Shown here: piece after piece, positions 1 to 64,000 of the stretch
Position numbering within the stretch: the stretch's first letter is position 1
Layout: each line of letters starts with the position of its first letter
NCBI GenBank assembly: GCA_002269645.1
Contig: NIVC01000201.1
Coordinates: 558,001 to 622,000, forward strand
Length of the DNA: 64,000 bases
Direction: 5' to 3'
DNA from: Macrostomum lignano
Lineage: Eukaryota
The notes under the pieces: generated by a model
Database searches by the model: none
The model's input: the letters and a program-made list of their open reading frames with translations, nothing else
What the model was told of the DNA's origin: nothing
Made by a program: the position numbers and the translations under genes

Positions 1-1628
1 ATTAAGCTGCTGTACTACCATTGGGAGATAAGCTGTAGAATTAAGCTTCTGTCTGCCGCACCAGTAGCCGCAGGTCACCACGCTGTTGGCTTTCAGGCGG
101 TCCGGTATCTCCACCACGGACAGGTACACAGGACAGATTTCCATGACGGAATGGCGGAATGCCTGTTGCAAATAAAATGAAGCTTCGAATTGTCCGACTG
201 TAATTAATTTGTCGCATCGTTTAACCATCCAGAACATGGGACAAAACTGCAACAAAGATGGCCCCCTTACTCGTACTTACCGGAAATCCGTCAATGCAAA
301 CAACGTAACTCAGGTCCTGTCGGGAGTCCAGAGAAATGGAACTCTTAAATTTGCAGTACCCTTCAGAAGAGCCGAGTCCAAGAAAACCAGGCTCGCACTT
401 CTGGTCTGCGGGGAATACGACTTTCTGAAGCAATCCTTCCGCTTCTATCTGCAACTGAAGCTGCTTACGGACGTCCATCTGCCAGTACGTGCAGATTTTG
501 TCCGGCGTCAGTGCAGCTGTGCAGTTTTCACAGACAGTGTCAGCTGTATCCACTCGAGCGAGGCACTTCAGGCAGAAATTGATACATTTGGGTTTCCGTC
601 GACGCACCCCTAAGGCCTGGCGCAACAGATGCTTCGACGTAGGGATGCACCCACCAGCAGGCAGAGTCTCGTCAATCAGAGCCAGGACAGCACGGACGAC
701 GCTACCATTTAAACCGTACCTGGTAGATGGATAGATAGATAGATAGATAGACAGATAGATAGACAGCACGGATGACACTACCATTTAAACCGCACCTGGT
801 CACAATTTTCTGCATTGCAACAGCAAAGCTCCCGTACGTATGTCCACTTCCTGGGCACACGGGATCATGCAGTCTCGGATGAGCTTCGTCATCGGAACTG
901 CTGCTGCTGCTGCTGCTGTTGTTGTTGTTGATGCCGGCCCCGCTGGGTCACCTGGTCAATGGGCCTGCGGGAACGGTCTGACTGCAACATGGCACAGCCA
1001 GCCGTCAATGCCCCGCTCACCATAGGACAGGGGCCTTGCACCACCGCGTCGCCGCGTGAGTGTGCAGAGGGCATGTCGGTGAGCCTGCCACCAGGTCCAC
1101 CAGGGTCAACCCCAGCAGAGGGGCCGGAATTCCAGCTTTCGTGTCCGTGGCCAACGGACCTTCCACCCCACGCCTGACAGTCCAGCACTGGCGGCCAGCC
1201 CCGATGGGGTCTAGCCAGTGTCTGGAGCTGCTCGGAGGCCTGCTGGATGTGAGGCTGCTGCTGCTGCTGTTATTATGGAGGTTTCCGTCGGACAAGGGTG
1301 CAGCCTCCTCGATATTTACGTCATCCTTGACGTCACCCCGATGGTCTCCGTCTCCATCATCATCCGACCATCCTGCCTCCTCTAACAGCACATCGGGGGA
1401 ATCCGTCTGCTCAACCTCCATGTGGACAGTCGGTTCAGCAGCACCGTGGTCTCCAACGGGGACAGCAGCCGCCCCATTATGGGCGTCCTGTCGCTGTTGA
1501 GCGAGACGCTCACGACGCCTTCGTTGTCTAAGTGCGTCACCACGACGCAACCGTCCTGTTGGGTCGGCATCAGCAGCTTCGCGCTCCCTGCGCCGATAGA
1601 CCTTTCGCTGGGCCGCCCTGTCAGCCAT
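1..1628 (-). CDS. CACTA/EnSpm (Transposase_21-type) transposase, N-terminal part, spliced; runs off the left edge
   Basis: Proposed exons 1628-1021, 942-796, 719-281, 162-<1, with GT-AG junctions that keep frame. Translation includes PVCPGSGHT, CxxC...CxxC (CLKC...CENC) and DGFPAFRHSVMEICPVYLSVVEIPDRLKANSVVTCGYWCG, resembling the DG(V/I)PxFKSS..WP(I/V)YL..ELP..R...N..LxGLWxG block of CACTA transposases. The 942 acceptor is the weakest junction. Confidence 0.8.
724..766 (+). repeat. (GATA)n/(GACA) microsatellite between two copies of a ~38-bp duplication
   Basis: Direct reading: tagatggatagatagatagatagatagacagatagatagacag, flanked by near-identical gacagcacgga(c/t)gac(g/a)ctaccatttaaaccg(t/c)acctgg copies. 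Confidence 0.95.
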
Positions 1629-2110
1629 AATAGCGCTGCAGACATTTTCGGACAAGTATTTTGTGATGAGGTGCGTGTTAAATAAATAGGCTACTACTCT
1701 AATCTGCCAGTGTTCGTACAACAAATACTAGCTACATTGACAGAAGGGTACGAAAATAATTGAGACGACGATACACGAGAATTCAAAAATCCAAATGCAG
1801 TCCAAAAACGTGCGTACACAGCTATCTGTATATACTTGCAATCTGACACTGGGAACCGAGAACCACTAGTACTTTGCGATCTTATACTGGGAACTAAGAA
1901 CCACTAGAACGTAGTTGAATCAGGATGTGGCACTCGTAATTGTTGCACATTTTTGAAGGCTAGCTTGTTTACGTGTGTACTCATACGATGTTGAAGCTTT
2001 AATTCCTGTTTAATCTACATCAGTCTAGTGGTCCTTGGTACAAACTGCCATATCACCCTGGCATCCACCGGCGTCACATACATATATACACTCATGAACG
2101 GAGGTAGCAG

Positions 2111-3113
2111 TTATTCCTCATTTGGAGTACATATTTGGAGTACGCTGTCTAGCAGGGCAGACCAGTTAATGGGATCCGGAGTTGGCTCGTCGTTGTTTGA
2201 AACAGTCTGGGCAAGGGTGAGGACCGGGTCGTTCACCTCGTCCACGTCGAAATCAGAAATCCCGCTGGTTAAATCCGAGGCTGTTAGAACGTCATCCAAC
2301 AGAGCAGACCAATTTATGTCACCACTCATTTCAATTTGCCAGCTGTAAGTCAAATATGCAGGTGACAAACATGTACAATAGCGTCAACGTTCGCTACATA
2401 TCGCTACACAAGGCTACACGACATACACCATACCAACCTCAGCAGGACCTCAACAAGATCTAAGCTGGGAACAGCCTAAACAGACGCTGCATCTACACAT
2501 GCGCACTTTTACGTGTACTTGCAGTAGAATGTTATTTAACCACACAAAAACTACACGACGATGGACGCCAACATACAAATTGTGTTTTAAACGTACATGT
2601 ACAAGTAGTTCGTTAACCCCGCTGTGGCATGCGCACTGGTGCAGGAGGGGGTGGGGAGGGGGGCGGAGACGGTGGAGGATTGCGACGATGCGGGAGCAGG
2701 GGCATTCTAAAAAAATCTTCGCCCAGTTCATCATCTTCTTCTTCCTCTCGATCCTCTTCTTCTGCTGCAGCTTGTCGCTGCCTTTGAAGCTCCAGCACCT
2801 CCTGCTGCCTCCGCACGCCTATCTGCTGGTACTCTAGTAGCTGTTGCTGTCGCTGCAACAGCCGCTGTTGCTCCTCGAGCAGCCGCTCTAATGCAGCAAG
2901 CCTGTCTTGCTGCTGCTGCATGCTGGGGTTCTCTACATTTAGTGGCTGTAGTAACTGCTGCTGCTGATGAAGGTTGACCTGCAGCTGCTCAACTACCAGC
3001 CGCTGTCGCTCCCCAAACTCTTCCCGCAGGTCCTCCAGATAAGGTATCACAACCTCCGGTGCCTCGTCCTCCATCACGTCCTCCTCTTCCTCCAGTTCAT
3101 TACGTGGATCCAT
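2111..3113 (-). CDS. Orphan acidic/Gln-rich coiled-coil protein, proposed 3 exons (248 aa), probably a cargo or accessory gene of the CACTA element
   Basis: Proposed exons 3113-2637, 2475-2438, 2342-2111. Donors CCA|GTGCGC and AG|GTTGGT, acceptors TTTAG and TTACAG; phases are compatible. The C-terminus carries INWSALLD twice. No family recognised. Confidence 0.45.
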
Positions 3114-3362
3114 GGGTACCTATATAGCTGCAAAAAGCAGCTGCACAGTAGTATTGTTGTCCTGATTACATGTCCCCCCACAAGAGGCTATACCAGACCA
3201 TTATTTATCAACTATTTGCAATCTAGCTGAGGAACTTCTCTCACTTCCCTAGTTAAATTGGTGTAGACGAATCAAGCAGCGGAATTACATGTACACATGC
3301 AACGAAGCCTTCGTACGTAGGATAAAATGAACAACGCAAGAAAAAAGTAACACCGATCAGGA

Positions 3363-3724
3363 TTAAAAAGCACCTCAAGTGCTGGCAGTTGCCAAACTGG
3401 CTAACTGTAGGTATAAAACATTTTGGAGCAAACAGCTCATTTCTAAGTTTGCATTAAAAAGCACCTCAAGTGCTGGCAGTTGCCAAACTGGCTAACTGTA
3501 GGTATAAAACATTTTGGAGCAAACAGCTCATTTCTAAGTTTGCATTAAAAAGCACCTCAAGTGCTGGCAGTTGCCAAACTGGCTAACTGTAGGTATAAAA
3601 CATTTTGGAGCAAACAGCTCATTTCTAAGTTTGCATTAAAAAGCACCTCAAGTGCTGGCAGTTGCCAAACTGGCTAACTGTAGGTATAAAACATTTTGGA
3701 GCAAACAGCTCATTTCTAAGTTTG
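3363..3724 (+). repeat. 91-bp tandem repeat, 4 near-identical copies
   Basis: The unit TTAAAAAGCACCTCAAGTGCTGGCAGTTGCC...TTCTAAGTTTGCA restarts at 3363, 3454, 3545 and 3636. Confidence 0.97.
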
Positions 3725-5131
3725 CGTTTAGTTTCTCTTGACATAAAAATTCTTCATACATCACACTGAAATTCAAACGGTACTACACTCTTCACCTCCG
3801 TGTAATATACATGTTCACCTACAGTCTACAAGTACATTTTAAAACGCACCAGAAAATCACAACAGATCAGACACCTAAAATAATTGCTAACGGAATGACA
3901 ATGTATTTGGGAAGCAAATAGAAGTTATTAATCTTCTCTGCAACACGCTTCCTGCACCGTACAAACCGTAGTCCAGTTAATTGAATGTAGGCGTCGGCAT
4001 TCGACCAGTGACAGTTGGAACAGACCCCGCCGCTGAACAATAGCTGCAAAAGTGAGCAAAAAGGCTTTTTAGAAAGCAATATACACTCCGTTTTAGCCTA
4101 CTGAACTCTAATTGCACTAACTAGCCTACTGAGTTAGTAGAAAGTTTAGCGCTAGTACAACGATTCTTAGACGATTTTTTCGCGACTCTTTTACGCTTCT
4201 ACAACTCACGTGACGCGCTTGTGATGCAAGAGTCACTTCTCCGTCGCATTTGACGCGTTTGAGTCGTTAAAAAGTCACAAGAGTCGCCCCAGACGCGCTA
4301 GAGTCACTAGAGAGTTGTTTGCAACGACTTTTTAGCGACTCTTGTCACGGTATCGTTTTCAACGGGCAGTCTAGAAGTTATTGGGTTCAGCTGTCAAAAA
4401 AACTAATTTTGGTCGAGTTCGAGAGGCACACGGGCTGTTTTAAAAATGAAGCGATGTGGTCAGAAATTAGTAGAACAAGTTAGTCATCCACAGTTTTAGC
4501 CAGTGGACTCTGCACCAAAATTATATTTGCTTGCTAAGCAATTTCAATAATGATATGCAATAAGTAAGTGGATTTGGCATTTCAAATTCATCTGATTTAT
4601 ATAGTGGCTATAAATGAAGTAAAAACAGACAAGAGCGCAAATGTACTCTTATTTACACAGACAAATTGCGGTAAAATTATATCAGCAACAATGTACATGC
4701 CGCAAAAACTAATATTAATTGGAATTGTGAGAAAGTCGGGCGAGTCTGTAAATATTGGTGAGGCATAAAATACCGCTTCGCTGATACTGCTAGTGGGAGG
4801 AATGTCTTGCAGTGTACAAAAAATCTAAAAAAGCCTGTATTTTTAGTGCTTGCGGTATGTAAAAAACTGTTGTACACGTATTCTTGTATAAGAAATATAT
4901 TCCACTTATGTACACAGGCTTTGGCGCAGTCGGGCATCCGCTTTGAAATTGAGCCAAATATTACCCTTACAACAGATTTGCCGCGTACTCCTCTCTCAAC
5001 GAAATGCTATCCGTGGGTGTGCAATACATTTGCATCACATGCAAGTAAACGCGGATTGCACCAATGTCCATGTTTGAACTATAAAGTCACATTACTTGTA
5101 CACGCTATCTGGAAGCTGGCAGAATTGGTAA

Positions 5132-6190
5132 TTACTGATGCTTCTTCATGTGCAGCGCCAGGTGGTCGGAGCGGGAGAACGCCCGACCGCACAGGCTGCA
5201 CGGGAACGGCCGGTCACCGGTGTGCTTCCGGTAGTGCCGGGTCAGCTCGTCCGACCGGGCGAAGCGCCAGCCGCAGCCGGGCCAGCCGCACAGGTACGGC
5301 TTTTCACCTGTGTGCGTCCGCAGGTGAGCCTTCAGGTGCGAACTCTTGCTGTAGGCCTTGGCACAGCTGGGCTCCGGGCAGATGTGCAGCTGCGGCTGCT
5401 GCTGCTGCTGAGTGCGCCTACCGGATGCCGTCGGCGTGGACTTCGGCTGTCTGGGTCTTCGGCACTGCTGCTGCTGTTGCTGCGGCTTCCGCTGCTGTTT
5501 CTGCTTCTCCTGCAGCCGAAGAATTTCCTCAGCCTGCTGGGTGCTTGGAGCGAACAGAGACACCGTGGCAGCCGCAGTCACCGAGGTCCGGCCGTTGATG
5601 ATGCACGTGCCGCTGGCTGGCTGGTGCTGGAACATGTAGCCAAACTGACGCTGCTGCTGCTGCTGCTGCGATTTCGACACCGAAGCTGCCGTTTGCTGCA
5701 CAGAGTGGTCGATGATGAAGTCCAGGTCCAGCAGGCTCAGGTCTGAGCTGTCCATTGAGCTCCTGTGCTCATCGTCATCGCAGTCTTCCGCTTTGACAGC
5801 TGAGAGCCAAGCCGCGGCTGAGTCTAGTTGAAAATTCTGGCAGCTGTGAGACAGCACACTGTCGCTGGCCGAGGCATCCAGGCCGCTGTGAACGGAGCCG
5901 GTGGACTCCGGACTGTGCCGGGAGCTGCCTCCGCTGAAGTAGTTCTCCAGAGATGACAGCGGTGACTGGGGCAGCTGCAAGTTCAAAAACAGTTCGGAAG
6001 AAGGCTAGTTAAAGTGGAAAGATCGTTGCCGATCAATCAAGTCACGTGTCACACTGCACGGCTATCAATTACTTACCGTTGTCGACGATCGACAATCGAA
6101 ATCGAACCAATCCGCGAATCCGTCGATGTCGCTGACGGTGACATTGGTCGCAGTTGGTGCTTCAACAGACTGACAGGCATCTAGTAGCAT
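5132..6190 (-). CDS. klf: Kruppel-like factor, KLF1/2/4 group (328 aa)
   Basis: Exons 6190-6077 and 6004-5132 (72-nt GTAAGT...CTAG intron, phase 0). Three C-terminal C2H2 fingers: [71 protein letters not shown]. Confidence 0.97.
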
Positions 6191-6330
6191 TGTTCCAGGC
6201 TGACTGTTGGGTAAATCAATTGCCGTGACGCTCTGGCGATAAGGACGATCAGTAGAGTAGAAGTCGAAGACAATTTGGCGAGAATTGCTAGCGAGAGCTT
6301 TGCCTCGGCTATCAGAGCAGAGCTCGGCTG

Positions 6331-6453
6331 TTTTATGCAGAGCTCGCGCCCTGCTCCCATTGGCCAGCCGGGCTCGCCTGAGCCGTCGGCATTGCCAAAT
6401 ATGGCTCGGCCCGGGCTGACAAAGTGTGCTATTTTTAGAATCAGTATATAAGC
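6331..6453 (-). promoter_or_regulatory. klf proximal promoter module: GCTTATATAC, MEF2 site, CArG box, CCAAT, TATA-like
   Basis: On the minus strand: GCTTATATAC (6453-6444), CTAAAAATAG (MEF2 consensus, 6438-6429), CCATATTTGG (CArG, 6404-6395), CCAAT (6363-6359), CATAAAA (6337-6331). A second perfect MEF2 site, CTAAATTTAG, lies at 7162-7171. Confidence 0.7.
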
Positions 6454-7374
6454 TCTGCTCCGGCAGAGGGGGGAGCAGAGTGAGGCAGACGGAGCAGAGG
6501 GGACGGAGCGTGAGAGAGAGAGGGGCGCTCCTGCAGTGCATGCAGTGTTTGTAAATGTCAATGAAAGCCTGTTCGTGCCGAGTTTACCGAGACGGCATTC
6601 GTTTTAACACTGGACTGGGTAGAGAAAAGTGCGCCAGAAACTGCCATTTGTTTCAGCTGAGCTTTTAAAGCAAAAAGTGAATTTATTTGCAGCAATCAAA
6701 CAATGCTCAGTGCTAAAAATGTAGCACACTTTCCCACAGTCCACTTTTGCGTTACTTTTGTCCTGAGTTCTTCAATGTTCCAAAGCGTCAATGCAAAATG
6801 ATTTCAATTTCTAATTGTTTTCAAAAAAGTTTCCATCTAAATATTCACCAAGAAATACTTGAGCAGTGCAAGTGCAACCTTTTACAGTCGCGATAAATTT
6901 GCGTAGATATGCTATGGAAGAAGCAAAACGAATATAGATATGATTTCTTACCTTATTTCAACGCCGGGCCTCAGTGCCTGAGCTGGTTTCTGAGCGTACC
7001 AAATGCCAGCAATGCGCAGCAATGAGATAACGCTCCGTTTCGATGCAATTGGACGCAATTCTCAAGGAAAGCCTGTGGGAACGAGAGAGTTAGGCCCCGG
7101 GCGGGCACGTGCCCAGCGCTCGCAAGCACTCACGTACGCTGCTGGAATGCAAGTTTTGTTTCTAAATTTAGCCCTAATTCTTGTCTAGCGCACAATGGCC
7201 TACATGGAGTCGCTTGTGTCGCGGTTATAACTGAATTCTGTGCTAAGATTTCGGCGAGATCGGTCACAATTGGCTACTCTCAGTAGGTGTGAGAGAGTAA
7301 GAAATCATCTGTATATTTGACGGGTTTTAGCACATTCGATCTTCATGAAATTCTGCAAGTCAATGTCGATCACC

Positions 7375-7850
7375 CCTCTCTCTCTTTCTCTATCTGCCTC
7401 ATCCGCCACCCTTCACTGTATCCGCGTTAGTTCTGCATTCACCATGAATTCATCGCCTTCCTTCACTGCCTTCTCTGCCTTCCTTCACTGCCACCCTTCA
7501 CCGCTTTCTCCACCTCCCTTCACTGCCAACCTACACTGTCTTATCCGCCTCCCTTCATTGCCTTCGCCGCTTCCCTTCACTCCCACCCTTCACTGCTACT
7601 CTTCACTGTCTTCTCCAAATCCCTTCACTCCCACCCTTCACTGCTACTCTTCACTGTCTTCTCCAAATCCCTTCACTCCCACCTTTCACTTCCTTCTCTG
7701 CCTCCCTTCTCCGTCTCCCTTCACTGCCTTCTCCGCCTCCCTTCACTGCCTTCTCCGCCTCCCTTCACTGCCACCCTGCATTGCTTTCTCCACTTCCCTT
7801 CACTGCCTTCTCCGCCTCTCTTCACTGTCATCTCTGCATTTCTTCCTTTG
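7375..7850 (+). repeat. Degenerate CT-rich minisatellite built on CCTTCACTGC
   Basis: Recurrent ccttcactg(c)/ttctccgcct motifs, including two exact ~45-bp copies at about 7570-7680. Confidence 0.85.
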
Positions 7851-9161
7851 AGCAGCTCCTTCAAATTCCGGACCTGCCTTCAGTTCACTTCGTTCACAAA
7901 TCAATTTTAGGCAGCAAAAACCAAGGGAGCTATTCTATACGGCAAGCCAGTTATTTGATTAATTCCTCAAGTTGTTTTCCACGTATAATTTCTTGCCAGG
8001 TAATTTTTTCATGAAACAACATCGAGTCATCAAATTATGAAAATGTCAGGCAAAATCAAGTTTCACTTTCTTAAGCAGCAAAACAAGTCAAGAAAAATAC
8101 ATAGCGTAGAAATCTGCGATAAAAATGAACTAATAATAGACATCTCAATTAAAAATCATGTGACAAAAAGCAGCAAGCAGGAGCAACACAGGAAATTCAG
8201 GCAACACACAGAACAGGACAGCTGATGAACATCAAAATCAGGGCATAAAGTTCTCGTGGCTAACAAATATTTAATGCCACATTACGATTGCCATACGGTA
8301 CGAACAGTGCAGCGTTGCGACAGATATCGAATTTCTGCTAATTAATAAAAAGTAACAAAGCAGAGAAACAGACGGCGCTACAAAGACCCAGCAAAAACTT
8401 TCGAGGCTCGGAGACGCGAACGAACTGTTTGAACTAAGAAGCAATTTGGAGAACACGCATTCGACAACGCAAACGACAGGCATAGCGCCAAGGTCCGACG
8501 CGGTGCAAGCGGTTTCAAATGGTTGCAAAAAACAGAAAGCAGAAAAACAACAGACAGCAAAGAAATTTTGTCCATTTGTGTTGCTTGAAAAAGCATTTCA
8601 CAAAACCGATATTTTTGGCGATCAAGCGTCAACAGAATCCTGTCAATCGTTCGCAATACCGACTTCAATTGGAGCGTTTGATCTGTCAGGCTTTGATTTC
8701 TTTCGAGCAGACGCCAGGTCAAGTAAAAAAGGTTCACATTTTTGTTGCTTTTTTGCTTTTTTGCTTTTTTCTTTGCCTTACGTCGTATTTTGCATATTTG
8801 CCGCAATAGGAACTCGCCGAAGACCGCAACGACGGGCAGAAAAGAATCAGATTATTGTTCAAAATTTTCCTTGTAACAAATGACTGCTTTTTATTTTTTC
8901 TGCGCGGGTGCTGAAAAGATCTGTGGCGAACTTTTTCTGTTCGTTTTTTGCTGCTTCAGTTTTTTTCGTTCTTTGCATCGCCGTAAATTTTTTTGCCGGC
9001 CTCGGAGCCGCAGCCGGCGCGAGAGGCGAAGACGCTGCAGATTTTCTTCAGGCTTTTCGGATGAGCCAATGAGGAATCCCGGATTGGAGCAACGGTCAAA
9101 ATCGTATTGAAGGCCTGGTCAGGGTTTCGTTTTGCAAAATGAATTCCAGGCAGAATGACTC

Positions 9162-10579
9162 TCAAGACTCGAGCAGGTTGATGAGCGGCAACTGGGAGAA
9201 GTCGTTGCCAGGATGTCGCTGGTGGAAGCGGAGGAGCTCGCGGTCGCAGAGCAGCCTCGCACCGCTGACGGAGGCCCTGATGGCCAGGCACTCGTACGAC
9301 AGGTCGGGCAGCGGGCTGTTCGGGTCGGCCGACATCTCCACGATTTTCCTCACCAGCTGGTCGTGATCCACCTGTGTGAGAGAGAGATTGGCACGCGATG
9401 TTGCATGCGTTCATTTAAAGAATTCCTCCCCGAGTCTCCGAGCCAGCGAACGTAAAAATTAGCTCGGAAAAAGTGCGTGGGTGGAGTTTTGATTTGCGTC
9501 AGCAACTGCGGCTGTGCACCCCTGTGCTATCTGTTGAGCGACCTCTGGGCGCCAGGTGCAGTTATCGTGAAGTCTCGCTTGAAAAGCGCTGATTACTAGC
9601 ATTTTCTGTCTGTCCGCACCCCCCCCCCCTAATGCACTCTTTCATTCAAGCAGGTCGCTGCGTTATCAAACACATGACGCTTTTGCTTCACCTGCAGATC
9701 TTGTTTCGCCAATTCGAAATCTTGAAATCTTGTCAATTTGAATACCGAAACCCACTGAGTAACCCGCAGCTCACCTTGATCATGCGAACTCCGTTCTCGC
9801 AGCAGGCGGACACCAGCAGGGAGAAGAAGGCCCTGTGCAGCGGGTTGTTCCACAGATTCTCGGGCAGGATGCAGAACAGCAATGACTGCGGGCTGAAATT
9901 GGTAGCAGGTTCAACCAGATTAAGGCAATGAAGTTTGATGTCAGGATGATTGCAATAAATTTAGGTTTAAGTTCACAAGCATCCGGTCCAAGGTTTGCAT
10001 CGATTTTTTAATCGTCATCAAATCCTGATAGAGTCCGAAGTGACCCCGACCAAATCTGGTTGAAACTTGCAATCAAAGTCCTGATAGGTTCTGTCAGGAT
10101 TCTATAGTCTATTGCCGAATGATAAACCAAGTGGTGTCGAACACCAGTTCAGGTTCTCATTGAGGTTGCTCAGATTGATGGAGTTTGCAACCGGGTATCA
10201 AAGCGAGTACCAGAGCCAGATGATTGTGAACATCTACCCAATCATGTAGGCGCAAACTTACTCGTTCTGAACGGCGTCGATGACGTGCTTGAAGCCGCCG
10301 ATCAAGCGGCCGTCCAAGTTGGCCCGCGCGAGACTCTGCTGCATGAACGCGTTGACGTCGCTTGAGTGAGCCACGCCGTCGTTCACCATCGAGCTGCAGA
10401 GCATTTGAAAGCGAACTCGAATATTAAATTCAGTTCGAGCTTGCATTTAAAAAGCTCTCCTAATAATCGGTGTCGCGGGACTTTTACCTCGCTACAAATG
10501 GTGGCACTTACCCAGATCTGTCGGGCCACAGGTAGAACATGTTGCTGGCTGTATCCGCGCCGCCGGCGGCCTCGCCCAT
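9162..10579 (-). CDS. gadd45: GADD45 family protein (L7Ae/L30e/S12e/Gadd45 fold), about 175 aa
   Basis: Exons 10579-10512, 10393-10262, 9892-9775, 9371-9162, all GT-AG and in frame. ...VQNDPQSLLFCILPE...FFSLLVSACCENGVRMIKV...PLINLLES parallels GADD45 NVDPDNVVLCLL...FTLIQAFCCENDINILRV...PVINLPER. The start codon is uncertain (in-frame ATGs at 10630, 10579, 10540). Confidence 0.9.
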
Positions 10580-11060
10580 AAGATTGAGTCCGGAGAACGA
10601 TACGCAGCGGATGAATCGGCTGAGCCTCATGCAAGATTGGCGTTGCAGTCGGTTCAATGCTAGCAATAGTCTGCCGCTAATGCTAAGCTTGCGAACTTCT
10701 CGATTAGCCAAAGCTTCTCCGTGTCTTCGAGCAGAGATGATGAGCTGGCAAGGCTTGTTTAGTTTTGTTAAGGTTTGCAGGAACTTGACTCGTTAAGAAG
10801 CGACCCACCGGGAGCAGGTGGGCGTCTTTATTTAGTCGCACAGTTCTCGGACTTTCCATGGCAACACGCAGCGACTGCGCGTACACTGCCGGGCCTGGGG
10901 TGGTGGCGGAGGGACAGCGGAGAGCGGCCCTCGCTAGGACGAGATTTTAATCTGGGGGGGGGGGTTGCAATAGGGAGAGAAAATACTCTGGATGTGAGTG
11001 GGGGTGGGTGGGTTTGAATTTCTCTCTCTCCCCTAAAGCTTAATGTACATTTTGCAGTGC

Positions 11061-11509
11061 TGACGTGGGCAATACGTTGCAGCGCTGATTCTCTCAGCTC
11101 TGTGTCCCTGGCCCGGACATCAGGGGGGGGGGGGTGAGGCTTATCTGTAAACTGGAGCCTGGTGTACATTTATCTGCAAGTCTGATCCGTCCACGCTGTC
11201 TCGCTGAGCGTTTCAGTCAGTAGACATTGTGCGCTCTAAATTAGGAAAATACGTATCTAGCAAGTCATAACTTGCTTCTTCTGCTTCTACTGCTTGCTTT
11301 TCTAGCAAAATGTTTACGGCAGTTAGTGAACTGCACTGCACTTGGGCTTGAGTTTGCGGCGTACACCGGCCCCAGACACAGACTTTTAGCTGGATTACGC
11401 CTCGCTGGAGGAAAATGAGTCACCCACAGGCTGCCGCTGCCAGTGTACGCGACTGAGTACTAGCAAGGCAGCAGCCCGAGCCATTGAGCAGTTCCTGAGC
11501 GATGAGTCA
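11061..11509. promoter_or_regulatory. Stress-response motif cluster upstream of gadd45 (ATF/CRE-like, FOXO, two AP-1)
   Basis: TGACGTGG at 11061-11068, TGTTTAC at 11311-11317, TGAGTCA at 11416-11422 and ATGAGTCAT at 11502-11510. These are motif matches only. Confidence 0.4.
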
Positions 11510-12869
11510 TCACTAGCTCTAAATAGTGCAGGCAAGGTCGCAGGGAAAGAGGAATGTCTACGTGCACGCGGATATCAGGCATGCCAGATCCGTTTGAGGT
11601 CAAATATTTTGGCCAATTTGTGCTTTAAGCAGCACCCTTCCCCTGTTCTTAGCGCTTTTTTCTGTCTTTCTCGCGCCACGCTCAATTTCCTGAACGAACA
11701 CAAGCGCACCACTCGATGCTTAATGCTCGTAGCCGAAAGTTCACATTTCTGGTTTAATAAACAAGCAGCATTGTTTTTGTTATTCCGCTGTTTTATGTTT
11801 TTCATTATTATTCAATGTGGCTACCTTTTGAAGATTGGCCCCTTGACTATAGTTAAGATATTAAGGATGTTTAAGAGAGTTTAAAAGTGTTTAAATGTCG
11901 TTTAACAATGTCCCCGATGTTGTTCGGATTTTAACAACTTGATGACTTAACTCGAGTGAGCTTTGATGGAACTTATCAAGTGTACCCTATGTCACAACAA
12001 AATTAAACTAATCATCTGAGTTTCACACGGGACTCAATAGAGGACATAACAGTTCTCAATGCCCTCATTCCGATTGAAAGCCACTAGGCTGACCCACCCG
12101 GATATGAGTCCATCTGCATCCGCGTTTGAGTGAACTTTTTGGGGCTTCATATCGAGTGGACATAGCAGGCGCCACTGTTGCTCATACAAAGCGGTCAAAT
12201 ATTTACCTAAGAAGGTTCGTGTACTGAGCTGAGCACGGTACGAGCCCAAGTATACTCAAAGTCCTTGGCTGATCCCAGCTTCCGTACAAGCAGGATATTC
12301 GAGTTCTGACGGACTTCCATTGTATTGACTTTTAAAATTGATCTGCTGAATGGCACTCCGAACTCAAGTTGCTGCTTCCTTTTCCACAAATAATTTTACA
12401 ATCATATAAAAGCGTGAGCAGGACCGCAGAAACTTGCAGAATTCAATCGGGCCCTGGGAAAATAACAACAAGAGCGAGCGAGCGTAACAGTGTAGACAAA
12501 AGCGGTGTAAACCCGACTCCGTCACTGACTTCTAAATTAGGCAATATGCGCGTAAAATTTTACTTTTGCTCGATTCCATATATGGAAGTGGACAGCTGAT
12601 GCTAAAAATAGCATTGAAAACAAAACAAGTCTCGAGATATCTGACGCCGCTAACTACATTCTAAGCATGGCGAGAACTTCGCTTCGCTTTACTTTATTTT
12701 CGACCGAAAGTAGACGAAATATGTCTGAGTTTTCACAGCATTGAGAAATGCGACTTCATTTTAAATTGATACGAATTTTCAATGTCAGAAATTAGGTAGG
12801 CTCTGGGATAAAATTATGTTTTAGGCAGTTTTGATTATAGGAAACGTTAGCTCAACAACATTATGGTAG

Positions 12870-13678
12870 ACAGGGGTTATTGGCGTCACTCAATCAACGG
12901 ACAGGGATTATTGACGTCACTCCATCAAATGACCTTGGGTTTAGTGACGTCACTCCATCAAATGACCTTGGGTTTAGTGACGCCACTCCATCAAATGACA
13001 TTGGGTTTAGTGATGCCACTCCATCAAATGACCTGGGTTTAGTGACGCTACTCCATCAAATGACCTGGGTTTAGTGACGCCACTCCATCAAATGACCTGG
13101 GTTTAGTGACGCCACTCCATCAAATGACCTGGGTTTAGTGATGCCACTCCATCAAATGACCTGGGTTTAGTGATGCCATTCCATCAAATGACCTGGGTTT
13201 AGTGATGCCATTCCACCAAATGACCTGGGTTTAGTGATGCCACTCCATCAAATGACCTGGGTTTAGTGATGCCATTCCATCAAATGACCTGGGTTTAGTG
13301 ATGCCATTCCACCAAATGACCTGGGTTTAGTGATGCCATTCTGTCAAATGACCTTGGGTTTAGTGACGCCACTCCATAAAATGACCTTGGTTTAGTGACG
13401 CCACTCCATCAAATGACCTTGGGTTTAGTGATGCCACTCCATCAAATGACCTCGATTTAGTGACGCCACTCCATCAAATGACCTTGGTTTAGTGATGCCA
13501 CTCCATCAAATGACCTGGGTTTAGTGACGCCACTCCATCAGATGACCTTGGTTTAGTGACGCCACTCCATCAAATGACCTTGGGTTTAGTGATGCCACTC
13601 CATCAAATGACCTCGATTTAGTGACGCCACTCCATCAAATGACCTTGGTTTAGTGACGCCACTCCATCAAATGACCCC
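12870..13678 (+). repeat. 32-33-bp minisatellite (GGGTTTAGTGACGCCACTCCATCAAATGACCT), about 24 copies
   Basis: Direct periodicity. The earliest units grade from a GGACAGGGG-type variant. Confidence 0.97.
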
Positions 13679-14224
13679 TTGGTGTAACCTCTTGAAAGAA
13701 CACAATAATGCAATGTACACAGAAACTTTAACATGCATCATTCTACCGAGAACAAACTATCTGAGACTGATTGATCTGTATAAAATGCAGAGTGTATTTA
13801 AAAAATATTGTTGCCTCGCTCCTTTGTTTTGCTAATAATTGTAACACATTATAAGTAGCTAAAATAGTGTAGCTCGAATTTGATACTTACTCGTAAAAAG
13901 TCCGGTTATTAAAACCATTGACGACTGTGATTTGCGCTTGTACATGTAATGCCAGAAGTGATCAAGTTACTTTGAGTACTATAGAAAAGTGCAGAAAAGG
14001 TGCAAGAAAAAGTGCAGCGATAGATTCTTCAATTATACAAGATAAAAAAGAGACATCCAGGAAACAAGAAATACTGTCTGTTTCTTTCGTGACTAGCAGA
14101 AGTTGCATACAAATTCGTTATCATAAAGAAGTTAAAAATTGTTGCGAATCAACAGAGGACAGACTCTGATTTGTGAATTCGAGCTGTCCTGTTCAAATTG
14201 GAGCTGATGGTCGGCTGCTTTGCT

Positions 14225-17200
14225 TCAAGCGGCCTCCTGGTCCTGCAGCGGCTCCTTGTGGCAGTAGGCGTTCTTCCAGATCTCCGAAAGACAGACGGTG
14301 GAGTGAAACCGGAAGAAGATGATCATGGGCAGGGTGGTGTACTTGATTATTTTCCAGCCCTTGGCGCCGAAATAATTCTCGTAGAAGTTGACGGAGATTC
14401 GCCGCTTGGATTCGAAAATGGCGGCCACCCACATGGCGAGGTTGGCGACCAGCAGCGCGATGATGATGCCCCTGGCCGGCTTCCGGCCCTGCAGGTAGAG
14501 CCGGCGGCTCAGCTTCCGGCGAGAGAACTGCGCGATGAGGAAGGTCTGGGAAAGCGCCTGGGCGCCGTCCAGCAGCGATTTGAGGCCGTTGAGCTTCGTG
14601 ACGACCCCGCTGCGGCCAGTGCCGAACAGGCAGTGGTCCGAGCCCTGCTGGGCCGTGTGCTCGTCCATCAGGCAGGAGGCGGAGGACACGACGACAAAGA
14701 GGTTGTAGCAGAGCAGGCCGGACAGGCCCACGAGCAGCAGCTTGCCGTCCAGGTCTTCCCGGCCCCTGGTTTTGTCTACTGACAGGCTGCTGAGTGATCT
14801 GCGGATTGGAGAAGCGGAAGTGGAGGATTACCTAAAGCGGGTCGCTTTCACAAGATCAAGATTTCATAAGCTCGGTATCGACGAATTCTTTCAAGTTTTG
14901 AGCTTGCGGAAGTAACAAACAAGAGTTCTGGACGGTATGAAGTTTCGAGCTTATGAAACTCCTCTCTCAATAAAACTCACTGCTTACCTACTTATTTCTC
15001 TTATAACAGTAGGATGTCTAGAGCGTCTCAGACTGAATTCTAAGTGTCAACATTACGAGATATTATTGTCTGCGCGCTTCTGCCGTTGAGCGGAATGGGC
15101 GTCCGCGCCTTCCCGCTGTGTCCCCTCCGGCACAGCCCTGCAGCGCTTCTGCAGTAGTGGCTTGGGGTTTCTCTCGCGAAATAAAGACCTGGCGCAAGGT
15201 GCCACTCCATCAAAGTTCGTTCGTTATTGAAAGTGTCTGGACTAAAAAAACTTTTCTTTGTTCATTAGTTCGCCCCACTAGTGCGAGCCTCCTACTCCCA
15301 AGGCACTCCCCAAGGCCTTGTTTTTACTCAAACCTGCAGGCGCCAGCACAGCAGAGTGCAGCGGTGATGAGCAGCACGGAGCACTCGGCCGCCAGCACGG
15401 CGATGGTGTAGGCGTCCCGCCTGTCCTTGTCGGGCTTCGGCAGCAGCACCAGCGTGGCCAGCGGTACCACGATCAGGATGACGATGAGCAGGCCAAAGAA
15501 CAGGCCCTTGTGCGACTTGTGACACGTGGTGAACATCTTGAAGGATCGGACGGCCTGCGGCTGGCGTCGGTGCAGGCTCAACCGATTTGAGCAGGGGGCG
15601 CCAACTTTGCGGAAGAGTTTAAAGCAGACGGCGGCTGAGATGAGGCCGTATTCTACCGCGCACGGATACAGGAAGGGGCTGAGCGCGTGCGAAGAGCCGG
15701 CGTAGGCGGCCAGGGTGAGGGCGCACTCTGTGGAGAGGACATTGTCCGAACAAGCATCTTATTTCTCTGATTCCCATTGAGATCCATTCTCTCTCCTCTC
15801 TCCTCCCCGAGGCTCTCTTCTCGTTGCGAGTGACCTCAGATAGAGAAATTACTGCCGACTAGAGATACGAGTATCTTTCCACCCAGCCTGTTTGCTGTGC
15901 TGTGCAAGCAATAGCAAGACTCAGTCATCTTTAGTTTCACCTTTTTGCTGGCTCAATAACTTGCATTACTCGTTAAACACCCTTCCCCAGAATAAGTCAA
16001 CGCTTTGTCTATAGAAAACACTTTACTGATAATTATGAAGTCTCATATTAAATGAATAATTAAGAAGTCTTATCCTCTGCAGCACCTGTCTGCGACGAAG
16101 AACGCAGGACTGACCGGTTCTGCCAGTCGCGACCATCTCCGCCGACGGAGCCGTTGCCAGCAGCAACCGCATCAGGCTGCTGCGTCACGCTGAGAGCCAT
16201 CTTCACCTCGTAGATGACCGCTTTCATCCAGATGCACAGGTTGGTGACAACCAGGTGGGCCAGAGCGAAGCGCACAGCGCTGGTGTACACTGTCACGACA
16301 ACCTGCGAATTTTGGGGTGAATAAAAGTTCAGAGAGGTATAACATTGTTCCACCAGTACAAGCACAGGGGATTTTGTCACGTCATCAAAGGACAGGTAAC
16401 GTGACGTGACGTGACGGGTTAGTGACGTCACTCCATCAAAGGACAGGGGGTTAGTGATATCACTCCATCAAAGGACAGGGGGCTAGTGACGTCACTTGCA
16501 CAAGTGTTGCAGAAGTTTTTCATCAGCACTTAAAAATCAACGTTTGTACGTTTAAGTAATATGCGACGATTTGCATGAACAATTTAGCAAATCAACCACA
16601 ATACCACCATATCCAAATTTCACCAGCGCATCACCCCGGCTTCTCAAATTAGCCTCCAATCAAGGACAACTTCATAATAGATGCCCAATGCAGCCAGGTA
16701 GGCTTAAGTCGTCCTTGCCTCCCACCAGCTACTCACCCGATGATTCTTAAACAGATGAAACGTCTGCAGCAGGATGAACAGCAGGTGCACCAGCAGCTGC
16801 AGCTGCCACATCACACTGCGACAGTCGGCGCTGCTCGGCTGTTCAACCGTGTCCGCCAGCTTGAAGGCATCGTGGATCATCACGCCGAAGCCGAAGACTG
16901 CGAGGTGCGGAGGAGATAAGGACAAAGCGAGGAAATTTCAACGTTTTGATTTGGCAGTGCGGGTCAGTCAAAGGAGATCGAATGACTGCCCCAGAACGAG
17001 CATACATGTACTTGATTTACCAGGCACGGCCCAGCCTGCTTCTTCAGCCGTGAATGCACAGCCTTTACTCGAAACAGGCTCGCCTACCTCGGCCCCAACC
17101 TGGATCTCTCTGACGCTTTCAGGCCTAAGGGCTACCGTGCGAGCGACCATTCACGACTGGACCTACCGGACCGCAACAAACGCTGCTCTTGATCGCTAGG

Positions 17201-20200
17201 GGTTGGCAGAATGGGCAGCGTGACACCTCCCAAGCTGCACCCGAACGAACCAGAGCCCCCTGCTGCAAAAGCATAGCCACATCGATAGCCCGTCTACTCT
17301 GCCGGTCCTTGAGGTATTTAATACTTGAGATTTCTTAGAAATTGAGACTTCGGTCGAAAGACTGCATCACTAGCTAGCTCAGGACACTCACTGATTGCCC
17401 CCAGCCGCAGGTAAAGGTTTATGCCTTCCACCGACACCCAGACGGCAGGCTGCGGTTCGTAGCCACCGCCAGTCGCCTCCGCCGCCTCCGCCGCCACCGC
17501 CGCCGGCTGACCAGTGGCGACGGCGTCAAAGCGAAGCGGCTTCAATTTCTGTTCCCTCCGCAGTCGGCCGTCACTGTTGTTACTGCTGCTGCCAGCTGCT
17601 GCTGCAAGGAAAGACGGGTGTCGCTTATCTTACTGCTTTCAGTAGGAAATTCTGTATGTCATTCTTAGACTCGCATTAGATAGTAACTTTTATACTTTTT
17701 TCAATATAGAAACACGATTTCTTCCATGTTGATATAACAATGATAATTAATTACACCTGCCCTACTGGCCAGATGTGCAACCGACAGCTCAGCCGCAGCT
17801 ATTGCGCGGCGCATCTGAAGGCTGCGTACGGCTGTTCAGTTCAAGGACTGGGGGGTGGGGGGGTCGCCACACACACCCTCAATTACCCCAGCTAATGCTG
17901 GTGCCCATTTTACAGATGGGTGAACTGAAGCAATGCAGAGTTAAGCGTCTTGCTCAAGGACACAAATTGTTCCGAGTGGGGTCGAGAATCGAACCTCCGA
18001 CCTTTCAGTCATTAGTCCGACGCTCTGACCACTAGGCTACAACCCCCTATATTGCTGTATATCCATATTGAATGCATATCAAATACTCTTTTTTGTTATA
18101 AACATGGCAGTTTCACTGCTCGACCGATTTCATTTCAAAAAAGATTTTGCACCGATTGTCTGAATCCTAACAATTCAGAATGGCACAGTTTAAATTTTGT
18201 TGAATTTACAAACTTTTAGAGCTGTGCGCACCCTGCTGAGACCTGCAGTGGTGGTTGCCCTGCCGAGGCCCCAGGGCTGCCAGGGGCATAGCCTCCTCCC
18301 CGTCTGGCACGGGCAGATGCGCCGTCAGCGCCACGCGAGCCTCCGCGTCTCCCTCTTCACTGCTACCGCTGCTGCCGCTGCAACCGTCGGCCTTCTGGAG
18401 CGTCGCGTCGGTGTTCAACGCGCGGCGCGGCTCCTTGAACCGGTAGATCACCAGGCTGATGAAGGCCAAGAAGACCAAGCCGGCGAAATGCATGTACAGG
18501 TAGAAAATCTGTGGGGTGCAATGGGGGCGCAACTGGGATATTTGTGCTCGGTTCACAGGTGCCAAGGGCTGTGGCTTTCGCTCCTGTCTCTTGGTGGGCG
18601 CCCCTGTCTCTTGGTGGGCGCCCCTGTCTCTTGGCGGGCGTCCCTGTCTCTGGTTGGGCACCTCTGTCTCTTGGTGGGCACCTCTGTCTCTTGGTGGGCA
18701 CCTCTGTCTCTTGGTGGGCGCCCCTGTCTCTTGGTGGGCACCTCTGTCTCTTGGTGGGCGCCCCTGTCTCTTGGTGGGCACCTCTGTCTCTTGGTGGATA
18801 CCCCTGTCTCTTGGTGGTCGCCCCTGTCTCTGCGTTGGCGCCCTTGTCTCTTGGTGGGCGCCCTTGTCTCTTGGTGGGCACCCCTGTCTCTTGGTGGATA
18901 CCCCTGTCTCTTGGTGGGCACCTCTGTCTCTTGGTGGGCGCCCCTGTCTCTTGGTGGGCGCCCCTGTCTCTTGATCGGCACCCCTGTCTCTGGGTGGCAC
19001 CTCTGTCTCTTGGTGGGCACCTCTGTCTCTTGGTGGGCGCCCCTGTCTCGTGGTGAGCGACGAGGACGCGAGTAGACCCACCGTCTCCGTGCCTTCGGGT
19101 TCAAGCTTAAAGAACTGAAATCCGCTATTTTAATGATTTGCCTACTAATAGTAGTTGTGAGATCCTGCGCACGTGACTAAAAATAAGATTCGAACTAATC
19201 GCGATGCCGAATTCTTCTCCGTCAGCTGGTCTAACAACCCCCGAGGCAGCAGCCCCAAAAATCAATTTTTAAGTCGCTACTATTTAGCAGCAGTGAGGCA
19301 GTCAAGCTACTAATAGTAGGTCAATTTTTGCAGATTTTCAGTTCTCAATCAAAACAAACCCCATCCTTCGCCAAGTAACGAAATGTCAATTGTCAAAGTG
19401 AAACCGGTTTTTGCTGCGGGAAGCCAGTGAGTGCACTGTGTGCGACTGAATCCGATTTCCGCTTTACTTTGTAATTTTAGCAGAAGCAGGAAAAAATTTC
19501 CGGATTATCAAAAATGTTGAAGAGAAGAAAGTTTGACTAACTAGACTAACCAGGTGGGAACAACCGTCTCAGCGATGCTCTGATAATCCATAAAAGTCCG
19601 CGATATGAGCAAATAAAACCCGAGGCTAATCCAGAGAGCTGCTCTGCTGTTCCGTGCCCGACTCAGGTCTCCAGCCCTCCCGGCGCTGTCCCATCTCACA
19701 ACGACGCTAATAAGTACACACTCGATGCCCCTCGAGCCCAGAGAGATTCGCTCACCTTCCCACTTGGGTGTCATTACCTCCGCTCGAGTCCTATCTTACA
19801 TCTCCCATCTTAGAGGAATCTGCCCCGATGTTTCCCTGGCCTGGCCACTCATCAAGTTCTCATCCTGCTCCCGCTGCAACTCAGACTTCGAGCTCCGGTC
19901 TTGCGCTGCCTCGAATTCGGAGACTGTTTTTGCACTGTTGTGAGCAACTGTTGCGGAACCGCAGTTGAGTATCTGTGAGATGGAGGATGAAGAGAGTTCC
20001 AGTTCGGAAGTGGGGGATGCAGAGAGTTCCAATTCGGAAGTGGATGATGAAGAGAGTTCCAGTTCGGAAGTGGGGGATGAAGAGAGTTCCAGTTTGGAAT
20101 TGGGGGATGAAGAGAGTTCCAGTTCGGAATTGGGGGATGAAGAGAGTTCCAGTTCGGAAGTGGGGGATGAAGAGAGTTCCAGTTCGGAAGTGGGGGATGA

Positions 20201-23200
20201 AGAGAGTTCCAGTTTGGAAGTGGATGATGAAGAGAGTTCCAGTTCGGAAGTGGGGGATGAAGAGAGTTCCAGTTCGGAAGTGGGTGTTGCAGAGAGTTCC
20301 AATTCGGAAGTGGGGGATGAAGAGAGTTCCAGTTCGGAAGTGGGTGTTGCAGAGAGTTCCAATTCGGAAGTGGATGATGAAGAGAGTTCCAGTTTGGAAG
20401 TGGATGATGAAGAGAGTTCCAGTTCGGAAGTGGGGGATGAAGAGAGTTCCAGTTCGGAAGTGGGGGATGAAGAGAGTTCCAGTTTGGAAGTGGAGGATTC
20501 GGCAACACATTCAGGAAACGTTCGGGAAACATAGGATGAGGAGAGTTCCGATTGGGAAGTTGGAAAGAAAAGAGAGTTCCAGATGGGAAGTGAAGTCAAA
20601 TTATAATTGCAAGGAAATCCACCCAAAATCATGAAAAAATTGAAGTCTAATATGTATATACATACATACTAGTACATAGAAAATTTGAGATTTATTTATA
20701 TAGATTTCTAATCAATTTTCGACAATAATGTTTGGGCAAAAAAGTTCTGAGGAAGAGAGGATTGAGTAGAGGAGAGAGGCGAACGCGCGAGTGAGTGATC
20801 TGGAAGCGCATCGTTACGAAAAATATCAGCAATAGAAAAACGAAAAAAAGAGCACATCGAGCACAGAAATTGCTCTGTCCTGTGAAAGACATCTGAGCAG
20901 CTTCAGATTTACTACAGTATTCAGCTTCTGCTCTGGAACTGGAATGCCAGGGACACCTAGAGAGACAGAATCTGGAATGGAATGCCAGGGACTCCTAGAG
21001 AGACAGAGCATCTGGAACGGAATACCAGGGACTCCTAGAGAGACAGAGCATCTGGAACGGAATACCAGGGACTCCTAGAGAGACAGAGCATCTGGAACAG
21101 AATACCAGGGACTCCTAGAGAGACAGAGCATCTGGAACAGAATGCCAGGGACTCCTAGAGAGACAGAGCATCTGGAACGGAATACCAGGGACTCCTAGAG
21201 AGACAGAGCATCTGGAACAGAATGCCAGGGACTCCTAGAGAGACAGAGCATCTGGAACAGAATGCCAGGGACTCCTAGAGAGACAGAGCATCTGGAACGG
21301 AATACCAGGGACTCCTAGAGAGACAGAGCATCTGGAACAGAATACCAGGGACTCCTAGAGAGACAGAGCATCTGGAACAGAATACCAGGGACTCCTAGAG
21401 AGACAGAGCATCTGGAACGGAATACCAGGGACTCCTAGAGACAGAGCATCTGGAACAAAATGCCAGGGACTCCTAGAGAGACAGAGCATCTGGAACGGAA
21501 TACCAGGGACTCCTAGAGACAGAGAATCTGGAACGGAATGCCAGGGACTCCTAGAGACAGAGAATCTGGAACGGGATACCAGGGACTCCTAGAGACAGAG
21601 CATCTGGAACGGACTGCCAGGGACTCCTAGAGAGACAGAGCATCTGGAACGGAATACCAGGGACTCCTAGAGACAGAGCATCTGGAACGGAATGCCAGGG
21701 ACTCCTAGAGAGACAGAGCATCTGGAACGGAATGCCAGGGACTCCTAGAGAGACAGAGCATCTGGAACGGAATGCCAGGGACTCCTAGAGAGACAGTCTA
21801 GAACAGAATACCAGGGACTCCTATAGATACAAAGCATCTGGAATGGAATTAAAGGGCTAATTAGATAAGAATACTGTTATTTCCAGGAGTTGGAAAAGCA
21901 GAAAAGCTTGAAATCAGCAGGAGAAAAAAGAGCACATCGAGCACAGAAATTGCTCTCTCCTGGGAGAAACATTTGAGCAGCTGCAGATTCGCTATATGAT
22001 TATTCGAGTTGCCGGGAGTAAAATCCCCCGTTCTGCTTCTGTCCCAGCCAGGGCAAGGGGCATATCGATCCTTTTCAGAACCAGAAAAAGTCTGGGCCTG
22101 GTCGATTAAGAGACTTCAGGTCTTCCCTGCCGCTGTGAGCTCCTGCCGGACCCAATTCTCGTCTCGGTAATGTTGGCCATCCTTTTCGCTGCAATATTAA
22201 GTACTAGTGCAGTAGTAGCGCGGGGCTTAAGGCAGGACTGAGTTCCATTAAATTCCGAGCTGAGTAATTAAAAGGATTACATGTAATTACTACTTGAGCA
22301 GATCTTTGTAGATCAGGGAGTGAGTAGTGGCATCAGGGAGGGAGTAGTGGCATCAGGGAGGGAGTGGTGGCATCAGGGAGGGAGTAGTGGCATCAGGGAG
22401 GGAGTAGTGGCATCAGGGAGGGAGTAGTGGCATCAGGGAGGGAGTAGTGGCATCAGGGAGGGAGTAGTGGCATCAGGGAGGCAGTAGTGGCATCAGGGAG
22501 GGAGTAGTGGCATCAGGGAGGGAGTAGTGGCATCAGGGAGGGAGTAGTGGCATCAGGGAGGGAGTAGTGGCATCAGGGAGGGAGTAGTGGCATCAGGGAG
22601 GCAGTAGTGGCATCAGGGAGGGAGTAGTGGCATCAGGGAGGCAGTAGTGGCATCAGGGAGGGAGTGGTGGCATCAGGGAGGCAGTAGTGGCATCATGGAG
22701 GGGGAGCTCTAGTCCATCTACAGGACACAATCCATGAAAGAGAGTCGCTTCGATTTCAGCTCAATGTCATTTGCAATCAGTTCACCAGCCCAGTTGTCAG
22801 CCCCCATTGCTCTCCTACGAGTAATCGGATTCGAGAGTCAGCCCAGCAGAGCAGACACTGGATAAGAGCGAGTCAACGTCAACGATCACAGTCAACTTAA
22901 ATTAACTCAATCAACTCCAGCTGTTTAGGGAAACAGCTTTGAGTCCAGCTGATTCGGTTAAAAACGTGATAAATCCAATGAATAATCCTAGGGTTAGATT
23001 GCGAGTACACGTGCAAAAGTACCCGTACACCTCAGGGGAAAGCCAGTACAGGGACAGCTAGAGAAACAGGGAATCGGGATGCCAAGGACTCCTAGACAAA
23101 CAAAGAATCTGGAACGGGATGACAAGGACTCCTAGAGAGACAGAGCATCTGGAACGGAATACCAGGGACTCCTAGAGAGACAGAGCATCTGGAACAGAAT

Positions 23201-26200
23201 ACCAGGGACTCCTAGAGAGACAGAGCATCTGGAACAGAATACCAGGGACTCCTAGAGAGACAGAGCATCTGGAACGGAATACCAGGGACTCCTAGAGAGA
23301 CAGAGCATCTGGAACGGACTGCCAGGGACTCCTGAGAGACAGAGCATCTGGAACAGAATGCCAGGGACTCCTAGAGAGACAGAGCATCTGGAACAGAATA
23401 CCAGGGACTCCTAGAGAGACAGAGCATCTGGAACGGAATACCAGGGACTCCTAGAGAGACAGAGCATCTGGAACAGAATACCAGGGACTCCTAGAGAGAC
23501 AGAGCATCTGGAACGGAATACCAGGGACTCCTAGAGAGACAGAGCATCTGGAACAGAATGCCAGGGACTCCTAGAGAGACAGAGCATCTGGAACAGAATA
23601 CCAGGGACTCCTAGAGAGACAGAGCATCTGGAACGGAATACCAGGGACTCCTAGAGAGACAGAGCATCTGGAACAGAATACCAGGGACTCCTAGAGAGAC
23701 AGAGCATCTGGAACAGAATACCAGGGACTCCTAGAGAGACAGAGCATCTGGAACGGAATACCAGGGACTCCTAGAGAGACAGAGCATCTGGAACAGAATA
23801 CCAGGGACTCCTAGAGAGACAGAGCATCTGGAACGGAATACCAGGGACTCCTAGAGAGACAGAGCATCTGGAACGGACTGCCAGGGACTCCTAGAGAGAC
23901 AGAGCATCTGGAACAGAATACCAGGGACTCCTAGAGAGACAGAGCATCTGGAACAGAATACCAGGGACTCCTAGAGAGACAGAGCATCTGGAAAGGAATA
24001 CCAGGGACTCCTAGAGAGACAGAGCATCTGGAACGGAATACCAGGGACTCCTAGAGAGACACAGCATCTGGAACGGAATACCAGGGACTCCTAGAGAGAC
24101 AGAGCATCTGGAACAGAATACCAGGGACTCCTAGAGAGACAGAGCATCTGGAACGGAATACCAGGGACTCCTAGAGAGACAGAGCATCTGGAACGGAATA
24201 CCAGGGACTCCTAGAGAGACAGAGCATCTGGAACAGAATACCAGGGACTCCTAGAGAGACAGAGCATCTGGAACAGAATACCAGGGACTCCTAGAGAGAC
24301 AGAGCATCTGGAACGGAATACCAGGGACTCCTAGAGAGACAGAGCATCTGGAACAGAATACCAGAAACTCCTAGAGAGACAGAGCATCTGGAACGGAATA
24401 CCAGGGACTCCTAGAGAGACAGAGCATCTGGAACGGACTGCCAGGGACTCCTAGAGAGACAGAGCATCTGGAACAGAATACCAGGGACTCCTAGAGAGAC
24501 AGAGCATCTGGAACAGAATACCAGGGACTCCTAGAGAGACAGAGCATCTGGAAAGGAATACCAGGGACTCCTAGAGAGACAGAGCATCTGGAACGGAATA
24601 CCAGGGACTCCTAGAGAGACACAGCATCTGGAACGGAATACCAGGGACTCCTAGAGAGACAGAGCATCTGGAACAGAATGCCAGGGACTCCTAGAGAGAC
24701 AGAGCATCTGGAACAGAATACCAGGGACTCCTAGAGAGACAGAGCATCTGGAACGGAATACCAGGGACTCCTAGAGAGACAGAGCATCTGGAAAGGAATA
24801 CCAGGGACTCCTAGAGAGACAGAGCATCTGGAACGGAATACTAGGGACTCCTAGAGAGACAGAGCATCTGGAACAGAATGCCAGGGACTCCTAGAGAGAC
24901 AGAGCATCTGGAACAGAATGCCAGGGACTCCTAGAGAGACAGAGCATCTGGAACAGAATACCAGGGACTCCTAGAGAGACAGAGCATCTGGAACGGAATA
25001 CCAGGGACTCCTAGAGAGACAGAGCATCTGGAACAGAATACCAGGGACTCCTAGAGAGACAGAGCATCTGGAACAGAATACCAGGGACTCCTAGAGAGAC
25101 AGAGCATCTGGAACGGAATACCAGGGACTCCTAGAGAGACAGAGCATCTGGAACAGAATACCAGGGACTCCTAGAGAGACAGAGCATCTGGAACGGAATA
25201 CCAGGGACTCCTAGAGAGACAGAGCATCTGGAACGGACTGCCAGGGACTCCTAGAGAGACAGAGCATCTGGAACAGAATACCAGGGACTCCTAGAGAGAC
25301 AGAGCATCTGGAACAGAATACCAGGGACTCCTAGAGAGACAGAGCATCTGGAAAGGAATACCAGGGACTCCTAGAGAGACAGAGCATCTGGAACGGAATA
25401 CCAGGGACTCCTAGAGAGACAGAGCATCTGGAACGGAATACCAGGGACTCCTAGAGAGACAGAGCATCTGGAACAGAATGCCAGGGACTCCTAGAGAGAC
25501 AGAGCATCTGGAACAGAATACCAGGGACTCCTAGAGAGACAGAGCATCTGGAACGGAATACCAGGGACTCCTAGAGAGACAGAGCATCTGGAACAGAATA
25601 CCAGGGACTCCTAGAGAGACAGAGCATCTGGAACGGAATACTAGGGACTCCTAGAGAGACAGAGCATCTGGAACAGAATGCCAGGGACTCCTAGAGAGAC
25701 AGAGCATCTGGAACAGAATGCCAGGGACTCCTAGAGAGACAGAGCCTCTGGAACGGATCCTAGGAACAGATCAGAATATTGCTATTTCTAGAAGTTGGAA
25801 ATTCAGGAAAGCTCGCTGCTGTTTCCAATCCAGAATCCTAGGTTTAGGCGTCCTAGTCTTAGTTGCTCTGCTAGACTCAGGGTTACCTCCTAACCGGGCA
25901 TCCGGGAAGCTCACAAATATATTTTCGCATTAAAATCCCACAGTTTAGCTGCCTCGCCAGCTTTTCTACAAGAGAAGAACAGCACAGCGCCCTGATTTAT
26001 GCCGCCTGCCGCAACCGGAGGCGGAACCGGAAGCAGGCGATCGAATCGGACGACTCACCTGGTCGTAAGTCTGATGTCGGAGGGTGCCGCTGGCCAGCCC
26101 GTCACTGACGGGGATCACCACACCCAGCATGGTGAGGCTGATACTGTACAGAATGATGAGGGAGCTCAGCACATGACGCCGTGGGCTGCCCGCACCTCCG

Positions 26201-29200
26201 TCCTCGGCGTCCTCACCGACACCGTCGGCAGCTGGCCCGAGCGGCTTCTCAATCAAGCAGTCGGAGCCGGGCCGGGCGCTGAGGTGTGGGGGGGGGGGTT
26301 TAATACGCCTGAAAAATGTACTACTCTGTAAACTGAATATCCTGCACATGACACACGTCAGTTGTTTAATAGCTTTGCAAATATTTATATTATTCAATTC
26401 GTTAAACTTCCCATTATTTCAACACCCCATTCCTTAGAAATCCCATTCCTTAGATATCCCATGCCTTAAGCATCCCATTCCGTAAACATCCCAAAAAGAC
26501 ATTGATAGGAGTCAGTTGCATATCAAGTATTGATATCAAGTCTCCGTGCTGATAGCCTAATTAACATCTCATTAAGGCATTTACAGCTACCAAGCAAGCT
26601 CAAGGGCTCGGCCTACTCGTATAAACAGTTTCAGAAACACCTGTCAGACAAATGGAATTGAGGATGAGGAAGCGAATCCCCAGGCAGACTGTGCCCCCCC
26701 CCCCCCAGCTAATCAATGCAGCCTGGCAGAGCGCGCTTTCCATTTGGCTCTCCGTCATTGAATTTTGGTGCGGCCCAGCCAAGCGTATGATGAGGAAGAG
26801 GCTGGGCCAGCGCCAGGTTCCCACGGTGCAGCCTCTTGAATGTTTCATGACTGCCCGCCCCCTTCACCGATCGGGCCGGGGCAGCTGCTGCTGTCCTTAA
26901 AAAAATTTGGGCGCCAAGCGGCGGATGCGGGGCGTCCAGCCAGCCTCTGAGCTGCATCGCGAGAGAGAGAGAGAGAGAGAGAGAAGCGCAGTCCGACAGC
27001 CAAGGTCTTTTGTCTCCGGTGTGAATGCCCCATGCATCCCATTGTGCTGGCCTGAGAGTTTCATGTTTCTCCACCTCTCCGCCTGTTTCCGTGGGCGCAC
27101 ACACACGACAGTCACAGAAGGTGCACACTGCGGAGTCTGAGCAGTGTGCTCAGGGCGCATGGCTGCTGGCCTTCTGGCTGGCTGCGGGCTGACTTTTGCG
27201 TGTGATCTATGCGCAGTCCGAAGTTCTGCGGGGTCAAAGTGCACCCAAGGACTTCTAGACTAGCTAGTCTAGAAGTCCTTGAGTGCACCCCCTCCAGTCT
27301 GAGCTAACTCGAACGAGCAAGTCCTGGGGTGCAGTCTGTGTGCTTCCCACTCGCATTCCGGGTGGCACGAGAGCAAATCTAATTGAGATGCTTCGAATCT
27401 TGCGGCCCCAACAGTTTGTTTTATCTTTGCCGTTGCGAGAGTTGCAGATCTCTCTGGCGCACAAGCTCACTTGGCTCGGAGTAGACAGGCTCAGATGAAG
27501 GATCGATGGAGGCTGGCATTCAGCTTTAGCATTCAGCCAGCACTGCCGATTCTCCCAGCCATTCCCCAGATTGACTGCCTGTGTGCTCGGCACTTCAAGG
27601 ACTTGGGGCAGGCCGCGCGGATTAAAGTAGGGATTTCAGTTCCGCAGCCTGGGATTTTATGACGCTGAGGAAATCGGGAACAGAAGCGGTTTCGAAGGAG
27701 GGTTTGGAGCAGAGTGGCGCCGAAACCGTTCTCTTATGACATATGGTTACCGGGCTCGAATCCCGATGCGGCGAAATTTCAATTTAGGTTAGATAAAAAA
27801 CCATGGCGTGTCAAGGATTGCCAGTTTAGGAGTGAGGGTTGCCACTCTGAGAGTGAGGGTTGCCACTTTAACAACCAGGAGCCCCTTAAAAGAGCTAATC
27901 ATCAGCCATCGGGAGTTCGGTTTGAATCAGTTTAGCTCCACATCAATCTGTAGGCATCAAAGCCAGCAAGTTGGCTTTGTCGGCTTGCTTTTTGACCGGC
28001 AGCGACTGATCGATCAGCCACCTGAAAGCCAATCAAGCAACTGCCTGCTTTAATCAGCCTGTCGTCAGGCAGTGCACACAGGAAACTGTTGAATTGCACG
28101 CGACAGTCTGAATTTTAATTGAATTGCCTATTAAACACGAAAGCAGGCAAAAATTCTGATTTGCTTGGATCACTAACATGGAAAGGCATCACACATCTGT
28201 ATGATGACCGTGCCTGACTGGAGATAACCCTGCTTAGTACTCAATGCCCCCCCCCAATAACCGGCAAGACCCTGTCTGACAATAAATGACCCCCAATTAC
28301 CCAAAATGACCGGCAATGACTCTGTCTAACACCAAATGACCCCCAATGACCGGCAATGACCCTATCTGACACCACATGATCTCCAACGACCGACAATGAC
28401 CCTGTCTAACACTCAATGACCCTGTCTAACACTAAATGACCCCAGTGACCGGCAATGACCCTGTCTAACACCAAATGACCCCCAGTGACCGACAATGACT
28501 CTGTCTAACACCAAATGACCCCAGTGACCGGTAATGACCCCGTCTAACACCAAATGACCCAAAATGACCGGCAATGACCCTGTCTAACACCAAATGACCC
28601 CCAGTGACCGACAATGACCCTGTCTAACACTAAATGACCCCAGTGACCGACAATGACCCTGTCTAACACCAAATGACCCCAGTGACCGGCAATGACCCTG
28701 TCTAACACCAAATGACCCCAGTGACCGGCAATGACTCTGTCTAACACCAAATGACCCCTAATGACCGACAATGGCCCTATCTGACACCACATGATCTCCA
28801 ACGACCGACAATGACCCTGTCTAACACTAAATGACCCCAGTGACCGACAATGACCCTGTCTAACACCAAATGACCCCAGTGACCGGCAATGACCCTGTCT
28901 AACACCAAATGACCCCTAATGACCGACAATGGCCCTATCTGACACCACATGATCTCCAACGACCGACAATGACTCTGTCTAACACCAAATGACCCAAAAT
29001 GACCGGCAATGACCCTATCTAACACCGAATGACCCCAATGACCGGCAATGATTCTATCTAACACCAAATGACCCAAAATGACCGACAATGACTCTGTCTA
29101 ACACCAAATGACCCCAGTGACCGGCAATAACTCTGTCTAACATCAAATGACCCAAAATGACCGGCAATGACCCTATCTAACACTAACTGATCCCCAACGA

Positions 29201-29625
29201 CCGAAAATGACCCTATCTAAGACCAAATGACCCAAAATGACCGGAAATGACCCTATCTAACACCAAATGACCCAAAATGACCGGCAATGACCCTATCTAA
29301 CACCAAATGACCCAAAATGACCGGCAATGACCCTATCTAACACCAACTGATCCCCAATGACCGGCAATGACCCTATCTAACACTAACTGATCCCCAACGA
29401 CCGACAATGACCCTATCTAAGACCAAATGACCCAAAATGACCGGCAATGACCCTATCTAACACCAAATAACCCAAAATGACCGGCAATGACCCTATCTAA
29501 CACCAACTGATCCCCAAGACTCAAATGTCTAGCAAGCAACTCCCAGTTGAATCAGAGAAAAGCTCAACTCACAGTCTGTCATTCAAGTCGGACTCAGCAG
29601 GCGCCAGCTCCTGCGGCAGCGTCAT
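14225..29625 (-). CDS. otop: Otopetrin family proton channel (701 aa)
   Basis: Exons 29625-29573, 26278-26059, 18508-18232, 17601-17392, 16897-16737, 16302-16086, 15727-15334, 14798-14225 (2106 nt, phases consistent). Motifs: FYLYMH, LYLRLGAIIFGFG, FALAHLVVTNLCIW, SPFLYPCAVEYGLI, CHKSHKGLFFG, PMIIFFRFHSTVCLSEIWK. Exon 1 and the two GTGC donors are less certain. Confidence 0.93.
16375..16497 (+). repeat. Short array of the same 32-bp family as 12870-13678
   Basis: Units read gggttagtgacgtcactccatcaaaggacagg. Confidence 0.85.
17790..18047 (-). mobile_element. tRNA-derived SINE with a CORE (MIR-like) domain, in otopetrin intron 3
   Basis: On the minus strand: A box TAGCCTAGTGG (18039-18029), B box GGTTCGATTC (17995-17986), then GTGTCCTTGAGCAAGACGCTTAACTCT...TTCACCCATCTGTAAAATGGG, resembling the CORE consensus CCTTGGGCAAGTCACTTAAC...CTCATCTGTAAAATGGG. 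The 3' end is approximate. Confidence 0.85.
18582..19050 (+). repeat. 20-bp minisatellite (CCTGTCTCTTGGTGGGCGCC)
   Basis: Direct periodicity; it generates several spurious ORFs. Confidence 0.97.
19985..20585 (+). repeat. 30-bp minisatellite (GAGAGTTCCAGTTCGGAAGTGGGGGATGAA)
   Basis: Direct periodicity, about 17-20 copies with degenerate ends. Confidence 0.97.
20935..21845 (+). repeat. 40-bp minisatellite, array 1 (CCAGGGACTCCTAGAGAGACAGAGCATCTGGAACAGAATA)
   Basis: Direct periodicity, about 22 copies. Confidence 0.98.
22320..22700 (+). repeat. 20-bp minisatellite (GGAGTAGTGGCATCAGGGAG)
   Basis: Exact 20-bp periodicity, about 19 copies. Confidence 0.98.
23065..25757 (+). repeat. 40-bp minisatellite, array 2 (same unit as array 1), about 67 copies
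   Basis: Direct periodicity. Confidence 0.98.
28245..29515 (+). repeat. 39-40-bp minisatellite (CCAAATGACCCCAGTGACCGGCAATGACCCTGTCTAACA)
   Basis: Direct periodicity, with a gradient of variant units along the array. Confidence 0.97.
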
Positions 29626-30344
29626 CTCCAAGCGTTCGGCGGAGGCGAGCTCTCAAATCCCTGCGAGCTGCAGCGGCAGAGCAGCGACCACGAAGGAGTC
29701 GAAGGCTTCTCCGGCGGTATAAAATTGGCAAAGCAAGACACAGCAGGGAGCAAATTGAGAAACCGGTTGAGCAGGGGGGGGGAGGTGGAGCTCAGCGGCC
29801 TTCATTGGCTGGCCCAATGCTCTCCAAGCCCTCTCCGTACAGCAGCGCTTCTGTCGGAGCTAAAAGTACACCGGGTTTTTTATCCGCGCGTTCTTTGATT
29901 GTCATCCGTCATCCGAGGACAGAGTATTGGAGTTGGGAGGGGGGGCAGGGCGATGGAAGCACAGGTTGGTTTGGTGTCGGACAAGAGGCTCCAGAGTCCA
30001 GAGTAATGATATCCGCGTAGATATTGGAGACCAGGGCTTACTGGAGCTTGAGAGCGTAGTGAGGTGTTCCGTTTCCCGATGCTAATCTGAGGTGCAAATC
30101 GATGCAAAGATGAGGAATGAGGCGCATGCTTACGGCGAGGGAGGAAAATTTCCATTGGCCTTTGAGGGCAGCAAAAAAACTCAAAACTGACAGGTAAAGG
30201 GAAAGCAGAAAATAGTGGGAAGGAGAGGAAAAGGAGACCGAGGGATAAAGATTGCAAAGTTGGATTAAGAGAGTGAGAGTATAGGGAAAGGGGAGAGGGA
30301 GACGGAGGGAGAGAGATGATAGGGAGAGGGAGAGTACAGGGGAA

Positions 30345-31075
30345 AGTAAGGAGAGCACAGGAGGGAGAGCACAGGAGAGGGAGGACAGGAGAGGGAGAGC
30401 ACAGGGGAGGGAGAGCACAGGGGAGGGAGAGCACAGGGGAGGGAGAGCACAGCAGGGGAGGGAGAGCACAGGGGAGGGAGAGCACAGGGGAGAGAGAGCA
30501 CAGGAGAGGGAGGACAGGAGAGGGAGAGCACAGGGGAGGGAGAGCACAGGGGAGGGAGAGCACAGGGGAGGGAGAGCACAGGGGAGGGAGAGCACAGCAG
30601 GGGAGGGAGAGCACAGGGGAGGGAGAGCACAGGGGAGGGAGGACAGGAGAGGGAGAGCACAGGGGAGGGAGAGCACAGGGGAGGGAGAGCACAGGGGAGG
30701 GAGAGCACAGGGGAGGGAGAGCACAGGAGAGGGAGGACAGGAGAGGGAGAGCACAGGGGAGGGAGAGCACAGGGGAGGGAGAGCACAGGGGAGGGAGAGC
30801 ACAGGGGAGGGAGAGCACAGGGGAGGGAGAGCACAGGGGAGGGAGAGCACAGGGGAGGGAGAGCACAGGGGAGGGAGAGCACAGCAGGGGAGGGAGAGCA
30901 CAGGGGAGGGAGAGCACAGGGGAGGGAGGACAGGAGAGGGAGGACAGGAGAGGGAGAGCACAGGGGAGGGAGAGCACAGGGGAGGGAGAGCACAGGGGAG
31001 GGAGAGCACAGGAGAGGGAGAGCACAGGGGAGGGAGAGCACAGGGGAGGGCGGAGAGCACAGGGGAGAACACAGG
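30345..31075 (+). repeat. 16-bp G-rich minisatellite (GGGGAGGGAGAGCACA)
   Basis: Direct periodicity; source of the PPLCSPS/GEGEHR-type spurious ORFs. Confidence 0.97.
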
Positions 31076-31101
31076 ATACACGTACGCAGCCAGCTAAGGC
31101 A

Positions 31102-33428
31102 CAAGGACTTCTCAAGTAGAAGGACGTTACACTCAAGTTATCGTGTAAATTTTTTTGGCGGCCGATTGTTTTGAAGTGCTGTAACTTTTTAAGTATTGCA
31201 TGTAGAAGGCTAATTCTTTCGCTGATTTGTTCAGAATTTATTCCTCTTTAAAATAATGCTACATTTACGGCTGTATCTGCACGAGGGCGGAAGCAAAGTA
31301 CAGTAAAGTACATGTACCTCATTATTTCTAAAAGCAAAATTTATAATTTAAGCACGCTATCTGATTTTTAGTTACTAGGAGCGTATAAAAATGTAGCTAT
31401 ATAGCTACATCCAAGGCATAAAGTGATTAAAGAACAATTTACAAAGATACACGCATCCTAGGGCCACTGCATGGCTTGACACGGGAGGCTCTAGCGAAGA
31501 CTGACGATTGATATTGATTGACATTATAAAAAGGGAAAATTCTTGATGCTGCTGCAGCTATATTTCAAAACCCTGAAGCAAAAAAACAAAATAAAAGATT
31601 TAGAGCGTAGACGGACAATAGACACAACACATAGTGTCGACTTTGAACGCTTGAAAGAAACGCTTGTCGAGGATTGTTGACTGGATCACAAGCAGCCTGC
31701 AAAGTTTCTATAAGTGCTTGTCTAATTCAACAGACTGCACGACTTGTGCATGCTTCACCCTGTTCAACACAGCTTCCAACTGGCTGAACCGCTTAAGTCG
31801 GTTTTGAAAACCCAGCAGATCCGTGATGTGCACTGATGTATTGCATCGGTGAGCGACTGCTGTTAAGTTGCTTCTTATGGAAACATAGGCATCCACAGTT
31901 CGATCAGTAACTTTCAGTAGGTTCACATGGTCCGACTCCTGCTGCACCAGCCATCCATCAGTAGAGATGCAGTTCATTTTACTAACATGCTCAGTGAACA
32001 TCTGCCACGAACTAATGCGGTCATGTGCATTAAACTCTTCTAGTTCATCTGGGATTGCAGCTCGCTCATTCAAAAGCACGCGACGTCGGGACACATCCCT
32101 TGATTTCCCTGAGAGGTTCAATGATATCAAAATATGACTTTGGCAATGCAAAATCTCCAGCGAGTTGTCTAATGCCAAAGGACGCCAGAAATCTCACTTG
32201 GTACAGTCTGACGCAATGTGCTGGATGCAACAGATGGGAATATACTTGGTGGATCAGCAGGCCATAGAAAGCGCTTCACCTTCATCATCCTTGCATTCTC
32301 AGGCCAATGCTTGACACAAATCCTTGTCAAGTTTGTTATTCTCTGTGGAAAATAAGTATAATATTGACATTATAATGTAGAGAACAAGCATGGAAAGGTT
32401 TTAATGCACACAAAATATCTACCTTAACTGTGGTAGGCAAGGCTTTTTTCCATGCTTCATAGTCAGCTGTAGACTTTGGGAAACTATAAACAGTAACTTT
32501 AGGCCCAGTAAGGTAGTTTCCTTTGCAGCCAGGAATGCAGCACTTCAATGGCATGAAGACTAGCTAGAATTAGGTTTAAGATAAATGTAAAAAATTGTTT
32601 CTTTTAATATATAACAGTTTTAAGGCAATAATCTAAGTAATAATAGAACATAATATAATACTATATAAAATAATAATAAATTATACACTAATACACTCAT
32701 AGAATGTTGGTAAATAAACTTGATAAATTTGTACCAGTTGGTATTAGTCATATTGAAGAAATAGGTTGTGTCATATTGTAGAAATATATGTGTAGGCTAT
32801 AGTCTTTAATTGTCTTTAAATATTACTATAGTATATAGTGTGAAAGTTTTGAATACCATTAGTTTATACATTTGACGTTGTAGCTTTTTCTAATTTAAAA
32901 TGACTAACCAGATGGCTCAGTTTTTGTAGTATTTGTAGCTAGTAAGTTATATACTTACCTACCTAGTCAATATAGTCATATGCATATTCCTAGCCAAGAT
33001 AAGACCAATACTTCTAAAAACTAATATGAGCAATAAGAGTAAAAACAAATATTATGCCTCTGCCTCTTTGTATTCATTTTAAGTATATTAGTGAAATAAA
33101 AAACTATTTTGGTGGTTCCCTTCTCTTTGTCTAATATTACAAAAAGAGTAAACTGTTTTCATTAATTTTTACTAAAGAAAAAGTCACAAAAATAGCATAA
33201 ATACAAATGGCATGGACCCAGTCAAATTAAAAAGTAATACAATATGATATTTGTGTTTACAAATTGATGGGATGTTTTAAAGCAAGGCCGCAATCAAGCA
33301 CAGCACTTAATTTAGATGAAAAACGTGAAAATTTCCTATCTCGCAAATGCATTTTACGGTGAAAATCGGCCGTCTAAAAAATTTCCACGAAAGCTGAGTG
33401 TAACGTCCTTCTACTTAAGATGTTCTTG
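31102..33428 (-). mobile_element. P-superfamily DNA transposon, internally deleted, retaining THAP
   Basis: TIRs CAAGGACTTCTCAAGTAGAAGGACGTTACACTCA / TGAGTGTAACGTCCTTCTACTTAAGATGTTCTTG, with a perfect 8-bp TSD CTAAGGCA (31094-31101 and 33429-33436). Confidence 0.93.
31708..32554 (-). pseudogene. THAP-domain transposase N-terminus (spliced, frameshifted, no catalytic core)
   Basis: Exon 32554-32423 (MPLKCCIPGC...FP...W) splices to 32342 (RITNLTRICVKHW...PPSIFP), giving the C2CH THAP signature. A frame break near 32180 leads into ORF 31708-32178, and no RNase H-fold core follows. Confidence 0.85.
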
Positions 33429-33725
33429 CTAAGGCATCTGAGAATGTCGTGCACTTTTACGAGACAGCCAGTCAGACGAAGATGCCTACCTTCTAAACAC
33501 TGGTCACGGCAGCATTAGCTGGTGCGGAAAAATCAATTACCGCAACTCCTCCATCTAGGCTGCGCTGCCCCGCAATTTCAAGCAGCGAAGCCACCTGCCT
33601 CAACTGCCTCTGGGCAAAGAGAGCTCAAGTTGAGCTTTCGGCACATTGAAAAGCAAATGTACCGATGCTTGAGTTGAAAAACTTTCAATTTTGAGAGTTC
33701 TGCGATCACAGTGAAAATTTAAAAC

Positions 33726-33841
33726 ACAGACAGACAGACAGACAGACAGAAAGACAGGCAGACAGACAGACAGACGGGGAGACAGACAGCCAGACAGACA
33801 GACACGGACAGACAGCCAGACAGACAGACAGACAGACACTA

Positions 33842-33888
<47 letters not shown>

Positions 33889-33917
33889 AAGACAGGCAGA
33901 CAGACAGACAGACGGGG

Positions 33918-33960
<43 letters not shown>

Positions 33961-34047
33961 AAGACAGGCAGACAGACAGACAGACGGGGAGACAGACAGC
34001 CAGACAGACAGACACGGACAGACAGCCAGACAGACAGACAGACACTA

Positions 34048-34102
<55 letters not shown>

Positions 34103-34111
34103 AAGACAGGC

Positions 34112-34143
<32 letters not shown>

Positions 34144-34210
34144 GGGCGAACAGACAGACAGACGGACGGACAGACAGAGAGACGGGGAGACAGAAAGACA
34201 GGCAGACAGA
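33726..34210 (+). repeat. (GACA)n microsatellite with an internal ~200-bp duplication
   Basis: Direct reading; the ACTAAG interruption recurs at about 33838 and 34044. Confidence 0.97.
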
Positions 34211-34699
34211 GTGAAGGACTAGAGACTGAGCATAGCAGAAGCCTGACAGACCAACGAGGTGAGCCCCAAATCGCAGAGGAACTCTCTAATTATAATTGCA
34301 AGGGCCGGCAGCACACGGATAGATCTCAGATAAAAGCCGTCACCGCATGCGCGAGGTTGGAGATGGGGCATCGAGTAAAAAGGGAGCCGAGGAGATGCAA
34401 AGAAAAGTTAGCACTGACCAGCACGGATTACGAGCTAACCAGCAGTAGAGCTTGTACTGAACGTCAGACCATACTCGTACTTGCAGGCCTTTCTATGAAG
34501 CATACAGGTAGCCGGGAGCTGCATTAAACAGACATGGCAGTCACGTGAATTTCCAAATGCTTTGTTCTAAGACCGACAAGCCTTTCAAATTGATTAGCTT
34601 TGGCAATTGGCATTTAAATTTTACAGTACCAATATGTGCAATGTAAAAAATGAAATCCGCCTACCTGTTTAACAGACTGAGGACTCAGTGACGGCTCTG

Positions 34700-34950
34700 G
34701 CTGACACCCTAAAACCGGCAATGATCCAGAGTCCGACACCTAAAACCAATCAAGACCCTGTCTGACACCCTAAAACGGATGGAGACCCTGTCTGACACCC
34801 TAAAACGGATGGAGACCCTGTCTGACACCCTAAAACGGATGGAGACCCTGTCTGACACCCTAAAACGGATGGAGACCCTGTCTGACACCCTAAAACGGAT
34901 GGAGACCCTGTCTGACACCCTAAAACGGATGGAGACCCTGTCTGACACCA
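34700..34950 (+). repeat. 30-bp minisatellite (TAAAACGGATGGAGACCCTGTCTGACACCC)
   Basis: Exact 30-bp period. Confidence 0.97.
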
Positions 34951-36179
34951 AAAAGCCGCAATGACTAAACCATAAGATAAGAATTAACTAAGTAAAAGAT
35001 AATTAAGAAAAGAAAATGATTAAGAAAAGGCAAATTCACTGCTGATGACATGCACTCAAGTGCACTGGAGTGCTGAAAGCAAATAAAGTACAAGTACATA
35101 AAAGAAGAGTTTATTCTATCTGCTCAAAATCTAATCATTTACGCATCGGTGCACAATACCTCATAGGCTATATATAAAATATAAACAGAACAATAAAAAA
35201 GTTAAGCAAACACGAAGAAAGCAAATCAGGAGGGAAAACCCGGAGCCACCCAAGGGCTTCCCTGGTTGTTGGAATTTCGGTGAAGATCTTCGGTGAGGAA
35301 AAGCGCCCTCTCCGTCATGTAGTTCAAGTAGTAATGTGCGCGTAAACAAGGCTTAATAATGAAAAAGCTAAGAAGCGCAAGGAGGCTGCAGGATGAAGAT
35401 TGAGTACCAGTCACCAAATGGTCCAAGCCAACCGCATCAGAAATGATACACAGAAAAACAACTGGTCCAGTTTTGAAAGCACAGACAAAGATTCGCATTA
35501 TCGATATTGGAAAACAATTAAACTATGCAAATAGGAGAACCCTGCTTCAGTCTATCATAAAGAGCTTGGAAATACAAAAGCAGAAAAACAGTTTGAGAAG
35601 AACAGCACGGTGCTTGACAGCCAGAAACAGCTTAAAAGTTCAATCTATCAAGTTATAAACCGAACAGCCGTTTAGCACCAAACAATTTTATCCAATTGAT
35701 TGATTAATTAATTATTCAGACGCATACATCAACCTCTAGACAGTTTTCAATAACCAAAAACCAGAGCTAATAATCGCATTTAGCAAAACATGATTAACTA
35801 TAAAATTATATATTATATTAACGCAAGAAAACTTACAGGCTGAAACGCCGACTAGACACAAAACTGGATCGAAAGTTGAGCAGAAAAATTTCTTGGTAAA
35901 ACTAATTTTGCCAACTCTAGGAAGTTAGCTTAGAGTGAGCTTCACTTTCAACCGGAAATCACTATAGCAACAGAATAGCATCGCCATAGCAACAGCATAG
36001 TAACGCCATATCAACAGAACAAGATCGCAGTACAAAGAACATAGCATAGCCTTAGCAACAGCATAGTAACCCTATCGCAACGCCATAGCAACACAGCTTA
36101 GCATCACCATAGCAACAGCAAAGCGTTCAAAAAACTATAAACCACTCTGTTGCTACGGTGTTGCCATGGCTCGCAAGCC

Positions 36180-44894
<8,715 letters not shown>

Positions 44895-45099
44895 TTAAAC
44901 AGATTCTGGCAAAAAGTCAATAAGCCTCTTAAGCTATTGAAATCAAGCAAGGTTTGCAATTGCTGCTTTGTTCCAACAATGCTTGCACCTGTAGCTCACT
45001 TTAATAGCTTCATTTTAAAGACTGAAAATTTTGTTGAAAGCATTTTGAAAACAATCAGATTTTTATCATAAATGCTTGCATAGATACTAAACGAAGTAT

Positions 45100-45980
45100 T
45101 AGATATTTAACCTAAAATTTTCACAACTGTCTGAATCTGCGCACATGTGCAGCTCTACCAGCAGTTGAACTGTGAGGAACCCACCCTTGGAAAGCAGCTG
45201 CATGACCTGGGATTCACAAAGAAGCTGGATATCTGGGTGCTATTTTGTCTGAGCAAAGCCAACAAGCTGGCATGGCTGCAAACCTGCAATATTGTTGACC
45301 CATCTGTGCCACAAGCTATTTCTTGATTGCATTTTCGCCTATGATAAGATATGGGTTCTTTATGATAACTTCCATTGCTCTGGGCCTTGGCTTCCAAAAG
45401 GTGCCAACCTTGCATAGCACCAATGCCTAGCTTGCATCCCAAAAATATAATGCTGGGTATATGGTAGACAGCTCAAGAAATCTTGCATACATGTATAGAG
45501 TATATGCAGCTAGGCACCACAATCACAATAGAAATATACTGCCACCAGATTGAAGTTAATGCAAATCTATCCTGATCCTGTGAATAAGAAAGTGATCCTG
45601 CTATATGACAGCACTTGGTTATACATAGCAAATCTGGCATATGACAAGCTAACACATTTAGGATTAGAGGTCTTACTTTATCCTCCATACAGTCTAGACA
45701 TCTTGCCACCCACTAGCACCTTTTCTTGGCCAAGTTGAACTCCCTGTATGAGAAGAGCTATAAAGATTCTAATGATATAAAGTATGATCTTAGCCACTTT
45801 TTCATAGACAAGGCCATGGCATTTTACTGCAAAGGGATTTTTAGCCTTAAAGAAGAATTCTGGCAGAGTTTTCAATGTTGATAGAAACTATTTTATAGCC
45901 TGACTATAGCAATTTATAGTTTTAGTGAGGCATATAGTATATGCAGAAAAAAATAAAATACTTTTGCTAATATCCTATAT
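45100..45980 (+). mobile_element. Decayed mariner (DD34D-type) transposon remnant
   Basis: Fragments LGFTKKLDIWV and ILLYDSTWLYIA...LGLEVLLYPPYSLDILP resemble mariner LG...LD.WVP and LLHDNARPH...LGWEVL.HPPYSPDLAP. Many stops; boundaries approximate. Confidence 0.7.
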
Positions 45981-46810
45981 TTCACAAGGATATATTCCTC
46001 TTAAAGTCAATGAGCATTAGACAAAATGAAAAAAAAAGACTGCTTAAAATAGAAATTGACCATTTGATATTTCAAATTTTAAAAATTAGTTCTAAAACAT
46101 AGCCAATCAATAGTCATTTTATTTGCTGTCAGTTTATATCATTTTTCGCTGCAAAAATACAATGGAGTCATTTTGTTTGCCATAAAAAATTAAATTTAAA
46201 TATCAAATAATTAATAATCAATATTATTAATATTAATATTATTATAATTAATTTAATTAATTAAATATCAATGTTATTAATTTATAAGAAGTGATAAAAC
46301 AATATAAAATAAAAATATTTTATTATATAGGCCCTATTCTATTAGATATATAAGTACTATCATTGACAATAGACCTATATACAGTGTGCGGCTGCTAAAT
46401 CCGGAAAGGTTTCAATCAATTCCAGCTCAAAGACGACACGTTAAAGAGAAAAAACTGCAGCATTTCAGATGTCTGTATTTATATAGCTTTTAAACCATAT
46501 AGAATACTCAGCAGTTCTCTTCAAGATGAACCGAGAATATGACTGTCGGGCTGCCGTCATTGAGGCCTTCCGTGCCGGCCACGATGCCAAGACTGTCATC
46601 GAGTTTTTCAAATACCCTAAAACAATGGTGTACGACCTCAAGAAGGCCTGGGATCAGGCAGAGGACAAGGACAGCTTCACTCCTGAAAGGAAAAAGCATG
46701 CCAGGCGGTCTGACACACTCAGGGACGACGAGTTTGTCGCTAAAGTCAAGGCTGTCGTCGATGACGATCCTGGCACATCCATGCGGCAGATTGCCAGGGA
46801 CCTTGAGGTG

Positions 46811-47107
46811 CATACATGCGCAACGTCCAAAATTCGGTCGGCCGTGCGACTTAGTTTTAACAAAAATGCGACGTAGTTTTTGGCCAAAAATGCGACTTAC
46901 ATGTAAAAAAACCCTAAAGCAAAATTAACGCAACTTTGGGTAAACGGCGGGAGTAACTATGACTGTCTTATCAGGCAAAAATGCCTCGTCAGCTACTTAG
47001 TACTACTGCGTGGGTATTTTTTGGGTGGGCATTTTTGCGACTTCCTTGGTTGGCTGCCAAATCAGTCGGCCGGATCGGCCGACTCGGCCGACTGTTGCGC
47101 ATGTATG
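46811..47107. mobile_element. hAT-type MITE, copy 1 (297 bp)
   Basis: TIR CATACATGCGCAAC / GTTGCGCATGTATG; 8-bp TSD TTGAGGTG (46803-46810 and 47108-47115). Confidence 0.92.
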
Positions 47108-47330
47108 TTGAGGTGTCTGAAAGGACAATCAGGAGGACGTGTCATGAAGACCTTGGCTTGAACAGCTACGTCATCAAGTGCAGGCAGTTGTTGACTGAGG
47201 CCACCAAGGAGAGCCTGGCTGTACAGCAATGTGCCCCACCACTGGTCGCCAGACTTGTGGCCTCCCTCCTCCCCTGACTGCAATCCACTCGACTACTTTG
47301 TCTGGGGCGAGTTGACCAGACAGGTGAACC

Positions 47331-47627
47331 CATACATGCGCAACAGTCGGCCGAGTCGGCCGATCCGGCCGACCGATTTGGCGGCCAACCAAGGTAAGTC
47401 GCAAAAATGCCCACCCGAAAGAATCATACGTAGTACTAATTAGATGACGAGGCATTTAGCCCTTATAAGACAGTCATAGTTACTCCTGCCGTTTACCCAA
47501 AATTGCGCTAATTTTGCTTAAGGGCTCCCTTTACAGGTAAGTCGCATTTTTGGCCAAAAACTACGTCGCATTTTTTGTTAAAACTAAGTCGCACGGCCGA
47601 CCGAATTTTGGAGGTTGCGCATGTATG
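47331..47627. mobile_element. hAT-type MITE, copy 2 (297 bp, opposite orientation)
   Basis: Same TIR; 8-bp TSD GGTGAACC (47323-47330 and 47628-47635). The body is a diverged reverse complement of copy 1. Confidence 0.92.
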
Positions 47628-48509
47628 GGTGAACCACAAGTCCTACAACACCAAGGACTTGCTCAAGGCGGCCATTGTGGAGGCAATGGCGAACCTTGAC
47701 AAGAAGGTCGTTGCCGATGCCTGCCGCTCTTTCCGGTCCCGCCTAGAGAAGGTCGTCGCTGCTGATGGCGGGTTTTTTGAGTAAAACTCTCTATCATCAT
47801 TTAACATATGCTCTTACCAATTTACATTAAAATACAGTGCTTTTTTCTATGGATTTCAAGCTTTTTTAAAATAGTTTAATAAATTCCGGATTTAGCTGCC
47901 GCACACTGTATAATACAATGCCAAAGGCAATAGGTCATATCATATTTTTAAAGTAAAATATATTGAGAAAAAAATTATACATGTCTACAAAAAAGATAAA
48001 TTTATAATAATATAGATTTAATTATGTTTCTAAACAGTATATTTATATGTATTTTTTATTATGTAATTTTTAGTTGTAATTAATTTTGCTATTTAAGTAT
48101 ATGGGGAAATCCAAAAATCGGGGGCAAGTTTTATGAAAATTCGTTTTTTGGCAATTTGAAAGCAATAAAGCTATAAAATAAATTTATTCAAGTTTTTAAA
48201 AAGTAAAAAAGTCTATTAAAGCACAAATTGTTTTCGTATAGCTTTATTTTTAATAAAATGATTTGTTAAAACGGTAAGTTTAATTACGACATAAAATGAG
48301 TCTAATGAAAATGATTGAAAAGCTATAATAATGTATTTTATTAACTTTAACTATCTTATAATGTTACACTCTATAATTCTACAACATATTTAACATTATT
48401 TTAAGGTTTTATTTGTTTATCACTTTCGTTACTCTTGACAACGTGTATTTTGTAGAGTTCGTTTGCAATAAATTGTATTCAACGTTAAGTTTATTATTTA
48501 AACATACAA

Positions 48510-49210
48510 ATTCCCGTAAGGATCGGAAAATTGCATTTTACTCAGCTTCTACTAAAGCGATTTGAAAAATTCTTTTTTTCCTGCATACACGCCGCGATGA
48601 TACATGTTTTAGTGTAATTTCATTGTTCTTCGTCGCTTAATAAGCATACAGTAAGCATCTGATTTGGAAGCCGGGTAACACATTGGAATTCCCATAAGGA
48701 TTGGAAAATTGCATTTTACTCAGCTTCTACTGAAGCGATTTGGAAAATTCTTTTTTTCCTGCATACACGCCGCGATGATACATGTTTTAGTGTAATTTCA
48801 TTGTTCTTCGTCGCTTAATAAGCATACAGTAAGCATCTGATTTGGAAGCCGGGTAACACATTGGAATTCCCATAAGGATTGGAAAATTGCATTTTACTCA
48901 GCTTCTACTGAAGCGATTTGGAAAATTCTTTTTTCCTGCATACACGCCGCGATGATACATGTTTTAGTGTAATTTCATTGTTCTTCGTCGCTTAATAAGC
49001 ATACAGTAAGCATCTGATTGGGAAGCCGGGTAACACATTGGAATTCCCATAAGGATTGGAAAATTGCATTTTACTCAGCTTCTACTGAAGCGATTTGGAA
49101 AATTCTTTTTTCCTGCATACACGCCGCGATGATACATGTTTTAGTGTAATTTCATTGTTCTTCGTCGCTTAATGAGCATACAATAAGCATCTGATTTGGA
49201 TGCCGGGTTC
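48510..49210 (+). repeat. About 178-bp tandem repeat, about 4 copies
   Basis: TTGCATTTTACTCAGCTTCTAC restarts at 48531, 48709, 48887 and 49064. Confidence 0.96.
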
Positions 49211-51244
49211 ACATTTTGTGGTACCATTTTTTACCCAAAATTTTTAAGTCTAAATATAGGCATATTACAAATACTAATACTATGCAAGTTGATATTTAAA
49301 TGAAAGAAAACAACTTAAAGATTATTTTGCAACAAGGAATTAGCGATATATTTACTTTTAGAAAAAGATGTTTGCTGGCAAACTTTGCACTTTATATTAG
49401 TATGAATTTTTGCGAGTTTATATGGTTTTAGAAAAACTTTGAAATCCTTAGAAATACTTCATCTTTTTCAATTGAATAAAAAGTAAAACACAGATTACTT
49501 TCTGTTTTGTAAGTAGTAAAAAAATTAGCCTTCTCTAAGGCCTACAAGTCTTAAAATTAATTGTTTAATAATGAAAAAAAGTGAAACAAAAAATTGCAAA
49601 TCGGTCAACTCGGACTTTCAAAATGCTTTTTTGTGGTTTTTTCTTATTTATTCAACAATATAAAGCATGAAAACAATAGTTTTTATCCAGAACTATTTTC
49701 TAAAGACCTATCTATCTTTCAAAAACCTTTTTTAGATACATTACTTTCCATCGAATGTCCGCAGATTTGTTTTACCGTTTTATGCCACGTTTTTGGATTT
49801 CGCCATATATATTTATAATTGATTATTACTTTTGTTTTACCATATGATTTGTATAATAGGGGCCTACTTAAACCATAGATAGAATTCAATTTTGTACTTC
49901 TTCTCTTTCTTCCCCCTCTTCTCATGCCACCTTCCTGATTGGTTCAAGGTGTGCCATACATTGTTTATTTCTATTAGTTAGGCCCTAGTGTAAATTTACT
50001 GAATCATTAAATTATAAAACCTAAATATACTCATAATTATAACTAGCTGTCTGAACTTGAACTAAACTAATCAACTGCTACAAATTGACATTTCAATATA
50101 AAACTTTTTACAAACTTGAAAAAATAATCAGTTGATATGAGTTCTTATATCTCATTGACAAGAAAAATAAGCTTCACAATAGATGTATATCATAATAATC
50201 ACAATTTATTTCTTAAGTTTGTATTTTTTAAAAGTCTTTTGGTCTGCAAGTAGACAAAAAATAGAAGACAAAATGACCATGGACCACTTACCTAGCCTGG
50301 CCCTACTATATTGTAGGCCTAATAGAGTCATACCTTTTGTTAGAACTTATCTGACAAGTTTGCAGTTAGAGACAACTTTTACCCTACTCATATTTGTATG
50401 AGAACATAAACAGGCTTAACCTAATAAGAAATGAATAAAATACAAGATTATAAAAATATGCAGTTTGTCTTAAAGTAAAACTATTCCGGCCCTAGTACAA
50501 AAATGGTTTAATACTGAGGTCGGGGGGGGGGGGGCTTTGGCAGTTTGGTCCTGGTGGGTTATTCCGGTTAGTAGTAGTAGTAGTCAATTTGGCTCAGGCT
50601 TAAGGAGCCTGTTATGCCAGTATGATCCGATTTATTTAGTATTTATTCAAAGGGTTAAATTTTACACGATCGCTGAAAACGAGTACTACACGATATTTGT
50701 ATTAAGTAAGGTATTTGAAAGGGCGTCAAGAATTTTTTACGGCTTTTTTTCAGCCGATTAACGACCAATGACGGAACAGCAAGATTCTAAGCAGGGAAAA
50801 ATAGAAAATCGATGTTGTATATATATGACCTTAATGCAAAACGATTCTTCTAAAATGCGATTCAGAAAAGGTAGTTAAATATTATTTTGTCAATATAACA
50901 AATATCTAGTATAATTAAGGATTGCTCTCAATAATAGGCGATTTTTGTAAAAAGATATAGTATTTTTGAAAGCGCGTGATATTTCAAGGCGTGAAAAACG
51001 AGCATAAACACACTTCGAACGAACGTAACGTCTAACGATTAACGACGAATTAAATAGGAAATTAAAAAAGACAGTAAATGAATAAACAACTGAAAAGCGG
51101 ATTTATTACACTGCTGATGTATCTGTTTCAGTTTGCATAACTGTTTTAGCTATTCATGACTTCATATATTTTAGCTACACCAGTGAGCTCTTTTCTGACT
51201 CTTTTCATTTGTAGCATATCCTATCTTGTGTACTTGCTTGTCAT

Positions 51245-53460
51245 TTAAGAGGTATTGACAGAAGTATTTTTTTCTGATCTTTTCAGTTGTGGACATTCGG
51301 TCAAGTAGTGTAGGATATCGGAACCATTTCTCGCTCCACACAGTCTACATGCTTCTTGAGAGAAAATGTTGGGTGTAATCTCGCATTTCAGTTTTAGAAG
51401 GGTTGTTAGGAATTTTTTGTTTCTAAATGTGCATGGAAAGTAATCTGAAAGGTCGGGCCTGCAGATTTTTTTGTAGAGATAGGCATTTTTGTAGAGTTTA
51501 ATATGTTGCTGATTCTCTAGCTTTTGGCTAAGTTCTCTTTCTCTGTCTATCTTGAGGTGCTTTTTCACTAGGTATTTCTCGTTACTAAAGCTTTGGGAAA
51601 GTTTATCTTCAGTTAGTGCTTTTAAGTCTATACTTTCCAGTTTCTTTAGTACATTCGTTTTCCATGGATTTTTTTGGCTGGTGTTTGAGTAAAAAATTTC
51701 TAGTGTCGTTTGGCAGTTTTTGGTGTCTAATCTTCAGCCAGTAGGTAAGGTAAGTTTTAGCGATTCGTTGGGAGATTGGAGTAAGCTCAAGTTCTGATGA
51801 TATCACACTGTTACTAGCAAATTTTGGTAGATTGAGGAGATATTTGTAGAATTTCAGCTGAATGTTATCAATAGCTTTTGTTTCAGGAATGGTAGCCAGA
51901 GGGCCCCAGAGCTCACAGCCGTACGTGATATCGGGGGTAACAAGCGCGTCGAATAGTCTGCGAATGAGTGTGATGTCCAGGGACGTATTTTTTACCTTGT
52001 GGAGTAGGGAAAACATAGCTGTATATCCCTGCTTAGTTTGATGTTCAATACATTTTTTAAAGCTGTTTTTTGGTTCAAAAATAATTCCCAGGTATTTAAA
52101 TTCATTCACTTCCTCTATTTCTTGGTTGTCGTAGAGTATTTTTGTAGCAAAGCTTTCTGTGTCGTTTTTTTGCCTGGTACTGCCCTGCATGAACTTTGTT
52201 TTGCTTGCATTTACTTTCAAGTAATTTTGCTTGCAGTAATTTTCCATAGTCGTAAATGTGTCTTGAAGTTCGTCTTTGTTTTTAGCTAGAATGGCTTGAT
52301 CGTCCGCAAAGAGCAGGATGAGTGGGTAAGCAGATCTCGTAAGAGAGCGTCTAGCGCTAGAGAGTTCAAGATATTCAACAATGTCGTCAATATATAGCTC
52401 AAAAAGGATGGTAGAGAGAGGATTGCCTTGAAGAACACCTTTAGATATTGGGATTGGCTGGGTTTCATCATCATCATCATCATCTTTTTTTAGAATGAAG
52501 CAGGCATTTTTATGCATGTTCTTGATAAGTTTTGTCATTTGACCTTTAATACCCTGGTTGTCTGTTATGTGCCAAAGGGTCGGTTGGTTTAAGCTATCGA
52601 AGGCTTTTTCATAGTCAACAAATCCAATAAAGAGTTCTTCTTTGTTGTAAATGGATTGGTTTATAATGTTATAAAGGTTGAAACACTGGTCGATTGTGCT
52701 GTGATTGGGCTTGAAACCATATTGGTATTTTGAGATGAGGTCGTTTGAGTGTGCTAGTTTTTCAAGTCTTGATTTGATTATTTGGCAGAGCAGCTTGCCA
52801 AGAATGGGTTGGATGCATATACCTCTATAATTATTGGGGTCATTTTTGTTGCCTTGTTTTTGTGAATTGGGCAAAGTGTACATTGGTTATCCAACTGGTT
52901 GGGAAGGTTTGCTGTTTAAGAATTTCATTGAAGAGTGAACATAGGAAGTCAGAGAGTTCATTCTGAAAGGTATTGTAGGGTTTCCACGTAGACTTTATCG
53001 TGACCTGGTGCTTTGTCGACTTTGAGCTTTTTGATATGTCTTATAACTTCATCTTTAGTGAAGGGGGCATTGAAGTGCTCTAGACCAGCTAAAGTAGGGC
53101 TGTCTAGGTGTAGGTTGCATGAAAGTCTAATATTGCTATTATGCTCAGTAACAAGGTTTTGGAAATGTTTCTCAAAGTTTTCGTCAATTGCTGCATTGTT
53201 ATTGGAGCGGTTATGTGGTTTCAGTAAGCGCCAAAGCTGTCTTGTATCATTTTGAATATAAGCCTGGTTGATCATGTTTTCTGCACACAGGATTGATTCA
53301 TGTTTCCAAGAAATCAAGTTATTTTCATATGTTTTTTAAGCTGTATTTTGTGTGCGAGGTTGCTACTTGTGGGGAACATCTTATATCTTCTGCTGGCATG
53401 CCTAGTAGCATTTCTCAGGTCTTTAAGAAATTGTGGCAATTTCTACAATTGTGGAAATTG
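51245..53460 (-). mobile_element. 5'-truncated, frameshifted non-LTR retrotransposon ORF2 (RTEX-like): RT plus C-terminal CCHC
   Basis: ORF pieces 52958-53317, 51609-52883, 51245-51568 with NYRGI, QYGFK, FVDYEKAFDS, GVLQGNPLS..LF, LLFADD, YLG, YGCELWG and CRLC...HYLTEC. No endonuclease domain seen. The clade assignment is by motif impression. Confidence 0.88.
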
Positions 53461-53916
53461 TAAGAAATTAATTCGTTCGTTTCAGCCGTTCAAATCGGTG
53501 CGGTTTCGACGATTTAAACAAACTTAAGCGAAGATCTCGGTTTGCAGATAACGGGGAGCTCCGGCTGCTGAGTTCCTCAGGCTCAGCGGGAGGGTAGCTG
53601 TGTTCGTGGCTGAGGGGTCTAGTTTTGCTGACAATCAGGATGCCGAATGCAGAAATTCGTAGCCGATACGGGAAACTTCAAAATAAGCTAATTTGTCGAG
53701 AGTGTTACTAATAGTAGTAGTTCCCTGCCACCACCGCGGTTATACGCGGGAAAAGCTCTAAAGCTCAAAACTAGCTCGAGTTTGCTCTAGGACTTCTCTT
53801 GAGACCGCTAAGGGTCAAATAAAGCTTCCGAGGTCACGAAGGCTAAGACACCGTTTCAACACAAGAATAAATTGGCTGGCGTATTTAAGGGCCAGAAACT
53901 GAATAAATATTATTAT

Positions 53917-54418
53917 TGTACCAACACGGAATTCGAGCACGCAACTATAAGCAAGTTCACTATTGCCAAATTAGTAGCAACTTAAATTGATGGGTTGGAC
54001 GAGGAGCTGGTCGGGTCGGGATGCTGGGCTTACAGGTAGGGTCCCCTCGTATTTGGGCTGCTGCTAAGGTCCTAACGGTCGGGGTAGGGTCCAAACGAGA
54101 GTCTAGCCGGGAGAGGAGGGGCGTAGACTCTTAAATACGCTCTCATGAGCCACCGGGAGGAAAGGGGGTTAACCCGGGTGGGACAGGAGAGACACATAGC
54201 GGAAAAGGGGGCAGTACACCGGGTGGCAACGACAAAACACCGGGTGGACCGCGGGAAAACAAACAGAAAACCGGAGGGGTACAGGCAGTGGGAAGGAAGG
54301 TTACATTAAGAGTAAAATTTCGATGACGTCAGGATGGCGCAAATACCGAATGAGTATAAAATTCCGCACAGTGACATACATCGGGTGGGGCGGACAAGTG
54401 GCGGCCTCGCCTGCCACA
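53917..54418 (-). mobile_element. Probable 3' LTR of the Gypsy element
   Basis: On the minus strand it begins TGTGGC right after a short purine tract (CGCCGGGGGA) and ends ...GGTACA, with an internal TATTTAAG. There is no partner LTR in the window, so the ends are unconfirmed. Confidence 0.5.
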
Positions 54419-57295
54419 TCCCCCGGCGAGCCGAAAACAGAAGGTTTTTCGCCTCACGAAAAGTTCACTTGGGCACTGTCCTGGGGTCCTCCCGGCTGGC
54501 CTGGCTGTTTACGGCGTCGCTTGGGAGCTCGCCAGGCCGCGCTGCTGGCGGAGTTGTCGGCCGGCAGAGAGGCGACTCGCCCCGAGCTTCTGCTCGCCCA
54601 ATTGTCGTAGCTCGCTTGGGCGACCGTGCCGAAGCAGCCCTACCTCCCAACAGGCCCACTAGAACAGGGTAGCCAGCGCAGGTCGGGGCCACCAAGCCGC
54701 TGTTGCCGCTGCAGGGCCTCTTGGCAGGCCTCCTGGACGAGGCTGACCGGCTGGGGTAGGGCGCCAATCATTCAGCGCCAGTCCCCGTCTACGTTGCAGC
54801 GGTGGCGGTATATGGCGTCATCTAGTGCGGCGGCGAGGGCCTGCCGCAGCTGGCCTTCCAGCTCTGACTTCGGCCGGGAGGCGTGCGCCAATGCGGCGAT
54901 CGCCTGCCGCTCCTCCTCCGAGAGTTGGCTGGCCGGTCCTGGCAACGAGGGAGCCGGCGGGGTGTCGTGAGGCTCACCCATCATCCGAATGACGGGCGCG
55001 TCAATGTTGGCCCAGAAAATGCTGGCGCCTTCGTCGGGCTGCACCGTGGCTCGGGTGCTGGGGCCGTGGCGATGTCGCTTGGCCGGCACTCCTGGTTTGG
55101 CGCGGTGCTGGGGGACTCGAGCTGACTCTGGCTAGCGGGGGAGGTCACTGGACTCGCCTTGACTGTCGTCTCCTTGCTCTTCAGGCGTCGCGTCTTCTTC
55201 TCGACTGGCCGGGTGCCACCAGGAGCACTGCTGGGAGCTTCGGGTGCTGCCTCCGCTTCCTTGAGGGCCTCGGCGTGACACTCGCGGTCGTCTTCGGGAC
55301 GCCTTAACAGACCGTCAGCGTTCTGATGGTCTTAGGACTTGCGATGCTGAATCTCAAAGTCGAACTCATTGAGTCGCTGCACCCATCGGCCAAAGATTCC
55401 CGTCTGGTGCGTTAATCTTAGTAGCCACAGGAGCGCTCGGTGATCGGTCCTGCAGATGAATCGCTTCGCTAGCAGGTGTCGCATTCCTTCCACAACTGCT
55501 AGGAGCTCTTGTTTCGTGATGGGGTAGCAGGTTTCAGCATCCTTCATTCTTCTTGAGAAGTAGCCTATGGGGCGCTCGACTCCATCGGATTGCACTTGGC
55601 TGAGGCACGCGCCGATGCGGGTCGCTGAGGCGTCGGTGTCCAGGGTGAAGTGCACCTTCGGATCCTCGTTAAACTGGGGGTAGGCCAGAACTGTCATCGA
55701 AATCAAGGCCTCCTTCAGTCTGTAGAACGCTCGCTGCTGGGGTTCAGCCCATAGACTTTCGAAATTTCGAATCACCTTCTGCTTAATGAGATCGTGCAGC
55801 GGAGCTGCTAGTTCAGCATAGCCAGGGACAAATTTTGCGTAGTACGCGCACGTGCAGACGAAGCTCTTGAGCTGGCGGGCAGTTTGGTGACGTGGCCAGG
55901 TGCGGATAGCATCGATCTTCCCAGGGTCTGTAGCGATTCCTTCCGCGGACAAGTAGGCGATCTCCTTCTTGAACAGGTGGCACTTCTTTCCTTGGAACTT
56001 CAGATTGGCGGCCTGGATTCCGCGGAAAACTTCTTCGAGGTGCCTCAGGTGCAGGTCGAAATCTTGGGAGAAAACGATGACATCATCCAGGTATGCGGTG
56101 GCGTACTTGAACGCGATGCCGGCGAGGACGAGGTTCATGCAGCGCTGGAAACTGGCTGGTGCAGAACTCAAGCCCATTGGCATAACCTGGTATGAGAATT
56201 GGCCGCGAGATGAAGCGTGGAGAACGCAGTCAGATCCTGGTCTTCTTCTCGCAGCGGGATCTGATAGTATCCACTGTTGAGGTCGAAAGTGCTGAACATC
56301 TTGCTGCCTTCTAGACTGGCGAACGCCTCCTGAATGTTCGGGATCGGGTAACCGAAGTACTCACATTTCAGGTTCAGGCTGCAGAAGTCTATGACGACTC
56401 GGAGACTGCCGTCCTTCTTCAGGATGATCAGCAGCGGGGTGTTGTAGCTGGAAAAGCTTGGCCTGATGACACCTTTGGCCAGAAGCTCGTCAATCAGCGC
56501 GTCGATCTTGGGCAGTAGATGAGGCGGGATGCGCCGGGTCGGCAGACATACTGGGTTCTTGTCCTTCAGTACGATGCTGTGAGTCACCAGATGAGTTCGG
56601 CCGAGGTCGTGGGGGCTCTGCGAGAAGATGTTCTTGTACTTTTTGAGCAAACCCAGTGTTCCCGCATTCGTTGGATCAACGGTGAAATAACGTTGGGCCG
56701 TTGATTTGTCGTTGAAGAAAAAAAATTCAATTTAACCCTAGGACTATTTCCTAATAGGATATCAACATGTTTTTGTGTTTTGCCGGGGGTTATAGACCTG
56801 TTAAAGAGAAAATAAATATCGTTGAACCAGCGTAGGAATCGCGTTGAGAAACTATCCGTTGAATTGGCGCAGAATAACAACGGTCATCCAACGATAGCAT
56901 TAAAATCCTAGTTATGTTCACTTGTTACTACTAAAAGTAACAAAAATAAGATTCAACACAAACTTGGCTTACTAATTGGTTAGAATATAGTCTGCCGGCT
57001 GGCTTAATGATATTTTCTCCATTATTTAAAAAAGTTAATAAAATTATGCGGTAGTTTTTATTGTAATGCAACAAGTTAAAACAGCTTGAATAGGTAGAAC
57101 AGGTAAAAAGTATATGTAACTATCATAAGTGTTACTAAATTATTTTTATTATGTAGAAAATAACTATAAATACACATTTTGTCACCAATCCTCATAAAAT
57201 ACAGCAAAGTTGAAAGTTTTCAGAAATTTTATTGACGTTGTGTTATAGTCAGTTAGATCGTGCCTTGAGCATTTCAAAATTAAAAGTTTAAAATC

Positions 57296-57992
57296 CAAGG
57301 ACGACTTAAGTAGAAGGACGGGAAACCTCGTTTCTTAGAAAATTTTTGAAGGCACTTTTTCCCGAAAAAATACACTGCGGAGATAGGAAATTTTCATTTT
57401 TTCAGCACAAAAATTGCTATAACTTTTGATAGGAGGCAGATCCAGTGTTGATCTTTTGATATGTTGTGCCTTTTTTTTGCTCTATCGATATTTATAAGGT
57501 TTTTCGTTCAGAAAATTAGGATTCTATGTTAATTTTTTATTCTGCGTATATTTCCTGTTTCTAAAAATCACAAAAATGCATCACACAGCTCTAATATTTG
57601 GTTTTATGAATCTATTTTATCATCTATGTTACGACTATTTGCTATACAGTCAGGTAAGAAGGATAAAATAGACTCATAAAATCAAAGAGCCAAGCCGTGG
57701 CATTCTAATGTATTTCAAGCACAAGACACATGAAAATATACGTAGAATAAAAAATTAACATAGAATCCTAATTTTCTGAACGGAAAGCTTTATAAAGATC
57801 GATAGAGCAATAAAAAAGGCACAACATATCAAAAGATCAACACTGGATCTGCCTCCTATCAAAAGTTATAGCAATTTTTGTGCTGAAAAAATGAAAATTT
57901 CCTATCTCCGCAGTGTATTTTTTCGGGAAAAAGTGCCTTCAAAAATTTTCTAAGAAACGAGGTTTCCCGTCCTTCTACTTAAGTCGTCCTTG
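57296..57992. mobile_element. P-superfamily foldback MITE (697 bp)
   Basis: Near-perfect inverted arms of about 260 bp beginning CAAGGACGACTTAAGTAGAAGGACG; 8-bp TSD TTAAAATC (57288-57295 and 57993-58000). Confidence 0.93.
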
Positions 57993-58376
57993 TTAAAATC
58001 ATTATTGCTATTTTTTCTTTACTCAGCGAGTCGCGCACTCATTGAAAAAAGTTAATCTTAGCTGAAAATTAGTTGTAATGATTCTTATTCAGCTAATTTT
58101 GTATTCACATATACAATCGTAATCTGCGGATGTTTTGTTTGGCTTCGGCCATTTTGTTTTGTTTAGGCTTATGTTATTTTATTTTGGCCTTATTATTAGG
58201 TCTTTGGCCTCAGGCTCAGACTTACTCAGGCTTACTCTTAGACTTTAGCTTTAGGGCCTACTCTGCAGTGACGACTATATATGCCCTACATCGCTACATG
58301 GCTAAAATTACTTAAATTAGTAGCCTTATTGTTTTTCATTTTAAAGCTCAAAACTTTCATATAGCCTATATTTCAT

Positions 58377-58550
58377 AACATGCTTGGGCGCAACCTAGGG
58401 ATTCACCCGGCCGTTTCTATTGGCAACACACACATGTAAGTCGCTATTGGACAGAATAGTAGTCACGTGAATGCTCTCAGCCAATAGCGACTTACATGTG
58501 TGTGTTGCCAATAGAAACGGCCGGGTGAATCCCTAGGTTGCGCATGTATG
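58377..58550. mobile_element. Short hairpin MITE of the CATACATGCGCAAC TIR family
   Basis: Perfect ~63-bp inverted arms within 58388-58543. The right end is GTTGCGCATGTATG and the left end is degenerate. Flanks TATTTCAT / TAATTCAT match at 7 of 8 positions. Confidence 0.75.
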
Positions 58551-61500
58551 TAATTCATAAGGCCTAATATAGCCTATTATTACTACTACTAGCTAGACTA
58601 GAGTGATTGATATAGCTCATTTTGATGACTGTATGTTTTAGGGCCTATCTCTTGAAAATCTCAAGTTTAATTTTTAAAAATACAATTGCATTTTCTTTCT
58701 TTTTTCCTTGCAGCTTCCACTAATTCTCTAAAAGATATCTATAATCTATATTTTAGTTCTAGATTCAAGATGCAAAAAAGAAATTTTAATTGGGTGATTG
58801 CAAAAAACTTGTGTGACTTTGACTTTGATGAGCCTATGCCTATGTCAACTGGTGAAGTTGCAGAGCATGAGAGTTAGTTTTATTATCCATTAATGCCATC
58901 ATCAATGAAAAGTGAACTGAGCTCTGATATTGAGTTGGATTATATTGAACTAAATGGTCCTTCTTTTGAGGATTGTCTTAATGATACTAATAGTGACAAG
59001 CTTGAAGTTGAGCAAGAATAAGACTTAAATGCAATCTGAGGCATTGGCACTAATGCAACTGCTGCTAGTATTGATTCTGAAGCTGAATATGACTCCTCAA
59101 AGACTGAATTAGGCCTAAGCTTAGAGATGGAATTGTTACTATTTTTTATTCTTTTTATTATTTCCCACTCAGCTATGACCTACCTTCTTGCCCTTTTAAA
59201 GCAAAAGGGTTGTCAGTACCTCGTTCTGTTCATGCATTAACAATTTTACTATTAATCAATTCCAGGACAACACTCAACAGCTGGCTTCTAACATGCAAAA
59301 GTGACAATTTTAGCAGCACCATCCGTCGCATGGTCAGAAAAATGCTCTCGGCTGAAATGCTCACTAAAGTTAACTATAATGGCAAAGGCCTCAGCACTTT
59401 GTCGGGCTCAGAATTAAAAGACAAAGCACTCGCCTTTGGTGCCGTATTTCTGCCTATCATACGCCATAAGTTTTTTATTTGATTGTATTGTGTTTTACTG
59501 AAAGCGTAAGTTAGCTAGGTATAGATTAGGTGTATCACTACTGTAAAGAATAGTGACCACTTTTTATTCTATGTTAAATTTCATGCTTCATCAATTAGCA
59601 TGTGTTTGGTTTTATATGAACTGAGAATACATATCAATCATACTGCCTGCAGGTTCGATTCAAGTTCTTTATCCTGTTCATAAGCGGTCCAGTGACTACT
59701 ACTACTACTACTACAGGGAAGTCGAACTAGGAGTGATTGCCGCTTTGAAGCTGGGAAAAGACAGTCGCAGCCAAGCAGGCGCAGCAACCATGGCGACCAG
59801 CGAACCGCCAAAAAAGAAAAACCATCATGTCGCTTATTTTATCTCCAGTGACTCCGAGTGAGTCCAATTCCGATTAGTTAACTGCATGGATGTAGCCTTA
59901 ATGTACTTTTTTGCAATGTTAATAAACTATGTATATACTAGTAGTAGATCAATTGATTTTCTGCAAATGTAGCTCTATAGCTCTACAATCAAATGTAATC
60001 TGTAGGCTCTCATAACTTTATATTATTGTGTGTAAGATATTCTTATTAAAATTACTTTTTCATGCTTAAATTGCCAAAATTGTGTTGCCAATGGCTGAAT
60101 GGCTGAAATATTAGCAGCTAAATAATACTAAGAAACACTTTTCTTATATTTTTGTGAGAAAATAAATCGCTCGTATATCTAAAATTGTCTGTCTGCTTTT
60201 GTCATTTTTTGTATTGTAAGGTTGGGATCGAAATCAGCGTCTGCTGGAGACAAAACTAAATCATCGACTGTGCTATAATATCATCATATAATCATCAATA
60301 AAATGTACGAAGAACTAAAAATCAGAGCCCACCTTTGGGGAGACACCAAAGAAAGCAATATTTTTTGTAAAAACTACATGCAGATTTTAAGACCGTTGTA
60401 AAACCGTTGAAAATGAAGGGGATTTTCGTTGAAGTTCAACGGTGGTACAACGGATTTGTCTCGGGACATCCTCAACGGTGATACAACGGTGGGCACCAAC
60501 GTTGATCCAACGGATGCGGGAACACTGGGAAGCTACCACTTGGCTTTGTTATTCCTCGGTCAGATTCTCGCTGATGTTCACTTCTTCTTCTTCTTCTTCT
60601 TGCTTTTTGTCGCCTTTCGGCATAGCTCACCGGGAGTCCGGTGATTCACGATGGTTTTGTTTAAAGAGGTCCCACGGTTCGTTATGCCGTGGTCACTCTG
60701 CCAGGTGCGGTTTTGCTCGCGGGACGTGGTTTTCAAACGTCTGATGTTCACCTCCTGGAGCCATGCGTCTTCGTCGCCCTCGGTGACTTGCTGCACCTTG
60801 GCGGAGGCTTCCTCCGGCGGGAAGAACGTGAGGTCTGGCAGCCGTAGTGGTCTCGCAGTGCCGACTAGGGAATTGGCTCTGAGGCGAATAGCGGTCTCGC
60901 CTCTGTTGATCATCTCGATGGCGCCTTCTCCTCCGGCCAGGGTGATCAGCGCTGGGGCGGCGTCCAGGTCAGGCTGGCGTTCGCGTCTGGCTGACTGTAG
61001 TGGTTTCACTACTGCTGGCGTGCCTTGGTTGTCCTCGCCCTTCTTTGCCAGTCGGATTGGAATCCTCGCTGACGATAGCGGCGGTATCGTCGCGCTGCAG
61101 GCGATGTCTTCAGCTCGCGTGTAGCGAAGCGGGGCGGCGGTGCCGCTCTTGAAATACAGCATTCCCGCGTCGATGTCCAAGGAGCTAGCGTAGGTCTCCA
61201 GAAACTCAGCCCAGGGAGCCCACGACAACATCCTCGGGTTCAACAGAAAGGTGATCGGAGTCTCGAAATCGCCAATTTTTATTGGTATTTCTAGTTGGCC
61301 TGCCATCAGGATTGGCTCGCCGTTGTGAGGAGTGAATGACATGTATTCGGACAAATGACCCAAATTGAAAATGACAAGATTATGACACGAGTTCTCTTGT
61401 CTCAAATTTTCGGACAAATTGACCCGAAAAGAGAATGACACGATTGAGACAAGTTCCCTTGACTCAAATCTCTAGCTAACGAACGAAAAAATAGCAAAAA

Positions 61501-61552
61501 CTTTCGATTACTACTAAAAACAGTAATAGGTATGGAGGAGTCAGTAAGCATC

Positions 61553-61875
61553 TTTCGAAATCAGCGTGGCTCTGTCTATAAAAAACTCAAGTCTTAGTGA
61601 GCTAAGGCAGGCATGGAGACTGTTTAGCTGGAGACTGGAGAGCTTTAGCGGTATGTTAGAGAGTGAATAAGCAGCTTTCGAAATCAGCGTGGCTCTGTCT
61701 ATAAAAAACTCAAGTCTTAGTGAGCTAAGGCAGGCATGGAGACTGTTTAGCTGGAGACTGGAGAGCTTTAGCGGTATGTTAGAGAGTGAATAAGCAGCTT
61801 TCGAAATCAGCCTGGCTCTGTCTATAAAAAACTCAAGTCTTAGTGAGCTGAGGCAGGCATGGAGACTGTTTAGTT
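61553..61875 (+). repeat. 123-bp tandem repeat, about 2.6 copies
   Basis: TTTCGAAATCAGC restarts at 61553, 61676 and 61799. Confidence 0.95.
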
Positions 61876-62064
61876 GCAGATCTTCAATGATTAGAAATGG
61901 AGTTGGATTGAAATAGAGCAGAGGTGCATTAGAAGATATTAATAATCGAATGTCTTACCGTTTGACTCTTTGATACTCTGCAGTTTGGCTTTGGCGAGCT
62001 TGAAGTGAGTTATCTGTTTTGGCCTACGGGCTAAGGTCTGCGATCCTACACACCTGCACCCCCT

Positions 62065-62179
62065 CTATTCTGGTGCAGGAATGGCAGGAGAACTCTCTCC
62101 AAGCTGACTCGCAAGCCGACCCAGGGGTTCACGTCCCGAATGTGTTCAAGGCAGCCCTAGGGCTGCTGGACTGACTGGG
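62065..62179 (+). ncRNA. Candidate HDV/CPEB3-like self-cleaving ribozyme in the LINE 5' UTR
   Basis: P2 CCCAG (62120-62124), P3 GGG, L3 TTCACGT, P3' CCC, P1' GAATGT, P1.1 GT, P4 hairpin 62146-62170, J4/2 CTGA, P2' CTGGG. The 5' strand of P1 is only partly matched (TATTC at 62066-62070). Confidence 0.6.
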
Positions 62180-62576
62180 CTCCGGCGGCGGCAACCCATC
62201 CGTGGCCTTTTGGCCAAATTGGGTACGGGCTCCGCCCGGAAGTGCACCTGTGCGTATCAGGTACCTCTGGCCACGGCTCTGAGGAACAGGTACCACCCTC
62301 TGACCTTAACAGGGTATGCGGCCAGTCCGCAGGCTCCGGAGGCAGTCCTCCTGCTTCCCTCAAGGGCCCAGTGTAGTACCGTGCTGTTGGTCCTTTGGTT
62401 CGGCCTCTGGTTTTTCCAAGCCGGGCTCTTAGCCGGGGAGTTTCTCGGTTGCTAGCGGTCGGGCCGGTACGGGCTTAAGCCACCCCCCGGTCGCTACCTC
62501 TTGGCCTGGTTGTTGGGTTTGGGGTTACGGCCCAGCGGCTTCTCACCTTCAGTCCCCACTCGCCTTTCAGCGACTC

Positions 62577-64000
62577 ATGGAGTATTCTTTTACCTCCGAC
62601 ACGTCCGAGGCTGCTGGAGCACCAACCGAGGTTGGCACCGCGGCCCAGCCGGACATTCGCAACACCGGAACCCCCGGTGCCTCTCAATCTGCCGCTGCCG
62701 CCGCTCAGGATAATACCGGAGTGGCTGGACAAGACAGCGGACCTCAGATTTCAAAAAAGAAGGCCCGTAGCATTGCTCGCTACAAAGCCTTTCTCCAGCG
62801 CAAAACGGAGGAACGGAGGAATGCGAAAGCCGCCCCTCCGGCCACCTCTGAGGAGGGTGCCGGTAACTCTGCGAACCCCGCGGAGGAGCCGACATCCGAC
62901 AAGGGGGTGGACCCCGCACGCCGGTCTGATGCGTCAGGTGCCGCCGAAGCTCCTGGTGCGGCTGGCCCCTCCCGTGACCGGACCTCTGCCCGTGTGGAAG
63001 CTCCCACGGCCGTGGAGGGATCCAAAGCGGGGGGCGCTGGCCAAACAACAAAGCCGAAGCGAACCTACGCGGCTATGGCCAAGAGGCAGCCGGCCCTGGT
63101 TATCCAAGGCCAGGAGACGCCTCTTACGGCCGAACAGCTCGACCTTATCTGGCGCAGGTTGGACTCCCACCTGGTCAAGATGGCCTTGAGCGGCACTACC
63201 ATTCGAGTCCAAAAGACGAAAGTCGAGGACCAAGCCCTCTATATCCAGCCCGCCGACAGCCAGTCAGGACAGCAGCTCCTTGAGCTGCTGAAAACCTTCG
63301 ACTGGGGTACGGAGCTGGAGAACCTGTTCATCTACAGGGAGGACGAGCGACCCCGGACACACCGGCACCGTGCCTGGATCCCGGCTCGCAGCTGCATCAC
63401 CAAGGCCGACGAGCTGCGTCACCTGCTAGTGGCTTCCAACCCGGAGCTACCGGCCAACGGTGTCGTAGTTCACGAGACCATCTCCAAGCCGGGCGGAGAC
63501 GGTTTCACGGCTATTCTTGGACTGTCGGACAGCTGGATGCTCCGCTACCCGGACACGTCCATCATCTCTGTCGGGCTGTTGCAGATTCAGCTCTTTAGCT
63601 TTGAGTCTGACGCCACCCGCCCACCGCCCCCGGAGAAGCGTAAGCGGGCAGTCGGGGGCTCTGCCGGGCGGAAACGCCCAGGAAAAGAAGCTCCCGGTCG
63701 TCACGACCCCTCCGAGGACGTGGACCCTGTCAGAGGGAAAGCCGCGAAAGCTGCAGCAACAGGCGGACGTGGAAAGGGCCGGAAACCCGCCCGGAACACT
63801 ATCCGCTCTGGTCTGACTCAGCGCGCGAAGCAGCTGCTGGACACCGCCAAGGCCCCCAACCGCAGCCACCCCCAGCCCAGTGTCACCACTGCGGCTCCCC
63901 CGGAAAACCGGGCCGAGAGCGAGAATGCCGCCCAGGTAGCGACATCGCCCTCGACCATGGAATCCATCCGGGAGGAGCCCATGGAGCTGGAGCCTGGAGC
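62577..64000 (+). CDS. ORF1 of a LOA/R1-like non-LTR retrotransposon (DUF4780-like), running off the right edge
   Basis: ATG at 62577. No stop was found in the ~340 codons translated by hand; its absence from the ORF track is consistent with it having no stop inside the window. Translation includes TYAAMAK...RAWIP...LRHLLVASNPEL...FTAILGLSDSW...VGLLQIQL, which resembles DUF4780 ORF1 proteins. Confidence 0.7.
   Translation, partial: MEYSFTSDTSEAAGAPTEVGTAAQPDIRNTGTPGASQSAAAAAQDNTGVAGQDSGPQISKKKARSIARYKAFLQRKTEERRNAKAAPPATSEEGAGNSANPAEEPTSDKGVDPARRSDASGAAEAPGAAGPSRDRTSARVEAPTAVEGSKAGGAGQTTKPKRTYAAMAKRQPALVIQGQETPLTAEQLDLIWRRLDSHLVKMALSGTTIRVQKTKVEDQALYIQPADSQSGQQLLELLKTFDWGTELENLFIYREDERPRTHRHRAWIPARSCITKADELRHLLVASNPELPANGVVVHETISKPGGDGFTAILGLSDSWMLRYPDTSIISVGLLQIQLFSFESDATRPPPPEKRKRAVGGSAGRKRPGKEAPGRHDPSEDVDPVRGKAAKAAATGGRGKGRKPARNTIRSGLTQRAKQLLDTAKAPNRSHPQPSVTTAAPPENRAESENAAQVATSPSTMESIREEPMELEPG

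Follow-up and report, generated by a model that had tools for sequence, protein, structure and literature searches.

The locus described here raises the question of whether a 76-nt GT...AG segment inside a transposon gene is a spliceosomal intron whose splice sites came from a tandem duplication of coding sequence, and whether the birth of that intron or the displacement of an older one has been captured. The segment lies near one end of the stretch of Macrostomum lignano DNA that was analysed (hereafter the window; 64,000 nt, positions 558001-622000 of contig NIVC01000201.1, assembly GCA_002269645.1). The rest of the gene was read from locus L004 on the same contig, which is 100% identical to window 12000..1 and adds 4.9 kb past the window edge. 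The analysis suggests, with a probability of about 0.6, that the 76-nt segment (i2) is a genuine short spliceosomal intron of a Tnp2/CACTA-like transposon gene and that its splice sites derive from a duplicated AG|GT.

The results of the repeat finders showed that a 39-nt coding stretch is present as two direct copies (Table 1), which are identical at 36 of 39 positions (92%), are spaced 76 nt from start to start and differ at the position pairs 697/773, 701/777 and 717/793. On the sense strand the unit reads ACCAG|GT(G/A)CGGTTTAAATGGTAG(T/C)GTC(A/G)TCCGTGCTGTC. The repeat is far beyond chance: blastn against the whole 64-kb window gave E = 6.5e-10, and its local alignment score was reached by none of 2000 shuffles. 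Between the copies, TRF reported a (TAGA)10 tract at 724-763, which is (TATC/TCTA)n on the sense strand. The original prediction had described a coding duplication of ~38 bp around a (TCTA)n tract, and such a duplication, of 39 nt, is indeed there.

Read on the minus strand, the sequence runs ..GTGACCAG(796)|GT(795-794)GCGG...CTACCAG(720)|G(719)TACGG. ACCAG|GT is present in both copies and contains the sole AGGT within the 39-nt unit, and the stretch from the GT of copy 1 (795-794) to the AG of copy 2 (721-720) is a GT...AG segment of exactly one period. Both consequences foreseen for the reading frame were borne out. When the 76 nt are kept, the frame runs through ..QKIVTRCGLNGSVIRAVYLSVYLSIYLSIYQVRFKW to a stop, the TAG that follows ..VTRCGLNGSVIRAVYLSVYLSIYLSIYQVRFKW; when 795..720 is removed, the frame continues as ..AMQKIVTR|YGLNGSVVRAVLALIDE.. 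and stays open to 281, so that pairing GT 795 with AG 720 recovers the predicted ..IVTR|YGLNGSVVRAV. The joined sequence across the putative junction 796/719 is the k-mer ATTGTGACCAGGTACGGTTTAAATGG. The microsatellite had further been expected to supply a pyrimidine-rich stretch, and the final 22 nt ahead of the AG of the putative acceptor (720) are 73% pyrimidine. Since AGGT is found in 10% of all 39-mers in the window, the geometry of the splice sites alone is not rare. The sequence shows that a coding 39-nt stretch with an AG|GT was duplicated, that a (TCTA)n tract fills the space between the copies and that one period is bracketed by the upstream copy's GT and the downstream copy's AG; in the mechanism proposed here, the spliceosome would use these two sites. 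We infer that the element bore i2 while still under selection.

Table 1. Features of the transposase-like gene in the window (all on the minus strand; coordinates are plus-strand window positions)
Feature	Position	Strand	Remarks
Exon 1 of transposase-like gene	1021..1628	-	ATG at 1628-1626 (MADRAAQRK...)
Putative intron i1	943..1020	-	78 nt; GTGAGC..CCCAG; three in-frame stops; GC 0.64; lineage-specific
Exon 2	796..942	-	..SSSSDDEAHPRLHDPVCPGSGHTYGSFAVAMQKIVT-R
Copy 1 of duplicated coding segment	762..800	-	ACCAG|GTGCGGTTTAAATGGTAGTGTCATCCGTGCTGTC; first 5 nt are the end of exon 2, other 34 nt open the putative intron i2 and supply the GT donor (795-794)
Putative intron i2	720..795	-	76 nt; contig positions 558720-558795; cag|GTGCGG...CTACCAG|g; phase 2; GC 0.41
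Microsatellite filler between copies	725..761	-	(TCTA)n / (TATC)n; pyrimidine-rich on the sense strand; from repeat finders
Copy 2 of duplicated segment	686..724	-	ACCAG|GTACGG...CTGTC; first 5 nt end the putative intron i2 (AG 721-720), rest encodes YGLNGSVVRAV, the start of exon 3
Exon 3	281..719	-	YGLNGSVVRAVLALIDE...VVCIDGFP
Intron i3	163..280	-	118 nt; GTAAGT..AACAG; position and phase equal those of intron 2 of the annotated sister gene P0271
Exon 4, start	1..162	-	AFRHSVMEICPVYLSVVEIPDRLK...; gene runs past the window edge to a stop ~3.4 kb further (L004)

The host had been called a transposase, and this assignment was upheld by its remote relatives. A Pfam search gave no match for the window protein or for its relatives P0271, P0127, P0123, P0124 and P0126, and word-indexed homology searches with the 233-aa window protein and with an alignment of 8 sequences were likewise without matches; an exhaustive HMMER search found 255 relatives of the window protein, indicating that the empty word-indexed searches reflect a limit of the tool. 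The closest relative, P0121, is an M. lignano protein 90% identical over 150 residues within a chimeric gene model of 3511 aa. The multi-copy M. lignano family Mlig001703 (P0122/P0271) comes second at 47-48% identity, with copies g3, g4, g9, g12 and g17 on different contigs, and after it Mlig033474 (P0127) at 35%. Remote relatives from a springtail, a mussel, a hydrozoan and insects match Pfam Transposase_21 (Tnp2/CACTA, PF02992), DUF1258 and DUF4218; those matching PF02992 share 21-27% identity, and some lie near or just under the PF02992 cut-off. Transitive homology and copy number thus support a multi-copy Tnp2/CACTA-like transposase, although no profile matches the protein directly. The gene resembles the Tnp2/CACTA (EnSpm) transposases of PF02992 in the domains matched by its remote relatives and in being multi-copy in M. 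lignano, and differs from them in that the window protein and its close relatives fall below every Pfam threshold. No second copy of the exact family, with which the insert could be compared, came from the word-indexed searches or from a metagenome scan for ACCAGGTRCGGTTTAAATGGTAG, which gave no match. Two candidates for a comparison allele were set aside: P0121, because upstream of ..SVVRAVL its chimeric model has no reliable relation to this locus, and the paralogous locus L001, where the element is absent.

The structure of the whole gene was built with P0271 as a guide. In L004 the transposase-like gene extends from an ATG at 14563 (window 1628) to a stop near 19590. Removal of six GT-AG segments (78, 76, 118, 82, 86 and 100 nt) and one LINE insertion leaves an unbroken ORF of 961 codons with no stop in 2883 nt of reconstructed coding sequence. 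The 961-aa product aligns end to end with P0271 (46.8% identity over 765 residues) and keeps the conserved C-terminus of the family. The nested LINE fragment (L004 16957-18554; 1.6 kb, ~770-2360 nt beyond window position 1) lies in sense orientation on the gene's strand and is a 5′-truncated non-LTR retroelement with RNase H and zf-RVT domains, an internal frameshift and a (GAA)n tail. It is inserted within an exon, between ..RSLRDL and GHLRGHE, with a target duplication of about ACCTTG, and with this fragment in a downstream exon the present gene copy is broken. Every interruption of the ORF besides the LINE is a clean GT-AG segment of similar size (76-118 nt). The RNA-seq-guided annotation calls no gene on this element, though sister families are called.

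The original prediction had treated the insert as a secondary addition within the transposase, and the comparison with relatives agreed. In alignment A1, six relatives (34-48% identity) cross ..QKIVTR|YGLNGS.. without a gap, with the flanks anchored by HxYGSF and TLP, indicating that single-copy coding sequence is the ancestral state and the 76-nt insert is derived. Excision of the 76 nt returns the ancestral protein sequence, as judged from the frame, the gapless alignment with the six relatives and the 961-aa ORF. Copy 2 is coding and aligns with the relatives. P0121 has ..SVVRAVL and so agrees with the exonic copy 2, implying that at least one of the three substitutions fell in the putatively intronic copy 1. 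CpG-to-TpG/CpA changes in copy 1 account for two of the three differences; CpG observed/expected is 0.72. If the 39-nt copies and the ORF are assumed to have evolved neutrally for equal time, the joint probability of finding three differences in the 39 nt and no stop in the 2883 nt is ~0.03 at best, an argument for age that is weakened because two of the three substitutions are CpG transitions. The earlier claim that the three substitutions show persistence is open to doubt: the 3/39 differences are real and the joint probability is low, but as evidence they are weak.

Comparison of introns across the family showed no introns in the metagenomic relatives P0126 and P0123, which are single uninterrupted ORFs, two in P0127 at other positions, five in the annotated sister family P0271 (84, 106, 79, 97 and 91 nt) and six putative ones (76-118 nt) in the present gene. 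In the pairwise alignment with P0271, three introns, DGFP^A, A^VNPDL and H^V, are common to both genes at the exact column and phase, whereas two further positions belong to the present gene alone and one to P0271 alone. These counts (0, 2, 5 and 6) and positions suggest that introns have been gained within Macrostomum in this clade and that their positions turn over quickly. When L002, L003, L005 and L006 are set beside L004, the counts run from 0 (the two metagenomic relatives) through 2 (Mlig033474) and 5 (Mlig001703) to 6 (the present gene), and the two closest families have only three positions in common, a turnover unusually fast for a transposon gene. The putative i2 matches the other ten introns of the two genes in size, GC content and splice signals. 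Its length of 76 nt compares with 78-118 nt in the other five of this gene and 79-106 nt in P0271; its GC content of 0.41 compares with 0.35-0.45 in nine of the other ten and with 0.575 in exons; its pyrimidine fraction is 0.73, against 0.50-0.91 in the other ten; and its donor, cag|GTGCGG, is similar to the aag|GTGCTG of P0271 intron 5. Only i2 resembles its own downstream exon (31/34 in register, vs 2-13/34 in the others). No sequence likeness was detectable between orthologous introns of this gene and P0271. The putative intron i1 stands apart in GC content (0.64, vs 0.35-0.45 in the other introns), has a length that is a multiple of 3 and is absent from the sister family; a degenerate duplication signature sought within it was not significant (p ~0.06-0.12; 6/34 in register).

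The surrounding DNA is rich in repeats. Repeats make up more than half of the M. lignano genome, simple and tandem ones 15%, and RNA-seq guided the annotation (PMC5730564); the species is a hidden polyploid (PMC10468722). The paralogous locus L001 (NIVC01000891.1) is ~92% identical across window 9000..4385 and is without everything from ~4385 to 1, indicating that the segment bearing the element is specific to one of the duplicated loci; beyond the break, collinearity with the window is not resumed within the L001 sequence compared. Next to the collinearity break, at window 4143-4356, lies a repeat of ~200 nt (..GGGGCGACTCTTGTGACTTTTTAACGACTCAAAC..) that is also found at ~36700-36940, in an intron of a MARK gene, and at L001 16760-16946, and is probably a small dispersed element. 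The interval from the break to the transposase gene contains a perfect tandem repeat of 4 x 91 nt (window 3362-3725; 100% matches), which stands just upstream of a glutamine-rich, coiled-coil-like ORF of 166 aa with no Pfam match (2613-3113); the repeats and the ORF may be subterminal repeats and a second gene of the same element. An ORF for a KLF-type zinc finger at 5132-5986 is 95% identical to an M. lignano protein. In the MARK/Par-1-like kinase gene (window 36180-40300, minus strand) several introns are largely minisatellite, namely 39190..38935 (21-nt unit x10), whose repeat unit itself starts with GGTAG and ends with CAG, 38305..37575 (21-nt unit x30) and 40270..39865 (28-nt unit x6). 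Very long mini- and microsatellite arrays occur at 20932-25757, 28414-29517, 30308-31067, 33726-34210 and 42877-43903; they include a 40-nt unit x67, (ACAG)120 and a (TCAG)n-like array of ~1 kb, and illustrate how prone this genome is to tandem duplication.

In such a genome the 76-nt duplication with its microsatellite might be one of many tandem-repeat mutations, carried unspliced in an already silent copy, with the GT...AG a coincidence; the segment would then be an ordinary lesion in a dead transposon copy. The 15% share of tandem and simple repeats (PMC5730564) and the 53 TRF rows given by the window alone make such an event easy to imagine, as do the second, undoubted lesion in an otherwise clean ORF (the LINE fragment), the missing gene call and the frequency of AGGT among 39-mers. 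This reading nevertheless seems rather unlikely, given that it needs several coincidences at once: an AGGT in register (0.10), pyrimidine richness on the sense strand (0.5) and a size that falls within the 76-118 nt of the gene's introns. The copy differences taken together with 961 codons free of stops also speak against it, as does the finding that all interruptions of the ORF other than the LINE are clean GT-AG introns. The five other GT-AG introns of 78-118 nt and the clean 961-codon ORF left after removal make a real intron the likely reading of i2.

Two further explanations concern the origin of the extra DNA. An introner-like or other mobile element could have brought in the 37-nt tract, with the 39-nt repeat as its target-site duplication; the inserted segment is flanked by direct repeats as this requires, but it is pure microsatellite, without terminal repeats or other features of an element, and we consider such an insertion very improbable. 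A target duplication of 39 nt is far longer than those known from transposons. An introner-like origin was set aside in particular, as it predicts many near-identical intron copies and no intron of this gene recurs elsewhere in the window and L001-L004, although these ~130 kb are a small sample, far too small to decide the matter. Alternatively, the duplication might have been introduced by long-read assembly: the assembly that includes this contig is PacBio-based and the genome very repetitive (PMC5730564), and the length of the microsatellite in particular may be inexact. That explanation is scarcely credible, since a collapse or stutter error would not yield copies that differ at three positions with a defined tract between them.

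If i2 is taken as an intron, it may be newly born or it may be an older intron displaced by 5 nt through the duplication, and the odds between the two are about even. ACCAG and GTRCGG are contiguous in both copies, showing that the template that was duplicated had no intron at AG|GT, a point on which the model of the original prediction depends. No intron is found at the i2 site in P0127, P0126 or P0123. In P0271 an annotated 84-nt intron lies at K196|T197 in phase 0, whereas i2 is in phase 2, within the R codon, and 5 nt further downstream; the P0271 intron falls at phase 0 of alignment column 264, the first base of the duplicated unit (the ACC of the conserved "TR"), and hence at the edge of that unit. 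On an intron-less state the relatives give a divided answer: three have no intron here, but the sister family has an intron 5 nt away. The view of the insert as a snapshot of intron birth stands in part, as its anatomy is what the AGGT tandem-duplication model predicts, but an older intron is possible.

It is on balance somewhat unlikely that an intron between the V/K and T codons was already present in the ancestor shared with the Mlig001703 family and that i2 is its remodelled form. The opening 39 nt of the downstream exon may have been copied to a place directly after the upstream exon, which would have moved the splice sites downstream by 5 nt. Such a step might be an abortive loss of the intron mediated by cDNA, or a duplication that spanned an intron-exon boundary, like that in potato RdRp, after which the old part was lost; the microsatellite would be a remnant of the old intron. 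Such a history is favoured by the exact coincidence of the P0271 intron with the 5′ edge of the duplicated unit, as a random breakpoint would fall on one of the five P0271 intron positions with a chance of only ~5/2883. Three of the other four P0271 introns are exactly common to the present gene, which makes a fourth shared ancestral intron plausible, and a new intron arising from duplication of an intron-exon boundary is documented in potato (PMC4974935). Against this, several steps are needed, and the old acceptor must have been lost, because no AG stands directly upstream of copy 2 (..CCATCT|ACCAG). Homology of the microsatellite with the P0271 intron lacks a basis for comparison, as orthologous introns share no detectable sequence; the more distant relatives are intron-less here; and with such fast turnover of positions in the clade two independent gains at a favoured site are possible. 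A broader form of this reading is doubtful: the clade would have gone from no introns in the metagenomic relatives to two, five and six short lineage-specific ones in Macrostomum, and intron sliding would be captured in the 76-nt segment, a V|T intron having been replaced 5 nt downstream through duplication of the start of the downstream exon, in a family gaining introns unusually fast. As intron positions in this family differ between close lineages, copies from across the genome could place the intron-less state, the duplicated state and the state with an older intron 5 nt upstream in order.

Whether i2 is a birth or a replacement, its anatomy can be set beside three known routes to new introns. 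In Daphnia populations, Li et al. in 2009 reportedly found introns gained through double-strand-break repair, with short flanking direct repeats and with parallel gains at the same site. The M. lignano insert is similar to that system in being filler DNA flanked by a direct repeat of its target, and the sister family's intron, 5 nt away, could be accounted for by parallel gain where the site is favoured; the Daphnia repeats, by contrast, are reportedly much shorter than 39 nt.

The AGGT tandem-duplication model for how introns are gained reportedly goes back to Rogers in 1989. The M. lignano locus is like this model, and like the vertebrate ATP2A1 intron, in the tandem duplication of an exonic segment with AG|GT, in the bracketing of one period by the upstream copy's GT and the downstream copy's AG, and in an excision that leaves the peptide unchanged. 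It departs from both in the microsatellite filler between the copies, so that it is not a pure duplication, and in the sister family's intron 5 nt away. The model received experimental support from Hellsten et al. (2011), who found that a reconstructed ATP2A duplication was spliced at 6-16% in human cells (PMC3265369). The gain of the ATP2A1 intron is inferred to be more than 420 My old, and the minimum length quoted in that work is ~60 nt (PMC3265369), which the 76-nt segment exceeds. Whereas the ATP2A1 event has that great age and its host is a conserved cellular gene, in M. lignano the two repeats retain 92% identity, a transposon copy is the host and i2 is a putative intron.

In potato, RdRp gained an intron when a tandem duplication spanned one of its intron-exon boundaries (Ma, Lan and Niu, 2016; PMC4974935). 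There, as in the putative intron here, a recent duplication is still recognisable, the upstream copy provides the donor from a piece that used to be exonic, and what lies ahead of the downstream copy provides the 3′ signals. The potato gene differs in that it has kept the old intron next to the new one and in that its splicing was detected, whereas in M. lignano the upstream exon abuts copy 1 and no old intron is present. It is very rare that the mechanism of a recent intron gain is still legible, and the tandem-duplication model is built on a handful of cases (PMC3265369; PMC4974935). Beside these, the 76-nt insert is a new candidate example of an already known mechanism and, if its splicing is confirmed, would add a case from an animal with copies that have kept 92% identity to each other.

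Follow-up and report, generated by a model that had tools for sequence, protein, structure and literature searches.

The promoter of a KLF2/4-type gene (klf) in the flatworm Macrostomum lignano carries what is probably, judging from comparisons across animals, an ancestral bilaterian MEF2-responsive module, homologous to the proximal MEF2 element of vertebrate KLF2. Read on the gene-sense strand, the module is GCTTATATAC-TGATT-CTAAAAATAG and lies 239–263 nt 5′ of the ATG. It occurs at matching genes in four phyla with the same sequence, spacing, orientation and position, and its recurrence at KLF2-type genes of two other invertebrate phyla is decisive against coincidence. The vertebrate element is already well known; the interest here lies in its evolutionary depth, together with a conserved partner in the form of an inverted TATA box. 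In the searchable literature, whose coverage leaves subscription journals outside, we found no report of a KLF2 MEF2 element in invertebrates and no paper giving a KLF2 promoter string beyond the 10-bp MEF2 core.

The window, by which we mean the whole 64-kb stretch of M. lignano DNA that was analysed, contains klf as a two-exon gene on the minus strand with its ATG at 6190, a start codon that agrees with the NCBI gene call of the paralogue described below. The exons are joined across an intron of the GT..AG type (GTAAGT...TTGCAG), and the product is a protein of 318 amino acids with three C-terminal C2H2 zinc fingers. Its best database match, at 96% identity over the full length, is M. lignano BOX15_Mlig021744g1, which is a paralogue or homeologue of the window gene; the next named matches are KLF2/KLF1/KLF4-type proteins. 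Outside the zinc fingers, the Macrostomum protein has SLENYF near its N terminus and LLDLDFI further in, with counterparts in the KLF proteins of the hemichordate Saccoglossus (DVETFLY and DLLDLDFILNN) and the snail Candidula (NMENFLY and DLLDLDFILSN). A crinoid protein, shark KLF2 and gar KLF2 contain LDVDFIL or LDLEFIL, and VLDFILS (VLDFIL) is the mammalian KLF2 counterpart of the LLDLDFI motif. The combination of an ENYF/ETFL-type N-terminal motif with LLDLDFI(L/I) is common to the flatworm, Saccoglossus, Candidula, and shark and gar KLF2. Membership of flatworm klf in the KLF2/4 group, with orthology judged by zinc fingers and protein motifs, is thus supported but not proven.

An earlier sequence-only reading of this DNA had proposed, upstream of klf, the 10-mer, spacer and MEF2 site of the module, followed by a CArG box, a CCAAT box and a TATA-like site, with a second MEF2 site farther away; each of these motifs lies where it had been placed, the module and the boxes after it on the minus (gene-sense) strand (Table 1). 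The MEF2 site begins 248 nt 5′ of the klf ATG in gene-sense orientation, the 9-mer CTTATATAC within the 10-mer sits exactly 5 bp upstream of it on the same strand, and the CArG box, the CCAAT box and CATAAAA follow downstream in that order. The promoter segment is single-copy in the 64-kb window and lies outside any repeat or transposon. The paralogue region (GCA_002269645.1) keeps the whole module, with CCATATTAGG as its CArG box (a T to A change that retains CC-W6-GG); this retention says little and has no statistical power, because the entire 9-kb region is collinear at 93–94% identity.

Table 1. Features of the klf gene and its upstream DNA (positions counted from the first nucleotide of the 64-kb window)
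Feature	Position	Strand	Remarks
klf exon 1	6077..6190	-	38 codons; ATG at 6190; followed by GTAAGT
klf exon 2	5132..5974	-	codes for three C2H2 zinc fingers and for LLDLDFI, a motif of the activation domain
TATA-like site CATAAAA	6331..6337	-	gene orientation; +101 from the MEF2 site
CCAAT box in GGCCAATGG	6359..6363	-	candidate NF-Y site; +75 from the MEF2 site
CArG box CCATATTTGG	6395..6404	-	+34, counted from the first base of the MEF2 site; candidate SRF site
MEF2 consensus site CTAAAAATAG (YTA-W4-TAR)	6429..6438	-	matches the consensus; homologous mouse site functionally validated (PMC4108324)
Spacer TGATT	6439..6443	-	5 bp; length conserved across species, sequence not
10-mer GCTTATATAC	6444..6453	-	contains the conserved 9-mer CTTATATAC
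Second MEF2 consensus site, palindrome CTAAATTTAG	7162..7171	.	972–981 nt upstream of the klf ATG
Distal cluster: CArG CCATATATGG, E-box CAGCTG, MEF2 CTAAAAATAG	12576..12611	+	the three sites span 36 bp; 6.2 kb 5′ of klf

For the vertebrate side of the comparison we used genomic DNA of the marmot, hamster, frog, gar and shark KLF2 loci. The mammalian sequence that the sequence-only reading had quoted, GCTTATATAC-CGCGG-CTAAATTTAG, is present exactly in the marmot KLF2 promoter (GCTTATATACCGCGGCTAAATTTAG; in context GCCGGCTTATATACCGCGGCTAAATTTAGGCTG), 195 nt 5′ of the ATG, which bears out that flatworm and mammal share the 10-mer, a 5-bp spacer and a MEF2 site in the same order; the hamster element, GCTTTTATAC-CGCGG-CTAAATTTAG, is one base off the quoted sequence. 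The element reads GGTTTATATAG-TGCTG-CTAAATTTAG in frog KLF2, GCTTTATATAC-TGGGG-CTAAATTTAG in gar klf2a and GCTTTATATAC-GGCTG-CTATATTTAG in shark klf2a, and the distance from MEF2 site to ATG spans 142–317 nt among the vertebrates. Downstream of the MEF2 site, the block CATCCTGRACGTGTTTCC is found in shark, gar, frog and mammals and is missing, in an anchored comparison, from the Macrostomum, snail and Saccoglossus promoters.

Two further invertebrates carry the module. The hemichordate Saccoglossus kowalevskii has two copies, 464 nt (copy a) and 181 nt (copy b) 5′ of the ATG; copy a reads CTTATATAC-CCATT-CTAAAATTAG, and copy b reads GCTTATATAG-GAG-CTAAAAATAG, with a 3-bp spacer and with ATTGG and GCAAATATGG after it. 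In the snail Candidula unifasciata the sequence is CTTATATAC-CCCAT-CTAATATTAG, followed by CAGCCAAT and TATAAG, and its MEF2 site lies 248 nt 5′ of the ATG, the same distance as in Macrostomum (142–464 nt elsewhere). Besides the flatworm, the carriers are therefore marmot, hamster, frog, gar, shark, Saccoglossus with its two copies, and Candidula, in which the module (TTATATAC/G, 5 bp and a MEF2 consensus site, gene-sense) stands 140–460 nt upstream of KLF2-type genes. When the ten sequences are aligned without gaps, TATA, CTA and TAG do not vary (10/10), and the spacer is 5 bp in all except Saccoglossus copy b (9/10). Nine promoter sequences besides that of klf have the 9-mer CTTATATAC (or TTTATATAC/G) with an equal offset from the MEF2 site, and the 9-mer is identical in flatworm, snail, Saccoglossus copy a and marmot. 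Because the module recurs with the same orientation and spacer and at a similar distance from the ATG, the frog, gar, shark, Saccoglossus and Candidula promoters support the conservation from invertebrates to mammals that the sequence-only reading had proposed on the basis of two species.

That conservation is not universal, since the chelicerate, schistosome and lamprey loci examined lack the module. The search of other animals' klf loci, which had been put forward as a check, thus gave a positive outcome for the hemichordate and the snail and a negative one at four further loci: no module turned up in 4 kb upstream of a KLF2-named lamprey gene, in 10 kb upstream of a KLF4-named gene of Schistosoma japonicum, in 10 kb upstream of Limulus ‘KLF5’, or in the 10 kb upstream of, or anywhere within, the 84-kb KLF2 gene of the spider Nephila (27.6% GC). 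Across the twelve eukaryotic genes looked up, no ecdysozoan, Limulus and Nephila included, and no non-bilaterian gave a positive result. Either certain lineages have repeatedly lost the module, or the real promoter is missed by the gene models at these loci. The lamprey KLF2-named protein is without the N-terminal motifs. Lamprey has a module-like string (9279) 2 kb past the gene on its downstream side, but no KLF open reading frame comes after it, and it was dismissed as a chance match.

Downstream of the module, the boxes differ in how widely they are shared. Among those that the sequence-only reading had listed, the CCAAT box and the TATA-like site recur in vertebrates, and Saccoglossus is the only other species with a CArG box. 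Past the MEF2 site, the snail has a CCAAT or ATTGG at +14 and Saccoglossus copy b at +22; in shark, gar and frog it falls between +54 and +67. Sense-oriented TATA-like sites stand at +46 in the snail and between +82 and +97 in gar, tetrapods and rodents, with TATAAG or TATAAA at +89 to +97 in the tetrapods (TATAAG 89–90 nt downstream of the MEF2 site in hamster and marmot). Saccoglossus copy b has a 9/10 match to a CArG box, GCAAATATGG, at +33 (the flatworm box is at +34), and copy a has a perfect one, CCAAATATGG, 107 nt downstream; both CArG boxes at that locus lie no more than 112 bp from MEF2 sites upstream of the gene; no CArG box was found in the snail or vertebrate promoters examined. 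Of the three CArG boxes in the Macrostomum window, two are within 35 bp of a CTAAAAATAG site.

CATAAAA is probably the klf core promoter, judging from its sequence and setting. The CCAAT box lies 26 nt before it, upstream ATGs occur at 6392 and 6360, between the MEF2 site and CATAAAA, and none occurs in the 140 nt from CATAAAA to the klf start codon. Because of this distribution of ATGs and the placing of the CCAAT box, the sequence favours a klf start site near 6300. M. lignano trans-splices some of its mRNAs.

The 9-mer itself has a second reading. On the plus strand, positions 6445–6452 are TATATAAG, a consensus TATA box directed away from klf, and TATAWAWR is found on the antisense strand in 10/10 sequences, at −14 to −7 from the MEF2 site (−12 in Saccoglossus copy b). 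The antisense box is TATATAAG in Macrostomum, snail, Saccoglossus and marmot, TATATAAA in shark, gar and frog, and TATAAAAG in hamster, a single substitution from TATATAAG that preserves the consensus. Since the antisense strand reads TATAWAWR, the conserved flank CTT is the AAG end of the inverted TATA box. Compared by eye with consensus sequences, the 9-mer does not fit a second MEF2 site, a CArG/SRF site, or a forkhead, PAR-bZIP or TEAD site, and the antisense TATA box is the only one of the readings tried that fits all ten sequences. From the inverted TATA box to the sense TATA-like site the distance is about 100–110 bp in flatworm and tetrapods, the typical spacing of divergent start-site pairs.

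Taken singly, the motifs are unremarkable in the window: with at most one mismatch, GCTTATATAC was found 2 times against 2.5 expected, CArG boxes 3 times against 4.2, and MEF2 consensus sites 16 times against 4.0, many of these in AT-rich stretches. The composite is far beyond chance. Defined strictly as CTTATATAC-N5-YTAWWWWTAR, it has an expected count of 2.3e-7 per 500-nt promoter at the base composition of the window, and over the promoters compared the chance expectation is 2e-7 to 1.4e-6 per 500 nt. First-order Markov simulation of 200,000 promoters per species gave 0/200,000 matches to a relaxed composite for the flatworm and 0–2/200,000 for each species. A 28-nt weight matrix built from the five vertebrate KLF2 promoters only, run over both strands of the 64 kb (about 128,000 positions), returned the klf element as its top match (18.4 bits versus 13.7 for the runner-up), and it likewise placed the Saccoglossus element first in 21.7 kb. 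Matches to CTTATATAC-N5-CTAWWWWTAG in metagenome contigs numbered at least 120, none with a KLF zinc finger by tblastn; the contigs are AT-rich (median GC 33%), and these matches are chance background that adds no new taxa.

These figures bear on how the likeness arose. A likeness by pure chance of a single flatworm promoter to a single mammalian sequence, to which the lack of enrichment of single motifs and the metagenome matches (none beside a KLF gene) would lend some credit, is effectively refuted, because Saccoglossus and Candidula independently have the module at the equivalent place before the orthologous gene, because the matrix drawn from vertebrates alone ranks the klf element first in 64 kb, and because the chance expectation is so low (2e-7 per promoter). 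Convergence, in which the same grammar arose independently in several phyla because a shared protein complex requires it, is an improbable alternative that nonetheless accommodates several observations: short binding sites turn over fast in promoters, the module is missing at four loci, the spacer sequence is unconserved, and Saccoglossus copy b has a spacer of 3 bp. It accounts poorly for a 9-mer that is identical in flatworm, snail, Saccoglossus copy a and marmot and for equal orientation and spacer length, a comparable position relative to the ATG and a CCAAT box after the module, all at orthologous genes. A composite of about 19 specified bases, with a probability of about 1e-7 to 1e-6 per promoter, would have had to arise in at least three lineages, and retention is much more parsimonious. 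Convergent origin would still imply functional constraint on the element.

Two other alternatives concern what the element does. TATATA could be klf's own TATA box; transcription would then begin about 30 nt past it, and what look like MEF2 and CArG sites would be transcribed leader with no regulatory role. TBP binds TATATA either way round and CATAAAA is a poor TATA match, yet we give this arrangement little credence: in 10/10 sequences it is the opposite strand that has the better match to the TATA consensus; at 75 and 101 nt past the MEF2 site come the CCAAT box and the TATA-like site, a layout resembling that of snail, gar and frog; the leader would contain the ATGs at 6392 and 6360, whereas the 140 nt after CATAAAA contain none; and hamster and marmot have a sense TATAAG well past the MEF2 site, which in mouse is a validated upstream MEF2 element (PMC4108324). 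Alternatively, the module may mainly serve another transcript: on the plus strand the MEF2 site stands directly upstream of a consensus TATA box and could drive a non-coding RNA, antisense or divergent, and it would be the making of this RNA, not contact of MEF2 with the klf promoter, that is conserved. The antisense TATAWAWR in 10/10 sequences, including the compensating change in hamster, and the inverted-to-sense TATA distance shared by flatworm and tetrapods both fit such a role, but no gene or ORF is called upstream on that strand in the window or in the annotated paralogue, and in mouse the activity of a sense Klf2 reporter depends on the MEF2 site (PMC4108324); we regard it as unlikely, if slightly less so than either convergence or a TATA box serving klf itself. 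An antisense transcript is compatible with an ancestral MEF2-responsive module at klf and is not exclusive of it.

The window has other MEF2 sites as well. The second site, at 7162–7171, had been offered by the sequence-only reading as a further part of the case; it is present, and nothing supports it beyond its presence. It has no adjacent TATA-like partner, and although the paralogue keeps it, a comparison at 93–94% identity has little power. With the MEF2 consensus occurring 16 times in the window, often in AT-rich sequence, this site cannot be told from chance alone, and any role for it by itself is unproven. At the distal cluster, the flanks of the MEF2 site agree with those of the proximal site at 17/18 nt. 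Like muscle-type enhancers that combine CArG, E-box and MEF2 sites, this cluster has all three site types; the proximal klf module, unlike them, is without an E-box.

We therefore return to an ancestral MEF2-responsive module at klf and to how it might work. MEF2 has a conserved specificity for YTA(A/T)4TAR and is regulated by MAP kinases and class IIa HDACs. A MEF2 (MADS-box) dimer would quite likely bind CTAAAAATAG and activate klf from a start downstream of the CCAAT box and CATAAAA. By analogy with vertebrates, klf may also be signal-responsive through MAP-kinase phosphorylation and class IIa HDAC repression of MEF2, a step that we put forward tentatively, at somewhat below an even chance. 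The mechanical or wound response proposed by the sequence-only reading is a conjectural trigger, as flow or stretch would be. SRF and NF-Y probably contribute at the flatworm promoter, to judge from its CArG and CCAAT boxes, and in both flatworm and Saccoglossus an SRF-type CArG box and an NF-Y-type CCAAT box would add to the MEF2 site to make a promoter resembling those of immediate-early genes. More doubtful is the part played by the 9-mer, which could serve as an inverted TATA box for TBP/TFIID or as a site for another AT-binding partner, and possibly as an antisense core promoter that would leave MEF2 between divergent promoters.

As to its history, on balance we lean towards an urbilaterian origin for the arrangement of inverted TATA box, 6 bp and MEF2 site, kept for more than half a billion years at the KLF2/4 orthologues of flatworm, mollusc, hemichordate and vertebrates; the conserved inverted TATA box further hints that MEF2 lies between divergent core promoters and that antisense initiation plays a part. 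Endothelial flow sensing, statin action, T-cell quiescence and inflammation all have the MEF2-to-KLF2 axis at their centre, and if the elements are homologous this axis would represent the redeployment of a much older circuit; the link between MEF2 and KLF2/4 in vertebrate endothelium and lymphocytes would then be older than blood vessels and adaptive immunity, and would be an ancestral signal-responsive switch. M. lignano is genetically tractable, with transgenesis and RNAi in place, and the function of the ancestral circuit could be studied there. For the vertebrate KLF2 promoter, the conservation of the inverted TATA box raises the hypothesis that it is a site for TBP/TFIID or another partner, or an antisense start.

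The known system closest to the flatworm module is the vertebrate KLF2 (LKLF) promoter, whose proximal MEF2 region is reported to be needed for induction by shear stress, statins and serum and for repression by TNF-alpha. We take it that the −138/−111 region of the KLF2 promoter is the one described as a ‘tripartite palindrome’. The vertebrate and flatworm elements are alike in having (G)CTTATATAC, a 5-bp spacer and a consensus MEF2 site, in gene-sense orientation, roughly 150–300 nt 5′ of the ATG of a KLF2-type gene, with a CCAAT-type box and a TATA-like site downstream. They differ in the MEF2 core (CTAAAAATAG in the flatworm, not CTAAATTTAG), in the sequence of the spacer, in the block CATCCTGRACGTGTTTCC, which the flatworm is missing, and in the CArG box, which the flatworm promoter has and the vertebrate KLF2 promoters examined have not. 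What flatworm and vertebrates share is only the 25-bp core plus CCAAT and TATA. In the mouse, mutation of the MEF2 core ctaAATTtag strongly reduces the activity of a −215 Klf2 reporter (PMC4108324). In vertebrate endothelium, laminar shear signals to the KLF2 promoter by way of MEK5, ERK5 and MEF2, and repression of KLF2 by TNF-alpha runs through p65 together with HDAC4/5 inhibition of MEF2 (reviewed in PMC5807683); the TNF-alpha effect maps to −221/−114 of the promoter (PMC5713352).

Beyond KLF2 itself, the module invites comparison with two broader classes of regulatory DNA. The MEF2 sites of c-jun and Nur77 and the CArG/SRE sites of c-fos and egr-1 belong to immediate-early promoters that depend on MEF2 or SRF, and such vertebrate transcription-factor genes are quickly induced by MAP-kinase signalling. 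The klf promoter resembles them in placing MADS-box sites (MEF2 and CArG) near the core promoter of a transcription-factor gene, a likeness of sequence; to our knowledge, immediate-early promoters have not been described as pairing their MEF2 site in a fixed way with an inverted TATA box. Few enhancers have been reported as common to vertebrates and invertebrates. We know of very few cis-regulatory sequences that can be traced across the protostome–deuterostome split, and of almost no short promoter modules with a validated vertebrate reader among them. The klf module is like such bilaterian-wide elements in being non-coding sequence kept at orthologous loci across that split, and it is unlike them in kind: about 25 bp long, promoter-proximal and found by its motif grammar, rather than a long alignable block near a developmental gene.

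A second grouping of MEF2-associated motifs in the window, a distal CArG/E-box/MEF2 cluster, resembles a muscle-type SRF/bHLH/MEF2 enhancer and is a candidate for one. From this cluster klf lies 6.2 kb downstream and a 191-aa gene call carrying no Pfam domain about 2 kb downstream. The cluster's MEF2 site with flanks matches that of the proximal klf module at 17 of 18 nucleotides (GAT[T/G]CTAAAAATAGCA). The cluster is kept at the collinear M. lignano paralogue locus (L001, 1175-1215), where the CArG box differs by a W-to-W change. Immediately upstream of it sits a 32-bp minisatellite whose units contain CRE-like palindromes, TGACGTCA or TGACGCCA.

Features of the window and of the Saccoglossus kowalevskii KLF2-like locus (L008)
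Feature	Position	Strand	Detail
91-bp unit	3362-3725		Downstream of klf; 4 perfect tandem copies (100% identical)
Distal cluster	12576-12611	+	CArG CCATATATGG, E-box CAGCTG, MEF2 CTAAAAATAG; 36 bp span
32-bp minisatellite, main array	12869-13676		~32 copies
32-bp minisatellite, further copies	16416-16496		2.5 copies, 3 kb apart from main array
Long minisatellite arrays	18579-31067, 37625-38270, 40817-43903
SIK/MARK-type ORF	38305-39441	-	Pfam: protein kinase domain end (Pkinase, 8e-11), UBA domain (UBA_SIK3, 4.5e-8)
In-frame 21-bp minisatellite (GRFVQSQ)n	38955-39165		Between kinase and UBA domains of this ORF
Reverse transcriptase ORF	51609-52883	-	RVT_1 5e-32
RT/RNase H ORF	55332-56183	-	RT_RNaseH_2 3e-25
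Perfect AP-1 site TGAGTCA	Within L008 9490-9700		Precedes module copy a by ~25 nt
Perfect CRE TGACGTCA	Within L008 9490-9700		Between module copies a and b

Long minisatellite arrays, one of them at 23070-25757, are unusually abundant in the window, with units of 16-40 bp repeated as many as 67 times, and these arrays account for its strong strand composition skews and for long spurious open reading frames in several frames. The tandem 91-bp copies are either a very recent duplication or a feature of the assembly, and the two reverse-transcriptase-type reading frames, located in an AT-rich part of the window, are retroelement remnants.

The same window also encodes a SIK/MARK-type reading frame. 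SIK-type kinases are known to regulate class IIa HDACs and therefore also MEF2; the proximity of this reading frame to the klf promoter with its MEF2 site is probably a coincidence.

In the Saccoglossus KLF2-like promoter, the two module copies are accompanied by a perfect AP-1 site and a perfect CRE, both of which are typical of stimulus-responsive immediate-early promoters.
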